A stretch of 64,000 nt of DNA, taken from contig JBGQGY010000002.1 of NCBI GenBank assembly GCA_041497675.1, positions 18,392 to 82,391 on the forward strand, written 5' to 3'. Below are positions 1 through 64,000 of the stretch, piece by piece. Position 1 is the stretch's first letter, and every line of letters starts with the position of its first letter. Source of the stretch: a bacterium (lineage in GTDB: Bacteria; Sysuimicrobiota; Sysuimicrobiia; Sysuimicrobiales; Humicultoraceae). A program made the position numbers and the translations under genes. The notes under the pieces were generated by a model that worked only from the letters and a program-made list of their open reading frames with translations, made no database searches and was not told where the DNA came from.

Positions 1-289
1 CCGCGTTCGCCCGGGCGATACTGTCCAGCACCGGCGCCGCGATCATGGGGATTGGCACCGTCAGCAGTCCCGCCACGAACACGATTCCCGAGAAGAGGGC
101 AGGCGACGGGTACCGATCGGCGAACCGCCCGCCGACCGCGTACCCAACGCTGAGCGCGGCCAGGAAGACCCCAATCAGGCTGCCCCAGACGTAGATCGAG
201 TTGCCAAAGTACGGCGCGAGCACGCGGCTGGCAATGATTTCCAGCGACAACAGCACTCCGCCGCTGGTAAAGACAATGATCTCGAGAAT
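1..289 (-). CDS. Fused MFS/spermidine-synthase-type membrane protein, N-terminal part (runs off the window edge)
   Basis: Hand translation ILEIIVFTSGGVLLSLEIIASRVLAPYFGNSIYVWGSLIGVFLAALSVGYAVGGRFADR matches the typical N-terminus of this family. Not in the ORF track. An in-frame TGA lies just upstream, so the apparent start is ATT at 289, behind SD GGAGGTGA. Confidence 0.75.
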   Translation of the reverse strand, partial: MLEIIVFTSGGVLLSLEIIASRVLAPYFGNSIYVWGSLIGVFLAALSVGYAVGGRFADRYPSPALFSGIVFVAGLLTVPIPMIAAPVLDSIARANA

Positions 290-618
290 GACCCCTCACC
301 TCCGCAACATCAGAGCCGTCTGCCGATCCAGTGGTTGGTGACTAAGAGCATACATCTCCGCGGAACAGATTCCCTTCGCTGATTTCAGCGAAGCCATGTA
401 CCTCCTCGGCGACGCCGCCGGGTGGATGGGCCAGGAACCGCTGTGGCGTCTGGTACGTCGCGGAGACCTTCATCTTGCGGAGAGTCACTCGAGAGCGATC
501 GTGAGAATGGCCGCCCTGATGGCAAAATACCGCGACCTGCCCAAACCCTTCGAACTCATCCCCTGATGATCTCGTCGATCATGCCCACCTGTCCTGGCTT
601 ACGACCTCTTCACGCGGC

Positions 619-3240
619 TCAAGCGGTCACGGACACAGCGGTCTCGAAGACCAACCCGCCGCGTTGATGATCGATCCTGATGTGATCGCCGTGCTTCACC
701 TCGCTACCCAACACCTTCCGGGCAATGACGTTTTCGATTTCCTTCTGGATGAGCCGCCGTAGCGGGCGCGCGCCGAAGTCCGGGTTGTACCCTTCGTGCG
801 CCAGGTATTGCTTGGCCGCGTCGGTGATCTCGAGCCCGATGCCCTGACTCACGAGCCGGGCCGCCAGATGCGCCGCCTGCAGGCCCACGATCTCGACCAG
901 CTGTTCCTGCGAGAGGGGCTGGAACACGATGATCTCGTCGATGCGGTTGAGGAACTCGGGCCGCATCGCCTTGCGCAGCTCTCCCAGCACCAGCACGCGG
1001 GCCATCTCGAAAGCCGCGGGATCCTTGCTTTCGAGCCCCTGGAGGTGCCGGCTGCCGAGGTTGCTGGTCATGATAATGACGGTATTCTTGAAATCGACCG
1101 TGCGGCCGTGGCCGTCGGTCAGACGGCCATCGTCCAGGATCTGCAAGAGCAGATTGAATACATCTGGGTGCGCCTTTTCGATCTCGTCGAAGAGGATGAC
1201 GCGATATGGGCGGCGCCGCACAGCCTCGGTCAACTGGCCGCCCTCGTCGAACCCTACGTACCCGGGGGGCGCACCGACCAGACGGCTGACCGTGTGCCGT
1301 TCCTGGTACTCGGACATGTCGAGACGCACCATCGCGTCCTCGTCATCGAACAACTGGTGAGCGAGCGCGCGCGCCAGCTCGGTCTTCCCGACGCCGGTGG
1401 GTCCCAGAAACAGGAACGACCCGATCGGGCGTCGTGGATCCTTCAATCCGGCGCGGGCGCGACGGATGGCATCGGCGACGGCGGTGACGGCTTCGTCCTG
1501 CCCCACCACGCGCTCGTGCAACCGCTCTTCAAGATGCAGCAGCTTCGCCATCTCGCCTTCGAGCAACCGCTGCACGGGCACACCGGTCCAGCGCGCGACG
1601 ACCTCCGCGACATCGTCGGCGGTGACCTCCTCGTTGAGCAGGCCACCGTTCTCCTGGATGGTGCGCAGTCGCTCCGTATGCGCCTTCAACTGCCGCTCCA
1701 GATCCGGCACGACCCCGTAGCGCAGCCGGGCCGCGGCTTCCAGATCAGCGCGGCGCTCAGCCTCCTCGATCTGGTGGCGGGCTTCTTCGATCTTTTGCTT
1801 GGTATCGCGGATCGCCGTGATCGCTTGCTTCTCTTGCTCCCACTTCGCGCGGATCGCCTGCGAGGACTCGCGCAGCGACGCCAGCTCTTCTTCGAGCTTC
1901 TGTAGCCGGTCCCGGCTCGCCGCATCGGTCTCACGCCGCAGGGCCTCGCGCTCGATCTCCAGTTGCATGATCCGGCGGTCGACCTCGTCGAGCTCGGCCG
2001 GTTTGCTGTCGATCTCCATGCGCAGCCGGCTCGCGGCCTCATCCATCAGATCGATCGCCTTGTCGGGCAGAAACCGTGCGCTGATGTAGCGATCCGACAG
2101 CATGGCGGCGGCCACGACGGCTGAGTCGGTGATCCGCACGCCGTGGTGGACCTCGTAGCGCTCTTTCAGACCACGCAGGATGCTGATGGTGTCTTCGACG
2201 GACGGCTCCCCGACCAAGACCGGCTGGAACCGGCGCTCCAGGGCGGGATCCTTCTCGATGTGCTTGCCGTATTCGTCGAGTGTCGTGGCGCCGATGGCGT
2301 GCAGCTCGCCGCGCGCCAGCATCGGCTTCAAGAGATTGGCCGCGTCGATGGCGCCTTCTGCCGCGCCCGCTCCAACCACGGTGTGCAATTCGTCGATGAA
2401 AAGGATGATCTGCCCCTGGCTCGCGGCGATCTCCTTCAACACGGCCTTGAGGCGCTCTTCGAATTCCCCGCGGAACTTCGTCCCGGCCACCAGCGCGCCC
2501 ATATCCAGGGCGACCACACGCCGGTTCTTGAGCCCTTCGGGGACGTCGCCGCGCACAATCCGTTGCGCGAGACCTTCGACGATGGCCGTCTTGCCCACGC
2601 CGGGATCGCCGATCAGCACCGGGTTGTTCTTGGTGCGGCGGGAAAGCACCTGAATCACCCTGCGGATCTCTTCGTCTCGACCGATGACCGGATCGAGCTT
2701 TCCGGCCGCTGCGAGCTGTGTGAGATCGCGGCCGTAGCGCTCGAGCGCCTGGTATTTACTCTCGGGGTTCGGATCGGTGACCCGCTGCTGGCCGCGCACG
2801 TCCTCCAGCACCTCATACAACCGGTCACGGGTCACGCCGAGGTCGGCGAGATGCCGGCCGGCCTGACCGTCTTGCTCGTCCATGATGCCGAGCAGCAGAT
2901 GCTCGGCGCTGAGGTACTCATCCTTGAGCCGGTCGGCCTCCCGCTGCGCGGTTTCCAGCACGCGCGCCAGGCGGGGCGACAGCATGATGCCCCCGGCCGG
3001 GGCACCGCCCGAGACCTTTGGGCGGCGTTCCAGATCGGCCACAAGCCGCGTGCGCAGCACGCGGGGGTCGACGTTCAACTTCAGCAGTAACTGCGGAACG
3101 AGCCCCTCGCTCTGCTCGACGAGCGCCACCAACAGGTGCTCGGGGTCCACGGCCTGATGACCGCGGGTCGTCGCCTCTTGTTGGGCGCCCAGCAGTGCTT
3201 CCTGCGCTTTCTCAGTGAATCGGTCAAATCGCATCGCCAT
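619..3240 (-). CDS. clpB: ATP-dependent disaggregase ClpB
   Basis: 873 aa; Clp N repeats, two AAA+ modules ([16 protein letters not shown]), [11 protein letters not shown] pore loop, coiled-coil middle domain. Confidence 0.98.
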
Positions 3241-3252
3241 GATCGTCTGCTC

Positions 3253-4221
3253 CTACGCCTTCAACCCCGCCCTGGGATTCTCAGTTTGTGTCGTCTGGAG
3301 TTCCTCAATCAACTCGCGCTGGCGTTTCGTAAGCCCCGTCGGCGTGACGACCTTCGTTCGAACGTAGAGATCGCCTCGCCCGCCGCCGCGCGCATGCGGC
3401 ATGCCCAACCCTTTGAGCCGCAGCCGGCGTCCGGTCTGCGTCTCCGGTGGCACGGTCATGGTCACATTGCCGTCGAGCGTCGGCACGTCGATCTGCGCGC
3501 CCAGCGCGGCCTCCGCGACCGTGACCGGCACTTCAATCGTCACATCGTCGTCGGTGCGCTCGAACAGCCTATGCGGCATGACCTGCATCATCAGATAGAC
3601 GTCGCGATGGCCCGCGGCCCCGGCCAGCCGGATCGTCTGGCCCGAGCGCACTCCCCGCGGGATCTGCACGTCGACGCGCTTGCTCCCGGGCAGTTCGATC
3701 TGCCGCCGCGCCCCATGGAACGCCTCGTCGAGCGTGATCTCGACGACGGAGTCCGGCGGTGGCGTCTCGGCTCCGGCAGTGGCCGCGGCATCAGCCGCCC
3801 ATTCGCCGGCCTGCGGAGCGGCGGCGCCACCGGGCCGCCGCCCAAATCCAAACAACTGCTGGAAGAAATCACTAAACCCGCCGCCCTGACCAAACAAGTC
3901 CTGAAGGTCTCGGGCGTCGCCGACTCTGAACGTGACACCGCCGGGTGCGCTCCACCCTCGTTGCCCGCCGCCGCCGAAGAGATCGTTGAGCGGAACACCG
4001 CTCTTGTACGCATCGTAGATCTGATCGTACTGTGCGCGCTTCTGCTGATCATTGAGGGCCTGATAGGCCTCGTTGATCTCTTTGAAGCGGTCTTCGGCGC
4101 CCTTGCCTTTGTTGACGTCCGGATGGTGCTTGCGCGCGAGACGGCGGAACGCCTGGTTGATCGCCTTCTGGTCCGCGGCGCGGTCAACACCCAGGAGCTT
4201 GTAGTAGTCCTTGAACTCCAT
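3253..4221 (-). CDS. dnaJ: Class B J-domain co-chaperone (DnaJ/CbpA-like, no zinc finger)
   Basis: DYYKLLGV...HHPDVN J-domain, G/F-rich region, C-terminal domain; no CxxCxGxG repeats. Confidence 0.92.
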   Translation of the reverse strand: MEFKDYYKLLGVDRAADQKAINQAFRRLARKHHPDVNKGKGAEDRFKEINEAYQALNDQQKRAQYDQIYDAYKSGVPLNDLFGGGGQRGWSAPGGVTFRVGDARDLQDLFGQGGGFSDFFQQLFGFGRRPGGAAAPQAGEWAADAAATAGAETPPPDSVVEITLDEAFHGARRQIELPGSKRVDVQIPRGVRSGQTIRLAGAAGHRDVYLMMQVMPHRLFERTDDDVTIEVPVTVAEAALGAQIDVPTLDGNVTMTVPPETQTGRRLRLKGLGMPHARGGGRGDLYVRTKVVTPTGLTKRQRELIEELQTTQTENPRAGLKA

Positions 4222-4238
4222 GCGCGGACCCAGGTGCG

Positions 4239-4796
4239 CTACTGCGCCACGCGTACTCGCGCGGGACGCAGCACCTCGTCGCCGACGAAGTACCCGCGCT
4301 GCACCTCGTCGACGACGGTCCCAACCTGCGCCGTCTCCGTGGCCGGGACCGCATCGACCGCTTCGTGCACGCGCGGATCAAAGGTCTGGCCAACGCTTTC
4401 CATGGCCCGCACTCCAACATTCGCCAGCCGTTCGAGCACCTGACGGTGCGCGAGGCGGAGGCCATCGCCGATCGCCGAGGCCGCGTGGCCCTCGCCCGCG
4501 GTAGCACCGGCGTGGGCAATGGCACGCTCCAGTGTGTCCAGGACCCCCAAGATCACCATCAACATCGACCGGCGGGTGACGGCTACCGCGTCTTCACGCT
4601 GCCGCGCCGCCTGCTTCCGGTAGTTTTCCAGATCGGCCGCAGCCCGCAGGAACTGCTGCCAGTTGCGGTCCGCCTCGCCTCTCAGGCGGGCGACGTCGGC
4701 CTGCAGGCTCTCAAGCGTCGACGGAGCTTCCGCCGCGGGCTCGCCGGCATCGTCGGCCCCTATTTCACCGTTGGTAGGCCGCCGCTGATCCATCAC
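4239..4796 (-). CDS. grpE: Nucleotide exchange factor GrpE
   Basis: RAAADLENYRK, FDPRVHEAV and QRGY...VLRPARVRV motifs; lies between dnaK and dnaJ. Confidence 0.96.
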   Translation of the reverse strand: MMDQRRPTNGEIGADDAGEPAAEAPSTLESLQADVARLRGEADRNWQQFLRAAADLENYRKQAARQREDAVAVTRRSMLMVILGVLDTLERAIAHAGATAGEGHAASAIGDGLRLAHRQVLERLANVGVRAMESVGQTFDPRVHEAVDAVPATETAQVGTVVDEVQRGYFVGDEVLRPARVRVAQ

Positions 4797-4802
4797 GCCA
4801 CC

Positions 4803-6710
4803 CTAGGTGCTCGGCTTGTACTCGGCATCGATCACCTCGTCGCCGGGTTTCGTCGACTGTCCGGGCGCCCCGCTGCCGGCCGCACCCGCGCCCGCCGGCG
4901 CACCGGCCGCGGCCTTGTACATCGCCTCGCTCAACTTGTATGACGCCTGCTGGACGGCGTCGGCAGCGCGCTTGATGCGTTCGAGATCCTGACCGCCGAG
5001 TGCCTCGCGCAGCTCTTTCAGCGCACTGTCCACCTGGGCGCGCTCGTCCCCTGAGATCTTGTCGCCGTGATCCTTGAGCAGTTTCTCGACCTGGTAGGCG
5101 ACCGAATCGCCGCGGTTGCGTACCTCAGCGGCGTCGCGGGTTGCCTGGTCCTCGGCCGCGAAACTCTCGGCCTCTTTGACCATCTTGTCGACTTCCCTCT
5201 TGTCGAGTGTCGACGTCCCAGTGATCTTGATGGACTGCTCGCGATTGGTGGCCTTATCCTTGGCCGTCACGTTCAGGATGCCGTTGGCGTCGATGTCAAA
5301 GGTCACCTCGACCTGCGGCATACCACGCGGGGCAAGCGGAATCCCGTCGAGGGTGAACCGGCCCAGCGTGCGATTGTCGCGCGCCATCGGCCGCTCGCCC
5401 TGTTGCACATGGATCTCCACCTGCGTCTGGCCGTCGGCCGCCGTCGTGTACGTCTCGGTCTTGCGCGTCGGGATCGTGGTATTGCGCGGCACCATCGGTG
5501 TCAGCACGCCGCCCAGCGTCTCGACGCCCAGCGTCAGCGGTGTCACGTCCAGCAGGACGACCTCGCGGACCTCTCCTGCCAGCACACCGGCCTGGATCGC
5601 CGCGCCGAGCGCGACCACTTCGTCGGGATGGACCTCGCGGTTGGGTTCTCGACCCGTCATACGCCGCACGAGTTCCTGGATCATCGGCATGCGCGTCGCG
5701 CCGCCCACGAGGATAACCTCGTTGAGGTCTTTCTCGGACAGCTTGGCGTCGGCGAGCGCCTGCTTGAACGGGCCCATGCAGCGCTCGACCAGGTCGGCGG
5801 TCAACTCTTCGAACTTCGCGCGGGTCAGCACCATGTCGAGGTGCTTCGGCCCCGTCGCGTCGGCCGTAATGAAGGGCAGGTTGATCGTCGTCTGCACGAC
5901 CGTGGACAGCTCGACCTTCGCGCGCTCAGATGCCTCGCGCAGCCGCTGCAGCGCCTGCCGGTCTTGGCGCAGATCGATGCCCTGCTGCTTCCTGAACTCG
6001 TCCGCCAGCCAGTTGACGATGCGCTCATCCCAGTCGTCGCCGCCCAGGTGTGTATCGCCGTTGGTGGCCTTGACGTGGAACACGCCCTCGCCAATTTCGA
6101 GAATGGAGACATCGAAGGTGCCGCCGCCCAGGTCGAAGACGAGCACCGTCTCGGCGCCCTTCTTTTCGAGGCCATAGGCGAGACAGGACGCCGTGGGCTC
6201 GTTAATGATACGCAGCACCTTCAGCCCGGCAATCTCGCCGGCGTTCTTGGTCGCCGTACGCTGGGCATCATTGAAGTAGGCGGGCACGGTGATGACCGCT
6301 TCGGTGACCTTCTCGCCCAGGTACGCTTCGGCATCGGTCTTGAGCTTCTGCAAGACCATCGCCGAGATCTCTTCGGGCGTAAACGTCTTCCCCGCGGCCG
6401 GGATGCGCACCACGGCCATGCCGTTCTGACCTTCCTCGACCTTGTAGGGCACGATCCGGCGCTCCGAGTCGACCTCGGCGTACCGGCGGCCCATGAAGCG
6501 CTTGATCGAGGACACCGTGTTCTCGGGATTGAGGATGCCCTGGCGCTTGGCCATTTGCCCGACCAACCGCTCGCCGGTCTTGGTGAACCCCACCACCGAC
6601 GGCGTCAGCCGGCCCCCCTCGCTGTTGGGGATCACCTGCGTCTCGCCGCCGATGACGACAGCGATGACCGAGTTCGTCGTGCCAAGATCGATACCGACAA
6701 CCTTGCCCAT
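4803..6710 (-). CDS. dnaK: Chaperone DnaK (Hsp70)
   Basis: [33 protein letters not shown] linker, VIDAEY tail. Confidence 0.99.
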
Positions 6711-6747
6711 GGTTCTGCTCCCTTCCCCTGAATGCCCGGGGAACGCT

Positions 6748-7191
6748 CTAGTCTTCGACTGCTACCGAAACGGTCTTTGGACGGACGCGCTCGGCCTTCG
6801 GGATCTTCACCTCCAGAATACCCTGCTTGAAGGTGGCCTTCGTCTCGTCGCTCTTGACCTCATTGGGGAGCGCAATCGTTCGTTGGAACGCGCCATACCG
6901 CAGTTCACGCCGGTAGTAATTGCGGCCCTTGTCCTCGTGCTCAGCTTTCGCCTCGCCCTTGATCGTGAGGCCCTCAGCTGTGACCGTGACGCCTACGCTC
7001 TTGGGGTCGATGCCCGGCAGCTCAGCCTTCACCACGACCTCATGATCGGTCTCGTAGACTTCCAGGGCGGGCTGCCAGACCAGGGGGCCTGATGTCCGCG
7101 GCCTGCGGCTGAAGAAGTCCTCAAACAACCGGTCCATTGACTCCCGCATGGACATCATCTCATCGAACGGCTCCCAGCGGATCATGCTCAT
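6748..7191 (-). CDS. Small heat shock protein Hsp20/alpha-crystallin
   Basis: WEPF N-terminus, [35 protein letters not shown]. Confidence 0.95.
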
Positions 7192-7544
7192 GACTTTTCC
7201 CCCCCCTGTCCTTCGAGGATGCGTTCCACCAGCCAGTCCACTGCATTTGCGTCGTCGTTGCGGTAGTGCAACCGTTCGTGCACTTCGAGGATCAGACGCA
7301 CGCCGGCCAAGTTCAGCCGATGCAGCTCAATCAACTGCCGGATGACCCTGACCCGCTCGATGTCGTGGTCCGAGTACAGGCGGATTCGGTTACGCCGGAC
7401 CGGGCTCAGCAGCCCCCTCGCCTCGTAGATCCTGAGGGTGCGAGGGTGCAAGCCAGTGATCTCCGCAGCGACGCTGATGACATAGACGGGTCTCGCTCCT
7501 CTCGCCCCGCCCCTGTCTGCGATTCTGGCCCGGCTCCTCGTCAT
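7188..7544 (-). CDS. hspR: MerR-family heat-shock repressor HspR
   Basis: PVYVISVAAEITGLHPRTLRIYE...RLYSDHDIERV...LNLAGV signature; first gene of the chaperone operon, ATGA-coupled to hsp20. Confidence 0.88.
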   Translation of the reverse strand: MTRSRARIADRGGARGARPVYVISVAAEITGLHPRTLRIYEARGLLSPVRRNRIRLYSDHDIERVRVIRQLIELHRLNLAGVRLILEVHERLHYRNDDANAVDWLVERILEGQGGEKS

Positions 7545-7567
7545 TGGCAGAACCCCTGATAACTATC

Positions 7568-7604
7568 CTGACAATATCATTGTCAATCTTTCTGCGTTTG
7601 TCAA
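7568..7604. promoter_or_regulatory. HAIR-like operator (minus strand TTGACA-N7-TGTCAG) plus a third TTGACA half-site 18 bp upstream
   Basis: Inverted repeat TGACAAT-ATC-ATTGTCA at 7569-7585 in an AT-rich patch just upstream of hspR; same N7 geometry as the HspR HAIR CTTGAGT-N7-ACTCAAG. Confidence 0.65.
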
Positions 7605-7638
7605 CACCCATCATTGGGCGAGTGTGGAAGCGGGCTGT

Positions 7639-8292
7639 CTAGCGGACGAGACCCTTGCGGATAGCGTGCGCGACCGCCTGTGACCGATCGCGCACTCCGA
7701 TCTTGCGGTAGATCGTGCGAAGGTGGCTCTTGATGGTGCTCTCAGAGACGAAGAGTTTCGACGCCAGCTCGCGGGGGCTCGCACCGTTCGCGATCCCCAC
7801 GAGGATCTCGACTTCCCGATTGGTCAGTCCGTGGCTATGAAGACGCGCCCCGCCGTTGGAGCGCCCGCGCGACATCGAGGAGATCCGATCGAGCAGCTTG
7901 CGGGTCACGCCGGGGTGCACCGCCGACATCCCCGCCCGCACGGCCCGGATGGCGCGGACGAGATTCTCGGGGGTAATATCCTTGAGGATGTAGCCGCTGG
8001 CGCCGGCCTGGATGGCCTCGAACACGACTTCGTCGTCATCAAACGCCGTGAGCACCAACACTTCCAGGCTGCCGTTGTTCTTCTTAATACGTCTAATGGC
8101 TTCGACCCCATCCAGCTTGGGAAGCCGAATGTCCATGAGCACAATGTCGGGCTTGAGCTCCGCCGAGAGCCGCACGGCTTCCTCGCCATCACCGGCTTCG
8201 GCCACGATGCGCAAATCGGGCTCCCGATCGAGCAGGAGCTTGAGCCCTGACCGCACGAGCAGCTGGTCTTCGACCAGCAGGATGCTGATCAC
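7639..8292 (-). CDS. NarL/LuxR-family response regulator (copy 1)
   Basis: REC domain (VEDQ, LMDI, LK) and LuxR HTH (LTNREVEIL...TIKSHL); start moved to GTG 8292 behind GGAGG. Confidence 0.94.
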   Translation of the reverse strand: MISILLVEDQLLVRSGLKLLLDREPDLRIVAEAGDGEEAVRLSAELKPDIVLMDIRLPKLDGVEAIRRIKKNNGSLEVLVLTAFDDDEVVFEAIQAGASGYILKDITPENLVRAIRAVRAGMSAVHPGVTRKLLDRISSMSRGRSNGGARLHSHGLTNREVEILVGIANGASPRELASKLFVSESTIKSHLRTIYRKIGVRDRSQAVAHAIRKGLVR

Positions 8293-8372
8293 GTCGTTCC
8301 TCCACACACGGCTCGACGATGATCGGCAGTCCTCCGGCGATTGCCGACTCGTTCGGAAGAGCGTTTGTTTGT

Positions 8373-8390
8373 GACAGAACGCGTACTGTC
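8373..8390. promoter_or_regulatory. 18-bp near-perfect palindrome, candidate regulator binding site
   Basis: GACAGAACGCGTACTGTC (one mismatched pair) in the intergenic gap between the two response regulators. Confidence 0.35.
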
Positions 8391-8432
8391 TGGTAGATAT
8401 GTTAGCTTCAGTGCCTGCGGTGAGGATTCCTC

Positions 8433-9086
8433 CTAGCGGATGAACCCCTTGCGGATCGCATAGGCGACAGCCTGTGACCGGTCGCGAACACCGATCTTGC
8501 GGTAGATCGTGCGAAGGTGGCTCTTGACGGTGCTCTCCGACACGAACAGTTTGGCCGCCAACTCGCGGCTGGACAGTCCTTTTGACACACCTACCAGGAT
8601 CTCCACTTCCCGCGCCGTCAGACCGTCGCTGTGGATCGGGGCAGCGCCGGGCGTCCGAGCCCGCGACATCAGAGAGATACGCTCCAGCAGCTTCCGCGTG
8701 ATTCCGGGGTGGACCGTCGACATCCCGGCCCGTACGGCGCGGATCGCCCGCACGAGATTGCTTGGCGTAATATCCTTCAACACGTAGCCGCTGGCACCGG
8801 CCTGAATCGCCTGGAACACGCTCTCGTCGTCTTCGTACGCGGAGAGCACCAGTACCTCAACGTCGCCGTTGCCTTCCTTGATCTGGCGCGTCGCCTCGAT
8901 GCCGTCCATCTTGGGGAGCTTGATGTCCATCAGCACAAGGTCGGGCCGCAATTCAGTGGCCATCTTGACGGCCTGTTCCCCGTCCTCGGCCTCGCCGACG
9001 ACGCGGATGTCGGCCTCTTGGTCGAGCAGAGCCCGGAGTCCGGATCGAACCAGACACTGGTCTTCAACGAGCAGGACGCTGATCAC
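8433..9086 (-). CDS. NarL/LuxR-family response regulator (copy 2)
   Basis: 217 aa REC + LuxR HTH, colinear with copy 1. Confidence 0.95.
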
Positions 9087-9107
9087 ACAGATTCTCCAAC
9101 TCTCATT

Positions 9108-10205
9108 TTACGCGCCCTTGCGCGCTTCGACTCGCCGGATCGGGAGGGCGATCAGCACCCGCGTACCCCGGCCGGACTGCGAGCGGAGGACGAGCGTACC
9201 TCCAAGCCTCGCGAGCCGTTCTTGCATCGTCATCAATCCGAACGAGAGCCTGCGGGCGTCGATACGCAGCGCCCGCGCCACGTCGAACCCCACCCCGTCG
9301 TCGCGCACCGTGACTTCAAACGCATCTCCTCTGACTCGCCCGTGCACTTCGACGTGCTTTGCCGACGAATGCCGGTAGACGTTGGCCAGGGCTTCGTTGA
9401 TGACCTGGAACACCTCGTCGGCGGTGGTCTCATCGAGGACCGTATCCGGAGCGCGCCACCGCAGCGAGCACGTCAGCCCGCGCGTCCGCTCCAACCGTGA
9501 CAGCGCTTCTTTCACGCGCTCTTCCAACGTTGCCTCTGGATGCGCGACCCGCAGGTTGCGGATCAGCGCCCGCATTTGCCGGATGGCCTGCTCCAGCTCA
9601 GCTTCAAGACCGGTCAGGGTCTTGGTCGAACCCCGCCGCCCGCCCGCGCGCACAAGCCGCAGGTGCAGCATGATGCCGGAGAGCAACTGCAGCGGACCGT
9701 CATGGATCTCACGGGCTACGCGGTCGCGCACCTCGCTGGTTGTGCTGGCCTCCGTGTGGCGGCGGATCCGCGCTTGCTCGACGCGTCCCACGCTTGCCTG
9801 GACCGCCAGGAGGGCTGCCAAATACCGGTCCGGGGGCGCGACGGGCGAAGACGAAAACAGACCGAGCGCGCCAAACGCACCGCTACCGGCCAATACGGGG
9901 AGTATCACACCGCGCCGGACGGGCTGGCGCAGCGGTCGGTCGCGGCTGGCGAGTTCGATCGGGCGCTTGCGTTGAATGATCTCGGCGTGCCAGCGCTGGA
10001 GCAGCCGTGCCGAGGGCCAGACTGCCTGTGCCGGATGTCGGATTTCGAGGAAGTCGGTTGGGCCGTCGGGAAGCCGCAGCACAGCGACCTCGGCGCCTGA
10101 CAGCGCGGCGGCCTCGCGTACGGCCGACGCGAGGAACGCTGTCTCATCACTACCCGGGGTCGCGCGGGCGATCCGGCTGAAAGCCGCGAAGACCTCCTCA
10201 GGCAC
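9108..10205 (-). CDS. Cytoplasmic sensor histidine kinase (GAF-like + HisKA_3 + HATPase)
   Basis: [13 protein letters not shown]-box, [11 protein letters not shown]-box, [19 protein letters not shown]; no TM segment; start GTG 10205 (GGAGG SD) or ATG 10286. Confidence 0.88.
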
Positions 10206-10339
10206 GTGACGCTGTCCTCCGGTTGGACCTGGGCCTGCGAACAAGGTTCCAGGATGATGAATATCTAGTCGGAATGCCAGCGACATGACCCTCCGGCAAT
10301 ATCTATTATGCCCATCGTGAGGACTTCTAGACCCGACCG

Positions 10340-10374
10340 GACTACGCCGCTCGGAGGAGTGACTAGGCGGCTCG
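10340..10374. promoter_or_regulatory. 14-bp imperfect direct repeat with 21-bp period upstream of the kinase
   Basis: GACTACGCCGCTCG (10340-10353) and GACTAGGCGGCTCG (10361-10374), 12/14 identical; a CATAAT -10-like hexamer lies downstream on the minus strand. Confidence 0.4.
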
Positions 10375-10492
10375 AAACGTGCCTGCATCCCCCCGTGGCG
10401 GTGCACCACCGGCCGGGGTGCCGTTGGACCAGCATAGGGCCTCGGCGCGTCGGGGGAAAGGCCCGGGGTGGTCTCCCGGCCGGGCGGCGCCC

Positions 10493-11188
10493 CTACTTAC
10501 GAGCATAGACGTTCACGTGCAGCGGAAACCGCGGATCGGCCCAATCCAGGTCGGCGCGCGAGGCGTCCTCGATCGCGTTGCGATTCGCAGCGCAAAACGC
10601 GGCGATCGGGTTCCCGTGAATCGAGATGCTCACTTCAGAGAACGGTGCCAGCAGCAGCCGGAGCGAGTCTTCGGTGAACCGCCAGTAGTCGCCGGGGAAC
10701 CCGTTGCGTGGAGCCGTGAGGCTGACACGGGGTACGGTCATCAACAGCAGACCGCCCGGCGTGAGTACGCGGTGGATCTCGGCAGCCGCAGCAAAGGGAT
10801 CGGGCACGAGGAGCAGCACCTGGGTACAGACGATGCAGTCGAAGCTCGCGTCGGTTACCTGCGGCATCTTCTGGACGTCGGCGACGATCGTGACGTGCTC
10901 ACCCGACGTCAGGCTCATGATATCGTACCGCTCGACGCGCGCCGGATCGAAGTACGCTTTGTAGTCGGGCCACCCGAACTCAAGGATGCGGCCCCGCACT
11001 TCGTGTGCATGGGAACGGATGAAGGTCCCGCTGTAGTACCGGTTGACCGGCGTCCCGTAGTCGAACCCCCGGCCCTGAGAAAGCGGGAGCACGCGGCAGC
11101 GGTAGAGCATCCTGAGCCACCGCACGGTGCATCGCGCGAGCAGGCGCCGGCCCCAATGCCACGCGGAAAGCCGCAGTTCCCGGGTCAC
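10493..11188 (-). CDS. Class I SAM-dependent methyltransferase of the glycan-associated type
   Basis: GFDYGTPVNRYY, ILEFG, FDCIVCTQVL, LTPGGLLLMTVP, DYWRFT; start uncertain. Confidence 0.85.
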   Translation of the reverse strand: MTRELRLSAWHWGRRLLARCTVRWLRMLYRCRVLPLSQGRGFDYGTPVNRYYSGTFIRSHAHEVRGRILEFGWPDYKAYFDPARVERYDIMSLTSGEHVTIVADVQKMPQVTDASFDCIVCTQVLLLVPDPFAAAAEIHRVLTPGGLLLMTVPRVSLTAPRNGFPGDYWRFTEDSLRLLLAPFSEVSISIHGNPIAAFCAANRNAIEDASRADLDWADPRFPLHVNVYARK

Positions 11189-11305
11189 GTAAGAACTGTT
11201 CCCAAGCCCGTTCGGCTCCAGGCCGCCGCGGCCGACCCCGCCGGGCAGGGTGTGACAGGGAGGGATGGATCTTTCGCGCAGAGAAGTCCGTTCTTATAGA
11301 GGGCA

Positions 11306-12496
11306 ATGCGAGGGGTGAACCTGCTCAGGCTGTGCCTGGCCGTCGCCCTGTGCGGCGGCCTTGTCGTCCCGCGCGCGGGCGCCGGACCGGGCGGTTTGCT
11401 CACCCCTGTCATTGTCTACGTGCCCGAGGAGTTCCATACCGGTGGCGCGTATACCGCGATCCAAGCCAGCGCGGATGGCCGGGTCTATATCGGGACGACA
11501 ATCTATGACGGGTACGCGCACTTGCTCGCGTTTTCTGCGGCCTCGGGGCGGTTCGAGAACCTGGTGAACGTCGGGGTGGTCACCGGCGAGCGCACCCCCG
11601 GACCGTACGCCCAGGCCAAGATCCATACGAAGCCGGCCATCGCGCCCGACGGCCGTGTCTACGTCGGCACCAAGTCCGGCAAGCCGGCCCGTGAAGCGCG
11701 CTGGCAAGAGAACTATCCCGGCGGCCATCTGCTCGTCTACGATCCGCGGGCCGGGACTACCACCGATCTCGGCATCATCAAACCAAAGGTCAGCATCATC
11801 GCCGTGGGGGTCGACCCCTCGCGCGGCATCGTGTATGCCCTCACCGATCCGGACAGCCATCTTGTGACCTATGATCCGCGAACCCGACAGTTTGTCGACC
11901 GCGGGCAGTTTGGACCGCCCGGGCAGGATCCGACGCGCTATCTGGTCGTGCTCGCCAACGGCGACGCCTTCCACCGGTGGGACACCAGCACCATGTCGAG
12001 ATTTGTGGCCTCGTCGGGATCGATCGAACGCGTGCCGCTGGTCGTCACGGGTGCGGGGACCTACGAAGCACCGTACGCGGTGGCCACGGCGCCCGACGGG
12101 CGCCGATTCCTCGGCGTCGGCAAGACATCGGGCCAGGCGTACGTGTTCGAGCCGAGGGAACGGGACATTGCCGTGCGAATCCTCGGGGCCGTCGCGCCGG
12201 ACGGGTACACGACGTCGGGCAGCCACTACACGATGACGGCGGCGCCAGACGGCGCGGTGTACTACACGGGGCAGTTTGGGCAGGACCTGTTCGTCGAACG
12301 CGTGCCGGCCGACCTTGGGAGACCCGTGCTCGTCGGCCGCGTTGCGCCCCTTGGGCCGCCGCCGGCGGGGTACTCGCGGCAGGTCGCCCGCGACTTGGTC
12401 GTGCAGGGATCGACGGCCACGCCGGACGGCACCCTGATCGTGATGACGGCGTATCCGCTGCGGCTGCTGCTCTTTAGGGGCCTGGCGCCACGGTGA
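11306..12496 (+). CDS. Secreted beta-propeller-like protein of unknown function
   Basis: Signal peptide (LCLAVALCGGLVVPRAGA); repeated xPDGRVYxGT / YDP blade motifs. Confidence 0.75.
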   Translation: MRGVNLLRLCLAVALCGGLVVPRAGAGPGGLLTPVIVYVPEEFHTGGAYTAIQASADGRVYIGTTIYDGYAHLLAFSAASGRFENLVNVGVVTGERTPGPYAQAKIHTKPAIAPDGRVYVGTKSGKPAREARWQENYPGGHLLVYDPRAGTTTDLGIIKPKVSIIAVGVDPSRGIVYALTDPDSHLVTYDPRTRQFVDRGQFGPPGQDPTRYLVVLANGDAFHRWDTSTMSRFVASSGSIERVPLVVTGAGTYEAPYAVATAPDGRRFLGVGKTSGQAYVFEPRERDIAVRILGAVAPDGYTTSGSHYTMTAAPDGAVYYTGQFGQDLFVERVPADLGRPVLVGRVAPLGPPPAGYSRQVARDLVVQGSTATPDGTLIVMTAYPLRLLLFRGLAPR

Positions 12497-13722
12497 GCGG
12501 GGTTCGCGCGCTCATCGCGGCGTTCCTACTGGCGGGGGCGCTCTTCAGCGCTCCCGCGATCGTTCCGGACGCGCGCGCCGCGGCGCCATCGAAGCGGATC
12601 GCGTTCCTGATCGATTCGTGGTATCCAATCTCGCACGCCGACGTAATCGGCACGCGGTTCCTCGAGGGCTACCGGATGGGCGATCGGACGTATCCTTCCC
12701 CGGTCGGCGTCGCCTCGGTCCTCACGATTGCCCCGCGACCAACCGACCGCGGCAACGAACTCACCTCGCGCTATGGCATCCGTCTTGCGGGGTCGGTGGC
12801 CGAGGCGCTGCTCGACGATCCGCGGGCTGCGCAACCGAAGCTGGCCGTGGATGGCGTACTGCTCGCGGTACGCACCCCGCTGCCCGCGACAACTCCGGCG
12901 GAGCCCTCCGGACAGTTCCGGCTCTTCAGGGACACGATGACGGTCTTCGATCGCGCAGGCAGCCGCGTGCCGGTCTTCGTCGACAAGAACCTGGCCGCGA
13001 CGTGGCAGGAGAGTCAGACGATCATGACCGAGGGCGCAAAGCGGGGCGTGCCGTTGATGGCCGGGTCCGTCGTCCCATGGGTGCCCCTTGAGCCGTCGCT
13101 GCCGGTGGGACGCAAGCCGCTCGTGGCGGTCGCCGTGGCCGCGGCGCCGTACGACCTGTACGCCATCCACGTCGCCGATCTCTTGCAGGCAGTCGTCGAG
13201 ACGCGCGGCGCGAGGGAGACAGGGGTCGCGTGGGTGCGGGAGGTGGGTCGGGGCTTCTGGTCGATGCCGGACGGGAACCAGTGGGGGCGCGACGTCCTGG
13301 ACACGCTGTTGACCACCGCGCGGACGCGGCGGTCCTACGCGCCGAGGATTCCCGACGGACTGACAGACGACGTCTATGTGGTCTTAGTGCAGTATGTCGA
13401 TGGGATGAGGGGCGTTGTCGCGTTGATGACGCGCCAGTTCGATGACGCGGAGTTTCGCGTGGGGATCCGCTACGAGGGGCAGGTGGCGCCGTACATCGGT
13501 GGGCTGGTGCTCGGCGGGGCCCCGTACGATCACTTCGGCTATCTCGCTCACGCGCTCGTGCAATTCTACACGACCGGTAAGCCTGTCGCGCCGGCCGACC
13601 GGACGCTGCTGAGTACGGGGATCAGCCTGATGGGCATGCAGTCACGCCAAACGGGAGGGCAAACGATCTCGTCCCCAACGCTTGGCGTGAGCTACGCGGT
13701 GTTCAATACGTTTAGCCGCTAG
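12493..13722 (+). CDS. Secreted hypothetical protein, possibly Gfo/Idh/MocA-like fold
   Basis: Signal peptide ending ARA-AA; SHADVIG, VDGVLL, PVFVDKNLA, PLMAGS motifs; GTGA-coupled to the upstream gene. Confidence 0.65.
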   Translation: MSGVRALIAAFLLAGALFSAPAIVPDARAAAPSKRIAFLIDSWYPISHADVIGTRFLEGYRMGDRTYPSPVGVASVLTIAPRPTDRGNELTSRYGIRLAGSVAEALLDDPRAAQPKLAVDGVLLAVRTPLPATTPAEPSGQFRLFRDTMTVFDRAGSRVPVFVDKNLAATWQESQTIMTEGAKRGVPLMAGSVVPWVPLEPSLPVGRKPLVAVAVAAAPYDLYAIHVADLLQAVVETRGARETGVAWVREVGRGFWSMPDGNQWGRDVLDTLLTTARTRRSYAPRIPDGLTDDVYVVLVQYVDGMRGVVALMTRQFDDAEFRVGIRYEGQVAPYIGGLVLGGAPYDHFGYLAHALVQFYTTGKPVAPADRTLLSTGISLMGMQSRQTGGQTISSPTLGVSYAVFNTFSR

Positions 13723-13736
13723 CCGGCCACCTTCGC

Positions 13737-15392
13737 TTACTTCGCCAGCGCGTACAAGTGGTAGTGCTCGTCCGCGTATTCGGTCTTCCAACCGGCGCAG
13801 CCCTCGAGCCCGCCGCCTCTCAGGATGACGTGGGTGACCCCGTACCCGGAGGATAGCTCCTTGAGGAGGCGGCAACGCTCTTCCGGGGAGGGCTGGACGG
13901 GTGTCGGAGCCGGGGCCTGCCGTGGCGCGCGGCCGGTCCGACGGCCTTCGCGCTGGTAGCGGAAGTCATCCTCCGCGTTCGCCTCGACCTCACCGTAGAA
14001 CGCCTGCGCCAGGTGCAACCGCTTGTACCATTCCATCACCCCGACGTCATCGTAAGGGATGACCGAATGTTCCATAAAAGCCGGGGCACCAGTATAGAGC
14101 CGAAACGTGCGCCAGTTCGGCGGAATGAGATAAGTTTGACCAGGCACTCCCGTGCGTTTGACGTGCCGCATGACGGTGGGTATCCGCCTCGCGTCCAGGG
14201 CAAACCGCGCTCTGGTCTCAAGCACTCCGGCGATGCAGAACAATACCAGGACGCCCACGCTCGCCACAACGAGGGCCTGCCCCGCAGCCGCGCCGGTTTC
14301 GAGCCGGCTGACCACGAGGGACACGGCGTATCCGAGGATGATCAGGGTCGCGAGCGGCACGGTGAAGGCCGACATCCGCCAGGGAAGGAGTGCGGCGAGC
14401 GTGTTGTTGTATCGGACGGCCTGCGCCGCCGTCAGCACCGCCGTGGTGAGAAACGACCCCAGGAGAATCCAGAAAAAATCGGTCTTCCGAACAAGATAGA
14501 GGGCAGCCACGATCAGCGCGACCTTGATGTAGACCGCCCCACCCAGCCATAGCGACGGCACCGAGGGCGGATAGTACGCGACCCGCCAGAGGATATTCTG
14601 CGCTTCCTTCCAGAGCGCGGGATTCGTCGGGCCGAACGCCAGATAGGAATACGCCAGCACCGGCAGGATGAGCACGAACGCCAGGAGACCCAACCCGATT
14701 GCCGGCCGTACTCCCTTCCCGCGCCGGATCATGATGGCCATGTAGGTGAGTGTGAGCACTGCCGAGCAGAGGACGTAACTGGGTTGGAATATCGATGCGA
14801 TCGTAGACGTCGTGATGGCCCATACCGGCCGGCCGCGCATGAACAGGTAGATCGAGAGCAACAGAAACGCCCCAAAGGTGCCCGGGTTCAGCATGTCCCC
14901 CAGGATGCGTTTCTCGCCGATGCCCTCCAGCAACAGGATCCGGCCGATGTTGAAGTGGTGCGGTGACGAGGTGAGCGGCAGGCGAAGGCCCATGCGGACG
15001 AGGTAGCCAAATACCGGCGAGTGGAGCGCGACCATCAGGGTCACAAAGATGAGAAACGTCGCGCGCGTGCGGTGGATGGGAACGAGCTGCGAGATGATAC
15101 CAATCATAGAGAACGCGTAGACGCCAGCCAGCACGAGGAAGTACAGATACACGAGGCGCAGACTCAGATATCGCTGCGTAAATTCGACCAGCCCGGAGAA
15201 CACGGGCCACGGATCCGGCGTCTGAGCGAACCAGTCGGCGCGCAGCAGGCCATAACCCGCCTTGGCCAACCCCTGGAAGAAGTATTGATTCTGCGTGTGA
15301 TAAAAGAGCGCGTACTGCGCATAGGCGACGGCGAACGCCGCCGCCGCAAAGAGCACATACGACCGGGGCACCGGCCGTGACACGTCGACCAT
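13737..15392 (-). CDS. Polytopic membrane protein, GT-C/DUF6798-like (copy 1)
   Basis: More than 10 TM segments; YHTQNQYF...DWFAQTPDP loop, PWR motif, FRLYTGAPAF...WYKR tail shared with 23319..24956. Confidence 0.7.
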   Translation of the reverse strand: MVDVSRPVPRSYVLFAAAAFAVAYAQYALFYHTQNQYFFQGLAKAGYGLLRADWFAQTPDPWPVFSGLVEFTQRYLSLRLVYLYFLVLAGVYAFSMIGIISQLVPIHRTRATFLIFVTLMVALHSPVFGYLVRMGLRLPLTSSPHHFNIGRILLLEGIGEKRILGDMLNPGTFGAFLLLSIYLFMRGRPVWAITTSTIASIFQPSYVLCSAVLTLTYMAIMIRRGKGVRPAIGLGLLAFVLILPVLAYSYLAFGPTNPALWKEAQNILWRVAYYPPSVPSLWLGGAVYIKVALIVAALYLVRKTDFFWILLGSFLTTAVLTAAQAVRYNNTLAALLPWRMSAFTVPLATLIILGYAVSLVVSRLETGAAAGQALVVASVGVLVLFCIAGVLETRARFALDARRIPTVMRHVKRTGVPGQTYLIPPNWRTFRLYTGAPAFMEHSVIPYDDVGVMEWYKRLHLAQAFYGEVEANAEDDFRYQREGRRTGRAPRQAPAPTPVQPSPEERCRLLKELSSGYGVTHVILRGGGLEGCAGWKTEYADEHYHLYALAK

Positions 15393-15412
15393 GAGATCCT
15401 CCTGGCGCGCTG

Positions 15413-16726
15413 TTAGAACGTGATCTCTTGCAGTTCGCGGAAGCGGCCCGAACGTAATGGTTGCCCGTCACTTGCCTGCGCGAGCTCGCTGAAGTTGTCG
15501 CTCCTGGTGGTCACGACGGACACCACGTACATCAGTTCCTGCTCTATCTGACTCTGGAACTGCACCGCCAGCCTGGCCAAGTCGCTGGCATCGCCGACAC
15601 CCTGATAGCGTGGCAGCGCGAGCGAACGGGACACCTCCAGGCGACCCAAGAAGTGACTGGCATATATCGCCTGGTTTCGCGCCGTCTGGCGGGGATTCTT
15701 GAACGACCGGTCGATGGCCCACGTGGCCATGAATGCCGAGTACATGCCCAGTACGACTCCAATCGAGAATATCGGGTCGACAAATGCGGCCGCGTCGCCC
15801 GTCAGAAAGAACCCAGGGCCCGAGAGCTGCGCGGGACGATAGGAGTAATCGCGGATCATACGCGTGCTGCCCTCACAGAAGGTCGCGTGCTCGAGCAGCC
15901 GGTCAAGATACTGTGTCTCATAGCACTTACGCAAGAAGTATTCCTCGAGCCCCTTGTCTGTGGCCTTGATACGCTTCAGGTGGTCGATCGGCACCACCAG
16001 ACCGACACTCGTGCTCTCGCGCAGAGGGATATGCCACGACCACCCCCACTCACCCAATTCCCCGACGGATGAGATAAATGTTGTGGGTGGGATCTGGCGG
16101 ACGTGTTCGAACCCGTGCGCGCGACCGCCCGCGGCGACGTACTTCGATCCGGTGAAATACCCCCACACGCTCATGAAGCGAAACCCCTCGTCGATCACAC
16201 GCATGCCGAGCTGTTTGGCGATGACGGCCCCCTGTCCGCTGGCATCGATCACGAATCGGCAGGCGATCCTGTCCGTTGCCTCGTCATCGGCCGCGCGGTA
16301 CGCGACCGTGACGCGCTCGCCCCCGTTGAGGTCGACTTTGGTCGCCGACACGTCCTCAAACACCTGCGCGCCCTGTTCGCGGCTGTGCTCCAGCAGGATC
16401 TGGTCGAACCGATCACGCTCGACGTGCAGGGCCGGTCGCGTGTAGCCGAAGTCGGCGAAAGCGAGCTGTCGAATCACCCCGTGCCAAGCGTGCGTCCCAC
16501 CGGCTTTCTTGATGAAGTCTTCTTCCTCAATTTTCTTCGTCGCGCCGAGCATGTCCGTATACTTCCAAAAGTGCGGGATGAGGCTCTCGCCGACGACATA
16601 GCGAGGGTGCCGGCGCTTCTCCAGCAGCACAACATCGTACCCCTTTTGCCGCAGCAGCGTTGCCGCTGTGCTGCCGGCCGGCCCGCCGCCAATAACAACA
16701 ACGTCGCACTCTCGCGGTATGCGCAT
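15413..16726 (-). CDS. Flavin-dependent halogenase (PltA-like, carrier-protein type)
   Basis: GGGPAG, VGESL, FIKKAGG (candidate catalytic Lys), VERDRFD, GWSWHIP (WxWxIP), GDAAAFVDPIFSIGV. Confidence 0.85.
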   Translation of the reverse strand: MRIPRECDVVVIGGGPAGSTAATLLRQKGYDVVLLEKRRHPRYVVGESLIPHFWKYTDMLGATKKIEEEDFIKKAGGTHAWHGVIRQLAFADFGYTRPALHVERDRFDQILLEHSREQGAQVFEDVSATKVDLNGGERVTVAYRAADDEATDRIACRFVIDASGQGAVIAKQLGMRVIDEGFRFMSVWGYFTGSKYVAAGGRAHGFEHVRQIPPTTFISSVGELGEWGWSWHIPLRESTSVGLVVPIDHLKRIKATDKGLEEYFLRKCYETQYLDRLLEHATFCEGSTRMIRDYSYRPAQLSGPGFFLTGDAAAFVDPIFSIGVVLGMYSAFMATWAIDRSFKNPRQTARNQAIYASHFLGRLEVSRSLALPRYQGVGDASDLARLAVQFQSQIEQELMYVVSVVTTRSDNFSELAQASDGQPLRSGRFRELQEITF

Positions 16727-16771
16727 TGGGAACCCTCTCGGATTCGTGACGACTGACGTTGACCTTTGCTC

Positions 16772-17725
16772 TTAGTCTTTGATTGAGGACTGAACCCACT
16801 TGATGGTGAGGTCGAGGACGTTGTCTTGCACGTCGAGGCTGGTGAGATTGTTCGGCATGCCCTCGATGGGCGCCAGGGTAATCCGGTCACCGGCCTGATC
16901 GAACAGCTCGCGATATGTTCCGGTCTGGAGCTGCACGAAATCCCGATACATCGATGACCCGCGGCCGTAGACGAACATCACCGGCACGCCGCGGGACACC
17001 AAAGCACGGAGCGAGTCAACCACCGACTTCGAGAGCCACTCGGTTTCCGCGCCACCGTTTCTCCGACGCCTGAACAGTTGGCCCGCCGCGAGGTGGAGTT
17101 TTCGCATCCACCGTTGGCGGCGGCGCGGGTCGCGCATCCCCCGCAGGATCCGCGTCCAGGCGCCGTGCCGCGCGGCATTCCGCACGTCGTCCAACGCCCA
17201 CCGGTTCACGGCCTGCTCGGTCTGGCCGCGCTCGTGGAGAGGCGGTGAGATCAACGCCACGCCGAGAAGGTTGCGGGCGTGCTGAACGCCCAGCAGCGCG
17301 GTCCGAGCCCCGAAGCACCGGCCGATCAGGACGACCTTGTCGAGCCCGCGCCGGTGAAGTTCCTCGATTGCCCCATGCAGGTCCTGACCGAATGGCTCTT
17401 CGTTTGTCGCGAGCGTGATCACGGCGTGCTTGAGCGCGCTCCCACTCGAGGGCCCGCTGCTTTCACCGAACCCGCGATAGTCAAAACGTAGCACGTGGAA
17501 TCCCAGCGCGGCGAGGCGCCGGGCCAGACGTGGTTGAACGCGGTTTCGGTCCGACGTCGCGTTGAGCAGCACAACACCGATCCCACGAGGGGGCCCCAGG
17601 GGCTCCGTCAAGATCCCAAAGGCCCGGTCATCTGCCACCGGAAACCGCACGGGGATCTCCGTGCGGCTGATCGCTTCGGCCTCAATCAACTGATCGTGCG
17701 GTGTTGCCGTGCTCGCGTTCGCCAT
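16772..17725 (-). CDS. Alpha/beta-hydrolase-fold protein with Cys nucleophile elbow
   Basis: LRFDYRGFGESSG; elbow IGRCFGA (GxCxG); resembles exosortase-associated 'hydrolase 1' type. Confidence 0.75.
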   Translation of the reverse strand: MANASTATPHDQLIEAEAISRTEIPVRFPVADDRAFGILTEPLGPPRGIGVVLLNATSDRNRVQPRLARRLAALGFHVLRFDYRGFGESSGPSSGSALKHAVITLATNEEPFGQDLHGAIEELHRRGLDKVVLIGRCFGARTALLGVQHARNLLGVALISPPLHERGQTEQAVNRWALDDVRNAARHGAWTRILRGMRDPRRRQRWMRKLHLAAGQLFRRRRNGGAETEWLSKSVVDSLRALVSRGVPVMFVYGRGSSMYRDFVQLQTGTYRELFDQAGDRITLAPIEGMPNNLTSLDVQDNVLDLTIKWVQSSIKD

Positions 17726-17752
17726 GATGCAGACCCCTCAAGAGTAGAATGC

Positions 17753-19276
17753 TTACGCCTGCTCCGCCGCACGCCGCCTCGGACTTCGCCGGCCGGGGAC
17801 CACTTCGCGGATTGCGCGGACCAACCCGCGAATAACCTGCGGGTCGATCAGCCACAGCGCGGCGGCGTAGGTCACGGCTCCGGCCGCAATCAGGATGATC
17901 AACACGACGACTTCGGGCAAGTGGGCATGGCCCTCAAGCACCCACATCAGCGTGGCCACAACGGCGGCCATGATCGTGCATCCGATGACCGTCGCGTTCA
18001 GGGCGGCCCACACATCCCTAACGGTCATGCCGATCGCCTGGGACACGTAGCGATAGACGATCGGCATCAACGCGATGGTGGCGACCAGATAGCCTGCGGC
18101 GACGCCGATGATTCCCCAATGGAGCCCGACGACGAACGCCGGCAGGTAGAGGCCGACGGAAAACATGGACAGACGCAGGCGCAGACCCGGCTTGCCGGTG
18201 GCCTCCAGCCCTGTCGGCCAGAACGTCGTCAGCAGGCGCAGGAACCCGGCGATGGTCAGCACCCGGATGACCGGCACAGCCGGCAGCCACTTCGCGCTAA
18301 ACACCACACTCACGGCCAGCGGGGCGACGAGGGCCAGACCGACCAGCATCGGCAACGTCACCATCGTCACATACTGGGTGGCGCGCATGAAAGCGTTTTT
18401 GAAACGCACCGCGTCGTCCTGTAGCCTGGACAGGGCTGGGAAGAACACCCGGTTGAGCAACCCGATGTCGTTGAGCGGCGCCAGAAAGACGGAATAGCCA
18501 AACGTGTAGTAGCCCAACGCCGTCGCCCCCAGATACCGGCCGACGAGCAAGTTGTCCATTTGCCGCACGAAGTAGTCGAACAGGGACGCCCCCTGCAGCC
18601 GGCCGCCAAAGGACCAGAGTTCAAGAAACTTCGAACGGACAAACACGAACCGCGGCCTCCAGCCGGTAGCGCGCCAGAGCAGAAGGGTCCCGGAGGCGTA
18701 CATCGTGAGCTCCTGACCGACGAAGCTCCACACGCCCATACCGCGGTACGCCATCGAGATCCCGACCACACCGCCGACCAGCGTCGCCGCCATCGAGCGA
18801 AAGGCCAGCAACCGGTAGTCCATGCGCCGGGACACGATGGCCATCTGCATGGATGCGCCCGAGATGATCAAGAAACTCAGGGACAGCACCGACAGCACGC
18901 GACCGACCAGCGGATCGCCAAGCCAGCGCCCGACGAGGATGCCTGCGAGGGCGCCGAACGCCGCAAGGATGACGCCGAGCGTCACGCTTGCCCAGAAGCC
19001 TGTGGACAGATACTCGTCGTCGATCTCCCGGCGCTGAATGATTGCTGAACCCATCCCCATGCTCCCGATGATGCGGAGGAACGTGAGGAAGACCGCGGCC
19101 AGCGCAAAGACGCCGTAGTCCTTTGGGAGCAACAGGCGCGCCAGGACGACCGCAAAGATCTGGTCAACGACCCGGCGCCCGAATTGATCACCGCCGAACC
19201 ACAGGATCCCACGCATTGTCGCCGCGCGAAGCCGATGCAACGGCACGCCGGCGGCGGTGGTTATCTGTTCAGACAT
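17753..19276 (-). CDS. wzx: Wzx-type (MOP/PST) flippase, copy 1
   Basis: LARLLLPKDYG, AIIQRR, DNLLVGRYLGATALGYY, FFPALSRLQ; about 12-14 TM. Confidence 0.9.
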   Translation of the reverse strand: MSEQITTAAGVPLHRLRAATMRGILWFGGDQFGRRVVDQIFAVVLARLLLPKDYGVFALAAVFLTFLRIIGSMGMGSAIIQRREIDDEYLSTGFWASVTLGVILAAFGALAGILVGRWLGDPLVGRVLSVLSLSFLIISGASMQMAIVSRRMDYRLLAFRSMAATLVGGVVGISMAYRGMGVWSFVGQELTMYASGTLLLWRATGWRPRFVFVRSKFLELWSFGGRLQGASLFDYFVRQMDNLLVGRYLGATALGYYTFGYSVFLAPLNDIGLLNRVFFPALSRLQDDAVRFKNAFMRATQYVTMVTLPMLVGLALVAPLAVSVVFSAKWLPAVPVIRVLTIAGFLRLLTTFWPTGLEATGKPGLRLRLSMFSVGLYLPAFVVGLHWGIIGVAAGYLVATIALMPIVYRYVSQAIGMTVRDVWAALNATVIGCTIMAAVVATLMWVLEGHAHLPEVVVLIILIAAGAVTYAAALWLIDPQVIRGLVRAIREVVPGRRSPRRRAAEQA

Positions 19277-19307
19277 TGGTGTAGGTTCTGTCCGGCTGGG
19301 AGCTCAA

Positions 19308-19574
19308 TCAGGCGCCCGCGCGGCCGCGGTCGAGCATCTTCTTGTCGACCAGGCTCGCAATCGACGCAATCGTGCCAAAATTCGCCGGAACGAGTTCCTC
19401 GTCGGCTAGCTCGATCCCAAATTGCTGTTCCACGAAGGACACGAGCATCAGCAGACCCATGGAGTCGACCACGTGATTCTCGATCAACCCAAATTCGGGC
19501 GTCAACGCGCCCTTTGTCTCATCCCAGTGCAGTTCACTCAAGAGAAAGTTTCTCACCGTCACGGCTGTTGTCAC
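19308..19574 (-). CDS. Stand-alone peptidyl/acyl carrier protein (PltL/RedO/CloN5-like)
   Basis: 88 aa; VVDSMG phosphopantetheine Ser, EQQFGIEL, ELVPANFGTIASI; strong AAGGAGG SD. Confidence 0.9.
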   Translation of the reverse strand: MTTAVTVRNFLLSELHWDETKGALTPEFGLIENHVVDSMGLLMLVSFVEQQFGIELADEELVPANFGTIASIASLVDKKMLDRGRAGA

Positions 19575-19627
19575 CTAGCTGTCCTCCTTCTGGAAACCCG
19601 GCTTTTTGTGGTTCACCAGCCCGCACA

Positions 19628-21223
19628 TTATGTGCGGTTGGGGACCGTTGACGCCGGCGCCGCCAGAGCGGTCCGGTCGGTCTTGCCCGTCGACGTCTTG
19701 GGTAGGGCCGGCACAAACTCAAAGATCTCCGGCAGCATGTATCGGGGCAGCAGCCCGGCGCAGAACTTCGTCAGGTCGCCGTCGTCCACGGCCGGGTTGT
19801 TCGTCACGACGAAGGCCTTGATCCGACTACCCACCACATCGTCCGGGATGGCGATGACGGCGCATTCGGCCACGGCCGGGTGCGCGGAGAGCGCCGACTC
19901 GATGTCGCCCAACTCGATGCGGTACCCCCGACTCTTGATCTGGTGATCCCGGCGCCCCAGAAAGATGGTGTGGCCGTCCGCACGTCGCCGGACCAGGTCG
20001 CCCGTCCGATAGACTCGGCCTTTCATCGGTCCTGACGGATTCTGCAGGAACGCCCGGGTCGTGCGCTCCGTATCCCCCCAATAGCCCTGCGCCACCGTGT
20101 CGCCCCGCACCTGGAGTTCACCGACCTCCCCGTCGGCCATCGGCTGTCCCGACTCGCCGACCACAAACACGTCGACGCCGCCGATGGGCACACCGATAGG
20201 AATAGACTCGGTCTGGTCTGCCGGCAAGAGCGGTACCGGGTAATACGTGCAGACGTTGGTCTCCGTCGGCCCATAGAGGTTGGTGAACACCGCGTGCGGT
20301 ACCAACCCCATCAGCGCCCGCAGGTGTTTGGTCGGGAACACCTCACCCGCAAAGATCAGGTGCCGGAGCGTGCGCAACCGCCCAACGGTCAGGTTGCCGC
20401 GCAGCACCAGAAGCGTCAGCACGGAGGGTACCGAGTACCACATCGTGATGCCGCGGTCCTCGATGAACCTGGCCAGCTGCACCGGAAAGACCGAGATCTC
20501 GGGAGGGACGATGGCCAGGGCCGCTCCGGCCATCGCCGCCGCGAAGATATCGAGGATCGTCAGATCGAAGTGCAGCGGCGCATGATTCGAGAACACGTCC
20601 TCGGGCGTCCCGCCAAAGTAATCATGACACCACCCAACAAACGCCAGCGCGTTTCGGTGCGACAGCATCACGCCCTTCGGTTGTCCCGTCGATCCCGACG
20701 TGTACAGGATATAGGCCAGGTCGCCGCTGCTGCCCTCGACGGTGTGCGCGGCGGTCGGCGCGGCTTCCAGCGCATCGGTCCCCAGGCACCGTACGCCTTC
20801 CGGTGTAGCGCCTTCGTCACCTCGGGCGTCCAGGACGACCAGGTGCTGGAGCGGGGCACCCGCGCCTACGAGCCCGCTCCACTCTCGAGATTTCTCCCGA
20901 TGCGTCACCAGGCAGCGGACTCCACAGTCGCGGGTAATATACCCCAGACGCTGGGCCGGGGCGGCCGGGTCCAGCGGTACATAGGCGGCACCGGCCTTGA
21001 GGATGCCGTAGATGCCCACGATGGCCTCGTTACATTTGTTCAAGAAGAGGCCGACGCGATCGCCCGGGCGGATTCCGGCTTCGCGCAGCGCAAACGCCAG
21101 TTGATCGGCGCGACGGTCGAGCTGCGCGTACGTCATGACCCCGCGTGTATCCCGCAGCGCAATGCGACCCGGGAATCGGTTCGCGGCCTCCGCAACGAGG
21201 TGGGGCAACAGCACCGCGTTCAC
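19628..21223 (-). CDS. Stand-alone adenylation enzyme, predicted L-proline-activating (PltF/RedM/CloN4-like)
   Basis: A3 YTSGSTGQPKG, A4 FDLT, A5 NLYGPTE, YRTGD, A10 KTSTGK; hand-extracted specificity code DLLYIALVCK; GTG 21223 overlaps the upstream stop (GTGA). Confidence 0.88.
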   Translation of the reverse strand: MNAVLLPHLVAEAANRFPGRIALRDTRGVMTYAQLDRRADQLAFALREAGIRPGDRVGLFLNKCNEAIVGIYGILKAGAAYVPLDPAAPAQRLGYITRDCGVRCLVTHREKSREWSGLVGAGAPLQHLVVLDARGDEGATPEGVRCLGTDALEAAPTAAHTVEGSSGDLAYILYTSGSTGQPKGVMLSHRNALAFVGWCHDYFGGTPEDVFSNHAPLHFDLTILDIFAAAMAGAALAIVPPEISVFPVQLARFIEDRGITMWYSVPSVLTLLVLRGNLTVGRLRTLRHLIFAGEVFPTKHLRALMGLVPHAVFTNLYGPTETNVCTYYPVPLLPADQTESIPIGVPIGGVDVFVVGESGQPMADGEVGELQVRGDTVAQGYWGDTERTTRAFLQNPSGPMKGRVYRTGDLVRRRADGHTIFLGRRDHQIKSRGYRIELGDIESALSAHPAVAECAVIAIPDDVVGSRIKAFVVTNNPAVDDGDLTKFCAGLLPRYMLPEIFEFVPALPKTSTGKTDRTALAAPASTVPNRT

Positions 21224-22365
21224 AGCCCGAGGCCTCCGGCGATGATGTTCCGCTGGATCTCCGACGTCCCCGAGTACAGCCGGCTTCCAACGGCGTCGCG
21301 AAGTTCGCGTTCCAATTCGTACTCGGCCGTGTATCCGTATCCGCCGTGAATCTGCACCGCGTCGAGGCTGGATTCCACAAAACATTCGCTCAAATAGAGC
21401 TTAACCATCGCCGATTCCATCGCCGTGCGTTTGCCCTGAGTCTTCAACCAGCCTACCTTGTACAGCAAGAGCCGCGCGGTCTCGAGCCGGACCTTCATGT
21501 CGGCGATCCGGTGCGCCACGGCCTGAAACTTGCCGATAGGCTGACCAAACTGTGTCCGCTCCTTCGCGTGCGCGACGCACCGTTCGAGCTGCCGCTGCAT
21601 CGTCCCTACCGCCGTCGCGAGTATGCAGGTACGCTCCCAGTCCATCGACGTGTTGAAGATCGTCGAGCCGGCGCCTGGAGCACCCAGCAGGTTCTCATCG
21701 GGAACCTCGCAACCGTCCAGGGCCAGCTCGCCCATCGGGGATGTTCGGAGTCCCATCTTGTGTATCTGACCGGCTACCGACAGACCCGGTGTCTGCCGCT
21801 CCACAATGAAGGCCGAGAGCCCGGCAAATCCCATCGCTGGATCAGTCCGGGCAAATACGAGAAAGACATCGGCGACGGGAGCATTCGTGATGAACGTCTT
21901 GCTGCCGGCGATCACATACCCACCGCTCGTCTTACGGGCCGTGGCACGAAGGCTGAATGCGTCCGAGCCGGACATCGGTTCGGTCATGGCCTGGACGCCG
22001 ATCATGGTCCCGTCGCACAGCCGGGGTAAGTAACGCTCCTTTTGGTCTTCTCGCCCGAACTTCCACAAAGGGAGCTGAAAACTCCACATCTGCGCGTTGA
22101 GGGAGAATAACAGCCCGTTGTCTCTGCACGCGTATCCAAGCGCTTCCAGCGCGATCAGCGTCGTCAACGGGTCCAGACCGCCACCGCCATAGGCCTCAGG
22201 AAACGGCAACCCTTGAATCCCAAATGTGCCGCATTTCTCCCACAGCGCGCGCGAAAAATCGCCGTGCAGATCACGTGTCAACAGGTCGTCACGCAGTTCG
22301 CGCTCGGCGAACCGTGTCACGGCCTGCTGAAGCTGCTCTTGGTCTTTGGTCAGCGAGAAGTCCAT
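21220..22365 (-). CDS. Acyl-CoA dehydrogenase family, predicted L-prolyl-PCP dehydrogenase (PltE/RedW/CloN3-like)
   Basis: EALGYACRDNGLLFSLNAQMW, TEPMSGSD, KMGLRTSPMGE, DWERTCI, QIHGGYGY, YSGTSEIQR; coupled to the A-domain gene. Confidence 0.85.
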   Translation of the reverse strand: MDFSLTKDQEQLQQAVTRFAERELRDDLLTRDLHGDFSRALWEKCGTFGIQGLPFPEAYGGGGLDPLTTLIALEALGYACRDNGLLFSLNAQMWSFQLPLWKFGREDQKERYLPRLCDGTMIGVQAMTEPMSGSDAFSLRATARKTSGGYVIAGSKTFITNAPVADVFLVFARTDPAMGFAGLSAFIVERQTPGLSVAGQIHKMGLRTSPMGELALDGCEVPDENLLGAPGAGSTIFNTSMDWERTCILATAVGTMQRQLERCVAHAKERTQFGQPIGKFQAVAHRIADMKVRLETARLLLYKVGWLKTQGKRTAMESAMVKLYLSECFVESSLDAVQIHGGYGYTAEYELERELRDAVGSRLYSGTSEIQRNIIAGGLGL

Positions 22366-22390
22366 CGACGCAAACGCTCCATGTCCTGCA

Positions 22391-23287
22391 TCAAACGGCG
22401 GGAATCGTGCGCGTGAGCCACGCAGCCGACGCCTCCACGATCACTCTCGGGGAGGGCATGGGACTATCGACAAAGGCCCACGCCCCTTCGCCGAGGATCA
22501 CCGTGGCTTCGACGGAACAGCCGGCCGCAACCAACGCATCTTGCAGCCTCGCGAACTCGGGCTTGACGGCCTGTTGGGGGCTGATCTGCACCAACAGGAC
22601 CGGCCGGGCGCCGGCGGCAGCCAATTGCGTCAGGCTCCGGCCTTCCGCGCTGTTGTACAACGCGCGGTGAATTGGATATCCCAACGTATCCAGCACGCCC
22701 ACGGCAGCCACGCGCTCCACGGCCTGCGTCACGGTCAAAGCGCTCGCACCCCCGGCGAGGGCGCTGATCTGGCTCGCGCGGAAGATCTCTCGAAAATATC
22801 CCCGACCGTCCATGACGGGTTCCCACAGAATTAGCGGAGCGCCGGGATGTTGCAGCGCCGTGAGCGCGGCAACCAGACCGCCCCACCGTCCGCCGCAAAA
22901 CGCCAACGCGGAAACTCCAGTGCGGGTCTTGAGATACTCGACCGCCGCGGCGGTGTCCTCAAGCATCGTATCGAGGGTCGTGTCGTCAAACGCGCCACTG
23001 CTGTGCCCGGTCCCGCGGTAGTGGAAGCGAATCGTCGCGAGTCCGGCCTTCGCGAAGGCCCGCGCGGTCAGGACATGGGTACCGTACATCTTGTGCTCTT
23101 CGGCGAGCATTCCCTGGCACATCACCACACCGGCGCGCGGCGCCGCTTCACCCCGGTGAACCACGCAAAAGAGCTCCCCGTGCTGCGTGGGGAGAAACAT
23201 CGCATCCTCGTACACCTGCTCCGCCGGATCGACATACCGGGCGACGCGCGGCGGAACGGTCATGCCCACACTTTCAACCCTTGCCAT
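22391..23287 (-). CDS. Alpha/beta-hydrolase-fold protein with Arg at the nucleophile position
   Basis: AEEHK, RFHYRGTGHSSG, elbow CGGRWGG, LILWEPVMDG; resembles exosortase-associated 'hydrolase 2' type. Confidence 0.75.
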   Translation of the reverse strand: MARVESVGMTVPPRVARYVDPAEQVYEDAMFLPTQHGELFCVVHRGEAAPRAGVVMCQGMLAEEHKMYGTHVLTARAFAKAGLATIRFHYRGTGHSSGAFDDTTLDTMLEDTAAAVEYLKTRTGVSALAFCGGRWGGLVAALTALQHPGAPLILWEPVMDGRGYFREIFRASQISALAGGASALTVTQAVERVAAVGVLDTLGYPIHRALYNSAEGRSLTQLAAAGARPVLLVQISPQQAVKPEFARLQDALVAAGCSVEATVILGEGAWAFVDSPMPSPRVIVEASAAWLTRTIPAV

Positions 23288-23318
23288 GGCACCCTCCTGA
23301 TCGACACACGGGTATCAT

Positions 23319-24956
23319 TCAGCGTGCCGTGACGCGATAGACGCCGTATTCGGCATCCTCATATGCGGGGTGCAGGCGACCGCAAGTCCCATCGGTTTGC
23401 GCCCGTCGAAGCACCACGTGAGTCACGGCATAGCGGCGCACCACATCCGAAAGCGTCTGGCAAACCAGCGCCGGATCGTTGAGCCGAGACAGCCCCCAGG
23501 CCGTTTCAGACCGAGAAACCCACTCGACCAGTTCCACGTCCTTGTACGGAATAGATTTGCGATCGACGAAGACCGGGGCGCCCGTGTAGAGCCGGAACCG
23601 CTCCAGCACAGGGGGGATCAGGTACAGATCGCCAAGAGACTTGGTCCTTCGCACGAAGTCCATCACGGGCACGCTGGCATCCTGTCTGTCCTCGTCCGCG
23701 AGTCGTTGCGTGTACTGCCAGCCGCCGACCATGAGCAACACGAGGGCCACGGCGCATCCCCATGTCAGGAGACGTTCTCGTTGGGCAGTGTCTTTCACAA
23801 ACCGACTGTCGAACCAGGACACAAGAGCGGCCGCCAGCACACTTGTCGCTACCGGAACCACATACACGGACAACCGCCACGGAAACAGCAATGCCAGGCC
23901 GGGGCTTCCCGATACCACCTGGACCACGGTGAGCACGACACCGACCACCGTGGAGATCAGCAGCACGGCGAAGAGCCGTGGCGATCGCCGGGCGACGACA
24001 AGTCCGGCACACACCAAGACTATTTGCACGTACGCAGGCGTGCCGAGCCACCGGTGGACAAGTGCATGGTGTTGCAACCGCACATTCATCAGAACGTCCT
24101 GCGCGGCCGCCCATGCCGATGGGGAGGTCGGACGGAACGCGACCACCACGTACGCGGCCATTGGCAGCAGCAGCAGCGCTCCGAGAATCCCGATACCGAC
24201 GGCCTGCCGAGTATCTCGAGTCTCCTTGATGATGACGAGTACGTACGACAGGATCAGCACGCCGGCTGCCAGCAGGTACGCGGGATGCAAGATGGCGGCC
24301 GCGGCTCCGTGGACGACGGCGACCTTCCGACGGTCTTGTGCGAACGCGTGGATGGACGCGATGAGGAACACTCCGGCCATACTCGGCTGCAGAATATCTC
24401 CCATCAGGAACTGCCCGGCAACACCATTCGTGAATACCGCCCGCAGGTCGATGCCGAGGGTCGGCAGCGACAGCGCGGCCAGCAGCGCCGAGTGTATCCC
24501 CAACAACAGCATCACGTACGCCGCCAGCCTGGTCCGTGAGGCGTCCACCGGCACAGTGCGCAAAGTCAGACCGATGAGCCCGCTAAAGTAGACGCCGGCC
24601 AGAACCATGAAGTAGACGAAAAACAACCCCTCGTGAAGATAGCGCGTAGTCAACTCGACCAGGAAGCTGAATATGGGCGTCGGGTCAACCGTCGTCGCCA
24701 GCCAGTCGTGGCGCAGGAGACCCACGCCGGCCCGGGCAAATCCATGAAGGAAGTATTGATTTTGATTCGATGTGTACAGCGGCGCCTGTCCGTAGATCAC
24801 ACCCCCGACAATCGCCAGGATGGCGAACGTGCCCAGGCGCAGGAGCATGACGCGAACGGCGGCCACGCTCCCGGATGGCCATGCCGGAGCGGGTTCGACC
24901 TTCGGCCCCGCCTCGGTGGCGGTTGCCCGCCCGGCGTCCAGGCTGAAGCCCTTCAT
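23319..24956 (-). CDS. Polytopic membrane protein, GT-C/DUF6798-like (copy 2)
   Basis: YTSNQNQYF...DWLATTVDP, FPWR, FRLYTGAPVFVDRKSIPY; start at ATG 24956 (ATGA overlap). Confidence 0.7.
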   Translation of the reverse strand: MKGFSLDAGRATATEAGPKVEPAPAWPSGSVAAVRVMLLRLGTFAILAIVGGVIYGQAPLYTSNQNQYFLHGFARAGVGLLRHDWLATTVDPTPIFSFLVELTTRYLHEGLFFVYFMVLAGVYFSGLIGLTLRTVPVDASRTRLAAYVMLLLGIHSALLAALSLPTLGIDLRAVFTNGVAGQFLMGDILQPSMAGVFLIASIHAFAQDRRKVAVVHGAAAAILHPAYLLAAGVLILSYVLVIIKETRDTRQAVGIGILGALLLLPMAAYVVVAFRPTSPSAWAAAQDVLMNVRLQHHALVHRWLGTPAYVQIVLVCAGLVVARRSPRLFAVLLISTVVGVVLTVVQVVSGSPGLALLFPWRLSVYVVPVATSVLAAALVSWFDSRFVKDTAQRERLLTWGCAVALVLLMVGGWQYTQRLADEDRQDASVPVMDFVRRTKSLGDLYLIPPVLERFRLYTGAPVFVDRKSIPYKDVELVEWVSRSETAWGLSRLNDPALVCQTLSDVVRRYAVTHVVLRRAQTDGTCGRLHPAYEDAEYGVYRVTAR

Positions 24957-25729
24957 GTGCCCGCCTTGTGGGCCACGCACAGCAGCGACAGCCCCAGCGG
25001 AAGATCCATCACCCGGATCAAACTTCGCTCCAGTAGCAGCACGCGATACGCCAACCAGTTCCACGGGTTGGCGAGGTCGAGTGGATCAGCCTGCGGTCTT
25101 GCGTCACGACGCACCGCCGATATCAAGCGGACGGCCACCGCGACGGGAAGCAGCAGGGCGTTGAAGTAGGTGACCCGCACGACCTGAAACCCGCACGCCT
25201 CAAGGAGCCGCCGGATCTCGCCACGCGAGTAGCGCCGGACATGTCCCAGGGCCCTGTCGTGTTCGCTGTACAACCACGACAGCGCGGGGACGGTGATGAG
25301 CAACGTGCCGCCAGGTTTCAGCACGCGAAAGCACTCGCGAAGCACGCGTCCGTCGTCCTCCACGTGCTCGAGGACATCGGTGATCCCCGCCAGATCCAGC
25401 GCGTCCCCTCGTAGCGGCATGCCCTCAAGCGTCCCGATAGCCAGGTTTCGATATCCCCGCGTGCGGCACACGGCGACTGCCAATGGCGAGATGTCAATGC
25501 CCACGACCTCACCATGCGCACGCAGGACGTCGGCCATCCCGCCGGCGCCGCATCCAAGATCACCGACGGTGCCGTTCGCGGCGCCGTTCAATTGACTCTC
25601 TAAGACCGCCCGGACGAGATCCCGGCGGCCGCGGACCCACCAAGAGGTCTGGTCGGACTGGGCCAGGCGGGCGATCTCCTGTTCGTTGGGCCCAAACGCC
25701 TCGGGGTGATGGTCGACGCCGGTCGACAC
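24953..25729 (-). CDS. Class I SAM-dependent methyltransferase
   Basis: WWVRGRR, DLGCGAG, DVLEH, LKPGG, HDRALGHVRRYS; this type is commonly next to GT2 genes. Confidence 0.88.
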   Translation of the reverse strand: MSTGVDHHPEAFGPNEQEIARLAQSDQTSWWVRGRRDLVRAVLESQLNGAANGTVGDLGCGAGGMADVLRAHGEVVGIDISPLAVAVCRTRGYRNLAIGTLEGMPLRGDALDLAGITDVLEHVEDDGRVLRECFRVLKPGGTLLITVPALSWLYSEHDRALGHVRRYSRGEIRRLLEACGFQVVRVTYFNALLLPVAVAVRLISAVRRDARPQADPLDLANPWNWLAYRVLLLERSLIRVMDLPLGLSLLCVAHKAGT

Positions 25730-25730
25730 C

Positions 25731-26528
25731 TTAGGGCTTCTCCGAGAGCGCCGGCGGCTGCCGATCGTTGACGACCGCAGCCATAGCCGTCACATCATAC
25801 TGGTTGGTCCGCAGCCAGTAGGCGATCCTCACCATGTCACGGAACATGCTCAGGCTGTCGCGCCCGAGGCTCACCTTGCTGTGGTTCACATGCGACCAGC
25901 GCACCGGCACCTCGACCAGACGGTAGGCTGCCTGTGCGGCCAATCCCAAGACTTCCACGTCAAAGGCGAATCCGTCGATCTTTGCGTGGGCGAACAGCCG
26001 CCGGGCGACCGAGCCGCGGAAGAGCTTGAACCCGCACTGCGTGTCGAACACCCCGGGCAGGATGGCGAGCTGCACAAACACGTTGAACAGCCGCCCCATC
26101 ATTTCGCGGTAGATGGGCTGGCGCAGGACGAGTCGCGAGCCACGCATTCCTCGAGAACCGATCGCAATGTCGGCTCCCGCGTTAATCGGCGCCAGGAGAG
26201 ATTCGAATTCCTCAATCGGGGTTGCGAGATCCGCGTCGGTCACCAGGATGAGATCACCGGTCGAGGTCGCGACCCCGCGTCTTACCGCGCTGCCTTTGCC
26301 TTCATTGCGTGGACCCCGCACCAGTTGGATCGACGGGTGGGTGCGCTGAAGAGTGTTGACGATCTCACCCGTTGCGTCGACACTCCCGTCATCCGACACA
26401 ATAATGTCGTGCGGCTCGTGCCGACCATTCATGTACTCTGCAATCATGGTAATGGTTCTTTCGATCCGCCGCTCTTCGTTAAAAGCCGGCACCACGATTG
26501 ATACGTGCTGATGCCCCGGTCTCTCCAT
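25731..26528 (-). CDS. GT2 polyprenyl-phosphate glycosyltransferase (DPM/ALG5-like)
   Basis: VPAFNEE, DDGSVD, NEGKGSAV, DAD, GSR, DTQCGFKLF, FAFDVEVL. Confidence 0.92.
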   Translation of the reverse strand: MERPGHQHVSIVVPAFNEERRIERTITMIAEYMNGRHEPHDIIVSDDGSVDATGEIVNTLQRTHPSIQLVRGPRNEGKGSAVRRGVATSTGDLILVTDADLATPIEEFESLLAPINAGADIAIGSRGMRGSRLVLRQPIYREMMGRLFNVFVQLAILPGVFDTQCGFKLFRGSVARRLFAHAKIDGFAFDVEVLGLAAQAAYRLVEVPVRWSHVNHSKVSLGRDSLSMFRDMVRIAYWLRTNQYDVTAMAAVVNDRQPPALSEKP

Positions 26529-26605
26529 GCTGAATCCTCCTGCGCACTCTCAGCGTTGTCGCGGCGGTTCCACAGCAGGACTCGCCGAAACCAGCGCCGC
26601 GTGCG

Positions 26606-28273
26606 TCATTCCTGCCCGCAGCTCCACGAGACGCTGAGGACCTCGTAGGCGATGAACTCCGGGAATCTCGCCAGCTCCCGCACTGGGAGCGATGGCTCGC
26701 CCCGGAGCAGCTTCTCGATCGTGCGACCGTACCGCCGGCCCATGGCTTGAGGATCCAGCCCGCCGTCTTCGGCGCGCAGGATCAGGTACGGGTGCTCCCA
26801 CCCCAGCGTGGTCAGGGTACTCGCGATGCGCCGGCAATCGCGGTCAAACCGATCGCCACCACGGTACTCGAGGAAAGACGCAAACGACACCACGGGCCGG
26901 TCGAGATAAAACGTATAGTCGAAGCCCCCGTTGCCGACAATCGGCGCACCTGGAGGTGTATTGGCCGCCACCCACTTGACCCACACAGGCGGATCATCAG
27001 GGTGCAACCGCGGGCCACCCGCGGCCATCGCCCGGGGGAGCACCACGCCCGCCACCACGGCCACACAGACAACGGCGACGACCCATGGCAGCGCGCGCCG
27101 CGCCGGGGCCGCGACGATGCTCACAAACACGGCGACCGCGCCGCTGACGCTGACGAGCGCCAACGGATACCCCGGCATCAGCATCCGCGTGCTCAATGAC
27201 ATGAAGCCCATCACCAGATGCGCGACGAGCATCCCGGCCCAAAACCCGGCCCAAAGCATGATCAGGAAGCGACGCTCCGCCGTCCCGATCGAGCTCGCAA
27301 GCGCGGCCCTGACCCCTGCGCGGACTCGGTCGCTGCGAAGCAGACCGTACAGCAGCACGCCCCCCCCCGCGAGCACCAGAAGGATCACCGCCCGCCGATC
27401 GACGTTGGCCATCTCAGGCAGGACCAAGACCCGCGACAACAGCTCGAGGGCGTCGGCGGCGATAGTCTTCACGGCGTACGCCGCATGGTACACCAATCCG
27501 CGTTCGTCGGGCGGACGTCCGGCTCCAATCAACGAACCGGTAACGACGACGTTGCGTATTAAGAACGCCACTGGGGGGATAGCGGCGCAGACAGACCACA
27601 CTGCTGTGACCGCCAGCCGCTCTCTGAGTGCGCGTCCCTGAAGATTCACGATCAGGCCCACGGCGCCAATCGGAATCAGCGCCAGCGCCGCGTATCGGGT
27701 GAGCGAGGCCGCTCCCATCGCCAGTCCTCCGAGAGCGGCGATAAGCAATACCCGCGCCGTCGTGGGTTGCGGACGAAGCAGCCTCACGGTAATGACCGCG
27801 CACAGCACCACGAACAACACGAACAGGTTCTCGGACAGCGCCATGCCGGCGGTACGGGCCACCGGCGGCCACACCGCGAGGAGTAGCGCAGTGATGGTTC
27901 CGACACTGCGATCGAATACGGCCGAGCCCAGCACCCAGACCAGCGCCACGGTGAGGCCAAATGCCGCTATGGACACCAGTTTTGTCGCCTCGGGAGCAGG
28001 CACGCCAAGTTTTGTCACCGCAGCCGCGGCCCCCGGGTAGAGAGGAGGCCAAAACGATATGGGTGACGGCATCTTCGCCGGGTAGTAGGGAGCGAGCAGG
28101 CGCGTGGACATGCCTTCGCCGGCCGCGATGCGCCGCGTGAAGTCCACGTACCCCATCTCCATAGGATCCCGGAACGGTGGCGTGTGGGCCGTCTCGAGTA
28201 GCGCGACGACCATCGCCAGTAGTGCCAAGATCACGGCGGGTAGGGCGCCGACACGCGGCGCAACACGGTTCAT
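26606..28273 (-). CDS. GT-C (ArnT/PMT_2-like) membrane glycosyltransferase, copy 1
   Basis: FRDPMEMGY loop, WPPLYP, ALSENLF, LTRY; true start ATG 28273 (the ORF-track extension overlaps the small gene upstream). Confidence 0.8.
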   Translation of the reverse strand: MNRVAPRVGALPAVILALLAMVVALLETAHTPPFRDPMEMGYVDFTRRIAAGEGMSTRLLAPYYPAKMPSPISFWPPLYPGAAAAVTKLGVPAPEATKLVSIAAFGLTVALVWVLGSAVFDRSVGTITALLLAVWPPVARTAGMALSENLFVLFVVLCAVITVRLLRPQPTTARVLLIAALGGLAMGAASLTRYAALALIPIGAVGLIVNLQGRALRERLAVTAVWSVCAAIPPVAFLIRNVVVTGSLIGAGRPPDERGLVYHAAYAVKTIAADALELLSRVLVLPEMANVDRRAVILLVLAGGGVLLYGLLRSDRVRAGVRAALASSIGTAERRFLIMLWAGFWAGMLVAHLVMGFMSLSTRMLMPGYPLALVSVSGAVAVFVSIVAAPARRALPWVVAVVCVAVVAGVVLPRAMAAGGPRLHPDDPPVWVKWVAANTPPGAPIVGNGGFDYTFYLDRPVVSFASFLEYRGGDRFDRDCRRIASTLTTLGWEHPYLILRAEDGGLDPQAMGRRYGRTIEKLLRGEPSLPVRELARFPEFIAYEVLSVSWSCGQE

Positions 28274-28299
28274 GGCATGCTCTCGCGACACTCGGTGGC

Positions 28300-28479
28300 T
28301 TAGAACAGTGTGTAGATGAACGGCGCCAATCCCGTGGCCGCCGCGAGCACGAACAACAGCGCGAACACGACCAGAACCAGGATGAGAGGCGTCGCCCACC
28401 AGCGCTTCATGTGCCACAGAGACCTGAAAAGTTCACCCACGATCTGCAGTGACGCTCCAATCGCTCTCAACACGTTCAC
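28300..28479 (-). CDS. 59-aa single-TM protein, DUF5989/SxtK-like, ending in FIYTLF
   Basis: Hand translation MNVLRAIGASLQIVGELFRSLWHMKRWWATPLILVLVVFALLFVLAAATGLAPFIYTLF*; GTG start behind GAGGAGG; absent from the ORF track (<60 aa). Confidence 0.85.
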   Translation of the reverse strand: MNVLRAIGASLQIVGELFRSLWHMKRWWATPLILVLVVFALLFVLAAATGLAPFIYTLF

Positions 28480-28506
28480 AGCGCATTCCTCCTCTGTTCC
28501 TTCAGC

Positions 28507-30192
28507 TCAGCGAGCCTCACAGGTCCACTGCGGTTGCTGGATCAGGAATGCTGCAAACTCCGCATGGCGGGCCAGTGGCACGACCGGCAGGGTGGTCGGA
28601 CGGCCGCGCAGCAGCCGATCAATCGTCGGCCCATACCGCCGACCCATCAGGTCGATATCGAACTCGCCATCTTCCGCGTGAAGCACGAGATAGGCCTTGT
28701 TCCAGCCAAGCATGACCAGGTGACGGGAGATCAACGCGCAGTCGCGGTCGAATCGGTCACCGGCGCGGTAGACCGCGAACACCTGGAAGGAATAGGCGGG
28801 CCGATCAAGATAGAAACTGAAATCGGTCGAACGATTCCCAATGATCGGACTTCCCGCCGGCGTATTGGCGGCCACCCACTGTACCCACACGGGCGCCGGA
28901 TCCGGCGCCAGCCGCGGCCCCCCGGCCGCAACGGCCCTCGGCAGCACAACGCCTATCGCCGAAATCGCGAACACGATTGACACCGCCCAGACCACAACCC
29001 GCCGGGCCAACCCCAGGCGCTCAAGGAATGCCATGACGATCGCGATGACGCAGATCAACACCAGCGGATAGCCGGGCATCAACATCCGAGTATTCAACGG
29101 TTCGAACGCCGTCATGCTACGAATCGCCACCATCGCGACCCAGTAGCCGGCTCCAATCACCACGACCAGGCGGCCACTCGGCGAGCTCTTCAGGACGGTA
29201 CCCGCCTCGACCAGCCCGCGACGTACGCGAGGACTGCGCACGAGCCCATAGAGCAACAACCCGACCGCGGCCAGCACAAACAGGATCATCACACGGCTGT
29301 CCAGTCCCAACGCTTCAGGGATGACCGTGAGACGCCACAACAGCTTCAACCCATCCGTCACCAGGGTCTTCGCTGCGAAGACAACGTGATAGACGACGCC
29401 CTGGTCGTCCGGGGGCCGACCGCGCCCCATGAATGCACCTGTCACGAGCCGATTGCGAACGAGCAACAACACCGGCGGCACGCCGGCGCACACCGACCAG
29501 ATCGTCACGAGTTTGAGGCGTTGCCGCCAGGGCTGCACTTCAAGGTTCAAGAGCAAGAACACGCCAGCGATCGCCATCACGGCCAGACCCGGATAGCGGG
29601 TCAGGGCCGCGCCCGCCATCGCCAGGCCCCCAGTCGCGGCAAGGCGGGACGCCCCTGGTGTCGCCGCGTCGCGGAGGAGCCGAGCACTGAACAACACCGA
29701 CAAGGTCAAGAACATGATAAAGAGATTCTCCGACAACGCCATGGCGGCGATGCCGGTGACAACGGGCCATGCCATCAGCAGTAGCGCCGCAGTCGTGCCC
29801 ACCCCTTCACCGAAGACCTCCCTACCGATGACCCACACCACTCCCACTGAGACCCCAAACGCCGCCACAGACACGATCCGCGAGGCGATCGCCGCGTCGA
29901 CTCCCACTGCGAGGAACGCGGCAATCACGGCCGGATACAGCGGTGGCCAGAGGGCTATTGGCGACGGGAACTTCGCCACATGCGAGGGGAAGTAGATGGT
30001 CGATACAATGCCTTCGCCCCGCGCCAGGTGGCGCGCCATATCCACGTAGATCATCCCGGTGGCATCGAATCCCGGGGATGTTGCCGTCTGGGCCAAAGCC
30101 GCCGCGATGCCCAAGGCGATGAAACACACAACCCAAACGGTGCGCCGTGATTCCGCGATCACCGGCCTGCGCCACGCACCATTCGCCACCAT
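28507..30192 (-). CDS. GT-C (ArnT/PMT_2-like) membrane glycosyltransferase, copy 2
   Basis: WPPLYP, ALSENLF, LTRY, RMLMPGYP, GDRFDRDC shared with copy 1. Confidence 0.8.
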   Translation of the reverse strand: MVANGAWRRPVIAESRRTVWVVCFIALGIAAALAQTATSPGFDATGMIYVDMARHLARGEGIVSTIYFPSHVAKFPSPIALWPPLYPAVIAAFLAVGVDAAIASRIVSVAAFGVSVGVVWVIGREVFGEGVGTTAALLLMAWPVVTGIAAMALSENLFIMFLTLSVLFSARLLRDAATPGASRLAATGGLAMAGAALTRYPGLAVMAIAGVFLLLNLEVQPWRQRLKLVTIWSVCAGVPPVLLLVRNRLVTGAFMGRGRPPDDQGVVYHVVFAAKTLVTDGLKLLWRLTVIPEALGLDSRVMILFVLAAVGLLLYGLVRSPRVRRGLVEAGTVLKSSPSGRLVVVIGAGYWVAMVAIRSMTAFEPLNTRMLMPGYPLVLICVIAIVMAFLERLGLARRVVVWAVSIVFAISAIGVVLPRAVAAGGPRLAPDPAPVWVQWVAANTPAGSPIIGNRSTDFSFYLDRPAYSFQVFAVYRAGDRFDRDCALISRHLVMLGWNKAYLVLHAEDGEFDIDLMGRRYGPTIDRLLRGRPTTLPVVPLARHAEFAAFLIQQPQWTCEAR

Positions 30193-30195
30193 CCG

Positions 30196-31371
30196 CTACT
30201 TCGCCCCAACAAGCCGGTGCACGACCTCGGCAATGGCGCCTGCCACCGTTTCGTTCCCTGCCTCCGTCGCATGGAACCGGTCGATAAAGATGGTCCGTGG
30301 GTCGCGTTCAAAGATCCCAGACAGGTCATGGACGTTGTCCATGGGTGTCGTGTCCAGCCGGCGTTTGAATGCCGCGTCAAACGCGCGATACTGCTCCGCA
30401 AACACCCGTGTGACGTCACCGGTCTGTTGCTCGCCTTGGCGTCGCCACCGGTCTTCGTCCGGCGACAAGACCTTCTTCGAGTACATCGTCGGCTGCCAAA
30501 AGAAGACCGCGCGGAAGCCGAACTCGTGGGCCAGTGCGTTGACCAGCTTCACGTTTGCAAAATAGGTCCCCACCGTCGTGTCCACGAGCGTCGGGTCAAT
30601 CGACCGTCTGCGCGCCGCTCTACTGCCGCCCGATCGCCCCAGCGCGCCCGCCACGCTTCGCGTGACCCGGTACATTCCCAGCTTCTCGAGCAATCCTCCC
30701 CGCACGTTCAGGCGATCACGCGAGTTGAATTCAGCGACCCGGTTGAACTCGTTCTGAGGGATCCCGGCAACGCCATTTTGGAACGATGACCATGCATCGT
30801 TCACGCCGTCGTAGAACACCACTACGTCAGGAATGTTACCCCGGCGCAGCTCCAGCATGAGTGTCAGGACGTCCTGCGTTGTGACATACCCGGCCTCTCC
30901 GTAGTTCACAACCCATGGGGCCGCATTCGGGTTTTTCGCGAGTTTCTTCGAGACGTACGAAGGGATCGTAAACTCGTCACGGCTGCCCCACCCCCACATG
31001 GTGGACCCGCCAAACATGAAGATCTTCGGCTGACCGGCGGTAGGCGATGGTGAAGCGTTCCAGGTATGCCGAAGTCCTTGCGTATCGATATTGATGTAGG
31101 TTCCATGGTACGGGTGCGATCGCCAGTACACGTAGGAACGCCACCGCGTTTCCTCGGCCGCATGAAATTCAACCATATACCGATGGACCCACGACTGCCC
31201 GGGATACGCCAGCTGCGTCCTGTCCTCGGTAAGAGATCCCGCGACGGGACGGCCCCGATCCCGAGCCCAAAACACCAGTTGGAACGCTCCCTCAAGCATC
31301 GCGAGGATCACCAGGGTCACGCCAACGCTCACCCAGGCGCGGCGAAGCCACCCCATCACGCGATCACGCAT
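30196..31371 (-). CDS. Membrane-anchored SGNH/GDSL-family protein, copy 1
   Basis: N-terminal TM; FGGSTMWG (Ser), YDGVND, DRFH (DxxH). Confidence 0.85.
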   Translation of the reverse strand: MRDRVMGWLRRAWVSVGVTLVILAMLEGAFQLVFWARDRGRPVAGSLTEDRTQLAYPGQSWVHRYMVEFHAAEETRWRSYVYWRSHPYHGTYINIDTQGLRHTWNASPSPTAGQPKIFMFGGSTMWGWGSRDEFTIPSYVSKKLAKNPNAAPWVVNYGEAGYVTTQDVLTLMLELRRGNIPDVVVFYDGVNDAWSSFQNGVAGIPQNEFNRVAEFNSRDRLNVRGGLLEKLGMYRVTRSVAGALGRSGGSRAARRRSIDPTLVDTTVGTYFANVKLVNALAHEFGFRAVFFWQPTMYSKKVLSPDEDRWRRQGEQQTGDVTRVFAEQYRAFDAAFKRRLDTTPMDNVHDLSGIFERDPRTIFIDRFHATEAGNETVAGAIAEVVHRLVGAK

Positions 31372-31383
31372 ACCGAAACTCGG

Positions 31384-32568
31384 CTACCGCCCGCGGGTCG
31401 CGACGATCTGTCTGAGGGATTGAGCGATGGCGTCGGCCACCTTCGCGTTCCCGGCTTCAGAAACGTGAAAGCGGTCGATGAAGATCGTCCGTGATTCGTC
31501 CGCAAAGAGTCCCGAGAGGTCGACGACGTTATCCAGCTTGCTGGCGCGAACTCGTTCTTGAAAGGTCTGATTGAAGGCCTGATACTCCTCCGCAAAGGCC
31601 GGCGCGGTACGGCCCGGGCGCCGTGGAGCCGTCAACCGCCACCGTTCCTCGTCTGCCGAGAGCGTCTTTTTCGAGAAGATGGTCGGTTGCCAGAAAAACA
31701 CGGCGCGGAACCCGTACTGGCGCGCCAGCGCGTTCACGATCCGCACGTTCCCCACATAGGCATCCACGACCGCGCTTGCCGCGGCTGGCTCCAAAAAGCG
31801 CCTCGGCAACGTACCCGGCGACGCCGAGTCTGTCGACCCCATGACGCCCCGGGCAAACCGAAACAGCGCAAGCTTGCCCAACAGCCCCTCTCTCCAGTTC
31901 AGTCGAGTGCGTGAATTGAACTCGCTGACTCGGTTGCCCTCATTCTGCGGCTGTCCCGCCACCCCGCTCTGAAAGGCTGCCCAGGCGTCGTTCACGCCAT
32001 CGTAAAACACGACGATCGCGGGAACGTTCCCCTTGCGCAACTCCAACATGAGGGTGATCACTTCTTGCGTGCTGACGTACCCGGTTTCACCATAGTTCAC
32101 AATCCACGGCGACGGCCGCGTCGTTTCCGCCAGCCTCTTTGCCACGAGTGAGGGAATGGTAAATTCATCGCGAGCCCCCCACCCCCACATCGTCGATCCG
32201 CCAAACATGAAAATCCTCGGTTGCTCCGGCGACGGTACCGGCGAGGCGTTCCAGGTCTGCCGGACACCCAGCGCATCAACGTTGATATGGGCGCCCTTGT
32301 AAGGGTGCAGACGCCAATAGACATACGATCGCCACTGTTCCCGAAGCGCCCCGCGCGCTTCGCCGGGGTACCCGCGCACCCAGGGTTGCCCGGGGTTGGC
32401 CGCCGCTAGTCGGTCCTCGCTGATGAAACTGCTCTCTGTGGGGCCTCGGTGTCGGATCAAAAATACCAGTTGGAGTGCGCCCTCCAGCACAATCAGGACC
32501 AGCAGCGCGACACCAATGTTGATCCACAGATTGCGGAATCCACGAATGACACGATCACGCATCAGCAC
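31384..32568 (-). CDS. Membrane-anchored SGNH/GDSL-family protein, copy 2
   Basis: Same motifs (FGGSTMWG, YDGVND, DRFH); colinear paralog of 30196..31371. Confidence 0.85.
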   Translation of the reverse strand: MLMRDRVIRGFRNLWINIGVALLVLIVLEGALQLVFLIRHRGPTESSFISEDRLAAANPGQPWVRGYPGEARGALREQWRSYVYWRLHPYKGAHINVDALGVRQTWNASPVPSPEQPRIFMFGGSTMWGWGARDEFTIPSLVAKRLAETTRPSPWIVNYGETGYVSTQEVITLMLELRKGNVPAIVVFYDGVNDAWAAFQSGVAGQPQNEGNRVSEFNSRTRLNWREGLLGKLALFRFARGVMGSTDSASPGTLPRRFLEPAAASAVVDAYVGNVRIVNALARQYGFRAVFFWQPTIFSKKTLSADEERWRLTAPRRPGRTAPAFAEEYQAFNQTFQERVRASKLDNVVDLSGLFADESRTIFIDRFHVSEAGNAKVADAIAQSLRQIVATRGR

Positions 32569-32589
32569 ATGCCCTTGTTGAAGTTACGG

Positions 32590-34362
32590 TCACTTCTGAA
32601 CCCGGAAATTCCCCATAAAGAGGGCGTCGAGCCCGCTGCGAAGGAAGGTATCAATCGCATGACCAGGCTCGGTCACAATCGGCTCGCCCCGCAGGTTGAA
32701 AGACGTGTTCAGAACGACCGGCACGCCCGTCGCCTGGCCGAACTTCCTGAGGATCTCATAATATCGGAGATTCCACTCCGGGCGCACGGTCTGCAGCCGG
32801 CCTGTCCCCATGTGGCTGACCGCCGGGATCCGGTCAGCGTGGTCTTGACGTATCGGGAGTACCAGGAGCATGAACCGCGAAGGATACTGCCGCGTCGCGT
32901 CATAGGTGAAATACTCTGCGGCACGTTCCTCGAGGATCGCCGGGGCGAATGGTCGAAATGGCTCCCGGAACTTGATCTTGCTGTTCACGATGTTCTTCAT
33001 CTCGGCGCGGCGCGGATCGGCCAGGATGCTGCGGTTTCCGAGGGCCCGGGGTCCCCACTCAAACCGCCCCTGGAACCAGCCAATCACCCGGCCGGCGACG
33101 AGATCGTCGACCGCGGAGTCTATGAGGCGGTCGTCGTCCTCCAGCAGCTGATAGCGGAGCCCGGTTCGCTCGAGCGCCTCGCGGATGTGGTCCGGTCCGT
33201 ACGACGACCCCCAGTAAGCGTGCTCCATGGTGAACTCGCGGGGTTTCCCGAGGAGCACGTGATACGCGTACAGAGCGGCTCCGAGCGCCCCGCCGGAGTC
33301 ACCTGCCGCCGGTTGGATAAACACCTCGTCAAACGGCCCCTCCTGTACGATGCGCCCGTTCGCCACGCTGTTGAGTGCGACGCCGCCGGCCAGACAGAGC
33401 TTCTTCAACCCCGTCTTTTCATGCGCCTGCCGGACCATTCGCAGGGTAATGTCTTCGCTCATTTTCTGGACGCTGGCCGCGACGTCTGCGTAGTACTGGT
33501 TCTGACGCGACACCTCGCTGTCGGCCGACACGTCGGGGTCGGTTACCGACGTTGCAAACTCCGCCTTGGGGTCGCGCGGCGGACCGAACAGTTCTTCAAA
33601 CTTCTCGTTAAATGTCCGGTCGACCGAGTGATGGAAACAGAAGTATCGCATGTCGAGCCAGAACGAACCGTCATCCTCAACACGAATGACCTTCGAGACC
33701 TTGTCCAGGTAGCGGGGCTGACCGTACGGCGCCATGCCCATGACCTTGTACTCGCCGTCATTGACCTCGAAGCCCAAGAACGCGGTAAACGCAGAATACA
33801 ACAGGCCCAACGAATGCGGGAAACGCAGCTCGCTGATCGTCCGCAGTTCGTTCCGAGCCCCGTTTGCCCATGCCGCCCGCCCGTGACCGATCGTGGCGGT
33901 GGCCCATTCACCCACGCCGTCAAACGTCACCGTCGCGGCTTCATCGAACGGCGAGCAAAAGAACGCACTCGCAGCGTGCGATTGGTGGTGATCGACAAAC
34001 AGGATCTTGTCGGACGGAGTCTTCAAGTGGTCCTGAATCCTCCGCTTGATCCACAGCTTATCCTTGAACCAACTGATCATCGACTCGCGAAACACGGCCG
34101 CGGAGCGTGGAAATGTGGCCATGGCCGTCATCAGAATCCGGTCGAACTTCACAAAGGGTTTCTCGTAGAAGACCACGTAGTCCAGCTCCCCGCTCTCGAT
34201 ACCAGCCTGCTCGAGACAAAAGTGAATCGCGTGGAGGGGAAAGCCGTAGTCGTGCTTCTTTCGCGAGAAACGCTCCTCTTCAGCCGCCGCCACCAGCTGG
34301 CCAGCTCGAAGCAAGACTGCCGCGGCGTCGTGATAAAAGCACGAAATCCCCAGAATGTGCAT
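32590..34362 (-). CDS. O-carbamoyltransferase (CmcH/NodU/NovN/SxtI family)
   Basis: ILGISCFYHDAAA, EERFSRKKH, HHQSHAAS, DGVGE, GEYKVMGMAPYG, GPRALGNRSIL, KFREPFRPFAP, LNTSFN. Confidence 0.96.
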   Translation of the reverse strand: MHILGISCFYHDAAAVLLRAGQLVAAAEEERFSRKKHDYGFPLHAIHFCLEQAGIESGELDYVVFYEKPFVKFDRILMTAMATFPRSAAVFRESMISWFKDKLWIKRRIQDHLKTPSDKILFVDHHQSHAASAFFCSPFDEAATVTFDGVGEWATATIGHGRAAWANGARNELRTISELRFPHSLGLLYSAFTAFLGFEVNDGEYKVMGMAPYGQPRYLDKVSKVIRVEDDGSFWLDMRYFCFHHSVDRTFNEKFEELFGPPRDPKAEFATSVTDPDVSADSEVSRQNQYYADVAASVQKMSEDITLRMVRQAHEKTGLKKLCLAGGVALNSVANGRIVQEGPFDEVFIQPAAGDSGGALGAALYAYHVLLGKPREFTMEHAYWGSSYGPDHIREALERTGLRYQLLEDDDRLIDSAVDDLVAGRVIGWFQGRFEWGPRALGNRSILADPRRAEMKNIVNSKIKFREPFRPFAPAILEERAAEYFTYDATRQYPSRFMLLVLPIRQDHADRIPAVSHMGTGRLQTVRPEWNLRYYEILRKFGQATGVPVVLNTSFNLRGEPIVTEPGHAIDTFLRSGLDALFMGNFRVQK

Positions 34363-34673
34363 TAGAACTGCCTCCTGGAGGCTTCCAGACTATCCTCATG
34401 CGCCGGTTTGGCGACCCAGGTCGACGGTCGAGTCGGAGGCTTCAGGCCCAACGGGTCGCGCAGCAACCTGACAACAATGGCCATCGGGCCCAAGACGACG
34501 AAGTACACGACCGTCAAGATCACGCGGGCTTGAAAGTCACCGATCCGTTGCGCCAGGACCTTCCATTTCGCCCAGAGAGTGCCAAGCATCTCGATCCCTC
34601 TCGTCCGGGCCGGCCGCGGACTGTCGGCCGGATCCACGGAAACCGCTGGTTTTCCCACGCGTGCGTCATCCAC
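34362..34673 (-). CDS. SxtJ-like small membrane protein
   Basis: W-x-x-W...IG..ARVILTVVYFVV..P...DPL...W...RRQF pattern; stop overlaps the carbamoyltransferase ATG (TAATG). Confidence 0.75.
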   Translation of the reverse strand: MDDARVGKPAVSVDPADSPRPARTRGIEMLGTLWAKWKVLAQRIGDFQARVILTVVYFVVLGPMAIVVRLLRDPLGLKPPTRPSTWVAKPAHEDSLEASRRQF

Positions 34674-34676
34674 CAG

Positions 34677-36287
34677 TCACACCCCAGAGGCCTTGTCGTT
34701 CTTCCGCTGTGAAAACGCCAGTGTATGAAACGGGAGCAACTTGCCTGATGCCGTGGGCACCGGCTCGTGTCGAACGACCTTAATGGTCTCGGCCTGCCGC
34801 CACATCGGCGGAGCCGGGCGGCCTCGGGCGGAGGGGCTGCGCAGTTCCTGGACAAACCGCGCCAACAGTTGACGTTCGTCCACTGTGCCGACCGCAGGGC
34901 TCACCACGAGATGCAATCGGGTCAAATGCCCCTCGTCTTCGACCTCCAGCAGCTGGTAGTCTATGCTCCGCCCGCCGAATTCTCGCGGTAGCACTTCCTC
35001 AAGGATCCGCACACATTCTGTGCCCAAAACCGTCACGCCTTCGCCTGTCAATTTTGAGAAGCTCCTGATCCCGGACAGGTGGGTGTGGAAACCGAGCTCA
35101 TCCCACAGACACCCGCACCGCCGGACGCTGATCCGACCGAAATCATCCGAATCCAGGTTGAGCAGAATCATCGGGCTTGTTGCAAGCAACGTGGTGATCA
35201 TGAATCCTTCTACCGATTCGCCGTCAGATTGAATCCGCAGGTCGGGAATGAGCGCGAAGCTGTCCGCGATGAAGTGCACGTCGTCTACGTCGTTCGGTTG
35301 GCCACAAGCGCCTCCGATCGCCCCAATCTCGGTGATGTTATACCGGACGCCTACGCGCGCCCCGGTGCGATTGATCTCGGCATGCTTCCCCGGCGTGAGC
35401 GGCTCACCGCCGACGACGAAGGCAATACGCTCGAGGTCCTCACGCTTCTGCGCTGCGAGCCCTGCGAGCCTGGTGGCCCCACTCGGGCTCGTCACGACCG
35501 TGCACCCGCCGTGGCGCGCGCGCGCCTGTACCACCGCCTCATAGACGCCGGCGGCTCCTGTGAGTGGCACGTGCTCGATGAACGGCAGACGGAGGCCATG
35601 GGTGACGCCGACGGCCTGACCAAATCGGTACATCAATTGGTGCAGCCGCGGCGCCCTCACGATGGTCAGGTCGGTCATGCTGAACCACCGCAACGTCGCG
35701 CGGTGCATATGCGCAAGGGTCAGCCACCACAAGAAGCCCGCTTCCCTCGGCATCCAGATAATGGCCGGCCACCGGCCGCCCCCAATCGCTTCGACAGTCA
35801 AACACCAGGTGGGGGCGCGTTGATCGGCAAGATAGGTGAACGTGGCCGGGACCCGGTCCCCCTGGCTCCGCGTCCCACCCGTGCGTGTTTCAAACGTCGG
35901 GAGAATCCCTGGGTTGTCCGTGCTCACGTCATTCCAGTCCAGTTGCCGCGCTCCCCGCTGGATCGGTTTCCGCTCTTTGAACTCGCTGTGGCTCAGGTAG
36001 ACTCCCGAATCGCGCAGCGACACCAGGGTGGCGTCAAGACCATTCTTCCGTACCGCATCCTCAAGACTGTCGGGCGTCCAGCCCGCCCAGGTCAGTAGAT
36101 GATAGTACGGGCTCCGAGAATTCTGCCAAATCGTCTCGCGCACCACCTGGAGGAACAGCTGATCCCGCATGGTGATGCGGCGGCGAAGGAGCGCTCGGGC
36201 GGTTTCGGGCGTGCACGGTCGGCGCATCAGCCCCGCGAGGCCCTGGGCCATCTGTACCGCCTGTCTGAAATCAGACGTCAGCGACAC
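34677..36287 (-). CDS. Divergent ANL-type adenylate-forming ligase (CapK/PaaK-like), copy 1
   Basis: RTGGTRS (A3-like), GGEPLT, RYNITEIG (A5-like), CGC, SFSKLTGEG, TASGKL; likely start GTG 36287. Confidence 0.65.
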   Translation of the reverse strand: MSLTSDFRQAVQMAQGLAGLMRRPCTPETARALLRRRITMRDQLFLQVVRETIWQNSRSPYYHLLTWAGWTPDSLEDAVRKNGLDATLVSLRDSGVYLSHSEFKERKPIQRGARQLDWNDVSTDNPGILPTFETRTGGTRSQGDRVPATFTYLADQRAPTWCLTVEAIGGGRWPAIIWMPREAGFLWWLTLAHMHRATLRWFSMTDLTIVRAPRLHQLMYRFGQAVGVTHGLRLPFIEHVPLTGAAGVYEAVVQARARHGGCTVVTSPSGATRLAGLAAQKREDLERIAFVVGGEPLTPGKHAEINRTGARVGVRYNITEIGAIGGACGQPNDVDDVHFIADSFALIPDLRIQSDGESVEGFMITTLLATSPMILLNLDSDDFGRISVRRCGCLWDELGFHTHLSGIRSFSKLTGEGVTVLGTECVRILEEVLPREFGGRSIDYQLLEVEDEGHLTRLHLVVSPAVGTVDERQLLARFVQELRSPSARGRPAPPMWRQAETIKVVRHEPVPTASGKLLPFHTLAFSQRKNDKASGV

Positions 36288-36291
36288 AACG

Positions 36292-37506
36292 CTATCCTTC
36301 AGCAGCCTGGTCTGGGCTACTGGGAGCCTCGTGCGGAGTCCGGCCAAGCCACTTGCGGCGAAGTCCTGATATCGCGACCCCGGCCCAGCGCCGGGCGGCC
36401 ACGACCGCCACGACGCGCGGCCGGCGCCTCCAGACGACCAACGCCTTGTCACGACGCAGGGCGGCGGCCCACCGCTGTTGCTTGTACGCCTCCCCACCGC
36501 GCAGGAAGTCGAACTCCGTAGCACCTTCGGCGATCGCTTCCTGGATCGCATGCCCCAACAAAAGCGTGCTGACGCCAAAGCGGGACCAGCTCGGATCGAA
36601 TCCGGTCTGCAAATCTACCACTCGACCCCCCAGGCTCAGACAGTACTCGGCCGCCACGTATCGGTCCCCCACACGCATGAGGTACAAGCGCAGCCAGCCG
36701 CGCTCCGCGGCCCGCTCCAGGAATACCCGGTGAAAAGCGAGTGATCGCCGGGTCGTAAATGCGCTGCGGTCTCCCGCGACCTGCCGGCGTTCATCATGGA
36801 GCCGAAGCAACACATCCCACGCATGTGCCAGTTCTTCTGTCCGTTGCACCCGCTCGACGACCACCTCACCGTGCTCCCGCAGGCGCCGCCACCGGCGCCC
36901 CAAGTCCTTCCGAGCATCCGAGCGCAGCGTGCGTAGGAAATCCTCCCACGATCCCGGAAGCGAAATGTACGGGCAAATGTCGGCCGTCCTCGATACGCTC
37001 GCAAGCCCTCGGCCGACGGCGACAACAGTGGTTTCCAACCACTGCGCGGTCTCGTCTTCAAGTCTTGGGAACTCCAGAACGTCCCACCGGGGATCTGACA
37101 GCAACCACTCCGCGACCGCACTACGCACCTCTGCCTCGGCACCGCGGCGTACCAGCACGGCCAAATGATCAGCGCCGACACCGACCCCCATGAAACGCAT
37201 CGTGCGCACCGCGAGCGGTCCGCGGGCCGACGTGTCACAGAGCGGCGCAAGACCTACCAACTTGCCATCGGTCTCCCGCCGCAACAGCAACACCCTAGGC
37301 CTCGTCCCCCTGGGGCTGAACTCTTTGAGCCATATCGTCATCCATTCCCATGACAGGAACACGCTGGGGCGCGCCGTGTCCAGCAACAAATCTGTCCACT
37401 CCTCGCGGAGCCCGACCACCTTTTCGAGCTCGGTGACGACAGCGACAGTGAGCCCATCCACTCGCGCCACCTCGCGTCTGTCAAGCACCGCCGCCACGGC
37501 CGTCAT
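36292..37506 (-). CDS. GNAT acyltransferase, CelD/BcsL (Acetyltransf_6) type
   Basis: VFLSWEW, GLAPL, SWEDFL..L, FDFLRGGEAYK; start ATG 37506 (ATGA). Confidence 0.85.
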   Translation of the reverse strand: MTAVAAVLDRREVARVDGLTVAVVTELEKVVGLREEWTDLLLDTARPSVFLSWEWMTIWLKEFSPRGTRPRVLLLRRETDGKLVGLAPLCDTSARGPLAVRTMRFMGVGVGADHLAVLVRRGAEAEVRSAVAEWLLSDPRWDVLEFPRLEDETAQWLETTVVAVGRGLASVSRTADICPYISLPGSWEDFLRTLRSDARKDLGRRWRRLREHGEVVVERVQRTEELAHAWDVLLRLHDERRQVAGDRSAFTTRRSLAFHRVFLERAAERGWLRLYLMRVGDRYVAAEYCLSLGGRVVDLQTGFDPSWSRFGVSTLLLGHAIQEAIAEGATEFDFLRGGEAYKQQRWAAALRRDKALVVWRRRPRVVAVVAARRWAGVAISGLRRKWLGRTPHEAPSSPDQAAEG

Positions 37507-38843
37507 GCGCGGGAAATTTTGGGCCAAGTAGTGCGCGAGCCAAGATAGGCGATCCACATGAAGACATATGGAAAGATCTGCACGCGCTGACGGGCGATGA
37601 TCCCGAAGTTGGTGACTGCCGAAAAGATGTAGATGAACATGAGAGCGTAGAGCACCGATAGCAGCAGGAAACTGTTGCGCGGCGATCCCGAGATTGCGGC
37701 GATCACACTCCGGCGACGATACACGATGAGGCTCAAAAGGGCCAAGCTTTCGAGCGCCGTCACCATCGCGTTCATGTTGTGCGCCTCCCACGGGAACGGC
37801 CGAAACAGGACAGTCGGGATCAAGATAGCCAGCCCGAGGGGACTCGTGGTGTCGATCGGCGTGAACGCTGATCCGCCGTGCTCTCCTTCGCCGAGGATGT
37901 GTCGCTGCTGTCCGGTGTATCCCTGCCGCTCGCTGATGAAACCCTGCACTTCCTGCGCGTCCAACCCCTCCAGGCCCACGACCCGGCTCGCGACTACGGC
38001 GATCCCAACCGCGAATACCGTAACCAAGATGAGCCCAACGACCTTGACGAACGGCGCCAAGCTCCCCTGCCTCACCGGACGAACAACGAGCGACATCATC
38101 AGGGCCACGCCAAAGATGGCGGCGAGATGGGCCCTAATAGCCAGCATGGCTCCGATCCCCAGCAACAGACCCACGACGCTCCCGATGTCAAACCGTCTCA
38201 GTGACCGCGCCACCCCATAGGCCGCGGTCCCTCCTGCCAGCATCATCACGGCATCCTTGCCCAGGCTGCTGGTCCAGAGCAGCAGAGACGGGAACAGCAA
38301 CACGAGGATCATGTAGAGCCGGTGGTTACCCTGCGGGAACGCCGTCACGAACGCCTTGTAGAAGAGCAGCATCCCGATCAGGCCAAGCCAGGCCCAGATA
38401 TACGACACTCCCACAAGCGTCGGGCCGGTGAGCAGATACGCGAAAGCGGTGAGAAGGCGCACGGCGAAACTCCCGGTGAACCGCCCGGTTAACGGCCATT
38501 CGCCCGCCGCCAGCGAGTACGACATCTCCTCCCCCGCCGCGCTATACACGTAGGCATCCGCCAGCAGGCCAGTAGCGAAACGGAAGTGGACGGCAAATAT
38601 CTTAAGAGCAAAACTTGCCATGAGCAGCCAAAACAGCAGATCCGCATCTGCATCATTTCGTGCGGCGATGCGGAAGATCACAATAGAAAGCAAGACGAGG
38701 ACCACCAGGACGACGCTCATCCGCATAGTCGCGATGTCGTTACCACCGACAAAGATGCCGGCAACCCACGCCACACTCGCGAGCAGCGGGATCGCGACGA
38801 TCAAACGCCGCAGCTGACTTCGATCTATCGCCAGGGTGCTCAT
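37503..38843 (-). CDS. Polytopic membrane protein, probable Wzy-type polymerase
   Basis: About 11 TM; DAYVY loop, FPSLLLWTSSLGKDA, RPFPWEA, NFGIIARQR; located in a Wzx locus. Confidence 0.6.
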   Translation of the reverse strand: MSTLAIDRSQLRRLIVAIPLLASVAWVAGIFVGGNDIATMRMSVVLVVLVLLSIVIFRIAARNDADADLLFWLLMASFALKIFAVHFRFATGLLADAYVYSAAGEEMSYSLAAGEWPLTGRFTGSFAVRLLTAFAYLLTGPTLVGVSYIWAWLGLIGMLLFYKAFVTAFPQGNHRLYMILVLLFPSLLLWTSSLGKDAVMMLAGGTAAYGVARSLRRFDIGSVVGLLLGIGAMLAIRAHLAAIFGVALMMSLVVRPVRQGSLAPFVKVVGLILVTVFAVGIAVVASRVVGLEGLDAQEVQGFISERQGYTGQQRHILGEGEHGGSAFTPIDTTSPLGLAILIPTVLFRPFPWEAHNMNAMVTALESLALLSLIVYRRRSVIAAISGSPRNSFLLLSVLYALMFIYIFSAVTNFGIIARQRVQIFPYVFMWIAYLGSRTTWPKISRA

Positions 38844-38883
38844 CTGTGCGTCCTCACAGCCTCTTCAGCATTGAGCGCAACAC

Positions 38884-39489
38884 CTAACCCGGGAGCCCAG
38901 TCACGCCCTGGGGGCCGGGACCATAGTCGTGCGTGTCGCCAGAGATCTCCCCAGCACGCGCGAGCTCGACGAGCTCCTGGAGCAGGACGCCGTCGTTCAA
39001 CCGGTTCATGAATTCCTTGTCCGGCAGCGTCTCGATTTCATTGACGGTATCTTCGATTTCCTCGAAACGTAGGAAGATCTGGTAGGCCGCCGGGCTCATC
39101 GCCCGCCTCATCTCTTGTTCCAGAAGAACCTGCAACACCAGCAAGAACTCGGAGCTCACCCGGCGGCTCAACCAGTGACAGTAGTCCTCAAGGAGGTTCA
39201 AGCGCCGGTCCGTCAGATACGAGATATCGCGCCGCCCCACCGCTTCGCCCAGTTGTCTGTGCGTGGTGGCCAGCTCCGAGAGCAGCCGCACATAGTCGGC
39301 GAGCACTTTGGTCGAAGGACTTGGGACGCGACTACTTTGCACGGCGATGAATCGGTGCTCGACCTCCTGGAGCGCATGCCGTAGCGGCCCGGTGGCCACT
39401 CGCACGGCATCGCTCCGGCGAACCACGCGGGTACGAACCTGCACTCGGGACTCGGCCTCCGGCGTACGCTCGCCCGAACTGCTGGTCAT
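38884..39489 (-). CDS. Hypothetical soluble alpha-helical protein
   Basis: Fills the gap in the operon, ATGA-coupled at 39489; no recognised motif. Confidence 0.55.
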   Translation of the reverse strand: MTSSSGERTPEAESRVQVRTRVVRRSDAVRVATGPLRHALQEVEHRFIAVQSSRVPSPSTKVLADYVRLLSELATTHRQLGEAVGRRDISYLTDRRLNLLEDYCHWLSRRVSSEFLLVLQVLLEQEMRRAMSPAAYQIFLRFEEIEDTVNEIETLPDKEFMNRLNDGVLLQELVELARAGEISGDTHDYGPGPQGVTGLPG

Positions 39490-40073
39490 CGGATACCCCC
39501 CAGGAATAGCACCAGCTTGCCGTACTCCCGCACAACAAGACGCCGCTCGAATTCCCTGGTCCACCATCGATCCACTCGGAAGTGTCCGTCATCAACGGCC
39601 AGGACGCGAACACTCAGCCGCCTCGGGCGAAATTCCCTGGCAAAGATCATTCCCGCTCGGCGCGTGTGGTAGGGCGACGTCAGCAGAATGCCGCTTGCCA
39701 ACCGGCGTCCTTCCATGAGACCGGCTGATCCGCGCGCGTTGTCCACGGTGCTCTCAGCCCGGTCATCGACCAGGAGTCGTTCAGGCAGCATACCCGCAGC
39801 GAGGGCCTGATCCCTCATGATCAAGCCAGAATTCAATCCGAACGCGTAGGGACCGCCGCTGACAATCAGCCACTGACCGTACCCATCTCGAAGGATGCGC
39901 ATGGCTGTCGCCACGCGCTCCGGACCGTCACCGCCGATCGCGATTACGGCATCCGCTCTCTCCAGCGGATCGCTGACGACAAGAAACGCTCCGGTGGCCT
40001 GAAGGAGCGGCTCTCGACCGAACCACGCCGCCGCCCCAACGACGACACACGTTAGGATGACACTTGCCCGCAT
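39486..40073 (-). CDS. YdcF/ElyC/SanA (DUF218) family protein
   Basis: N-terminal TM; ADAVIAIGG, IVSGG, STVDNA, TSPYHTRRA, REY. Confidence 0.88.
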   Translation of the reverse strand: MRASVILTCVVVGAAAWFGREPLLQATGAFLVVSDPLERADAVIAIGGDGPERVATAMRILRDGYGQWLIVSGGPYAFGLNSGLIMRDQALAAGMLPERLLVDDRAESTVDNARGSAGLMEGRRLASGILLTSPYHTRRAGMIFAREFRPRRLSVRVLAVDDGHFRVDRWWTREFERRLVVREYGKLVLFLGGIR

Positions 40074-40079
40074 GACCGG

Positions 40080-42002
40080 CTATGTCTGGTTGCCGGGCTT
40101 GACCTGCGTCCGACTGTCCTGTTCTGGCGGCAGCGAAAAACTGGTCCCGTCGGAGGACAACCGCCGGAGAATGGCCCGGATCCCTATATCGTCCCGGTGC
40201 GCAACGAGGTGCTCGAGCTGCTGAAGCGCCAGCCGAACGATGACTTCATCAGGTTCGCGCTCATCGACCACCTCAAAGACTCCGGGGAATGGCGACGGCC
40301 GCATGGCTTCGCTCGGGGCGGCGAGCTCTTCTTCCAGTTTTTCACCCGGTCTGATCCCCGTGTAGACTATTGGGATATCCTTGTCCGGCTCGAGCCCCGA
40401 CAGCCGGATGACTTCGGTTGCCAGGTCCGCAATCCGAACGGGCACCCCCATGTCGAGGACGTACAAGGCCTGTTGACGCTCGGACATCGACACTTGAAGG
40501 ATGAGCAGGACCGCCTCCGTGGGGCTCATGAAGTAGCGCGTCATATCCGGATGGGTCAGTGTCACCGGCCCGCCATTGCGAATCTGCTCTTGAATCAGCG
40601 GCACCAGGCTTCCTCGGCTACCGAGGACGTTCCCAAACCTCACCGTGAGGAAGCGCGTGCGCCCGCGGCGACTCAGCATATGCACGATCGTCTCGGCGAC
40701 GCGCTTCGTCGCGCCCATGACGCTCGTCGGCTGTACCGCCTTGTCCGTCGACACGAGGACAAAGGTCTCGGCCCCATGCCTGACTGCGCCCTCCGCCAAC
40801 AGCAACGTCCCCAAGACGTTCGTCTTTACGGCCTCGTCGACGTCCCGCTCCATCAACGGCACGTGTTTGTACGCCGCCGCATGATAGATGACCCGCGGTT
40901 TCACCGAACCGAGGACCCAATCCATCTTGCCTGCATCTCGGACGTCCGCGATGAGCGTCTGCAACTGCACGTCTGGAACCAGTCGCCTGACGCTCTCTTC
41001 CAGTTCAAAGAGCCCGGTCTCGTTCATGTCGAGCGCGACAATCTCGCAGCGGGACAAGCGCGCCACTTGGCGGACCAGCTCGCTGCCAATCGACCCTGCT
41101 GCGCCCGTAATAAGCACCCGGGTCCCCTGGAGTCGCTCGGCGATGGTGTCCGTCGCGATGGTGACCTGCGACCTGCCGAGGAGGTCTGTCACCTCGACCT
41201 GCCGGATGTCTCTGAGCGTTGCCGTCCCCGTCAGCAGGGCATTCACGCCTGGGAGAATGCGCATCCGCCTGATACCGGCTCGACGTACACACTCGACGAT
41301 CCCCCGAACATCCTCGGCCGGGGCGGACGGGATCGCAATGAGCACTTCGTCCACCCTATGTTGCGTCACGATATCCCCCATCGCGGTGCGCCCGCCCAGC
41401 ACGGGGAGACCCCGGACATACGTTCCCCATCTGCCCGGATCATCATCGACGAACCCGACGGGTCGGTAGAATCGGTGTGGTGACTCTTCCATCGCCTGGA
41501 CGATGCGCATACCTGCGGCGCCGGCGCCGACGACGAGGATGCGCGTCCCCTGGGTCGCCCCACGCTCCCTGAACCCATCCAGCTGTCTCTGCAAAAGCCG
41601 CCTGCTGATTCGGAGCAGACCCACACCAAAGAGCGTCAACAGGAAGTCCATCGCCAAAACCGACCGCGGAAATCCCCAAAACGGCCGAAGCGACCTGAGA
41701 AACACGAGGCTCGCCGCAATCGACAGGCTCGACGTACCGGCGGCTTTGATCGTATTCACCAGCTCGGGGAGACCGACTGATCGCCATGACACCTTATAGA
41801 GTCGGAAGGCCCAATGCCAAACCGCCTTAATAGGGAGAAAGAGGAGCAACAGCACCGGGAAGTAGTTCCAATAGAGCGCAGGAATGGCCCCATCGAATCG
41901 GATTAGGAATGCCAGGACGAGCGCAGCGACCCACACGATAAGATCGCCGGCCACGAAGATCGCGACCCGACGTACACCTGGGCGTAAGCGCATGCGCCTC
42001 AA
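40080..42002 (-). CDS. UDP-GlcNAc 4,6-dehydratase (CapD/PglF/WbpM-like)
   Basis: 4 N-terminal TM, GAGAAG, TGAAGSIGSEL, HAAAYKHVP, STDKAV, VMGATK, RFGNVLGSRGS, GEKLEEEL. Confidence 0.94.
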   Translation of the reverse strand: MRRMRLRPGVRRVAIFVAGDLIVWVAALVLAFLIRFDGAIPALYWNYFPVLLLLFLPIKAVWHWAFRLYKVSWRSVGLPELVNTIKAAGTSSLSIAASLVFLRSLRPFWGFPRSVLAMDFLLTLFGVGLLRISRRLLQRQLDGFRERGATQGTRILVVGAGAAGMRIVQAMEESPHRFYRPVGFVDDDPGRWGTYVRGLPVLGGRTAMGDIVTQHRVDEVLIAIPSAPAEDVRGIVECVRRAGIRRMRILPGVNALLTGTATLRDIRQVEVTDLLGRSQVTIATDTIAERLQGTRVLITGAAGSIGSELVRQVARLSRCEIVALDMNETGLFELEESVRRLVPDVQLQTLIADVRDAGKMDWVLGSVKPRVIYHAAAYKHVPLMERDVDEAVKTNVLGTLLLAEGAVRHGAETFVLVSTDKAVQPTSVMGATKRVAETIVHMLSRRGRTRFLTVRFGNVLGSRGSLVPLIQEQIRNGGPVTLTHPDMTRYFMSPTEAVLLILQVSMSERQQALYVLDMGVPVRIADLATEVIRLSGLEPDKDIPIVYTGIRPGEKLEEELAAPSEAMRPSPFPGVFEVVDEREPDEVIVRLALQQLEHLVAHRDDIGIRAILRRLSSDGTSFSLPPEQDSRTQVKPGNQT

Positions 42003-42056
42003 CGGCCCTCACCTCTCTGAGTATGTGCCCGGATCCACATGTCCATGGCTGTCTTG

Positions 42057-43070
42057 CTACCTCGAGTGCGTCGAACGATAGAATCCCGAGAGCCCAAACT
42101 GCAGCCGGCTCATCGTGTGCCGAACGTTCACCGTGTGACGCAGGAGTGAGTATCGGTTGCCCACCGGCAGAGTGTTTCGACCCGGCATCGTGCTGAACGC
42201 CGTAAGAAATCTGTGCTCTCTCAGCATCCCTGCGGCGCGCTCATCGTAGTGGCCAAACGGATAGGCGAAGACTCCCGGCGCCGATCCCAGCTCACGCTGC
42301 AGATCCACCTGTGCCTCCTCGACCTCTGCGCGAATCTCGTCTGTCGTCAACGCCGGCAGCGACGCGTGCGAGCAACCATGGGAGGCCACTGTCACACCCT
42401 CGTGCGTCAGTTGGCGCAGCTCGCTCCACGACAAGACCGGCGGCGGGCCACTAGACGTCGTGCCCAACGCCGCGCTCAGCTCGGCGATCTGACCTTCAAT
42501 CACTTCAGGTCGCAGGGGGCGCAAGTGACGCACCAACCGCCGGACGAGCTGCCGGCGAGTGCCCGGGTGTCGAAGATCGACGGCTCCGATGCCCGGGATC
42601 TCCATCTTCGCGAAGGCCGCCTGTGCAATATGTTGCCAGACCTGGTCCCACCAGAAACGGCGACCGCTGCCGGGAAACCGCGTGGGCAGGAACAGGACGA
42701 CCGGAACTCTCTGCGCGCTCAGGATCGGCCATGCGTCGGTCAAGAAATCCCGGTATCCATCGTCGAAGGTGACGAGCACCGCCTTCTGGGGTAGCGATCG
42801 CCCGGTCTCAAGGCTCGCCTGGAGTTCGGGCCATCCGATGGGTGCGTAGTGGCGCGCCAGGACGTTCATGTGTTCGGCGAACCCCCTCGGTGTGGCGCTG
42901 ATCACGTTGGGATCGCCATGAAGAGGGTCGTCTTTGGGATCGCAAATTCGGTGATACCCTAAGATACGGAGCACGCTCGCTTGATTGTCCAAGGCCCGGA
43001 CCAGCCTAAGCAATCCAAGCCGCCGCAGCACGATGTCGGCGGCTCCTTCGACGACAGCCTGCACGGGCAT
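42057..43070 (-). CDS. Polysaccharide deacetylase (CE4), copy 1
   Basis: GYHRI, TFDDGYRD, SHGCSH, FAYPFG; no signal peptide. Confidence 0.88.
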   Translation of the reverse strand: MPVQAVVEGAADIVLRRLGLLRLVRALDNQASVLRILGYHRICDPKDDPLHGDPNVISATPRGFAEHMNVLARHYAPIGWPELQASLETGRSLPQKAVLVTFDDGYRDFLTDAWPILSAQRVPVVLFLPTRFPGSGRRFWWDQVWQHIAQAAFAKMEIPGIGAVDLRHPGTRRQLVRRLVRHLRPLRPEVIEGQIAELSAALGTTSSGPPPVLSWSELRQLTHEGVTVASHGCSHASLPALTTDEIRAEVEEAQVDLQRELGSAPGVFAYPFGHYDERAAGMLREHRFLTAFSTMPGRNTLPVGNRYSLLRHTVNVRHTMSRLQFGLSGFYRSTHSR

Positions 43071-43072
43071 GC

Positions 43073-44254
43073 TCAGTGAGCTCGCGCGTGTTGAGGAATG
43101 AGTGTTCCGTACAAACCTTCCAACGCCTTGACGCACCGACGCACATCATACTGTCGCCGGGTCCACTCCATCGCCTCCGCGCCAAGGCGGCCAGCAAGCG
43201 CTCTGTCCTTCGCGAGCCGGAGGATGGCCTCGGTCAACGCTTCTGGCGATTGACTCGGCACGAGAAGCGCTTTCGTCCCGTTGTCGGTGACCTCGCGAAG
43301 AACATCGATATCGCTGGCGATGCACGGCTTGCCCGAGCCCATCGCCTCCATGAGCGACACACCAAATCCTTCAAACAGCGATGGAAAAACAAAGATATCT
43401 GCAAACGCCAGCAGCGCAGGAACATCGGCTCGATCGCCGAGCAACCACACGCAGGACTGGAGGCCATGAGCGCGGATGAGGGCCTCGAGGTCCCCACGGA
43501 GCCACCCCTCCCCCGCAATGAGCAGCCTGGCCTGCGGGAACACCTGATGGACCCGCGCCATCGCCTTGATCAGGTGATGTTGCCCCTTCTGGGGGACCAG
43601 GCGAGCAACGTTCAGCAGCACGGGATAGGTATTGGTGCAGTCGAGTGCCGCCCTCAGCGCTGCAACCGACGCTGCGGGTGGCACCGTTCCATTCTCAAAC
43701 GCAAACCCCCGAGGAATCACTTGGATCTTCTTCTCTGGAATGGCCAGACGGCGCACGGCCGATCGTTTCACCGTCTCCGTGAGGGCAACGAACATCGCAC
43801 CCCACCGCGACGTCATCGTGTCCACGCCCTGCACGAGTGCGACTTTCCACCAACTCAGATGCGGATTGTCCAACTTCCACTCGGGCTCGTACGCGGTATT
43901 GACGAGCGACGTCACGACAGGCACGCGGCACAGACGCCCCACGGTCCTGCCGACCACGCCCGGGCGATAGAGGACCGCATGAATCAGATCAGGTGCCACG
44001 TGACGGACAAGACTCCGCAGGCGCGCGACCGCCCGAATCAAATCCCAGTTACGCTCCACCCGGAGCACATGGATCGTGATACCCAGTGTTTGTAGTGACG
44101 TCGCGAGTCGGCCGGCTTCTGTCAGGACGCAGATCTCGTGGTGAAAGTACTCGCGATCAGACCGCGAGAGAAACGCCGCCAACTGCTGCTCCGCCCCGCC
44201 CGTATCGAGGTCCTCAAGGACGTGCAAGATCCGCGCCTGCCTGGCTTGTGACAT
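43073..44254 (-). CDS. GT4 glycosyltransferase
   Basis: GGAE, ARLVPQKG, PSLFEGFGVSLMEAM. Confidence 0.92.
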   Translation of the reverse strand: MSQARQARILHVLEDLDTGGAEQQLAAFLSRSDREYFHHEICVLTEAGRLATSLQTLGITIHVLRVERNWDLIRAVARLRSLVRHVAPDLIHAVLYRPGVVGRTVGRLCRVPVVTSLVNTAYEPEWKLDNPHLSWWKVALVQGVDTMTSRWGAMFVALTETVKRSAVRRLAIPEKKIQVIPRGFAFENGTVPPAASVAALRAALDCTNTYPVLLNVARLVPQKGQHHLIKAMARVHQVFPQARLLIAGEGWLRGDLEALIRAHGLQSCVWLLGDRADVPALLAFADIFVFPSLFEGFGVSLMEAMGSGKPCIASDIDVLREVTDNGTKALLVPSQSPEALTEAILRLAKDRALAGRLGAEAMEWTRRQYDVRRCVKALEGLYGTLIPQHARAH

Positions 44255-44264
44255 CGTGATGTGT

Positions 44265-45005
44265 CTACTCTTTGGGGTCACTGAGATCTAAAGGTGGTTG
44301 AGCGACAAGTCTGCGAGTGGTCCCCGACGTGCAGATGTAGACCCGTGCGGCGGCGCCGGTCTTCCTGACCTGGATGCTTGGGCCCAGCCACTCGGTTGCT
44401 TCCAGGACGTGTCTGCCAAAGCCATCGCGATTGTCCACGTGCACGACATACACTCCGAAACGGCCGACAAAACGAACACATGAGAGATCGAGTCCGGCAA
44501 CGAAGCCCAGGCGAGAAAACAACGTCTTCGACGCCTTGTTGTGCCTGCTCACGCGGCAGTACACGCCCTGAAACCCTCGCCGCTTCGCTTCCTCCAGCAA
44601 CGCCACGACGACGGCCGACCCGACCAGGGACCCACGCGCCTCTGCAACGGTGTACAAATCGTACAGCACGCACTCAGCATCGCCGATGCGTACAGCGATC
44701 CCAACGTCATCAAGCCGCCATTTGCCAAAGCCCAGCCAGCCAAACCCGACGATTCGCTCACCGGCGTTCGCCAGGATGCAGACTTCGCCGTCGGCCAAAC
44801 GCTCTGCGAATCGCTGGCCGCCCTGGACGGTCAGCAGTCGACGAGCCTCGGCGCCGGTCGGGACGTGACTCAGGCGTGTCAACGACACCGCACTTCTCGG
44901 CACGATGGTCTGAATCTGCTGGCTCAGATCTCGTCTGAACAGGGTCCCCGCCCATCGCCTGACAACCCAGCGTCGGATCAGCGCCGCCGGCGCGTGCAAG
45001 ATCAT
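44265..45005 (-). CDS. GNAT family acyltransferase
   Basis: YDLYTVAEARG, NKASKTLFSRLGF. Confidence 0.75.
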   Translation of the reverse strand: MILHAPAALIRRWVVRRWAGTLFRRDLSQQIQTIVPRSAVSLTRLSHVPTGAEARRLLTVQGGQRFAERLADGEVCILANAGERIVGFGWLGFGKWRLDDVGIAVRIGDAECVLYDLYTVAEARGSLVGSAVVVALLEEAKRRGFQGVYCRVSRHNKASKTLFSRLGFVAGLDLSCVRFVGRFGVYVVHVDNRDGFGRHVLEATEWLGPSIQVRKTGAAARVYICTSGTTRRLVAQPPLDLSDPKE

Positions 45006-46561
45006 CCGTCACCATGCTCGATCGCCGGGGAATTGACAGGCTGCGTCTTCGCCGTGATGGGGTCCGCGGTCATCTGTCCGCCATCACGCTGGGCCTCGCG
45101 CAGCAGAGATAGCAACTCGAGTACCACGTCGCGTCTGACGAACCATATCGTCGCCGCGTAGACGATGACGCCAATGGCGACCAGCGCCACAAGCGTCGGG
45201 ATCCTTGGGCCAACCGTCTTGACCAGAATCTGCTCTGCGACGGCGACAACGACCACCATCACGGCGCAGCCGGTGAGGGCCGGCCACAAGGCGTCGACCA
45301 ACTCCCGTATCGATATTCCCGTCACCCGGGCGACATACCGGTAGAGAATCGGCGTCAGCAACACCGTCGCGACGAGGTACCCTGCCGCGACACCGATGAT
45401 CTGCCATCGCAACCCAATCACAAACGCCGGAACATAGACAAAGAGGGAAATCGTCGTCCAGCGAAGTTGCAACCGCGAATGACCGGCTGCCTGGAGCGCG
45501 CTCGGCCCCAGGGCCAGCATCAAAGAGATGAACCCCGCAACCGCCAGGATGCTCAGGACGGGCGAGGCGGGCAGCCACCCGGCACCAAATAGGGCTTTCA
45601 CCTGCAGGCGAGCGACCAGCGCCATGCCGAGGACCGCCGGGAGCGCCACCAATGCGACATACCGGGTGGCCGTGAGGAAGGCCCTCTTGAACTGGTCGGC
45701 CGCGCCCTGGAGTCGAGAGAAGGCCGACGTCATGACCTGGTTCCCAAGAACGATGAGGTCCGTGACAGGGGCCATGAAGAGCGTGTAGGCCATCGAGTAG
45801 TAGCCAAGCGCGCTGGCACCCAAGTAGCGCCCGATCAACAGGTTATCCGAATATCTGATAAAGAACGTGAGCAGCCGCGCCACCACCAGCGGCATCCCGA
45901 AGGCCCAGAGTTCGAGAAGCTTCGACCGCGAAAAGTAGAATCGCGGCCGCCAGCCTGCCGAAGAATACAGGAGAAGCGTCGTCATCCCCGTGACCGTCAG
46001 CATCTGGCCTGCCAGACTCCACACGCCCATGCCTGACCAGGCCATCAGCACCCCCACGAGACCACCGATCAGGGTCGCGATGAAGGTCCGGACCACCAGT
46101 CTTCTGTACTCCAGCACCCGCGAGATGACCGCGATCTGGATGGCCGACCCTGCGGTCAGCACGATTCCCAGGGACAGGATCAACGCCACCGTTCCGACCG
46201 CCGGTTCGCGCGTGAAAGCGCTGAACAACCGCGAACCCGCCGCCGCGACCACCACCAGCAGGACCGCCACGCCCATTTGCGCCCAGAAGGCAGAGGACAG
46301 ATGACCTTCGTCGATGTCCTTACGCTGGATGATCGCCGAGCCCAGCCCCATTTGGCTGAACGATTGCAAGAAACCAGTAAAAACCACGGCAAGCGCCACG
46401 AGTCCAAAGTCACTCGGTGACAGCAGCCGCACCAAAATAAGGGTAAAGATCTGGTCGACGATCCGGGTCGACACCCGCTCGCCGCTGACCCAGAACACAC
46501 CCCGGATCGCCGCGCTTCTGATCCGGCGTTCTAGGGTCTCTTGGGTCTCTGGTGCAGCCAT
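45002..46561 (-). CDS. wzx: Wzx-type flippase, copy 2
   Basis: RLLSPSDFG, AIIQRK, DNLLIGRYLGASALGYY; start ATG 46561; paralog of 17753..19276. Confidence 0.9.
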   Translation of the reverse strand: MAAPETQETLERRIRSAAIRGVFWVSGERVSTRIVDQIFTLILVRLLSPSDFGLVALAVVFTGFLQSFSQMGLGSAIIQRKDIDEGHLSSAFWAQMGVAVLLVVVAAAGSRLFSAFTREPAVGTVALILSLGIVLTAGSAIQIAVISRVLEYRRLVVRTFIATLIGGLVGVLMAWSGMGVWSLAGQMLTVTGMTTLLLYSSAGWRPRFYFSRSKLLELWAFGMPLVVARLLTFFIRYSDNLLIGRYLGASALGYYSMAYTLFMAPVTDLIVLGNQVMTSAFSRLQGAADQFKRAFLTATRYVALVALPAVLGMALVARLQVKALFGAGWLPASPVLSILAVAGFISLMLALGPSALQAAGHSRLQLRWTTISLFVYVPAFVIGLRWQIIGVAAGYLVATVLLTPILYRYVARVTGISIRELVDALWPALTGCAVMVVVVAVAEQILVKTVGPRIPTLVALVAIGVIVYAATIWFVRRDVVLELLSLLREAQRDGGQMTADPITAKTQPVNSPAIEHGDG

Positions 46562-46578
46562 CGTGGTCCTCGAACTCC

Positions 46579-47763
46579 TCAAACCGCCGCGCTGGCCTTG
46601 AGCCCATCCTTGAGCGTCTGGGCAATCGTGGAGATGTCGTCCCTTTGCAGACCGTTGAAGAACGGCAACGCGACCACGCGACGGCTCGCGTCTTCGGCTA
46701 CAGGGAAGTTCCCCTTCTGATACAGCCCGAACTTCTGGAAATACGGCTGAAGGTGGAGCACTGGGAAGTAGGCCCTGCTCGCAACGCCCCGGCTGGCAAG
46801 AAAGTGCATCAGGCCGTCGCGATCGACCGCAGCGGCAACCCGCACCACATAGACGAACCAGTTGACCCGCGCCCACGGCTGCGCAGCCGGCAGGGTCAGC
46901 TCCGCGATGTCCCCGAGCAACGCCGCATATAGCGCCACCACCTGGCTGCGCCTGGCTACGAGCGTCTCGAACCGCTTCATCTGCGCCACACCAAGGGCCG
47001 CAGAGAGCTCGTCCATTCGATAGTTGAACCCGAGGACATCGTGCCGTAGCCACTCGGCCCCCGCTGCGCGGCCCTGGTTGCGGGCGCTACGGCAGTAGGC
47101 GGCGATCTCATCGTCATCGGTCACGATCATGCCGCCTTCACCCGTCGTGATCTGTTTGTTCGGATAGAAGGCGAAGATCGCCACCTCGGCTAACGCCCCC
47201 GACTTGAGCCACTGCCCGTGGACGGCCGAGTAGTACTCGGAGCCGAAAGCCTCAGCGGTGTCGTCCAAGAACCTCACGCCGTACCGATTGGCCAGCGCGC
47301 GAAATTCGTCCATCTTCACCGGATGGCCGAAGACGTCTACGGGGAGAATCCCTGCGAGCGGCCGGCCGGTCGACCGGCGGATCATCTGGCCGGACACGGG
47401 ACGGTATTCACGTTCGATGAACGCGCCGACCCTCTCGGGATCCATATTCAAGGTCGCCGGATCAACGTCGACGAACACCGGGTGCGCCCGCTCCATGAAC
47501 AGAATGTTGCTCGTCGCCGCGAAGGTAAACGGTGTCGTGATGACCTCGACGCCTTCCGTAAACCCCAGCGCCCGTCCGGCCAGGTGGAGACCGGCAGTCC
47601 CGCTGCTGACGGCAATGGCATGCCGCCGGCCCAGATAGGTCGCCATCATCCCTTCAAACTCATCGACCTTGGGACCCAGGCTCAGCCACGGCGTTTTTAG
47701 GACGCCGAGCACTTCCTGGATCTCAACATCGGTAATATCCGGCCGTGATAGAGGCAGACTCAT
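46579..47763 (-). CDS. DegT/DnrJ/EryC1/StrS sugar aminotransferase (PglE-like role)
   Basis: SSGTAGLH, FAFYPNKQITTGEGG (PLP Lys), GFNYRM; start ATG 47763 (ATGA). Confidence 0.93.
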   Translation of the reverse strand: MSLPLSRPDITDVEIQEVLGVLKTPWLSLGPKVDEFEGMMATYLGRRHAIAVSSGTAGLHLAGRALGFTEGVEVITTPFTFAATSNILFMERAHPVFVDVDPATLNMDPERVGAFIEREYRPVSGQMIRRSTGRPLAGILPVDVFGHPVKMDEFRALANRYGVRFLDDTAEAFGSEYYSAVHGQWLKSGALAEVAIFAFYPNKQITTGEGGMIVTDDDEIAAYCRSARNQGRAAGAEWLRHDVLGFNYRMDELSAALGVAQMKRFETLVARRSQVVALYAALLGDIAELTLPAAQPWARVNWFVYVVRVAAAVDRDGLMHFLASRGVASRAYFPVLHLQPYFQKFGLYQKGNFPVAEDASRRVVALPFFNGLQRDDISTIAQTLKDGLKASAAV

Positions 47764-48452
47764 GGCTCTCTCCTTTGCGGTGCCGTCCACGCGACAGGGG
47801 CAGGCCCGCCGATTCGGCGACCCGGCCAATCAGGCACCAGTCGCGCAAAGACCATCCGACCGAGTTTCGGCGCACACCCCGCGAGCGGCGTAGCAACCAG
47901 AACCCCAAGGTCGGTCAACCACGTACGACGCCGGACATACGCCAGTTCGAGCGCCACCTTCTTCGGCAGCACGATCTCGAAATAGGCGGTCTCGGGATCC
48001 GCCGCTCGGCCCAAGAGCTTTTCTTCGTGCACGAAGACCAGTTGCGCGATGCCCGTCATGCCGGGGCGGGCCGCGTAGACCTGTCGCGCTTGATCGGGCG
48101 GAATGGCCGCGACCTCGTTCGGTGTCAGGGGGCGCGGTCCGACCAGGCTCATCTCGCCGCTCACCACGTTCAGCAATTGCGGCAGTTCATCGAGCTTGGT
48201 AGCGCGCAGCACCCGGCCGATCGGCGTGATGCGCCGGTCACCCCGTATCGTGATCGTCCCGCCGGCCGCCGCGTCCTCGATCATTGTTTGAAACTTCAGG
48301 ATCTCAAACGGCCGCAGCGCCCGGCCGATCCGTGTCTGCCGGAAGAACACGCGGCGTGTCGTCAGCCAGTTGAGCGCAGCGATGACACCAAACACCGGGG
48401 CTGTCAGGATCAGGAAGGTGCACGCGACCAGCACGTCGGTCAGACGTCGCAT
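47760..48452 (-). CDS. Monotopic phosphoglycosyl transferase (PglC/WbaP C-terminal type)
   Basis: RIG, KFQTM, DRRIT, KLDELPQLLNV, MSLVGPRP, RPGMTG. Confidence 0.93.
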   Translation of the reverse strand: MRRLTDVLVACTFLILTAPVFGVIAALNWLTTRRVFFRQTRIGRALRPFEILKFQTMIEDAAAGGTITIRGDRRITPIGRVLRATKLDELPQLLNVVSGEMSLVGPRPLTPNEVAAIPPDQARQVYAARPGMTGIAQLVFVHEEKLLGRAADPETAYFEIVLPKKVALELAYVRRRTWLTDLGVLVATPLAGCAPKLGRMVFARLVPDWPGRRIGGPAPVAWTAPQRREP

Positions 48453-48462
48453 GTGAGTGTCT

Positions 48463-49089
48463 TCACGACGGCACGCGCGATTCCGCCGGTAACCGGTTCC
48501 CCAGCGTGATCACGTAGACAGACGCGCTCTCGCCCTGGTGGATCTCAGCACGATGCAGCAATGTGAACCCCGAGCGTTCATACACACCCGCTGCCGCGAC
48601 GTTGTCGACGGCGGTAGTGACGCGCACCCGCTCCACCCCACGCTGGGAAAACTCCTCAAGCACTGCGCGCACCAGCCCGTCGGCGGCGCCGGCGCCGCGG
48701 GCCTCCGGGTCCAACGCGATCGACAGCAGTTCGGCTTCTGGAAGCGCTCCCGCCGCCGCGTACCGGGACGTCTCAAAGAGACGGCGCAGCCCGCCTCCGA
48801 CGATCTTCTTGAACACGATCCGCGCAGCCAACGACCAGTTCCGCAACACGAACGTCCGGTAGAACCGCCGCCAGTGCACGACGGCGGTGCAGTACCCGAC
48901 CGGCCGACCATCCCGCTCGGCGATAAACGCAAAGCCCGAGGGCGAATCCAGCAGCGTCCGGTAGAACGTCTCAACGAACCCCGGACCCATGCCCGACAGC
49001 AGCCCCCACGGGATCTGCGCCAGGTGGAGCGCCGCAATCGCGCCGCTATCGGCCGCTGACGCTTTCCTGATTGAGACCGATACGGCCAT
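48463..49089 (-). CDS. GNAT family N-acyltransferase
   Basis: ELLSIALDPEARGAG, NVAAAGVYERSGF; start ATG 49089. Confidence 0.85.
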   Translation of the reverse strand: MAVSVSIRKASAADSGAIAALHLAQIPWGLLSGMGPGFVETFYRTLLDSPSGFAFIAERDGRPVGYCTAVVHWRRFYRTFVLRNWSLAARIVFKKIVGGGLRRLFETSRYAAAGALPEAELLSIALDPEARGAGAADGLVRAVLEEFSQRGVERVRVTTAVDNVAAAGVYERSGFTLLHRAEIHQGESASVYVITLGNRLPAESRVPS

Positions 49090-50674
49090 CCACTGCCGCC
49101 TGTGTGAGAAATGGAAGGAGCTTGCCACGGCCCGTGATGAGCGGCTCGCGGCGCATGATTCTGATGGTCTCTGCCTGACGCCATAGTGGTGGCATCATCT
49201 GACGCGGCCGCGTCGGATCGCGCAGTTCCTCGATGAACCTCGCCCGTACTCGATCCTCATCGATCCGCCCCACCGACGGGTTGATGATCAGGTACAGCCG
49301 TGTAAGATGCTGCTCGTCCTCGGCTTCCACGAGCTGGTAGTCCGTGCTTCTGCCGCCGAACTCCCGGGGCAGGACCTCCTCAAGGATGTGCACACAATCG
49401 GTGCCAAGTACCGTCGCGCCTTCCCCGGTGAGTTTCGAAAAACTCCGAATAGTGTCGAAGTGCGTGTGAAAGCCCAGTTCACCCCACAGGCATCCACAAG
49501 ATCGTTCGGTCACGTGTGCGAAGTCATCGCTCTCTGCGTTGATCAAGATCTTGGAGCTCGATATCAGGAGCGTGGTCAGGATCAACGCCTCGACCGCCTG
49601 CCCATCGGGCAGCGTGCGCCGATCGTGCAGGAGCCCGAAGCTGTCGGCCATGAAATGCACGTCGTCGATTGCCGTTGGCTGACCGCAGGCGCTCCCCACG
49701 GAGCCGAACTCTGTCAGCCCGTACCGCCCCGCGATTCGCGCACCGGCGTGGACAACCTCGGCGCGCTTCCCGGACGTCAGAGGCTCGCCGCTCACGATCA
49801 GTGTCACGCGGTCGAGGTCCGTCCCGCGTTGGCCCGCCAGTGCGGCCAGGCGCGTCGCCGCGCTGGGAGTGGTCGCTACGACACACTTTCCGTAGCGCGC
49901 GCGGACGGCCACGATCGCATCCACGACCGCCGCCGCGCCCGACAACGGGACATGCTCGAGCGGCGGCAACCGAAGTCCACGCGTCAGCCCCATCAGCCGG
50001 GCCAACGTGAACATCGTTTGGTGCAGTTGAGGTACTCTGTACGCTGAGAGATTTGTCAGGCTAAACCATCGCGCGGCCGCACGGCCGGCGTGGGCCAACG
50101 ACAGCCACCAGTTGATACCGGCATCGCGCGGCAGCCAGATGATCACCGGCCATGTACTCACACCAAGGGCCTCCATGAGCAGCAACCGGGCTGGTCCCCG
50201 CTGGACAGCAAGATAATTCAGCGATCCCGGCACCAGGGAGGCCTGACCGGTCGTTCCACCGGTGCGAACCTCAAATGACGGTACCAGCGTTGGGTTGTTG
50301 AAGTCGGCCTCTGTAGTTTCGAGCGCGAAATCGCCCCGGCGAATACGGGTCCGACACTTCAATTCCTCGAACGTGAGGTACACGCCGTCTTCTAACAGTG
50401 TCCTCAATGTCTCCTCGAGACCATGTCGCCGGACGTGTGCTTCAAGGCGGTCGGGTGTCCATCCAGCCCACTGTAGGAGTCGACGGTACGGACTCCTCGG
50501 GTAGGGCCAGATTGTCTTTCGCACGACCCCGACGAACATCTCTGCGCGGGCGGACAACCGGGCGCGCACCAGGGCCTTTGCATCATCAACCGTCGAAAAC
50601 CGGTACATCAGCGACGCCAGGCCGCCGGCAATCCGGGCGGCCGCTGGGAGGGTCGCAAGAGGCCGTAGACTCAT
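49046..50674 (-). CDS. Divergent ANL-type adenylate-forming ligase (CapK/PaaK-like), copy 2
   Basis: RTGGTTG, SGEPLT, RYGLTEFG, CGC, SFSKLTGEG, TGRGKL; colinear paralog of 34677..36287. Confidence 0.65.
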   Translation of the reverse strand: MSLRPLATLPAAARIAGGLASLMYRFSTVDDAKALVRARLSARAEMFVGVVRKTIWPYPRSPYRRLLQWAGWTPDRLEAHVRRHGLEETLRTLLEDGVYLTFEELKCRTRIRRGDFALETTEADFNNPTLVPSFEVRTGGTTGQASLVPGSLNYLAVQRGPARLLLMEALGVSTWPVIIWLPRDAGINWWLSLAHAGRAAARWFSLTNLSAYRVPQLHQTMFTLARLMGLTRGLRLPPLEHVPLSGAAAVVDAIVAVRARYGKCVVATTPSAATRLAALAGQRGTDLDRVTLIVSGEPLTSGKRAEVVHAGARIAGRYGLTEFGSVGSACGQPTAIDDVHFMADSFGLLHDRRTLPDGQAVEALILTTLLISSSKILINAESDDFAHVTERSCGCLWGELGFHTHFDTIRSFSKLTGEGATVLGTDCVHILEEVLPREFGGRSTDYQLVEAEDEQHLTRLYLIINPSVGRIDEDRVRARFIEELRDPTRPRQMMPPLWRQAETIRIMRREPLITGRGKLLPFLTQAAVDGRIGLNQESVSGR

Positions 50675-51861
50675 CTCCCTGCCGCCTCATCGCCGTGGTT
50701 ATACCCGAAACCATCCACGGCGCGTCCCCGCGCCAGCAACATGCGGTACACGTCGAGGATCTGCCCGATGATGCGGCGTTCGTCAAACGCGTCCAGCGCT
50801 TTCTTCCGGCTCGCCTGCCCGAACCGGCGCCGCATCTGCGGGTCATCGATCAGTTGCACGATCGCCCCCTCGAGCGCCCCGACATCTCTTGGCGACACCA
50901 GGAAGCCGTTGTCTCCTGCCGTCACGACCTCACGGCATCCGCGGATGTCGGTGAGGACCAGCGGCAGCCCCATGGCGGCCGCCTCAACCGCAGAACGCGG
51001 GAACCCCTCACGGTACGACGCCAGCACAAACAGGTCCATCGCAGCATAGAGATCGCGCACGTCGCGCCGCAGGCCAAGGAAGCGGATCACGCCGCGGGTT
51101 TCCAAATCCGCAATCGTCGCCTGCGGGATCGCGTCGCTCTTGTCCTCATCGCGCGGGCCGATCGCGATGAACCGCACGTCGCGGCCGGCAGCCCGAATGC
51201 GCTCAGCCGCCTCAAATACCTCGCGGAGGCCCTTCTCCCACACCAGCCGCCCTACCATCCCGACTACGACCGTCGCTTCATCGATGCCCAGCGCGGCCCG
51301 CACAGTGCCCCGGTCGACCGTTGCCGGGTCAAAGACCGTGAGATCCACGCCATTGCCAATGTACGCCGACCGGTCCGGCCGAGCAATCTTCAGCGCGCGT
51401 AGCAAATCCAGATCCTCTCGACTCTGGCAGAATTCAAAGTCCGAGCAGGCGGCGGCGATCCTCTCCATCGTCAGATATATCGCCCGCCGGACCGCACCAC
51501 CGTCAGTCCCGTACAAGCCATGCACGGTGTTCACGACGACCGGTGTCCCGGCCAGCCGTGCCGCGATCCGCCCAAGCACCCCGGTCTTCGGATTGTGCGT
51601 GTGGACGATGTCGAATCGGTGTCGTCGAAACAGCCTGAACAGGTCGAGGAATGCCCTCGCGTCGGCCGCGGGCGCCCAGGATCGCCGGAGCGCGGCAATC
51701 TCCAGATGACGGATGCCTTGGGCCTGCAGATCCGCCCCCCACGCGCCCGCCGCGCTGATCCCCGTCGGCTCAAATCCGGCCTCACGGTATGCCCGGAGCT
51801 GATTCCCGAGCAACAGGGCCAGACTGATGTCCGACGTGGTCACGTGTGCGAGCTTTGGCAT
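50671..51861 (-). CDS. GT4 glycosyltransferase (PglA/CapM-like)
   Basis: HTHNPKTG, TVHG, GNGVD, GRLVWEKG, SYREGFPRSAVEA. Confidence 0.92.
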   Translation of the reverse strand: MPKLAHVTTSDISLALLLGNQLRAYREAGFEPTGISAAGAWGADLQAQGIRHLEIAALRRSWAPAADARAFLDLFRLFRRHRFDIVHTHNPKTGVLGRIAARLAGTPVVVNTVHGLYGTDGGAVRRAIYLTMERIAAACSDFEFCQSREDLDLLRALKIARPDRSAYIGNGVDLTVFDPATVDRGTVRAALGIDEATVVVGMVGRLVWEKGLREVFEAAERIRAAGRDVRFIAIGPRDEDKSDAIPQATIADLETRGVIRFLGLRRDVRDLYAAMDLFVLASYREGFPRSAVEAAAMGLPLVLTDIRGCREVVTAGDNGFLVSPRDVGALEGAIVQLIDDPQMRRRFGQASRKKALDAFDERRIIGQILDVYRMLLARGRAVDGFGYNHGDEAAGR

Positions 51862-51865
51862 CCGC

Positions 51866-52297
51866 TCACCGGGTGATTTCAACGAGCGCAACCCCGGCAC
51901 TCACCTGTTCCCCGTCTTGTCTGACCGCCCATATCTCCGCTTCAACGGTTCTCGCCCCATCCTGAGTCGTCCTCACATCACGGATGCACCCGGCGCACCG
52001 CACGGTATCGCCGGGACGTATCAGACCCGTGTGCCGGACAGACAGGCGGCGGACCCATCCACTCGGTCCAACCCAACTGGTGATCATTCGCACCAACAGC
52101 GCAGTACGATGGTTCCCGCTTTGGACGACGTCAGATTGGTCCATGTACTCCAGGGCGTATGCGCGATCGTAGTGCAGCCGAATCCAGTTCTCCTGGTACC
52201 CGGCCCACCGCACGAAATCGGTCAGCGAAAGCGGGCCGATCTCGAGGCCTGGGATTTCGGCTCCAGCGACGGGTGTGGGTGCTTGCTGTGCTCGCAT
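51866..52297 (-). CDS. MaoC-like hot-dog dehydratase
   Basis: VRWAGYQENWIRLHYD..A, PGDTV; start 52297 (or 52315). Confidence 0.75.
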   Translation of the reverse strand: MRAQQAPTPVAGAEIPGLEIGPLSLTDFVRWAGYQENWIRLHYDRAYALEYMDQSDVVQSGNHRTALLVRMITSWVGPSGWVRRLSVRHTGLIRPGDTVRCAGCIRDVRTTQDGARTVEAEIWAVRQDGEQVSAGVALVEITR

Positions 52298-52311
52298 GAC
52301 GGGGCCGCCCA

Positions 52312-53460
52312 TCACACCCTGGCACCGTCCCGCGCTCCCGGAACCCTGGGTGCGGGTACAACACCGGCTGCCTCGAGCCGGGCGATGTCCTCGTGTGAGA
52401 ACCCCGCCTCGCGCAGGACCGTCGCGGTCTGCGCGCCGGGACCCGACACTCCTGAGGGGGGCGTGAGCCACGGCGTCGTCAACACCGGTACGTCCTGACC
52501 GTCGACGCGATGAAAGAACCTCCGCGCGCGTAGGTGCGGGTCATGAAGCAGAGCCTCTATGTCGTGCACCGGCGCCACGGGAATTCCGCGGGCCTGTGCC
52601 ATCTCGGACAGCTCCGCTTTCGTGAACCGCCGCGCCCACGACTCGAGCACGCCAAAGATTTCGGCCTGGTGCTCCATCCGAACCCGTTCGTCGTTCAGGG
52701 CAGCGTCGCGCAACCGCTCATCTCCAACCATCTCAACCAGGGTCTCCCACATACGTCGTTCGTTGGCCGAGATCACCACGTACCCATCGCGGCACGCAAG
52801 TGCGCCCGAGGCAGCGATGTGTGCGTGCCGGTTGCCCCCCCGCTTGACGACACGTCCCGAGAACGCCGCTTCGTACAGACCTTGCTGCATGAACGTGGCG
52901 AGCGCCTCATGCGCGCTCACGTAGATCAATCGACCCGATCCACTATCGCGCGCGTGCCGATATCCGAGGAGACAGGCCAGCGCCGCATACGTGGCCGTGA
53001 CCGCGTCAGCGAGCCCACCGCCGAGCAGACAGGGCGCCTGACCGGGCATGCCCGTGATGGACATCAAACCACTCTGCGCGTAGCGGACGATCTCAGCGCT
53101 CGTGCGGCCGGCGCCCGCCGTCGGCGCAAATGGTCGGACGGCCACCCAGGTGAGTCTGGGACTACCGGCCCGGCAGCGTGCATACACGTTCTCTGCGGCA
53201 TCGAAGACGGGTTCGATACCTTCCACCACTGCGTCGGCCACCCCGCACAGGCGCGCCAGCACCTCGACCCCTTCGTCGCGTCGCAGATCGATTCCGACGC
53301 TCCGCTTGCCGGCGTCCAGACATCGAGCGGGGGCTTCGGGACCTTCACGTCGGCCCGGCACGTCGATACGCACTACATCGGCGCCCAGGTCGGCCAGCAG
53401 CCGTGTCGCGTAGGCAACCGCGCCGTCGGTAATGTCCAGGACACGAAGCCGCTCCGTCAT
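52312..53460 (-). CDS. Family III CoA-transferase, BbsE-like subunit
   Basis: LRVLD, LADLGADVVRID, AGKRSV, AQSG, CRDGY; lacks the N-terminal GP motif; start ATG 53460. Confidence 0.85.
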   Translation of the reverse strand: MTERLRVLDITDGAVAYATRLLADLGADVVRIDVPGRREGPEAPARCLDAGKRSVGIDLRRDEGVEVLARLCGVADAVVEGIEPVFDAAENVYARCRAGSPRLTWVAVRPFAPTAGAGRTSAEIVRYAQSGLMSITGMPGQAPCLLGGGLADAVTATYAALACLLGYRHARDSGSGRLIYVSAHEALATFMQQGLYEAAFSGRVVKRGGNRHAHIAASGALACRDGYVVISANERRMWETLVEMVGDERLRDAALNDERVRMEHQAEIFGVLESWARRFTKAELSEMAQARGIPVAPVHDIEALLHDPHLRARRFFHRVDGQDVPVLTTPWLTPPSGVSGPGAQTATVLREAGFSHEDIARLEAAGVVPAPRVPGARDGARV

Positions 53461-54008
53461 CACACGCCCAGCGTTCGCGCCGTCGTCTGGTGCACGACCG
53501 CCACCGGCTGCCCGCTCTGATCCGAGTAGCGGCGCTCTTCCGTGATAAACACGGCAGCACCCGTCCGCCCGTCTTTCAGCGCGATGTCCGTGATCTTGAA
53601 CCTGACGGTGAGCCAGTCGCCGATGCGTAATGGCCGAATCCACTCGATGTCGGTTGCGGCATTAAGCCGCCCGCGTTCGCCCGGGACCACGATGGTAGCC
53701 GCCAACCCACCCAAAGATGGAAACTCACGTTCGCCCCGGTTGTCGATAACATCCCGGCCGGGCTCGGGCCGCAAAATGTCGAGGATCATGGCGGGTGGCG
53801 CGAGGGCTCCCACGCGGCTCGGGTTGGATTCTGGATCGACCGCGCCCCACAGCGGATTGCCGTCGCCGGCCGCGTTCACATAGCGGCGCACGTCGCTCCA
53901 CTCGATGGGTCCCGGCGCCCGCACGGGTTCACTCTCATGCCCGATCCACCGCCGCAGGGCGTTGAGAATGTCTGCTGGTGTCTGCGAGACTGGTCCCATA
54001 GCCGACAC
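53460..54008 (-). CDS. MaoC-N/FAS1-like hot-dog dehydratase subunit
   Basis: IEWSDVRRY..A.GD.NPLW, APP, RPLRIGD, KDGRTG. Confidence 0.8.
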   Translation of the reverse strand: MSAMGPVSQTPADILNALRRWIGHESEPVRAPGPIEWSDVRRYVNAAGDGNPLWGAVDPESNPSRVGALAPPAMILDILRPEPGRDVIDNRGEREFPSLGGLAATIVVPGERGRLNAATDIEWIRPLRIGDWLTVRFKITDIALKDGRTGAAVFITEERRYSDQSGQPVAVVHQTTARTLGV

Positions 54009-55213
54009 TACTGAAGCGCGCCGGAAGCCTTCAAACCGGCAATCTCCGCGTCGCTCATCCCAACCACCTGACGCAGGACCTCATCGGTGTGCTGGCCCAA
54101 CAGCGGGCCCGCGTGGTCGAGCCTGGCCGGCACGCCCTCAATGTGTATTGGGTTGGAGAGCATGGGCATCTCGCCAATCGCCGGATGAGTGATGACCTGT
54201 GTCAACGGTGCATACGTCGCAAGATCGGCCAAGGCCCCCACGTTGGTGCGGACCGCCGCGGCCGGCACCCCTGCAACCTGGAACACGCGTTCCACCATAC
54301 GGGCGTCTCGCCCGAGGGTCCAGGTCTCCAGCCGGCGATCGATGTCTTCTGCCGCGGCGCGCCGGCCTTCCAGCGTCTGATAGCGCGCGTCGTCGAGCAC
54401 GCCGTCCCCCACGATCCGCACCAGCGCCTCCCACTCCGTAGCGCTGCCGACGCTAATCACACACCATTCGTCGTCTCCCGCGCAGCGATAACATCCCTGC
54501 GGCACGCGGTGCGCCGATCGGTTGCTCTGACGCGCCGGCCCGCCGTTGCCTTGCGCCTCTGCCATTAACGCTCCCAATGGCAGTGCATTCGACTCGTACT
54601 GGCTCAGATCGATCCAGCAGCCCTCACCGGTGTGATCGCGCCGCTCTAAGGCCGCGGTGACAATGACCGCGGCGTGCAGCCCCGCCATGAAGTCCGCCCA
54701 CGAGTTCGAGACACCGATCGGCGGATCACCCGCGCGGCCGGTGGCCAGCATCAATCCCGACAGCGCTTGGATCACAGCGTTGAAGCTCACCCACTGCGCG
54801 CACGGGCCGGTATGCCCCAACCCCGCCATGCTCACGTAGATCAGCTGGGGATTGCGCGCGCGCAGGCGATCCGGCCCAAGCCCCAGTCGCTCCATGACCC
54901 CTACACTGAAGTTCTCAGTCAGGACATCACACTGCTGGGCCAAAGCGATCGCGACCTCGGCTCCCTGAGGATGCTTGAGGTTGATGGCGACCGAACGCTT
55001 GTTGCGGTTCAAACTGGCGAAGAGCGTGCTCCCTTCCTGCTCGCGCGGGCCGTCCGGTTTGAAGGGGCCCAACCGCCGCCCTCCCTCTACCGCCGTCGCG
55101 CTCTCAACCTTGATGACGTCCGCGCCGAAGTCCGCGAGGAGTCCCGTGGCAAACGGGCCGGTGACCACGTGCCCGAAGTCCAGGATGCGGATGTGCTCGA
55201 GCGGTCGGATCAT
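54008..55213 (-). CDS. Family III CoA-transferase (CaiB/BaiF, BbsF-like)
   Basis: PLEHIRILDF, TGP, NRNKRS, ENF, WADFMAG (candidate catalytic Asp), LGQHT. Confidence 0.92.
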   Translation of the reverse strand: MIRPLEHIRILDFGHVVTGPFATGLLADFGADVIKVESATAVEGGRRLGPFKPDGPREQEGSTLFASLNRNKRSVAINLKHPQGAEVAIALAQQCDVLTENFSVGVMERLGLGPDRLRARNPQLIYVSMAGLGHTGPCAQWVSFNAVIQALSGLMLATGRAGDPPIGVSNSWADFMAGLHAAVIVTAALERRDHTGEGCWIDLSQYESNALPLGALMAEAQGNGGPARQSNRSAHRVPQGCYRCAGDDEWCVISVGSATEWEALVRIVGDGVLDDARYQTLEGRRAAAEDIDRRLETWTLGRDARMVERVFQVAGVPAAAVRTNVGALADLATYAPLTQVITHPAIGEMPMLSNPIHIEGVPARLDHAGPLLGQHTDEVLRQVVGMSDAEIAGLKASGALQ

Positions 55214-55653
55214 GCGTCCCGCGACGACACGACACTCGGGATCGGTTCAAACAACGGCAGCGCGTACTGCTCGGTGATCGACCGGACCACCACACGTACC
55301 GGCAGGCCGATGTGCACCGATTCCGGCGGGCAGTTCACGACATTGCTAACCATCATCGGCCCTTCGTCGAGTTCAATCGCGGCATACACATACGGCACAG
55401 GAAACGCCGGCGAGTGCTGCACGCGCTGCACCGTGAAGGTGAAGACCTTGCCCTGGCCGCTGGCCCGCGTCCACATGAGGTTTTCAAGATATGGATCATT
55501 CGAGTGTTCACGGCACCCCGCCGGAGGCCACCGCCAGGTCCCGCAGCGACGACAGCGAAGGAGCAGAAACTCGCCGCGCCGCAACCCCTCCCAGAACGGT
55601 CTCATCTCCTCGGTTGGGTTGGGGACGGCTCCCTGCCACGCGACGGTGCTCAT
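55210..55653 (-). CDS. DUF35 zinc-ribbon/OB-fold protein
   Basis: PFWEG, CRRCG, SGQGKVFTFT, ELDEGP; ATGA-coupled to the thiolase. Confidence 0.88.
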   Translation of the reverse strand: MSTVAWQGAVPNPTEEMRPFWEGLRRGEFLLLRCRRCGTWRWPPAGCREHSNDPYLENLMWTRASGQGKVFTFTVQRVQHSPAFPVPYVYAAIELDEGPMMVSNVVNCPPESVHIGLPVRVVVRSITEQYALPLFEPIPSVVSSRDA

Positions 55654-56858
55654 GCTGCGTGGCCCCGCGGGTGTTTCGTCAGAACGATCGTGGAGTGAAT
55701 CGAGCACATCTGGCCCGAGAGGACCTCCGCGCCGTGCCCGGATACCAGCGCGACGTCCGCATCGGGCACCTGCCGCGCGCCACCCTCACCTTGCACCTGG
55801 ATGATCGCCTCGGCAAAGCCCGTCAGGTTGCCCAAATGGTGCGATGAGAGCAGCCCGCCACCGGTGTTGACCGGCACCTCGCCGCCCGGCCCGGTCCGCA
55901 TTTCCGCGGCAAACGCCCCGCCTTCACCCTTCCGGCACCACCCATAGTCTTCCAGCTGAATGATGACTTCACCGGTGAAGCAGTCGTAGAGTTGCGCGAC
56001 ATCCACATCCGCCACGCTGATGCCGGCCTGGCGGAACGCGGCGTCGCGCGACGTGCGCACCGCCAGCGTCGTGTAGTTGGTCCGCTCCCACCAGAGGTCG
56101 CTCATCTGCTCGCCGAAGCCGATCCCCGCGACGTAGACGGGTGCGTTCCGCGCATCTCGCGCGCGGTCGGTCGTCGTAACGACAAACGCCGTCCCGCCAT
56201 CGCTCTGCAGGCAGATATCGAACAACCGGTACGGCCAGACGACCACCGGGGATTGCTGATGCTCGTTGAGTGTCAGAGGCCGGCCGTGCATGTAGGCCCG
56301 CGGGTTTCGGTTTGCCCACTGCCGCGTGGCCACGGCCACAGCGCCGAGCTGCTCGCTCGTCGTCCCAAACTCGTGCATGTGCCGGCTGGCCAGCAGACCG
56401 TGATAGGATGCTGCATTCGCACCAAACAACGGGGCAACCGCGTTGGCCTTCGGCGCATACGCCTGCCCGCGCTTCCCCGACACCTGCTGGGCCGCCTGTG
56501 CGCGGCTCCAGTCGTCCCGTGCGCCCGCGCACACGACATAGTCGGCGATACCATGATCCAACAACCCGGCCGCGGCAATCAAAGCGTGTGCGGCGTATTC
56601 ACCGCCGCGTCCAACATTTTCCATGTACAGGTTGACGGGCAGGTTCAGCACCCTGGCAAACGAGTCGTGATGCCTGGGACGGATCCCGCCCCCCGTGTCG
56701 CTCAACATCTGGATCGCGGCGCCGATATCTGTCGCCTGCAGGCCGGCGTCATCGATCGCCAGACGGGCAGCCTCGACCTCGAGCATCAGCACCGATCGCC
56801 CCGGCAGGTGTCCAACGTCGGTCACGCCGAGCCCGATCACCGCGTACCGGCCTGTCAT
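55650..56858 (-). CDS. SCP2-type thiolase-fold protein (Ltp2/BbsB-like)
   Basis: ICLQSDG, QLYDCFT, LEDYG, NTGGGLLS, RQV; the usual N-terminal nucleophilic Cys is not evident (NVGRGGEY). Confidence 0.85.
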   Translation of the reverse strand: MTGRYAVIGLGVTDVGHLPGRSVLMLEVEAARLAIDDAGLQATDIGAAIQMLSDTGGGIRPRHHDSFARVLNLPVNLYMENVGRGGEYAAHALIAAAGLLDHGIADYVVCAGARDDWSRAQAAQQVSGKRGQAYAPKANAVAPLFGANAASYHGLLASRHMHEFGTTSEQLGAVAVATRQWANRNPRAYMHGRPLTLNEHQQSPVVVWPYRLFDICLQSDGGTAFVVTTTDRARDARNAPVYVAGIGFGEQMSDLWWERTNYTTLAVRTSRDAAFRQAGISVADVDVAQLYDCFTGEVIIQLEDYGWCRKGEGGAFAAEMRTGPGGEVPVNTGGGLLSSHHLGNLTGFAEAIIQVQGEGGARQVPDADVALVSGHGAEVLSGQMCSIHSTIVLTKHPRGHAA

Positions 56859-57748
56859 CCTCTGATGAATGATTCAGGCGGCTTTGGGCCCCACAGGTTC
56901 ACCGCAGCAGATCGTCCGCTTACAGGATCCCAGACACCAGGCCGGTAGGTCTGCTCGTCTGGAATGTGCGCGGCCTCAGCCTGGAGTTCCCACCGGATTC
57001 CCCAAGGATCGACGAAGTACACGAAGATGCTGTGTCCGGGGCCGTGACGGCCCGGGCCGAACTCAACGGAGACGCCGTGCGCCTCGAAATGATTGAGCAT
57101 TCGTAGGACATCGTCCCATGACTCGATCTCGAAGCCAATGTGATGCACTCCTTTGGTCGCCGATTGCACCAGCGCGATGGTCGCGTGCTCGCTGGTGCAC
57201 CGCACCCAGGAAAACTGCCCCGGGATCTGATCGGACAGACGAAAGTCCATAAACTGCTGCCACCATTGCGCACTCGCGCCGGCATCAGCAGCCTTCACGT
57301 TGATGTGCGAGAGCTTGATCAGGTTCGCCGGCGGAGTGCCGGCAGGCCGCGCGACGGGCGCCTGAGACGCGACCAGTTCGCACAGATAGCCGTCGGGATC
57401 CTGCAGGCGCACTGCCGGACCGTGCAGCGGCTCGAACACCGCGGGGCCGTCGATGCTCAGCCCGCGGCGGCGGAGTTCCACCGCGGCGGCGGCCAGTGCG
57501 GACGCATCGGGTACCGTCAATCCGTAGTGATCAAGGCGAGTGGACTCCCCCGGATACAACACGAGTTCATGGTGCGCAACCATCGGGGCCCCGGTGGGCA
57601 GCGTGCTCATCACAATCGCGCCCGTCGCTCGATCGTCCCGGGTGATACCCAGACCGAGGACCCGCGCATAGTAGGCCGCTGTCGCCCGAGGATCCGGGAC
57701 GCGCAGGGTGACGTGATCGAATCCGCTTACCGGCAGTCGCTCGGACAT
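56855..57748 (-). CDS. Two-domain VOC protein, type I extradiol-dioxygenase-like
   Basis: KLSHIN, VHHIGF, GPGRHG..H, VYFVDPWG...WE: candidate 2-His-1-Glu triad; start ATG 57748. Confidence 0.8.
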   Translation of the reverse strand: MSERLPVSGFDHVTLRVPDPRATAAYYARVLGLGITRDDRATGAIVMSTLPTGAPMVAHHELVLYPGESTRLDHYGLTVPDASALAAAAVELRRRGLSIDGPAVFEPLHGPAVRLQDPDGYLCELVASQAPVARPAGTPPANLIKLSHINVKAADAGASAQWWQQFMDFRLSDQIPGQFSWVRCTSEHATIALVQSATKGVHHIGFEIESWDDVLRMLNHFEAHGVSVEFGPGRHGPGHSIFVYFVDPWGIRWELQAEAAHIPDEQTYRPGVWDPVSGRSAAVNLWGPKPPESFIRG

Positions 57749-57786
57749 CGCCACACCTCTCTGTGCCTTCCGTTGACCCGCACGTG

Positions 57787-58692
57787 TCACTGAACCGGGC
57801 CACTTCCGGGACTCACTCTGGAACTGGCTCCGGCGGCGCCGCGCACCCCGCCGTTCTCGGAAGATGCGCTGCCGGCGCCGAGGAGGGCCTTGGTGGCCCG
57901 AAACAGCCAGAACCCATCGGTGCGCAAAACGGGGTATCGCCACAGCCGAGAGAGATCAAGGTCAAGGTACGCGTTCTTTCCCGGACCGCCCAGCGTCACC
58001 GTCGAGTACCGTGCAGCCACGAGCCGCTCCGTCTCCGGCGACCACCAGCCCCAAGGGTACGCAAAGTGTCTCGGCGCAGCGCCCAGCCGTTGTTCGATGA
58101 GTTGGTCGCATTCCTCGAGCTCGCGCATGGCGTCGTCCGCCCCGACCCGCGAGAGGTCGGCATGCGTGGCGGTGTGGCCGCCGAACGTGATGAGACCGGA
58201 GTGCATCATGCTCGCAGCCATCTCCCATGTCATCGGCTTTGGTCGCTGCTCCACAGGGGATTGCCGGAACCCCCCAAAATCAAACGGGCATTGTGTCTCG
58301 ACGTACCTCGCCGGGAGATACACCGTTGCCGGGAGCTCGAACCGCCGCAGGACCGGGTAGGCGAACTCATACGTATCGCGGTACCCGTCATCGAACGTGA
58401 TCGCGACGACGTCGCGGTTCGCATGCCGAGCCGCGCGGCGGGTGGCAATCTGGGCCACTTCATCGAGCGAGACGACCAAGCAGTTCCGCCGCAAGTAACG
58501 CATCTGTCGTTCGAACACGCTCACACCGAGGTCGACATCGCTTCGAGTCCCGCCACCAATCCGGTGGTAGAGCAACACCACCACGCCGGGCCGCCGCTCG
58601 TGTTGCCAGATCCGGAACGGCAGCATGCTCCACCGTACGAGGCTGCGCGCGACGCGCCCTTGCCCACGTATCCAGGCGCCGAGTCCGTCCAT
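57787..58692 (-). CDS. Polysaccharide deacetylase (CE4), copy 2
   Basis: LYHRI, TFDDGYRD, GHTATH, FAYPWG; no signal peptide. Confidence 0.88.
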   Translation of the reverse strand: MDGLGAWIRGQGRVARSLVRWSMLPFRIWQHERRPGVVVLLYHRIGGGTRSDVDLGVSVFERQMRYLRRNCLVVSLDEVAQIATRRAARHANRDVVAITFDDGYRDTYEFAYPVLRRFELPATVYLPARYVETQCPFDFGGFRQSPVEQRPKPMTWEMAASMMHSGLITFGGHTATHADLSRVGADDAMRELEECDQLIEQRLGAAPRHFAYPWGWWSPETERLVAARYSTVTLGGPGKNAYLDLDLSRLWRYPVLRTDGFWLFRATKALLGAGSASSENGGVRGAAGASSRVSPGSGPVQ

Positions 58693-58700
58693 CGTCGTGT

Positions 58701-59744
58701 CTAAAAGACCTCGAGATCGCCGAGGGCGAGACGCCACGATGCGAAGGACGTCGGGTCGAAGCCTAGGTCATCGGCCAGAGGCCTGATGGTAAGGTGCGGA
58801 CCGCCGGGCAGTGGCAGAAATCCTGTTCGAAGGAGGACTCGCCGGTGCGGGGTGTTCCACGCACAGTGGGCGACGGCGTAATCCGCGCGGGTCAGCCCGA
58901 GCAGTTCGCGGACGACGCGTTGCCCGTGGCGCTCATCGGCCATCAACAGCTCGCACACCATCAGTTCCGACAGCCCGCGCCGATGTGTCAGCCGAAAGAT
59001 CACAGCCGCTTGGGGTCGCCCGGCCCCGACCCAATGGGCGCCATACTGCAACGAGGGCACTTGGGCGTACCGCCACCGAAGAAACGTCGTCGATCGCGCG
59101 GTCCGGACACCGTCAGCCAAGTGCACATCGTCACGAGCCAGCAGGTCCGTCACACCGGGCTCGTTCTGTAGCATGTCGTCGACGGAGCGCCACCGGCCGA
59201 GCGTGTCCTGTTCACCGTCGCCGGTTCCGTTCCTGGCCCCGCGCCACCGCGAGCCAAGCACGGACCGGACCATGCGAAAGGCGTGCAGCGGTCGAACGAA
59301 TACCAGCGCCCGCCCCACGTGGGTCCACCCCAGCTTGAGATATCCGGGCATGCTGTACCGGTTTGGCGTGTTGAACACGAGATGCACCCCGGTCGCCCGC
59401 GCGCGTTCAAGACAGGCCGCTGTCAGGTTGGAGAAGATTCCCATTCGCTGGTATTGCGGGTGTGTCGCGGTGTCCACGGCTCGGACACCAAGAACCGTCT
59501 GCCCCCGCGCGCGAAACTGCCAGCGCAGGAAGGCGCGCAACCCCACGATCCGGTCATCGTCGGCCAGCAGCATCAGGGATTGGCCAAACGGGTTGTCTCG
59601 ATGCTTCCAACGGAAGAACGCCGTCGAGCGCTCGAACGCCCGCCCGCTGCCCAACGTGAGATTGAGCAATCCCAGGACCGGCGCCTCGTCTGCGGGCTCG
59701 TATTCACGGATGGTAAAACGCGGTTTGACCGTCGCCACCGTCAC
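58701..59744 (-). CDS. GNAT family acyltransferase
   Basis: WKH..NPFG, DTATHPQYQRMGIF, FNTPN..S.PGYLKLGW. Confidence 0.85.
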   Translation of the reverse strand: MTVATVKPRFTIREYEPADEAPVLGLLNLTLGSGRAFERSTAFFRWKHRDNPFGQSLMLLADDDRIVGLRAFLRWQFRARGQTVLGVRAVDTATHPQYQRMGIFSNLTAACLERARATGVHLVFNTPNRYSMPGYLKLGWTHVGRALVFVRPLHAFRMVRSVLGSRWRGARNGTGDGEQDTLGRWRSVDDMLQNEPGVTDLLARDDVHLADGVRTARSTTFLRWRYAQVPSLQYGAHWVGAGRPQAAVIFRLTHRRGLSELMVCELLMADERHGQRVVRELLGLTRADYAVAHCAWNTPHRRVLLRTGFLPLPGGPHLTIRPLADDLGFDPTSFASWRLALGDLEVF

Positions 59745-60871
59745 GCCCGTCCACCCTGCAGCAGCCCTGAGTACAACTGCTCTATCGTGCGAACCATCTG
59801 GGGAACACCGTAACGGGCCTGAGACTTGGCGCGCGCCGCGGCGCCCATGCGCCCCCGAAGGTCGGGCGAGGCCAGCAGCCTACCGATTCCGTCGGCAAGC
59901 GCCCCTGCATCCTGAGAAGGCACCAGCACGCTGCTGGTCTCGTCGGTCGCTTCGGGCACACCGCCAACCCGGGTGACGACGCTGGGCTTGCCCAGGGCCA
60001 TCGCCTCAAGCAGCGCGATCGGCAGACCTTCGTGCAGCGACGACAGGACAAACACGTCAGCGGCTGCCACCAGCCGCACCGCGTCGGGTCTGAACCCCGT
60101 GAAGACAAAGCGTCCCTCGAGTCCGTGTCTGCCCGCTTCCGCCTTCAGCGCCTCGGCCAACGGCCCCAGACCGACCAGCAGGAAGCGCGCGGCTGGATAC
60201 TGCGTCAGCACCTGGGCCGCCGCGGCCAGGAGGTACGTGTGCCCCTTCTTCGGCGTCATGTTGCCGACGGTTGCCACTACCGGCGCATCGGACGCGAACC
60301 CAAACTCCCGTCGGACGGCGTCGCGCTCCACGGGCATGGCGGCCAGCGCGTCTGCGTCGACGGCATTCTGCACGGTGACGATAGCCGGGCGCCCGTTGGC
60401 GTAGCCTTCCACAGCGCGGCGCACTTCATCAGAGACCGCGACCACCAGTGTGTTCATCCGGTAGGTCCGCTGATTCAGCACGCGCGTAGGGAAGGCGTAC
60501 CGATCGGGGACGTTGTGCTCCGTGTATACGACGTACCGTACGCCGGCCAAGCGCGCGGCGATCCGACCGCAGATGCCCGCGACCGGAAGGTGCGCGTGTA
60601 CCACATCGATCTGCTCACGCCGTAAGAGCGCCACCAATCGCTGGAGCGGACGTGGGTCGACCGGGAACCGCATGCCCAGATTGTGCACCGGGACGCGTGC
60701 CGCCTCGAACGCCGGCACCAGCGCGGCCTTCCACGGCAGCAGATACGCAATCTGATAGTCGAACCGACTCCGGTCCAAGTGAGGCAGCGCCGCTTCGAGC
60801 AGCCGCTCCGCTCCCCCGACGCCGAGTCCCTTGATCAGCATGAGGATCCGTGCGCGCCGCGGCTCAGGCAT
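59741..60871 (-). CDS. GT4 glycosyltransferase
   Basis: GGAE, YTEH, KKGH, SLHEGLPIALLEAM; start ATG 60871. Confidence 0.92.
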   Translation of the reverse strand: MPEPRRARILMLIKGLGVGGAERLLEAALPHLDRSRFDYQIAYLLPWKAALVPAFEAARVPVHNLGMRFPVDPRPLQRLVALLRREQIDVVHAHLPVAGICGRIAARLAGVRYVVYTEHNVPDRYAFPTRVLNQRTYRMNTLVVAVSDEVRRAVEGYANGRPAIVTVQNAVDADALAAMPVERDAVRREFGFASDAPVVATVGNMTPKKGHTYLLAAAAQVLTQYPAARFLLVGLGPLAEALKAEAGRHGLEGRFVFTGFRPDAVRLVAAADVFVLSSLHEGLPIALLEAMALGKPSVVTRVGGVPEATDETSSVLVPSQDAGALADGIGRLLASPDLRGRMGAAARAKSQARYGVPQMVRTIEQLYSGLLQGGRA

Positions 60872-62021
60872 GGGGTCTCTGACCGTTGCGCAGCCCGGCG
60901 TACGCGTCCGCATACTGCACCGCGACTCGGCTGATCTCATACGCCTGGCACGCCGTTCGCGCGGCGGCACCCATCGAGTCGCGCAGCGCACGATCCTCAG
61001 CCAACCGGGTCACGGCCGCCCGAAAGCCCGGCTCGTCACCAGCGGCGACCAGGAGGCCCGTGCGCTCGTGATAGACCACTTCGTCGATCCCGCCGACGCT
61101 GTACGCCACAACCGGCAGCCCGGACAACCCGGCCTCGATGACCGCCGCCGGCATGCCCTCGGTCAAACTCGGCAAGACCAAAAGGTCGGCGCCGGCCAGA
61201 AGCTCAGCCACGTCACTGCGCGCGCCGGCCACCCACGTGAACGTCTGCAGTCCGGCGTGGTCGATCATTGCCCGGATGGCGTTACGCTCCGGGCCGTCCC
61301 CGACCAACCACAAACGAACGCGCTTCCCCGCATCGCGCATCGCAGCCACGGTCCGGACGAGCACTGCGTGGTTCTTCTCCGCGGATAGGCTGCCGACGTG
61401 GATCAGCACGACGTCACCGGGAAGCACACCCGCCTGCGCACGCACACCGGCGCGTGTCAGCGCGGATCGAGAGAGGAACGGTTGGGAATCGACGCCGTTG
61501 GGAATCACCCTCACCCGATGCGCGGGTATACCCATCTGCTCGCGGAGTTCTTCCGCGGCTCGACGGCACACCGCGACGACGAGGTCGGCCTGCCCAAACA
61601 GCCATCGGTACGTGGTCATGCGCAACACGTCCCGTCGCCAGTACGATGGCATCCCGATCGTGCGGTAGACGAGCGGCCAGCGGCCGCGGCTCAACGCTCG
61701 TGTGATGGCGAGGTATTTCAGGGTTGCCGAGCCGTTGGCCTGAACAACAGGATAACCCGCCGCCGCAATGCGACGACCGAGGGCACGTACCACTGCCCAC
61801 GATAGGGGACCAACGGGGCGACGCGAACCGAGGGCCCCACCCCACACGCCGGCCTCCGTCGCCTGACCCATGAACGCTTCGTCTCCGGGGAAGAGGCTCA
61901 CGACGGTTGCCGGGCAGGTCATGCGACGCAGCGCGACTGAAAGTTGTACGGCGAATACCTCTGCCCCTCGGCGTTGGGGAGCCTGAATGACTTGGAGGAC
62001 TCCGGCGTTGTCAGACATCAT
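60864..62021 (-). CDS. GT4 glycosyltransferase
   Basis: RGAE, IPNGVD, EKN, SLTEGMPAAVIEA. Confidence 0.92.
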   Translation of the reverse strand: MMSDNAGVLQVIQAPQRRGAEVFAVQLSVALRRMTCPATVVSLFPGDEAFMGQATEAGVWGGALGSRRPVGPLSWAVVRALGRRIAAAGYPVVQANGSATLKYLAITRALSRGRWPLVYRTIGMPSYWRRDVLRMTTYRWLFGQADLVVAVCRRAAEELREQMGIPAHRVRVIPNGVDSQPFLSRSALTRAGVRAQAGVLPGDVVLIHVGSLSAEKNHAVLVRTVAAMRDAGKRVRLWLVGDGPERNAIRAMIDHAGLQTFTWVAGARSDVAELLAGADLLVLPSLTEGMPAAVIEAGLSGLPVVAYSVGGIDEVVYHERTGLLVAAGDEPGFRAAVTRLAEDRALRDSMGAAARTACQAYEISRVAVQYADAYAGLRNGQRPHA

Positions 62022-62052
62022 TTACGGAAGGGTTGGAACTGACCAGCGTGCA

Positions 62053-62086
62053 GAGAGGAGGATCGGCCCTAGGCCGTCCTCCTCTC
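62053..62086. other. Strong intergenic RNA hairpin without a U-tract
   Basis: GAGAGGAGGA-T-CGGCC-CTA-GGCCG-TCCTCCTCTC: 15-bp stem, one bulge, 3-nt loop. Confidence 0.6.
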
Positions 62087-62147
62087 GCAACTTACCTGGC
62101 GCTGTCTGTGCCCGTGTGCCCTATGCGCCGCCCGGACGAATCTCGCT

Positions 62148-64000
62148 CTACCGCGGTTGCGGTTCCGGTCTTAGAATGGCACCGGCATGCGCGTTCTGCC
62201 CGGACAAGATCGTCAAGGGTCGGGAGTCGCTAATGAACCCTGCAGCGGTCACGGTGCGGACATAGCTCCCCGCCGGAACGGCCGGGCTCTGAACAAACCC
62301 GGTGGCGTCGGTGATTCCAGTCCAGACCGAACCAAGCTGGACGCGCGCTCCCACGACTGGTACGAGCCGGCCGTTGACGTACGTCATGAAACGGCCGCTG
62401 TATGTCCCGGACCCTGTAGGTACGGGCGCCACCGTCGGGGGTGCCGTGGGTCCAGGTACCGGCGCTGAAACTGGTGCCGGCGCTGCCGTCGGGGTCGCCG
62501 TCGGACGTGCCGTAGCGGTCGCGGTCGGCGCTGCCGTCGGGGTCGCCGTCGGACGTGCCGTAGCGGTCGCGGTCGGCGCTGCCGTCGGGGTCGCCGTCGG
62601 GGTCGCAGTAGGTGTCGGTGCCGGCGCCGGCGCCGTAGCGTTCCGTTGGAGCTGGATCACTTGCGTAAAAGCGTTGTTCCCGTTCGCATCGGTCACTTCC
62701 GCATACAAGTGCGCCCAGCGCCTTGTCCAACCGGCGCTCGACCAGCTGAACGTGTACGGCGCGGTCGTCCGCGTCCCCACCACTCGCTCGTCGACGTAGA
62801 AGGTGACTTGGGTGATCGCGGCCGCAGCCGGTACGACGTTGACCTGCACGTTGACCGTGCCGGTGATCGGGGCGCCGTCTGCCACGCCCATCAGAGTCGC
62901 CTGCGGCGGGCCGGGGCGAATCATCAGGGGTCCGGGCAGCGGATCCAGCCACGAATCGGTCCCAGAGTTGTAGGCCGCATCCGTATCCGGCCGCGGCCGG
63001 TCCCGCCGCGTCAGCCGGAAGTTCGCCGGCAGCGACGTGGTCCCTGAGTAGTTGTTTACCACGAACCACGCGTTGGAGTTTCGTTGCCACCCGAAGTCGA
63101 ACGGCCGCGCCGCGCTGAACCGATTGTCCGTGAACTGGATGTACGTCGGTGCGCAATAGAAGTTCTGTGGATCGCTATCCGACCCATTGGTGCACGCGCT
63201 ATGGTCCTGCGAGACATCGACCTGATGCCCTGTAAACGTGTTTCGGGAAATCAGGGAGGGCAGGGTCGGGTCCGGCACAATGAAGTATCCCGCCAGGAAC
63301 AGCGCGATCGTCGAGGAGCCCGGCGTCGCCGTTAACTCGCTGTCCACCAGATAGGTCGAGATGATCGACGAGCTGAAGTTGGCATCGCCGTTCTGGTACA
63401 ACCGCGCCCGGTGGAACCGCAGACCGTTCCCATAGGCCCCGATCTTGAGCCCCACGTTGTTCCGCCACGCGCGCAGGTCTACCACGCTCGTCGGACCGTC
63501 ATTGTTCGTCCACGTAAACATGCCCGTCCCGCTGTTCGAATGCGCTTCGTTGTGCACCATCCGCAACAGGGCAAAGCCCGCCTGCGACCGGATCCGCTCC
63601 GCGATGTGATATCCGGAATCATCCCATCCCATCGCCCATGACCCCGACGCCACGTTCCCGATCAGTGTGCTGTTGAACGAGTGGATCCAGAACCCGGACG
63701 CCCGGATCCGGCTGTCCGCCGGGCTCCGCAGCGCGCCTTCCCGATAGACCACCCGCGCCGACAGATTCCCGATGAGCACGTTGTCGACCGAGATCATCGT
63801 CAGCGAGTCTTGGTCCACCGGTTCCCCAATGAAGTACCCCACGCCCGTCGTCCGGTAGCCCACCGTGTCTTCCACCGTGATCCCGTTCGACGCATGGATA
63901 TTCATGAAGTTGTTGTCGGACCGCCAGATCGATGCGCCCCGCACGGACATCCCCCGGGACGTATCCGCCATCAAGTGGAAGTGCACCGGGTACCGGCCCA
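62148..64000 (-). CDS. 5'-truncated large protein: TMEM2/CEMIP (G8-associated)-like beta-helix, Ig-like domain, Pro/Thr/Ala linker and carboxypeptidase-regulatory-like tail
   Basis: The frame stays open to the window edge (GRYPVHFHL...IHASNGITVEDTVGY); Asn-rich beta-helix repeats; VTFYVD...APYTFSW Ig-like motif. Confidence 0.7.
   Translation of the reverse strand, partial: GRYPVHFHLMADTSRGMSVRGASIWRSDNNFMNIHASNGITVEDTVGYRTTGVGYFIGEPVDQDSLTMISVDNVLIGNLSARVVYREGALRSPADSRIRASGFWIHSFNSTLIGNVASGSWAMGWDDSGYHIAERIRSQAGFALLRMVHNEAHSNSGTGMFTWTNNDGPTSVVDLRAWRNNVGLKIGAYGNGLRFHRARLYQNGDANFSSSIISTYLVDSELTATPGSSTIALFLAGYFIVPDPTLPSLISRNTFTGHQVDVSQDHSACTNGSDSDPQNFYCAPTYIQFTDNRFSAARPFDFGWQRNSNAWFVVNNYSGTTSLPANFRLTRRDRPRPDTDAAYNSGTDSWLDPLPGPLMIRPGPPQATLMGVADGAPITGTVNVQVNVVPAAAAITQVTFYVDERVVGTRTTAPYTFSWSSAGWTRRWAHLYAEVTDANGNNAFTQVIQLQRNATAPAPAPTPTATPTATPTAAPTATATARPTATPTAAPTATATARPTATPTAAPAPVSAPVPGPTAPPTVAPVPTGSGTYSGRFMTYVNGRLVPVVGARVQLGSVWTGITDATGFVQSPAVPAGSYVRTVTAAGFISDSRPLTILSGQNAHAGAILRPEPQPR
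62479..62600. repeat. 48-bp tandem repeat (about 2.5 exact copies) encoding a PTATPTAAPTATATAR linker
   Basis: GGCGCTGCCGTCGGGGTCGCCGTCGGACGTGCCGTAGCGGTCGCGGTC at 62479 and 62527, partial copy at 62575. Confidence 0.9.

Follow-up and report, generated by a model that had tools for sequence, protein, structure and literature searches.

A predicted ring-cleavage and CoA-dependent gene cassette within a glycan locus of the Humicultoraceae

Results

Seven overlapping genes lie between glycan genes

The window that we analysed is a 64,000-nt stretch of DNA from an uncultured bacterium. On its minus strand, seven intact ORFs without internal stops occupy 51866-57748. All seven gene types named in the initial annotation (VOC, thiolase-fold, DUF35, two CoA-transferases and two MaoC-type genes) are intact and Pfam-assigned. 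The cassette and its relevant neighbours, from upstream to downstream, are:

57787..58737, minus strand: polysaccharide deacetylase (PF01522), upstream neighbour; also in G001, G002 and G012
56855..57748, minus strand: two-domain VOC extradiol ring-cleavage dioxygenase, 297 aa (Pfam Glyoxalase x2)
55650..56858, minus strand: thiolase-fold protein, predicted Sal-type retro-aldolase, 402 aa (PF22691)
55210..55653, minus strand: DUF35 protein (zinc ribbon and OB fold), 147 aa (PF01796, PF12172)
54008..55213, minus strand: family III CoA-transferase, predicted catalytic subunit, 401 aa (PF02515)
53460..54008, minus strand: MaoC-like subunit (FAS1_DH region), about 180 aa (PF13452)
52312..53460, minus strand: second family III CoA-transferase subunit, 382 aa (PF02515)
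51866..52315, minus strand: MaoC hot-dog-fold hydratase subunit, about 145 aa (AlphaFold, Foldseek, alignment)
50671..51861, minus strand: GT4 glycosyltransferase, downstream neighbour; also in G001, G006 and G012
49046..50674, minus strand: PaaK-like adenylating enzyme, candidate ligase (no Pfam match)
48463..49128, minus strand: GNAT next to the amino-sugar core genes; also in cassette-free relatives

From VOC to MaoC, all six junctions are overlaps (-4, -4, -4, -1, -1 and -4 bp). The outer gaps are 38 bp to the deacetylase gene and 4 bp to the GT4 start (51861), so the coordinates agree with the spacing first described. As had also been claimed, there is no regulator, transporter or mobility gene inside the cassette in this window. 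A scan of 49000-63000 found one promoter-like site where 1.6 were expected and eight terminator-like sites where 6.9 were expected; neither cassette junction contains one.

This arrangement is not an assembly artefact, because contigs from other sequencing runs bridge both junctions. A contig from run X1, ~97% alike, spans the VOC-deacetylase junction, and contigs from runs X1 and X2, also ~97% alike, span the MaoC-GT4 junction. Together with synteny, this rules out a chimera. A recent foreign insertion is ruled out as well: dS equals that of the neighbours, and GC3 is 0.769 in the cassette and 0.771 in the glycan genes.

The proteins resemble a ring-cleavage, hydratase and aldolase set

The VOC protein has the type I extradiol architecture, with two VOC domains and His/His/Glu in the C-terminal domain. 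Its putative metal ligands are His148, His202/203 and Glu254, and the His/His/Glu motifs are present in 7/7 orthologues. It scores below the catechol 2,3-dioxygenase equivalog TIGR03211 (115.6 bits, cut-off 320.2), and a second score in the catechol 2,3-dioxygenase/HpaD equivalog test is also below the cut-off (99 against 321.4). Judging by its family, it probably opens a 1,2-diol (catechol-type) ring.

The thiolase-fold protein matches 4U4E, 6OK1 and 9MYR in the PDB. It had been described as Cys-less, which is wrong: it has five Cys and keeps a YDCF motif (dyad Tyr291/Cys293, in 7/7 orthologues), and only the nucleophile position is Gly. The surrounding ENVGRGGE is conserved in 7/7 and aligns with the loop that carries Gly in Ltp2 and Sal. 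In true thiolases (SCP2-type, BbsB), a nucleophilic Cys follows the first strand-helix unit; this protein lacks that Cys and scores 93 bits against the BbsB model (cut-off 750). Ltp2-type enzymes have YDHF and a second Tyr (Tyr344); this protein has YDCF and a His there. It does share the YDC dyad, the Gly and a DUF35 partner with Sal-type aldolases, while the annotated loci contain no steroid-pathway genes, the bile-acid context of Sal. Residue roles for the YDC-type dyad follow PMC12329534, and the characterised YDC-motif enzymes described there cleave. On motifs, the protein fits retro-aldol cleavage better than the building of acyl chains. The PDB and Foldseek matches bear out the proposed resemblance to ChsH/Ltp2 systems and extend it to Sal. 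The DUF35 partner has CxxC...CxxH (Cys34, Cys37, Cys47 and His50), and this Cys3His1 pattern is kept in 6/6 full-length orthologues.

The two CoA-transferase genes encode a BbsEF-like pair of family III subunits, of which one carries the catalytic Asp. In the 401-aa subunit, the residue at Asp174 is Asp in 6/6 orthologues, and the best PDB match is the benzylsuccinate CoA-transferase chain 9FN0_B (E 2e-61), which upholds the likeness to BbsEF noted earlier. In the 382-aa subunit, Asp152 is found in 5/6 orthologues (Asn in G019), and 9FN0_A is the second-best PDB match. There are no bbs or bss genes beside the cassette to provide a benzylsuccinate context.

An AlphaFold model of the MaoC subunit (pLDDT 85.7) predicts the hot-dog fold of MaoC (R)-enoyl-CoA hydratases, and its best Foldseek match is ChsH1-ChsH2 (E 1e-9). 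We mapped its motif, YQENWxxxH, by alignment to ChsH1/HadB: Glu42 is invariant, Asn43 sits at the canonical Asp, and His48 is kept. Asn-x4-His with the preceding Glu is unchanged in 15/15 aligned sequences, none of which has the canonical Asp-x4-His dyad. The MaoC-like subunit lacks the catalytic His (GDGNPLW) in an alignment of 6 sequences and is predicted to be a non-catalytic partner. Given the gene order and this His-less partner, the two probably pair.

The cassette is always found at the same glycan locus

The cassette is present in 7/34 genomes of the family (G000, G001, G002, G006, G012, G019 and G042), always touching the same glycan locus, so the synteny survey places it in the locus in 7/7 carriers. 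The adjacent GT4 gene heads a GT4-GNAT-phosphoglycosyltransferase-DegT-PglF-like core. In G019, the DUF35 and first CoA-transferase genes are split by dTDP-sugar genes and a GT2; in G042, GT4-GNAT separates an NMT1 binding protein from its ABC subunits. Distant thiolase homologues have a glycan-gene match at just 1/158 loci. For other catabolic paralogue matches in the own genome, 0/18 are on a contig with a glycan-gene match, which is a weak control given the fragmented assembly. Conserved position within a glycan cluster and co-inheritance are as expected for glycan-tailoring genes.

Absence of the cassette from this locus in relatives had been proposed as evidence against a link. It is indeed absent from 9 of the 15 family genomes with an orthologous GT4, where fragmented assemblies make absence calls weak, but it is stable in all seven carriers. 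Plasmid searches gave distant matches only (VOC at most ~31%, thiolase at most ~40%) and no cultured carrier of the cassette, and in a metagenome scan no thiolase orthologue among the matches listed exceeded 62%.

The cassette is the lower half of a catabolic operon

In G006 and G042, a whole aromatic catabolic operon lies within the glycan locus, and the seven genes are its lower half. The full operon also has two importers, a Rieske dioxygenase, an HcaB-like dihydrodiol dehydrogenase (above the NF004849 cut-off), a TPP enzyme and an amidase. The Rieske alpha/beta subunits best match naphthalene dioxygenase 2B1X in the PDB. Another proposed sign against a glycan role, close homologues in catabolic operons, is thus seen in these two relatives, but that operon is itself inside the locus. 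All carriers descend from one locus allele and therefore count as a single insertion.

On the locus tree, carriers of the trimmed form do not group as a single clade (AU p=0.003), which implies at least two losses of the upper half. The same seven genes stay in the trimmed loci, and we did not find orthologues of the lost dehydrogenase, TPP enzyme or binding protein in G000, G001, G002, G012 or G019. The dN/dS of the seven genes (0.09-0.18) matches that of flanking genes, which indicates purifying selection and rules out pseudogene decay. (We left out a DegT value of 1.77 for G000-G001 as a presumed extraction artefact, since it clashes with 86% protein identity.)

These genes might simply be co-located catabolism: the operon inserted once into a long, shuffling, co-oriented cluster, and its lower half persists because it goes on degrading catechols that other enzymes supply, while it merely uses the promoter of the glycan operon. 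We consider this quite plausible, at less than even odds but only slightly behind a role in glycan decoration. The complete operon in G006 and G042 and the single origin agree with it, as do thiolase homologues at 49-55%, which adjoin CoA-transferases, racemase/enolase enzymes and transporters; purifying selection is silent on what is selected. However, in the own genome we found no orphan upper pathway that would need the cassette. Its C45 Rieske dioxygenase is a paralogue in a separate clade, which rules it out as a displaced upper pathway, and on C32 there is a separate dioxygenase/DHDPS-like pair. Also, the importer and amidase orthologues are gone.

Could the cassette instead destroy or recycle aromatic or pyrrole substituents and precursors from the cell's own glycan? 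Its chemistry is degradative, and the locus holds two deacetylases, several hydrolases and a proline-to-pyrrole/halogenase set, which is also found in carriers G006 and G012. But the G042 stretches that we retrieved did not show the pyrrole set, the ancestral operon begins with uptake from outside, and the trimmed module has no hydroxylase to turn a released ring into a diol. We view such turnover or detoxification as improbable.

Candidate ligases and acceptors in the locus

The PaaK-like enzyme weakly matches phenylacetate-CoA ligase 9S3L in the PDB (E 0.02), and a second copy at 34677-36578 is 56% identical to it. The gene is missing from two near-identical strains. Because the locus shuffles genes freely, the interleaving could arise without function.

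The locus GNATs had been suggested as acyl acceptors for the cassette product. The comparison speaks against this: all of them have counterparts in cassette-free relatives, and the core-adjacent GNAT has a carrier/non-carrier divergence ratio of 1.43, with 1.42-1.85 for its neighbours (six genes compared). Nor did we find any dedicated transferase or acyltransferase that co-varies with the cassette among carriers and cassette-free relatives.

This bears on the possibility that the enzymes run in the building direction, with aldol addition of acetyl-CoA to a carbonyl followed by dehydration or CoA exchange to give a hydroxy-acyl-CoA (malyl-type) for the GNATs. N-malyl and similar groups do occur on bacterial amino sugars (PMC3210612), Bbs enzymes can operate in the reverse direction in an engineered host (PMC10818641), and amino-sugar core genes and a GNAT come directly after the cassette. 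On the other hand, 7/7 carriers retain the dioxygenase, whose step is irreversible, characterised YDC-motif enzymes cleave (PMC12329534), and the nearest GNAT has diverged no more than its neighbours. The analogous module described below uses a hydratase/lyase. We think that this direction is very unlikely.

An unrelated module with the same chemistry

In 4 of the 9 cassette-free relatives (G003, G007, G022 and G041), an unrelated, analogous module lies beside glycan genes. It comprises another extradiol dioxygenase, a hydroxycinnamoyl-CoA hydratase/lyase (above cut-off in G003 and G022) and an importer. This second dioxygenase subfamily forms its own glycan-associated clade in the four genomes. 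Similarly, the dioxygenases of the cassette locus form a clade of their own, separate from stand-alone paralogues that are also present in G001, G002 and G012. A GntR gene adjoins 6/7 stand-alone dioxygenases and is found in 0/14 stretches from 11 embedded modules. Both the second module and the missing GntR gene argue against mere co-location of a growth pathway. The other 5/9 cassette-free genomes with the same glycan core had no such module in the sequence searched, so the glycan does not need it.

Discussion

Our best reading is that degradative chemistry was domesticated to feed glycan decoration, which we hold at a probability of about 0.42. The presence of the cassette against glycan genes in 7/7 carriers, the interleaving, the repeated trimming and the purifying selection argue for decoration, as does the second, unrelated module of the same chemistry in four relatives. 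The ancestral operon, with its importer and Rieske dioxygenase, resembles an ordinary growth pathway, which argues against it; so do the lack of an acyltransferase that tracks the cassette and the fact that acetyl-CoA, the only predictable product, is not scarce. The original proposal of repurposing is therefore retained in part: the module is a stable, co-inherited part of the locus that stays under purifying selection after loss of the importer and upper pathway, while the GNAT role and the building direction are disfavoured.

Under glycan decoration, the cassette enzymes would convert a catechol-type aromatic acid to a smaller acid or aldehyde. From what is known of the families, the heteromeric CoA-transferase would form the CoA ester of an unsaturated acid and the MaoC pair would hydrate it. 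The YDCF aldolase and DUF35 may then split off acetyl-CoA, with the same net reaction as hydroxycinnamoyl-CoA hydratase/lyase. The PaaK-like ligases or transferases of the locus might attach the product to sugars, and the cassette would be co-transcribed with the glycan genes. The substrate may contain nitrogen, because the amidase travels with this dioxygenase subfamily. Kynurenate, indole and maleamate are candidate substrates, and the present data favour none of the three.

There are partial precedents: the extradiol dioxygenase LmbB1 makes an acyl precursor of lincomycin (PMC4780272), and the PaaK-like enzyme VpsH adds glycine to Vibrio VPS (PMC13463779). A more specific scenario is that the family twice recruited unrelated ring-cleavage modules into its surface-glycan operon, and that the PaaK-like ligases attach a ring-opened, plant- or amino-acid-derived substituent, whose synthesis would use a MaoC hydratase of the non-canonical Glu/Asn-His type and a Sal-type aldolase with free-standing DUF35. 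We regard this as speculative and rather unlikely in full. Our literature search found no surface glycan built from aromatic rings opened by oxidation. A functional link would mean that part of a surface coat comes from such rings, and aromatic turnover in soil would be tied to the cell surface. Even if the operon is catabolic, it predicts a CoA-dependent lower pathway without a meta-cleavage hydrolase, a new substrate for Sal-type aldolases and a MaoC subfamily whose catalytic dyad is altered. The natural series of full operon, twice-trimmed form, alternative module and none offers a comparative test of the domestication of catabolic genes.

Comparison with known systems

The cassette shares a thiolase-fold aldolase, DUF35 and a MaoC hydratase with the steroid side-chain systems Shy-Sal (Comamonas) and ChsH1-ChsH2-Ltp2 (Actinobacteria). 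As in the cassette, Sal has the YDC dyad with Gly in place of the nucleophile, Shy has a Cys3His1-type DUF35 pattern, and ChsH2 has a MaoC subunit without the catalytic His (PMC12329534, PMC11321319). In contrast to these systems, the cassette's DUF35 is a free-standing gene, and in its His-bearing MaoC the canonical Asp is replaced by Asn. The cassette also has no acyl-CoA dehydrogenase or steroid genes nearby, sequence identity is low, and its hydratase-aldolase genes are accompanied by those for an extradiol dioxygenase and a CoA-transferase pair and by glycan genes.

With BbsEF (which acts with the BbsAB thiolase/DUF35), it has two family III subunits in common, and both 9FN0 chains were matched. 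In contrast, a MaoC-like gene splits the cassette's two CoA-transferase genes, the thiolase-fold partner lacks the nucleophile, and there is an O2-dependent dioxygenase but no bss or bbsCDGH genes.

Unlike the cassette enzyme, LmbB1 is single-domain and belongs to an antibiotic cluster without a CoA-transferase/MaoC/aldolase set; neither LmbB1 nor VpsH joins ring cleavage to a surface polysaccharide.

The untrimmed relatives share Rieske alpha/beta, an HcaB-like dehydrogenase and an extradiol dioxygenase with Hca/Nar/Bph-type operons. They differ in operon content: we saw neither a meta-cleavage hydrolase nor a 2-keto-4-pentenoate hydratase nor a class I/II aldolase there. The operon also has no regulator and sits inside a glycan cluster. 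In hydroxycinnamoyl-CoA hydratase/lyase routes, enoyl-CoA hydration and retro-aldol cleavage give the same net reaction as we predict for the cassette.

The cassette is intact and embedded in a glycan cluster

A glycan cluster occupies the minus strand from about 13.7 to 62 kb of the window. It encodes GT4 and GT2 glycosyltransferases, two flippases, a DegT aminotransferase, a PglF-like dehydratase, a phosphoglycosyl transferase, two deacetylases, four GNATs, and a carbamoyltransferase. All seven genes of the cassette that the initial annotation described (VOC dioxygenase, thiolase-fold, DUF35, CoA-transferase, MaoC-like, CoA-transferase, and MaoC) are present and intact. Their junctions overlap by 4, 4, 4, 1, 1, and 4 bp, and the outer gaps are 38 bp to the upstream deacetylase gene and 4 bp to the start of the downstream GT4. 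At 0.769, the GC3 of the cassette matches the 0.771 of the glycan genes. Contigs from two other runs (~97% alike) span the upstream junction in one run and the downstream junction in both. In the source genome, G000, there is one copy each of the thiolase-fold gene, the DUF35 gene, and the two MaoC genes (E 1e-5). Close homologs of the dioxygenase carry the source label “Armatimonadota bacterium”. About 30 close homologs of the dioxygenase, like the ten of MaoC, fall beyond the GTDB representatives.

Distribution among relatives

Orthologs of the thiolase-fold protein (76–86%) were found in 7 of 34 genomes from the family and 7 of 94 from the class:

Genus g1: G000, G001, G002
Genus g11: G012, G019
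Genus g5: G006
Genus g6: G042

The cassette touches the glycan locus in 7/7 carriers. The deacetylase adjoins it in G000, G001, G002 (where the upstream side alone is assembled), and G012, and the GT4 adjoins it in G000, G001, G006, and G012. The G042 cassette is followed by a binding-protein gene and then a GT4. In G019, the cassette has a PaaK-like gene on either side, and DUF35 is separated from the first CoA-transferase by a GT2 and five dTDP-sugar or methyltransferase genes. For distant homologs of the thiolase-fold protein, a glycan-gene match was found at 1 of 158 loci (93 of which were at least 10 kb); the neighbors of the closest of these (49–55%) are CoA-transferases, enolase-superfamily enzymes, amidohydrolases, and transporters. 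Within G000, 0/18 matches to other catabolic paralogs were on a contig with a glycan-gene match, and many of these contigs are short.

We also noticed other genes in and beside the glycan cluster:

10379–13722 (plus strand): two or three ORFs on the other strand that have no Pfam match and mark the end of the locus; conserved in several relatives
15413–23287: adenylation domain, PigA/RedW-like dehydrogenase (466 bits; cut-off 500), flavin halogenase, and two exosortase-type hydrolases, all within the glycan cluster; the set is also present in G006 and G012
38884–39567: 227-aa ORF without Pfam or NCBIfam matches, kept in six carriers (44–71%) and in G003 (33%)
49119–50665: PaaK-like gene between a GT4 and a GNAT; a 1545-bp block that is absent from two near-identical strains, with the gene also absent from G001, G006, and G012

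Both ends of the PaaK-like block have the short common word GTGGATGG, and there is no mobility gene nearby. The glycan locus of G042 (L109, 3610–13600) encodes ATP sulfurylase, APS kinase, two sulfatases, and two phosphodiesterase-family proteins; this set suggests sulfation in the lineage.

Origin of the cassette

In G006 and G042, the genes upstream of the dioxygenase encode an isochorismatase-family amidase, an HcaB-like dihydrodiol dehydrogenase (over the NF004849 cut-off), a small ORF, Rieske alpha and beta subunits, a TPP enzyme, and a branched-chain-type ABC importer; the set also includes an NMT1-type importer. The cassette thus makes up the lower half of a longer, catabolic operon. 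The untrimmed operon also lies within the glycan locus. In G042 it comes after PaaK-like genes and before a GT4; in G006, one contig ends with GT4-GT4-GT4-GNAT-deacetylase and another starts with MaoC-GT4. We inferred the contig joins, with overlaps of 141 bp in G001, 19 bp in G006, and none in G042.

We built a locus tree from five core glycan genes and the cassette for 11 genomes, omitting G002, which is without the core genes. Six carriers form one clade (100/100). G042 is apart from its genus-mates on this tree and groups with them on the rpoB tree. Constraining the four trimmed genomes to form a group was rejected (AU p=0.003). The trees fit a single insertion, after which the locus moved as a whole and the upper half was lost at least twice. 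Orthologs of the dehydrogenase, TPP enzyme, and binding protein that the trimmed operons have lost were found neither in G000 (98.6% complete) nor in G001, G002, G012, and G019 (59–93% complete). The amidase has a 72% homolog in a separate operon of G012 and a fragment in G019. We considered the other Rieske dioxygenase of G000 as a displaced upper pathway, but it belongs to a different clade.

Between G000 and G001, dN/dS is 0.09–0.18 for the cassette versus 0.09–0.15 for seven flanking genes (the DegT value was left out as an artefact). On these values, the trimmed cassette is not decaying.

A second aromatic module in relatives without the cassette

Orthologs of the GT4 are present in 15 genomes of the family, which are six carriers and nine non-carriers. 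In four of these nine, a different aromatic module lies beside or among glycan genes:

L118, 3836–10782: G007
L259: G041
L114: G022
L121, 1736–15323: G003

The module is interleaved with glycosyltransferases, and some copies include a Rieske pair. In G022, G007, and G041 it comprises an importer, a distant extradiol dioxygenase, a Rieske pair, and an SDR. G007 and G041 have a GT87 gene between Rieske beta and the SDR, and their modules are on another contig than the GT4, amid other glycosyltransferases; in G022 the module and the GT4 share a contig, with the module at the far end of the locus. In G003, a PaaK-like gene is followed by a CoA-transferase pair, an acyl-CoA dehydrogenase, and an importer, and the dioxygenase is between a GT4 and a GT2. 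The modules of G003 and G022 encode p-hydroxycinnamoyl-CoA hydratase/lyase (over the cut-off), with a 75% homolog in G007. The net reaction of this enzyme is the one predicted for the MaoC pair plus the aldolase.

A tree of 20 dioxygenases puts the copies from the cassette in one clade (support 97) and those from G003, G007, G022, and G041 in another (support 100). Both clades are apart from the stand-alone paralogs, which G000, G001, G002, G003, and G012 also retain. Among the other non-carriers, G010, G011, G014, and G018 have no dioxygenase match at E 1e-25, and the match in G017 is elsewhere. The glycan locus of G014 includes NMT1 and ABC genes but, in the stretch that we covered, no such aromatic-module enzymes.

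Stand-alone dioxygenase operons

Of seven stand-alone dioxygenases, six have a GntR gene within 1.2 kb; none was found in the 14 stretches that cover the 11 embedded modules. One stand-alone operon has a GT-C gene ~7 kb away. In G012, a sister of the cassette dioxygenase stands alone with an amidase, an amidohydrolase, a DHDPS-like protein, and a molybdenum hydroxylase; this company hints at a nitrogen-containing ring as the substrate. The PDB matches of the amidase include 4L07 and 3OT4, which we take to be maleamate amidases.

The full G012 operon (contig C152; L245, 1280–13977) also includes an ABC importer, GntR, and an EthD-like gene. Parts of it recur in G001, G002, G003, and G023, and it looks like an undescribed pathway for N-heteroaromatics.

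Does the cassette serve the glycan?

Since the seven carriers have one origin and the locus shuffles genes, the position of the cassette is unpersuasive by itself. Five lines of evidence together shift the odds towards a functional link: trimming that happened more than once and left the same seven genes, with the dedicated importer and the upper pathway gone; undiminished selection; retention alongside stand-alone catabolic paralogs; the absence of the usual regulator; and another module of equivalent chemistry that was recruited from unrelated parts. The odds of a link are still under even, because no dedicated transferase tracks the cassette and five relatives share the core without such a module in what we searched. 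We give a probability of roughly 0.4 to domesticated degradative chemistry that feeds glycan decoration; co-located catabolism is nearly as likely. Degradative enzymes could instead turn over the cell's own substituents, which we consider unlikely.

The initial annotation proposed that the cassette builds an unusual acyl-CoA for the GNATs of the locus. But non-carriers also have the GNAT that is next to the core genes, and the carrier/non-carrier divergence ratio of this GNAT (1.43) is within the range of its neighbors (1.42–1.85). The upstream GNAT has counterparts in the non-carriers G003, G010, G011, and G018. Of the readings considered, this building role seems the least probable.

Like the GNATs, PaaK-like genes are not specific to the cassette, being found in 20 of 34 genomes of the family with as many as 12 copies in one of them. 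In most cases that we saw, they are within or beside the locus. VpsH, a PaaK-like protein, adds glycine to a Vibrio polysaccharide (PMC13463779), which makes PaaK-like ligases at least as plausible as GNATs for the hand-over that glycan decoration would need.

Proposed chemistry and comparison with known systems

From knowledge of the families, the dioxygenase would open a diol ring, the CoA-transferases would form a CoA ester, the MaoC pair would hydrate it, and a Sal-like aldolase would split off acetyl-CoA; we infer the order of steps and the substrate.

The His/His/Glu ligand motifs of the VOC protein are kept in 7/7 orthologs, but the protein scores far under the cut-offs for catechol 2,3-dioxygenase and HpaD. 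The first CoA-transferase is nearest to one chain of benzylsuccinate CoA-transferase (Asp in 6/6), and the other chain is the second-best match of the second (Asp in 5/6). The last gene, MaoC, has a predicted fold like that of ChsH1. The canonical MaoC-type dyad is Asp/His (PMC11321319); MaoC has Asn at the canonical Asp and an invariant Glu one residue earlier in 15/15 aligned sequences, and its MaoC-like partner is missing the catalytic His. MaoC (51866–52315) belongs to a small subfamily (10 of 53 candidate proteins, at E ≤ 1e-10) with invariant YQENW..HY and QSG.HR motifs and with Asn in place of the catalytic Asp.

The thiolase-fold protein has Gly at the thiolase nucleophile position and a YDCF motif in 7/7 orthologs, so it was wrongly described as Cys-less. 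In the retro-aldolase Sal, the Tyr and Cys of the YDC motif are the catalytic dyad and acetyl-CoA is released, while Ltp2 has YDHF and a second Tyr (both from PMC12329534); the cassette protein has His at the position of that second Tyr. These residues mark it as Sal-like and not Ltp2-type. The CxxC...CxxH pattern of DUF35 (6/6 full-length copies) recalls the Cys3His1 finger of Shy (same paper).

In a literature search that covered few subscription journals, we found neither this combination of genes nor ring-cleavage genes in polysaccharide clusters. For comparison, published work describes the Bbs pathway (PMC10818641), extradiol cleavage of L-DOPA by LmbB1 (PMC4780272), N-malyl amino sugars (PMC3210612), and the amide link between an amino acid and an amino sugar in lincomycin (PMC4351081).
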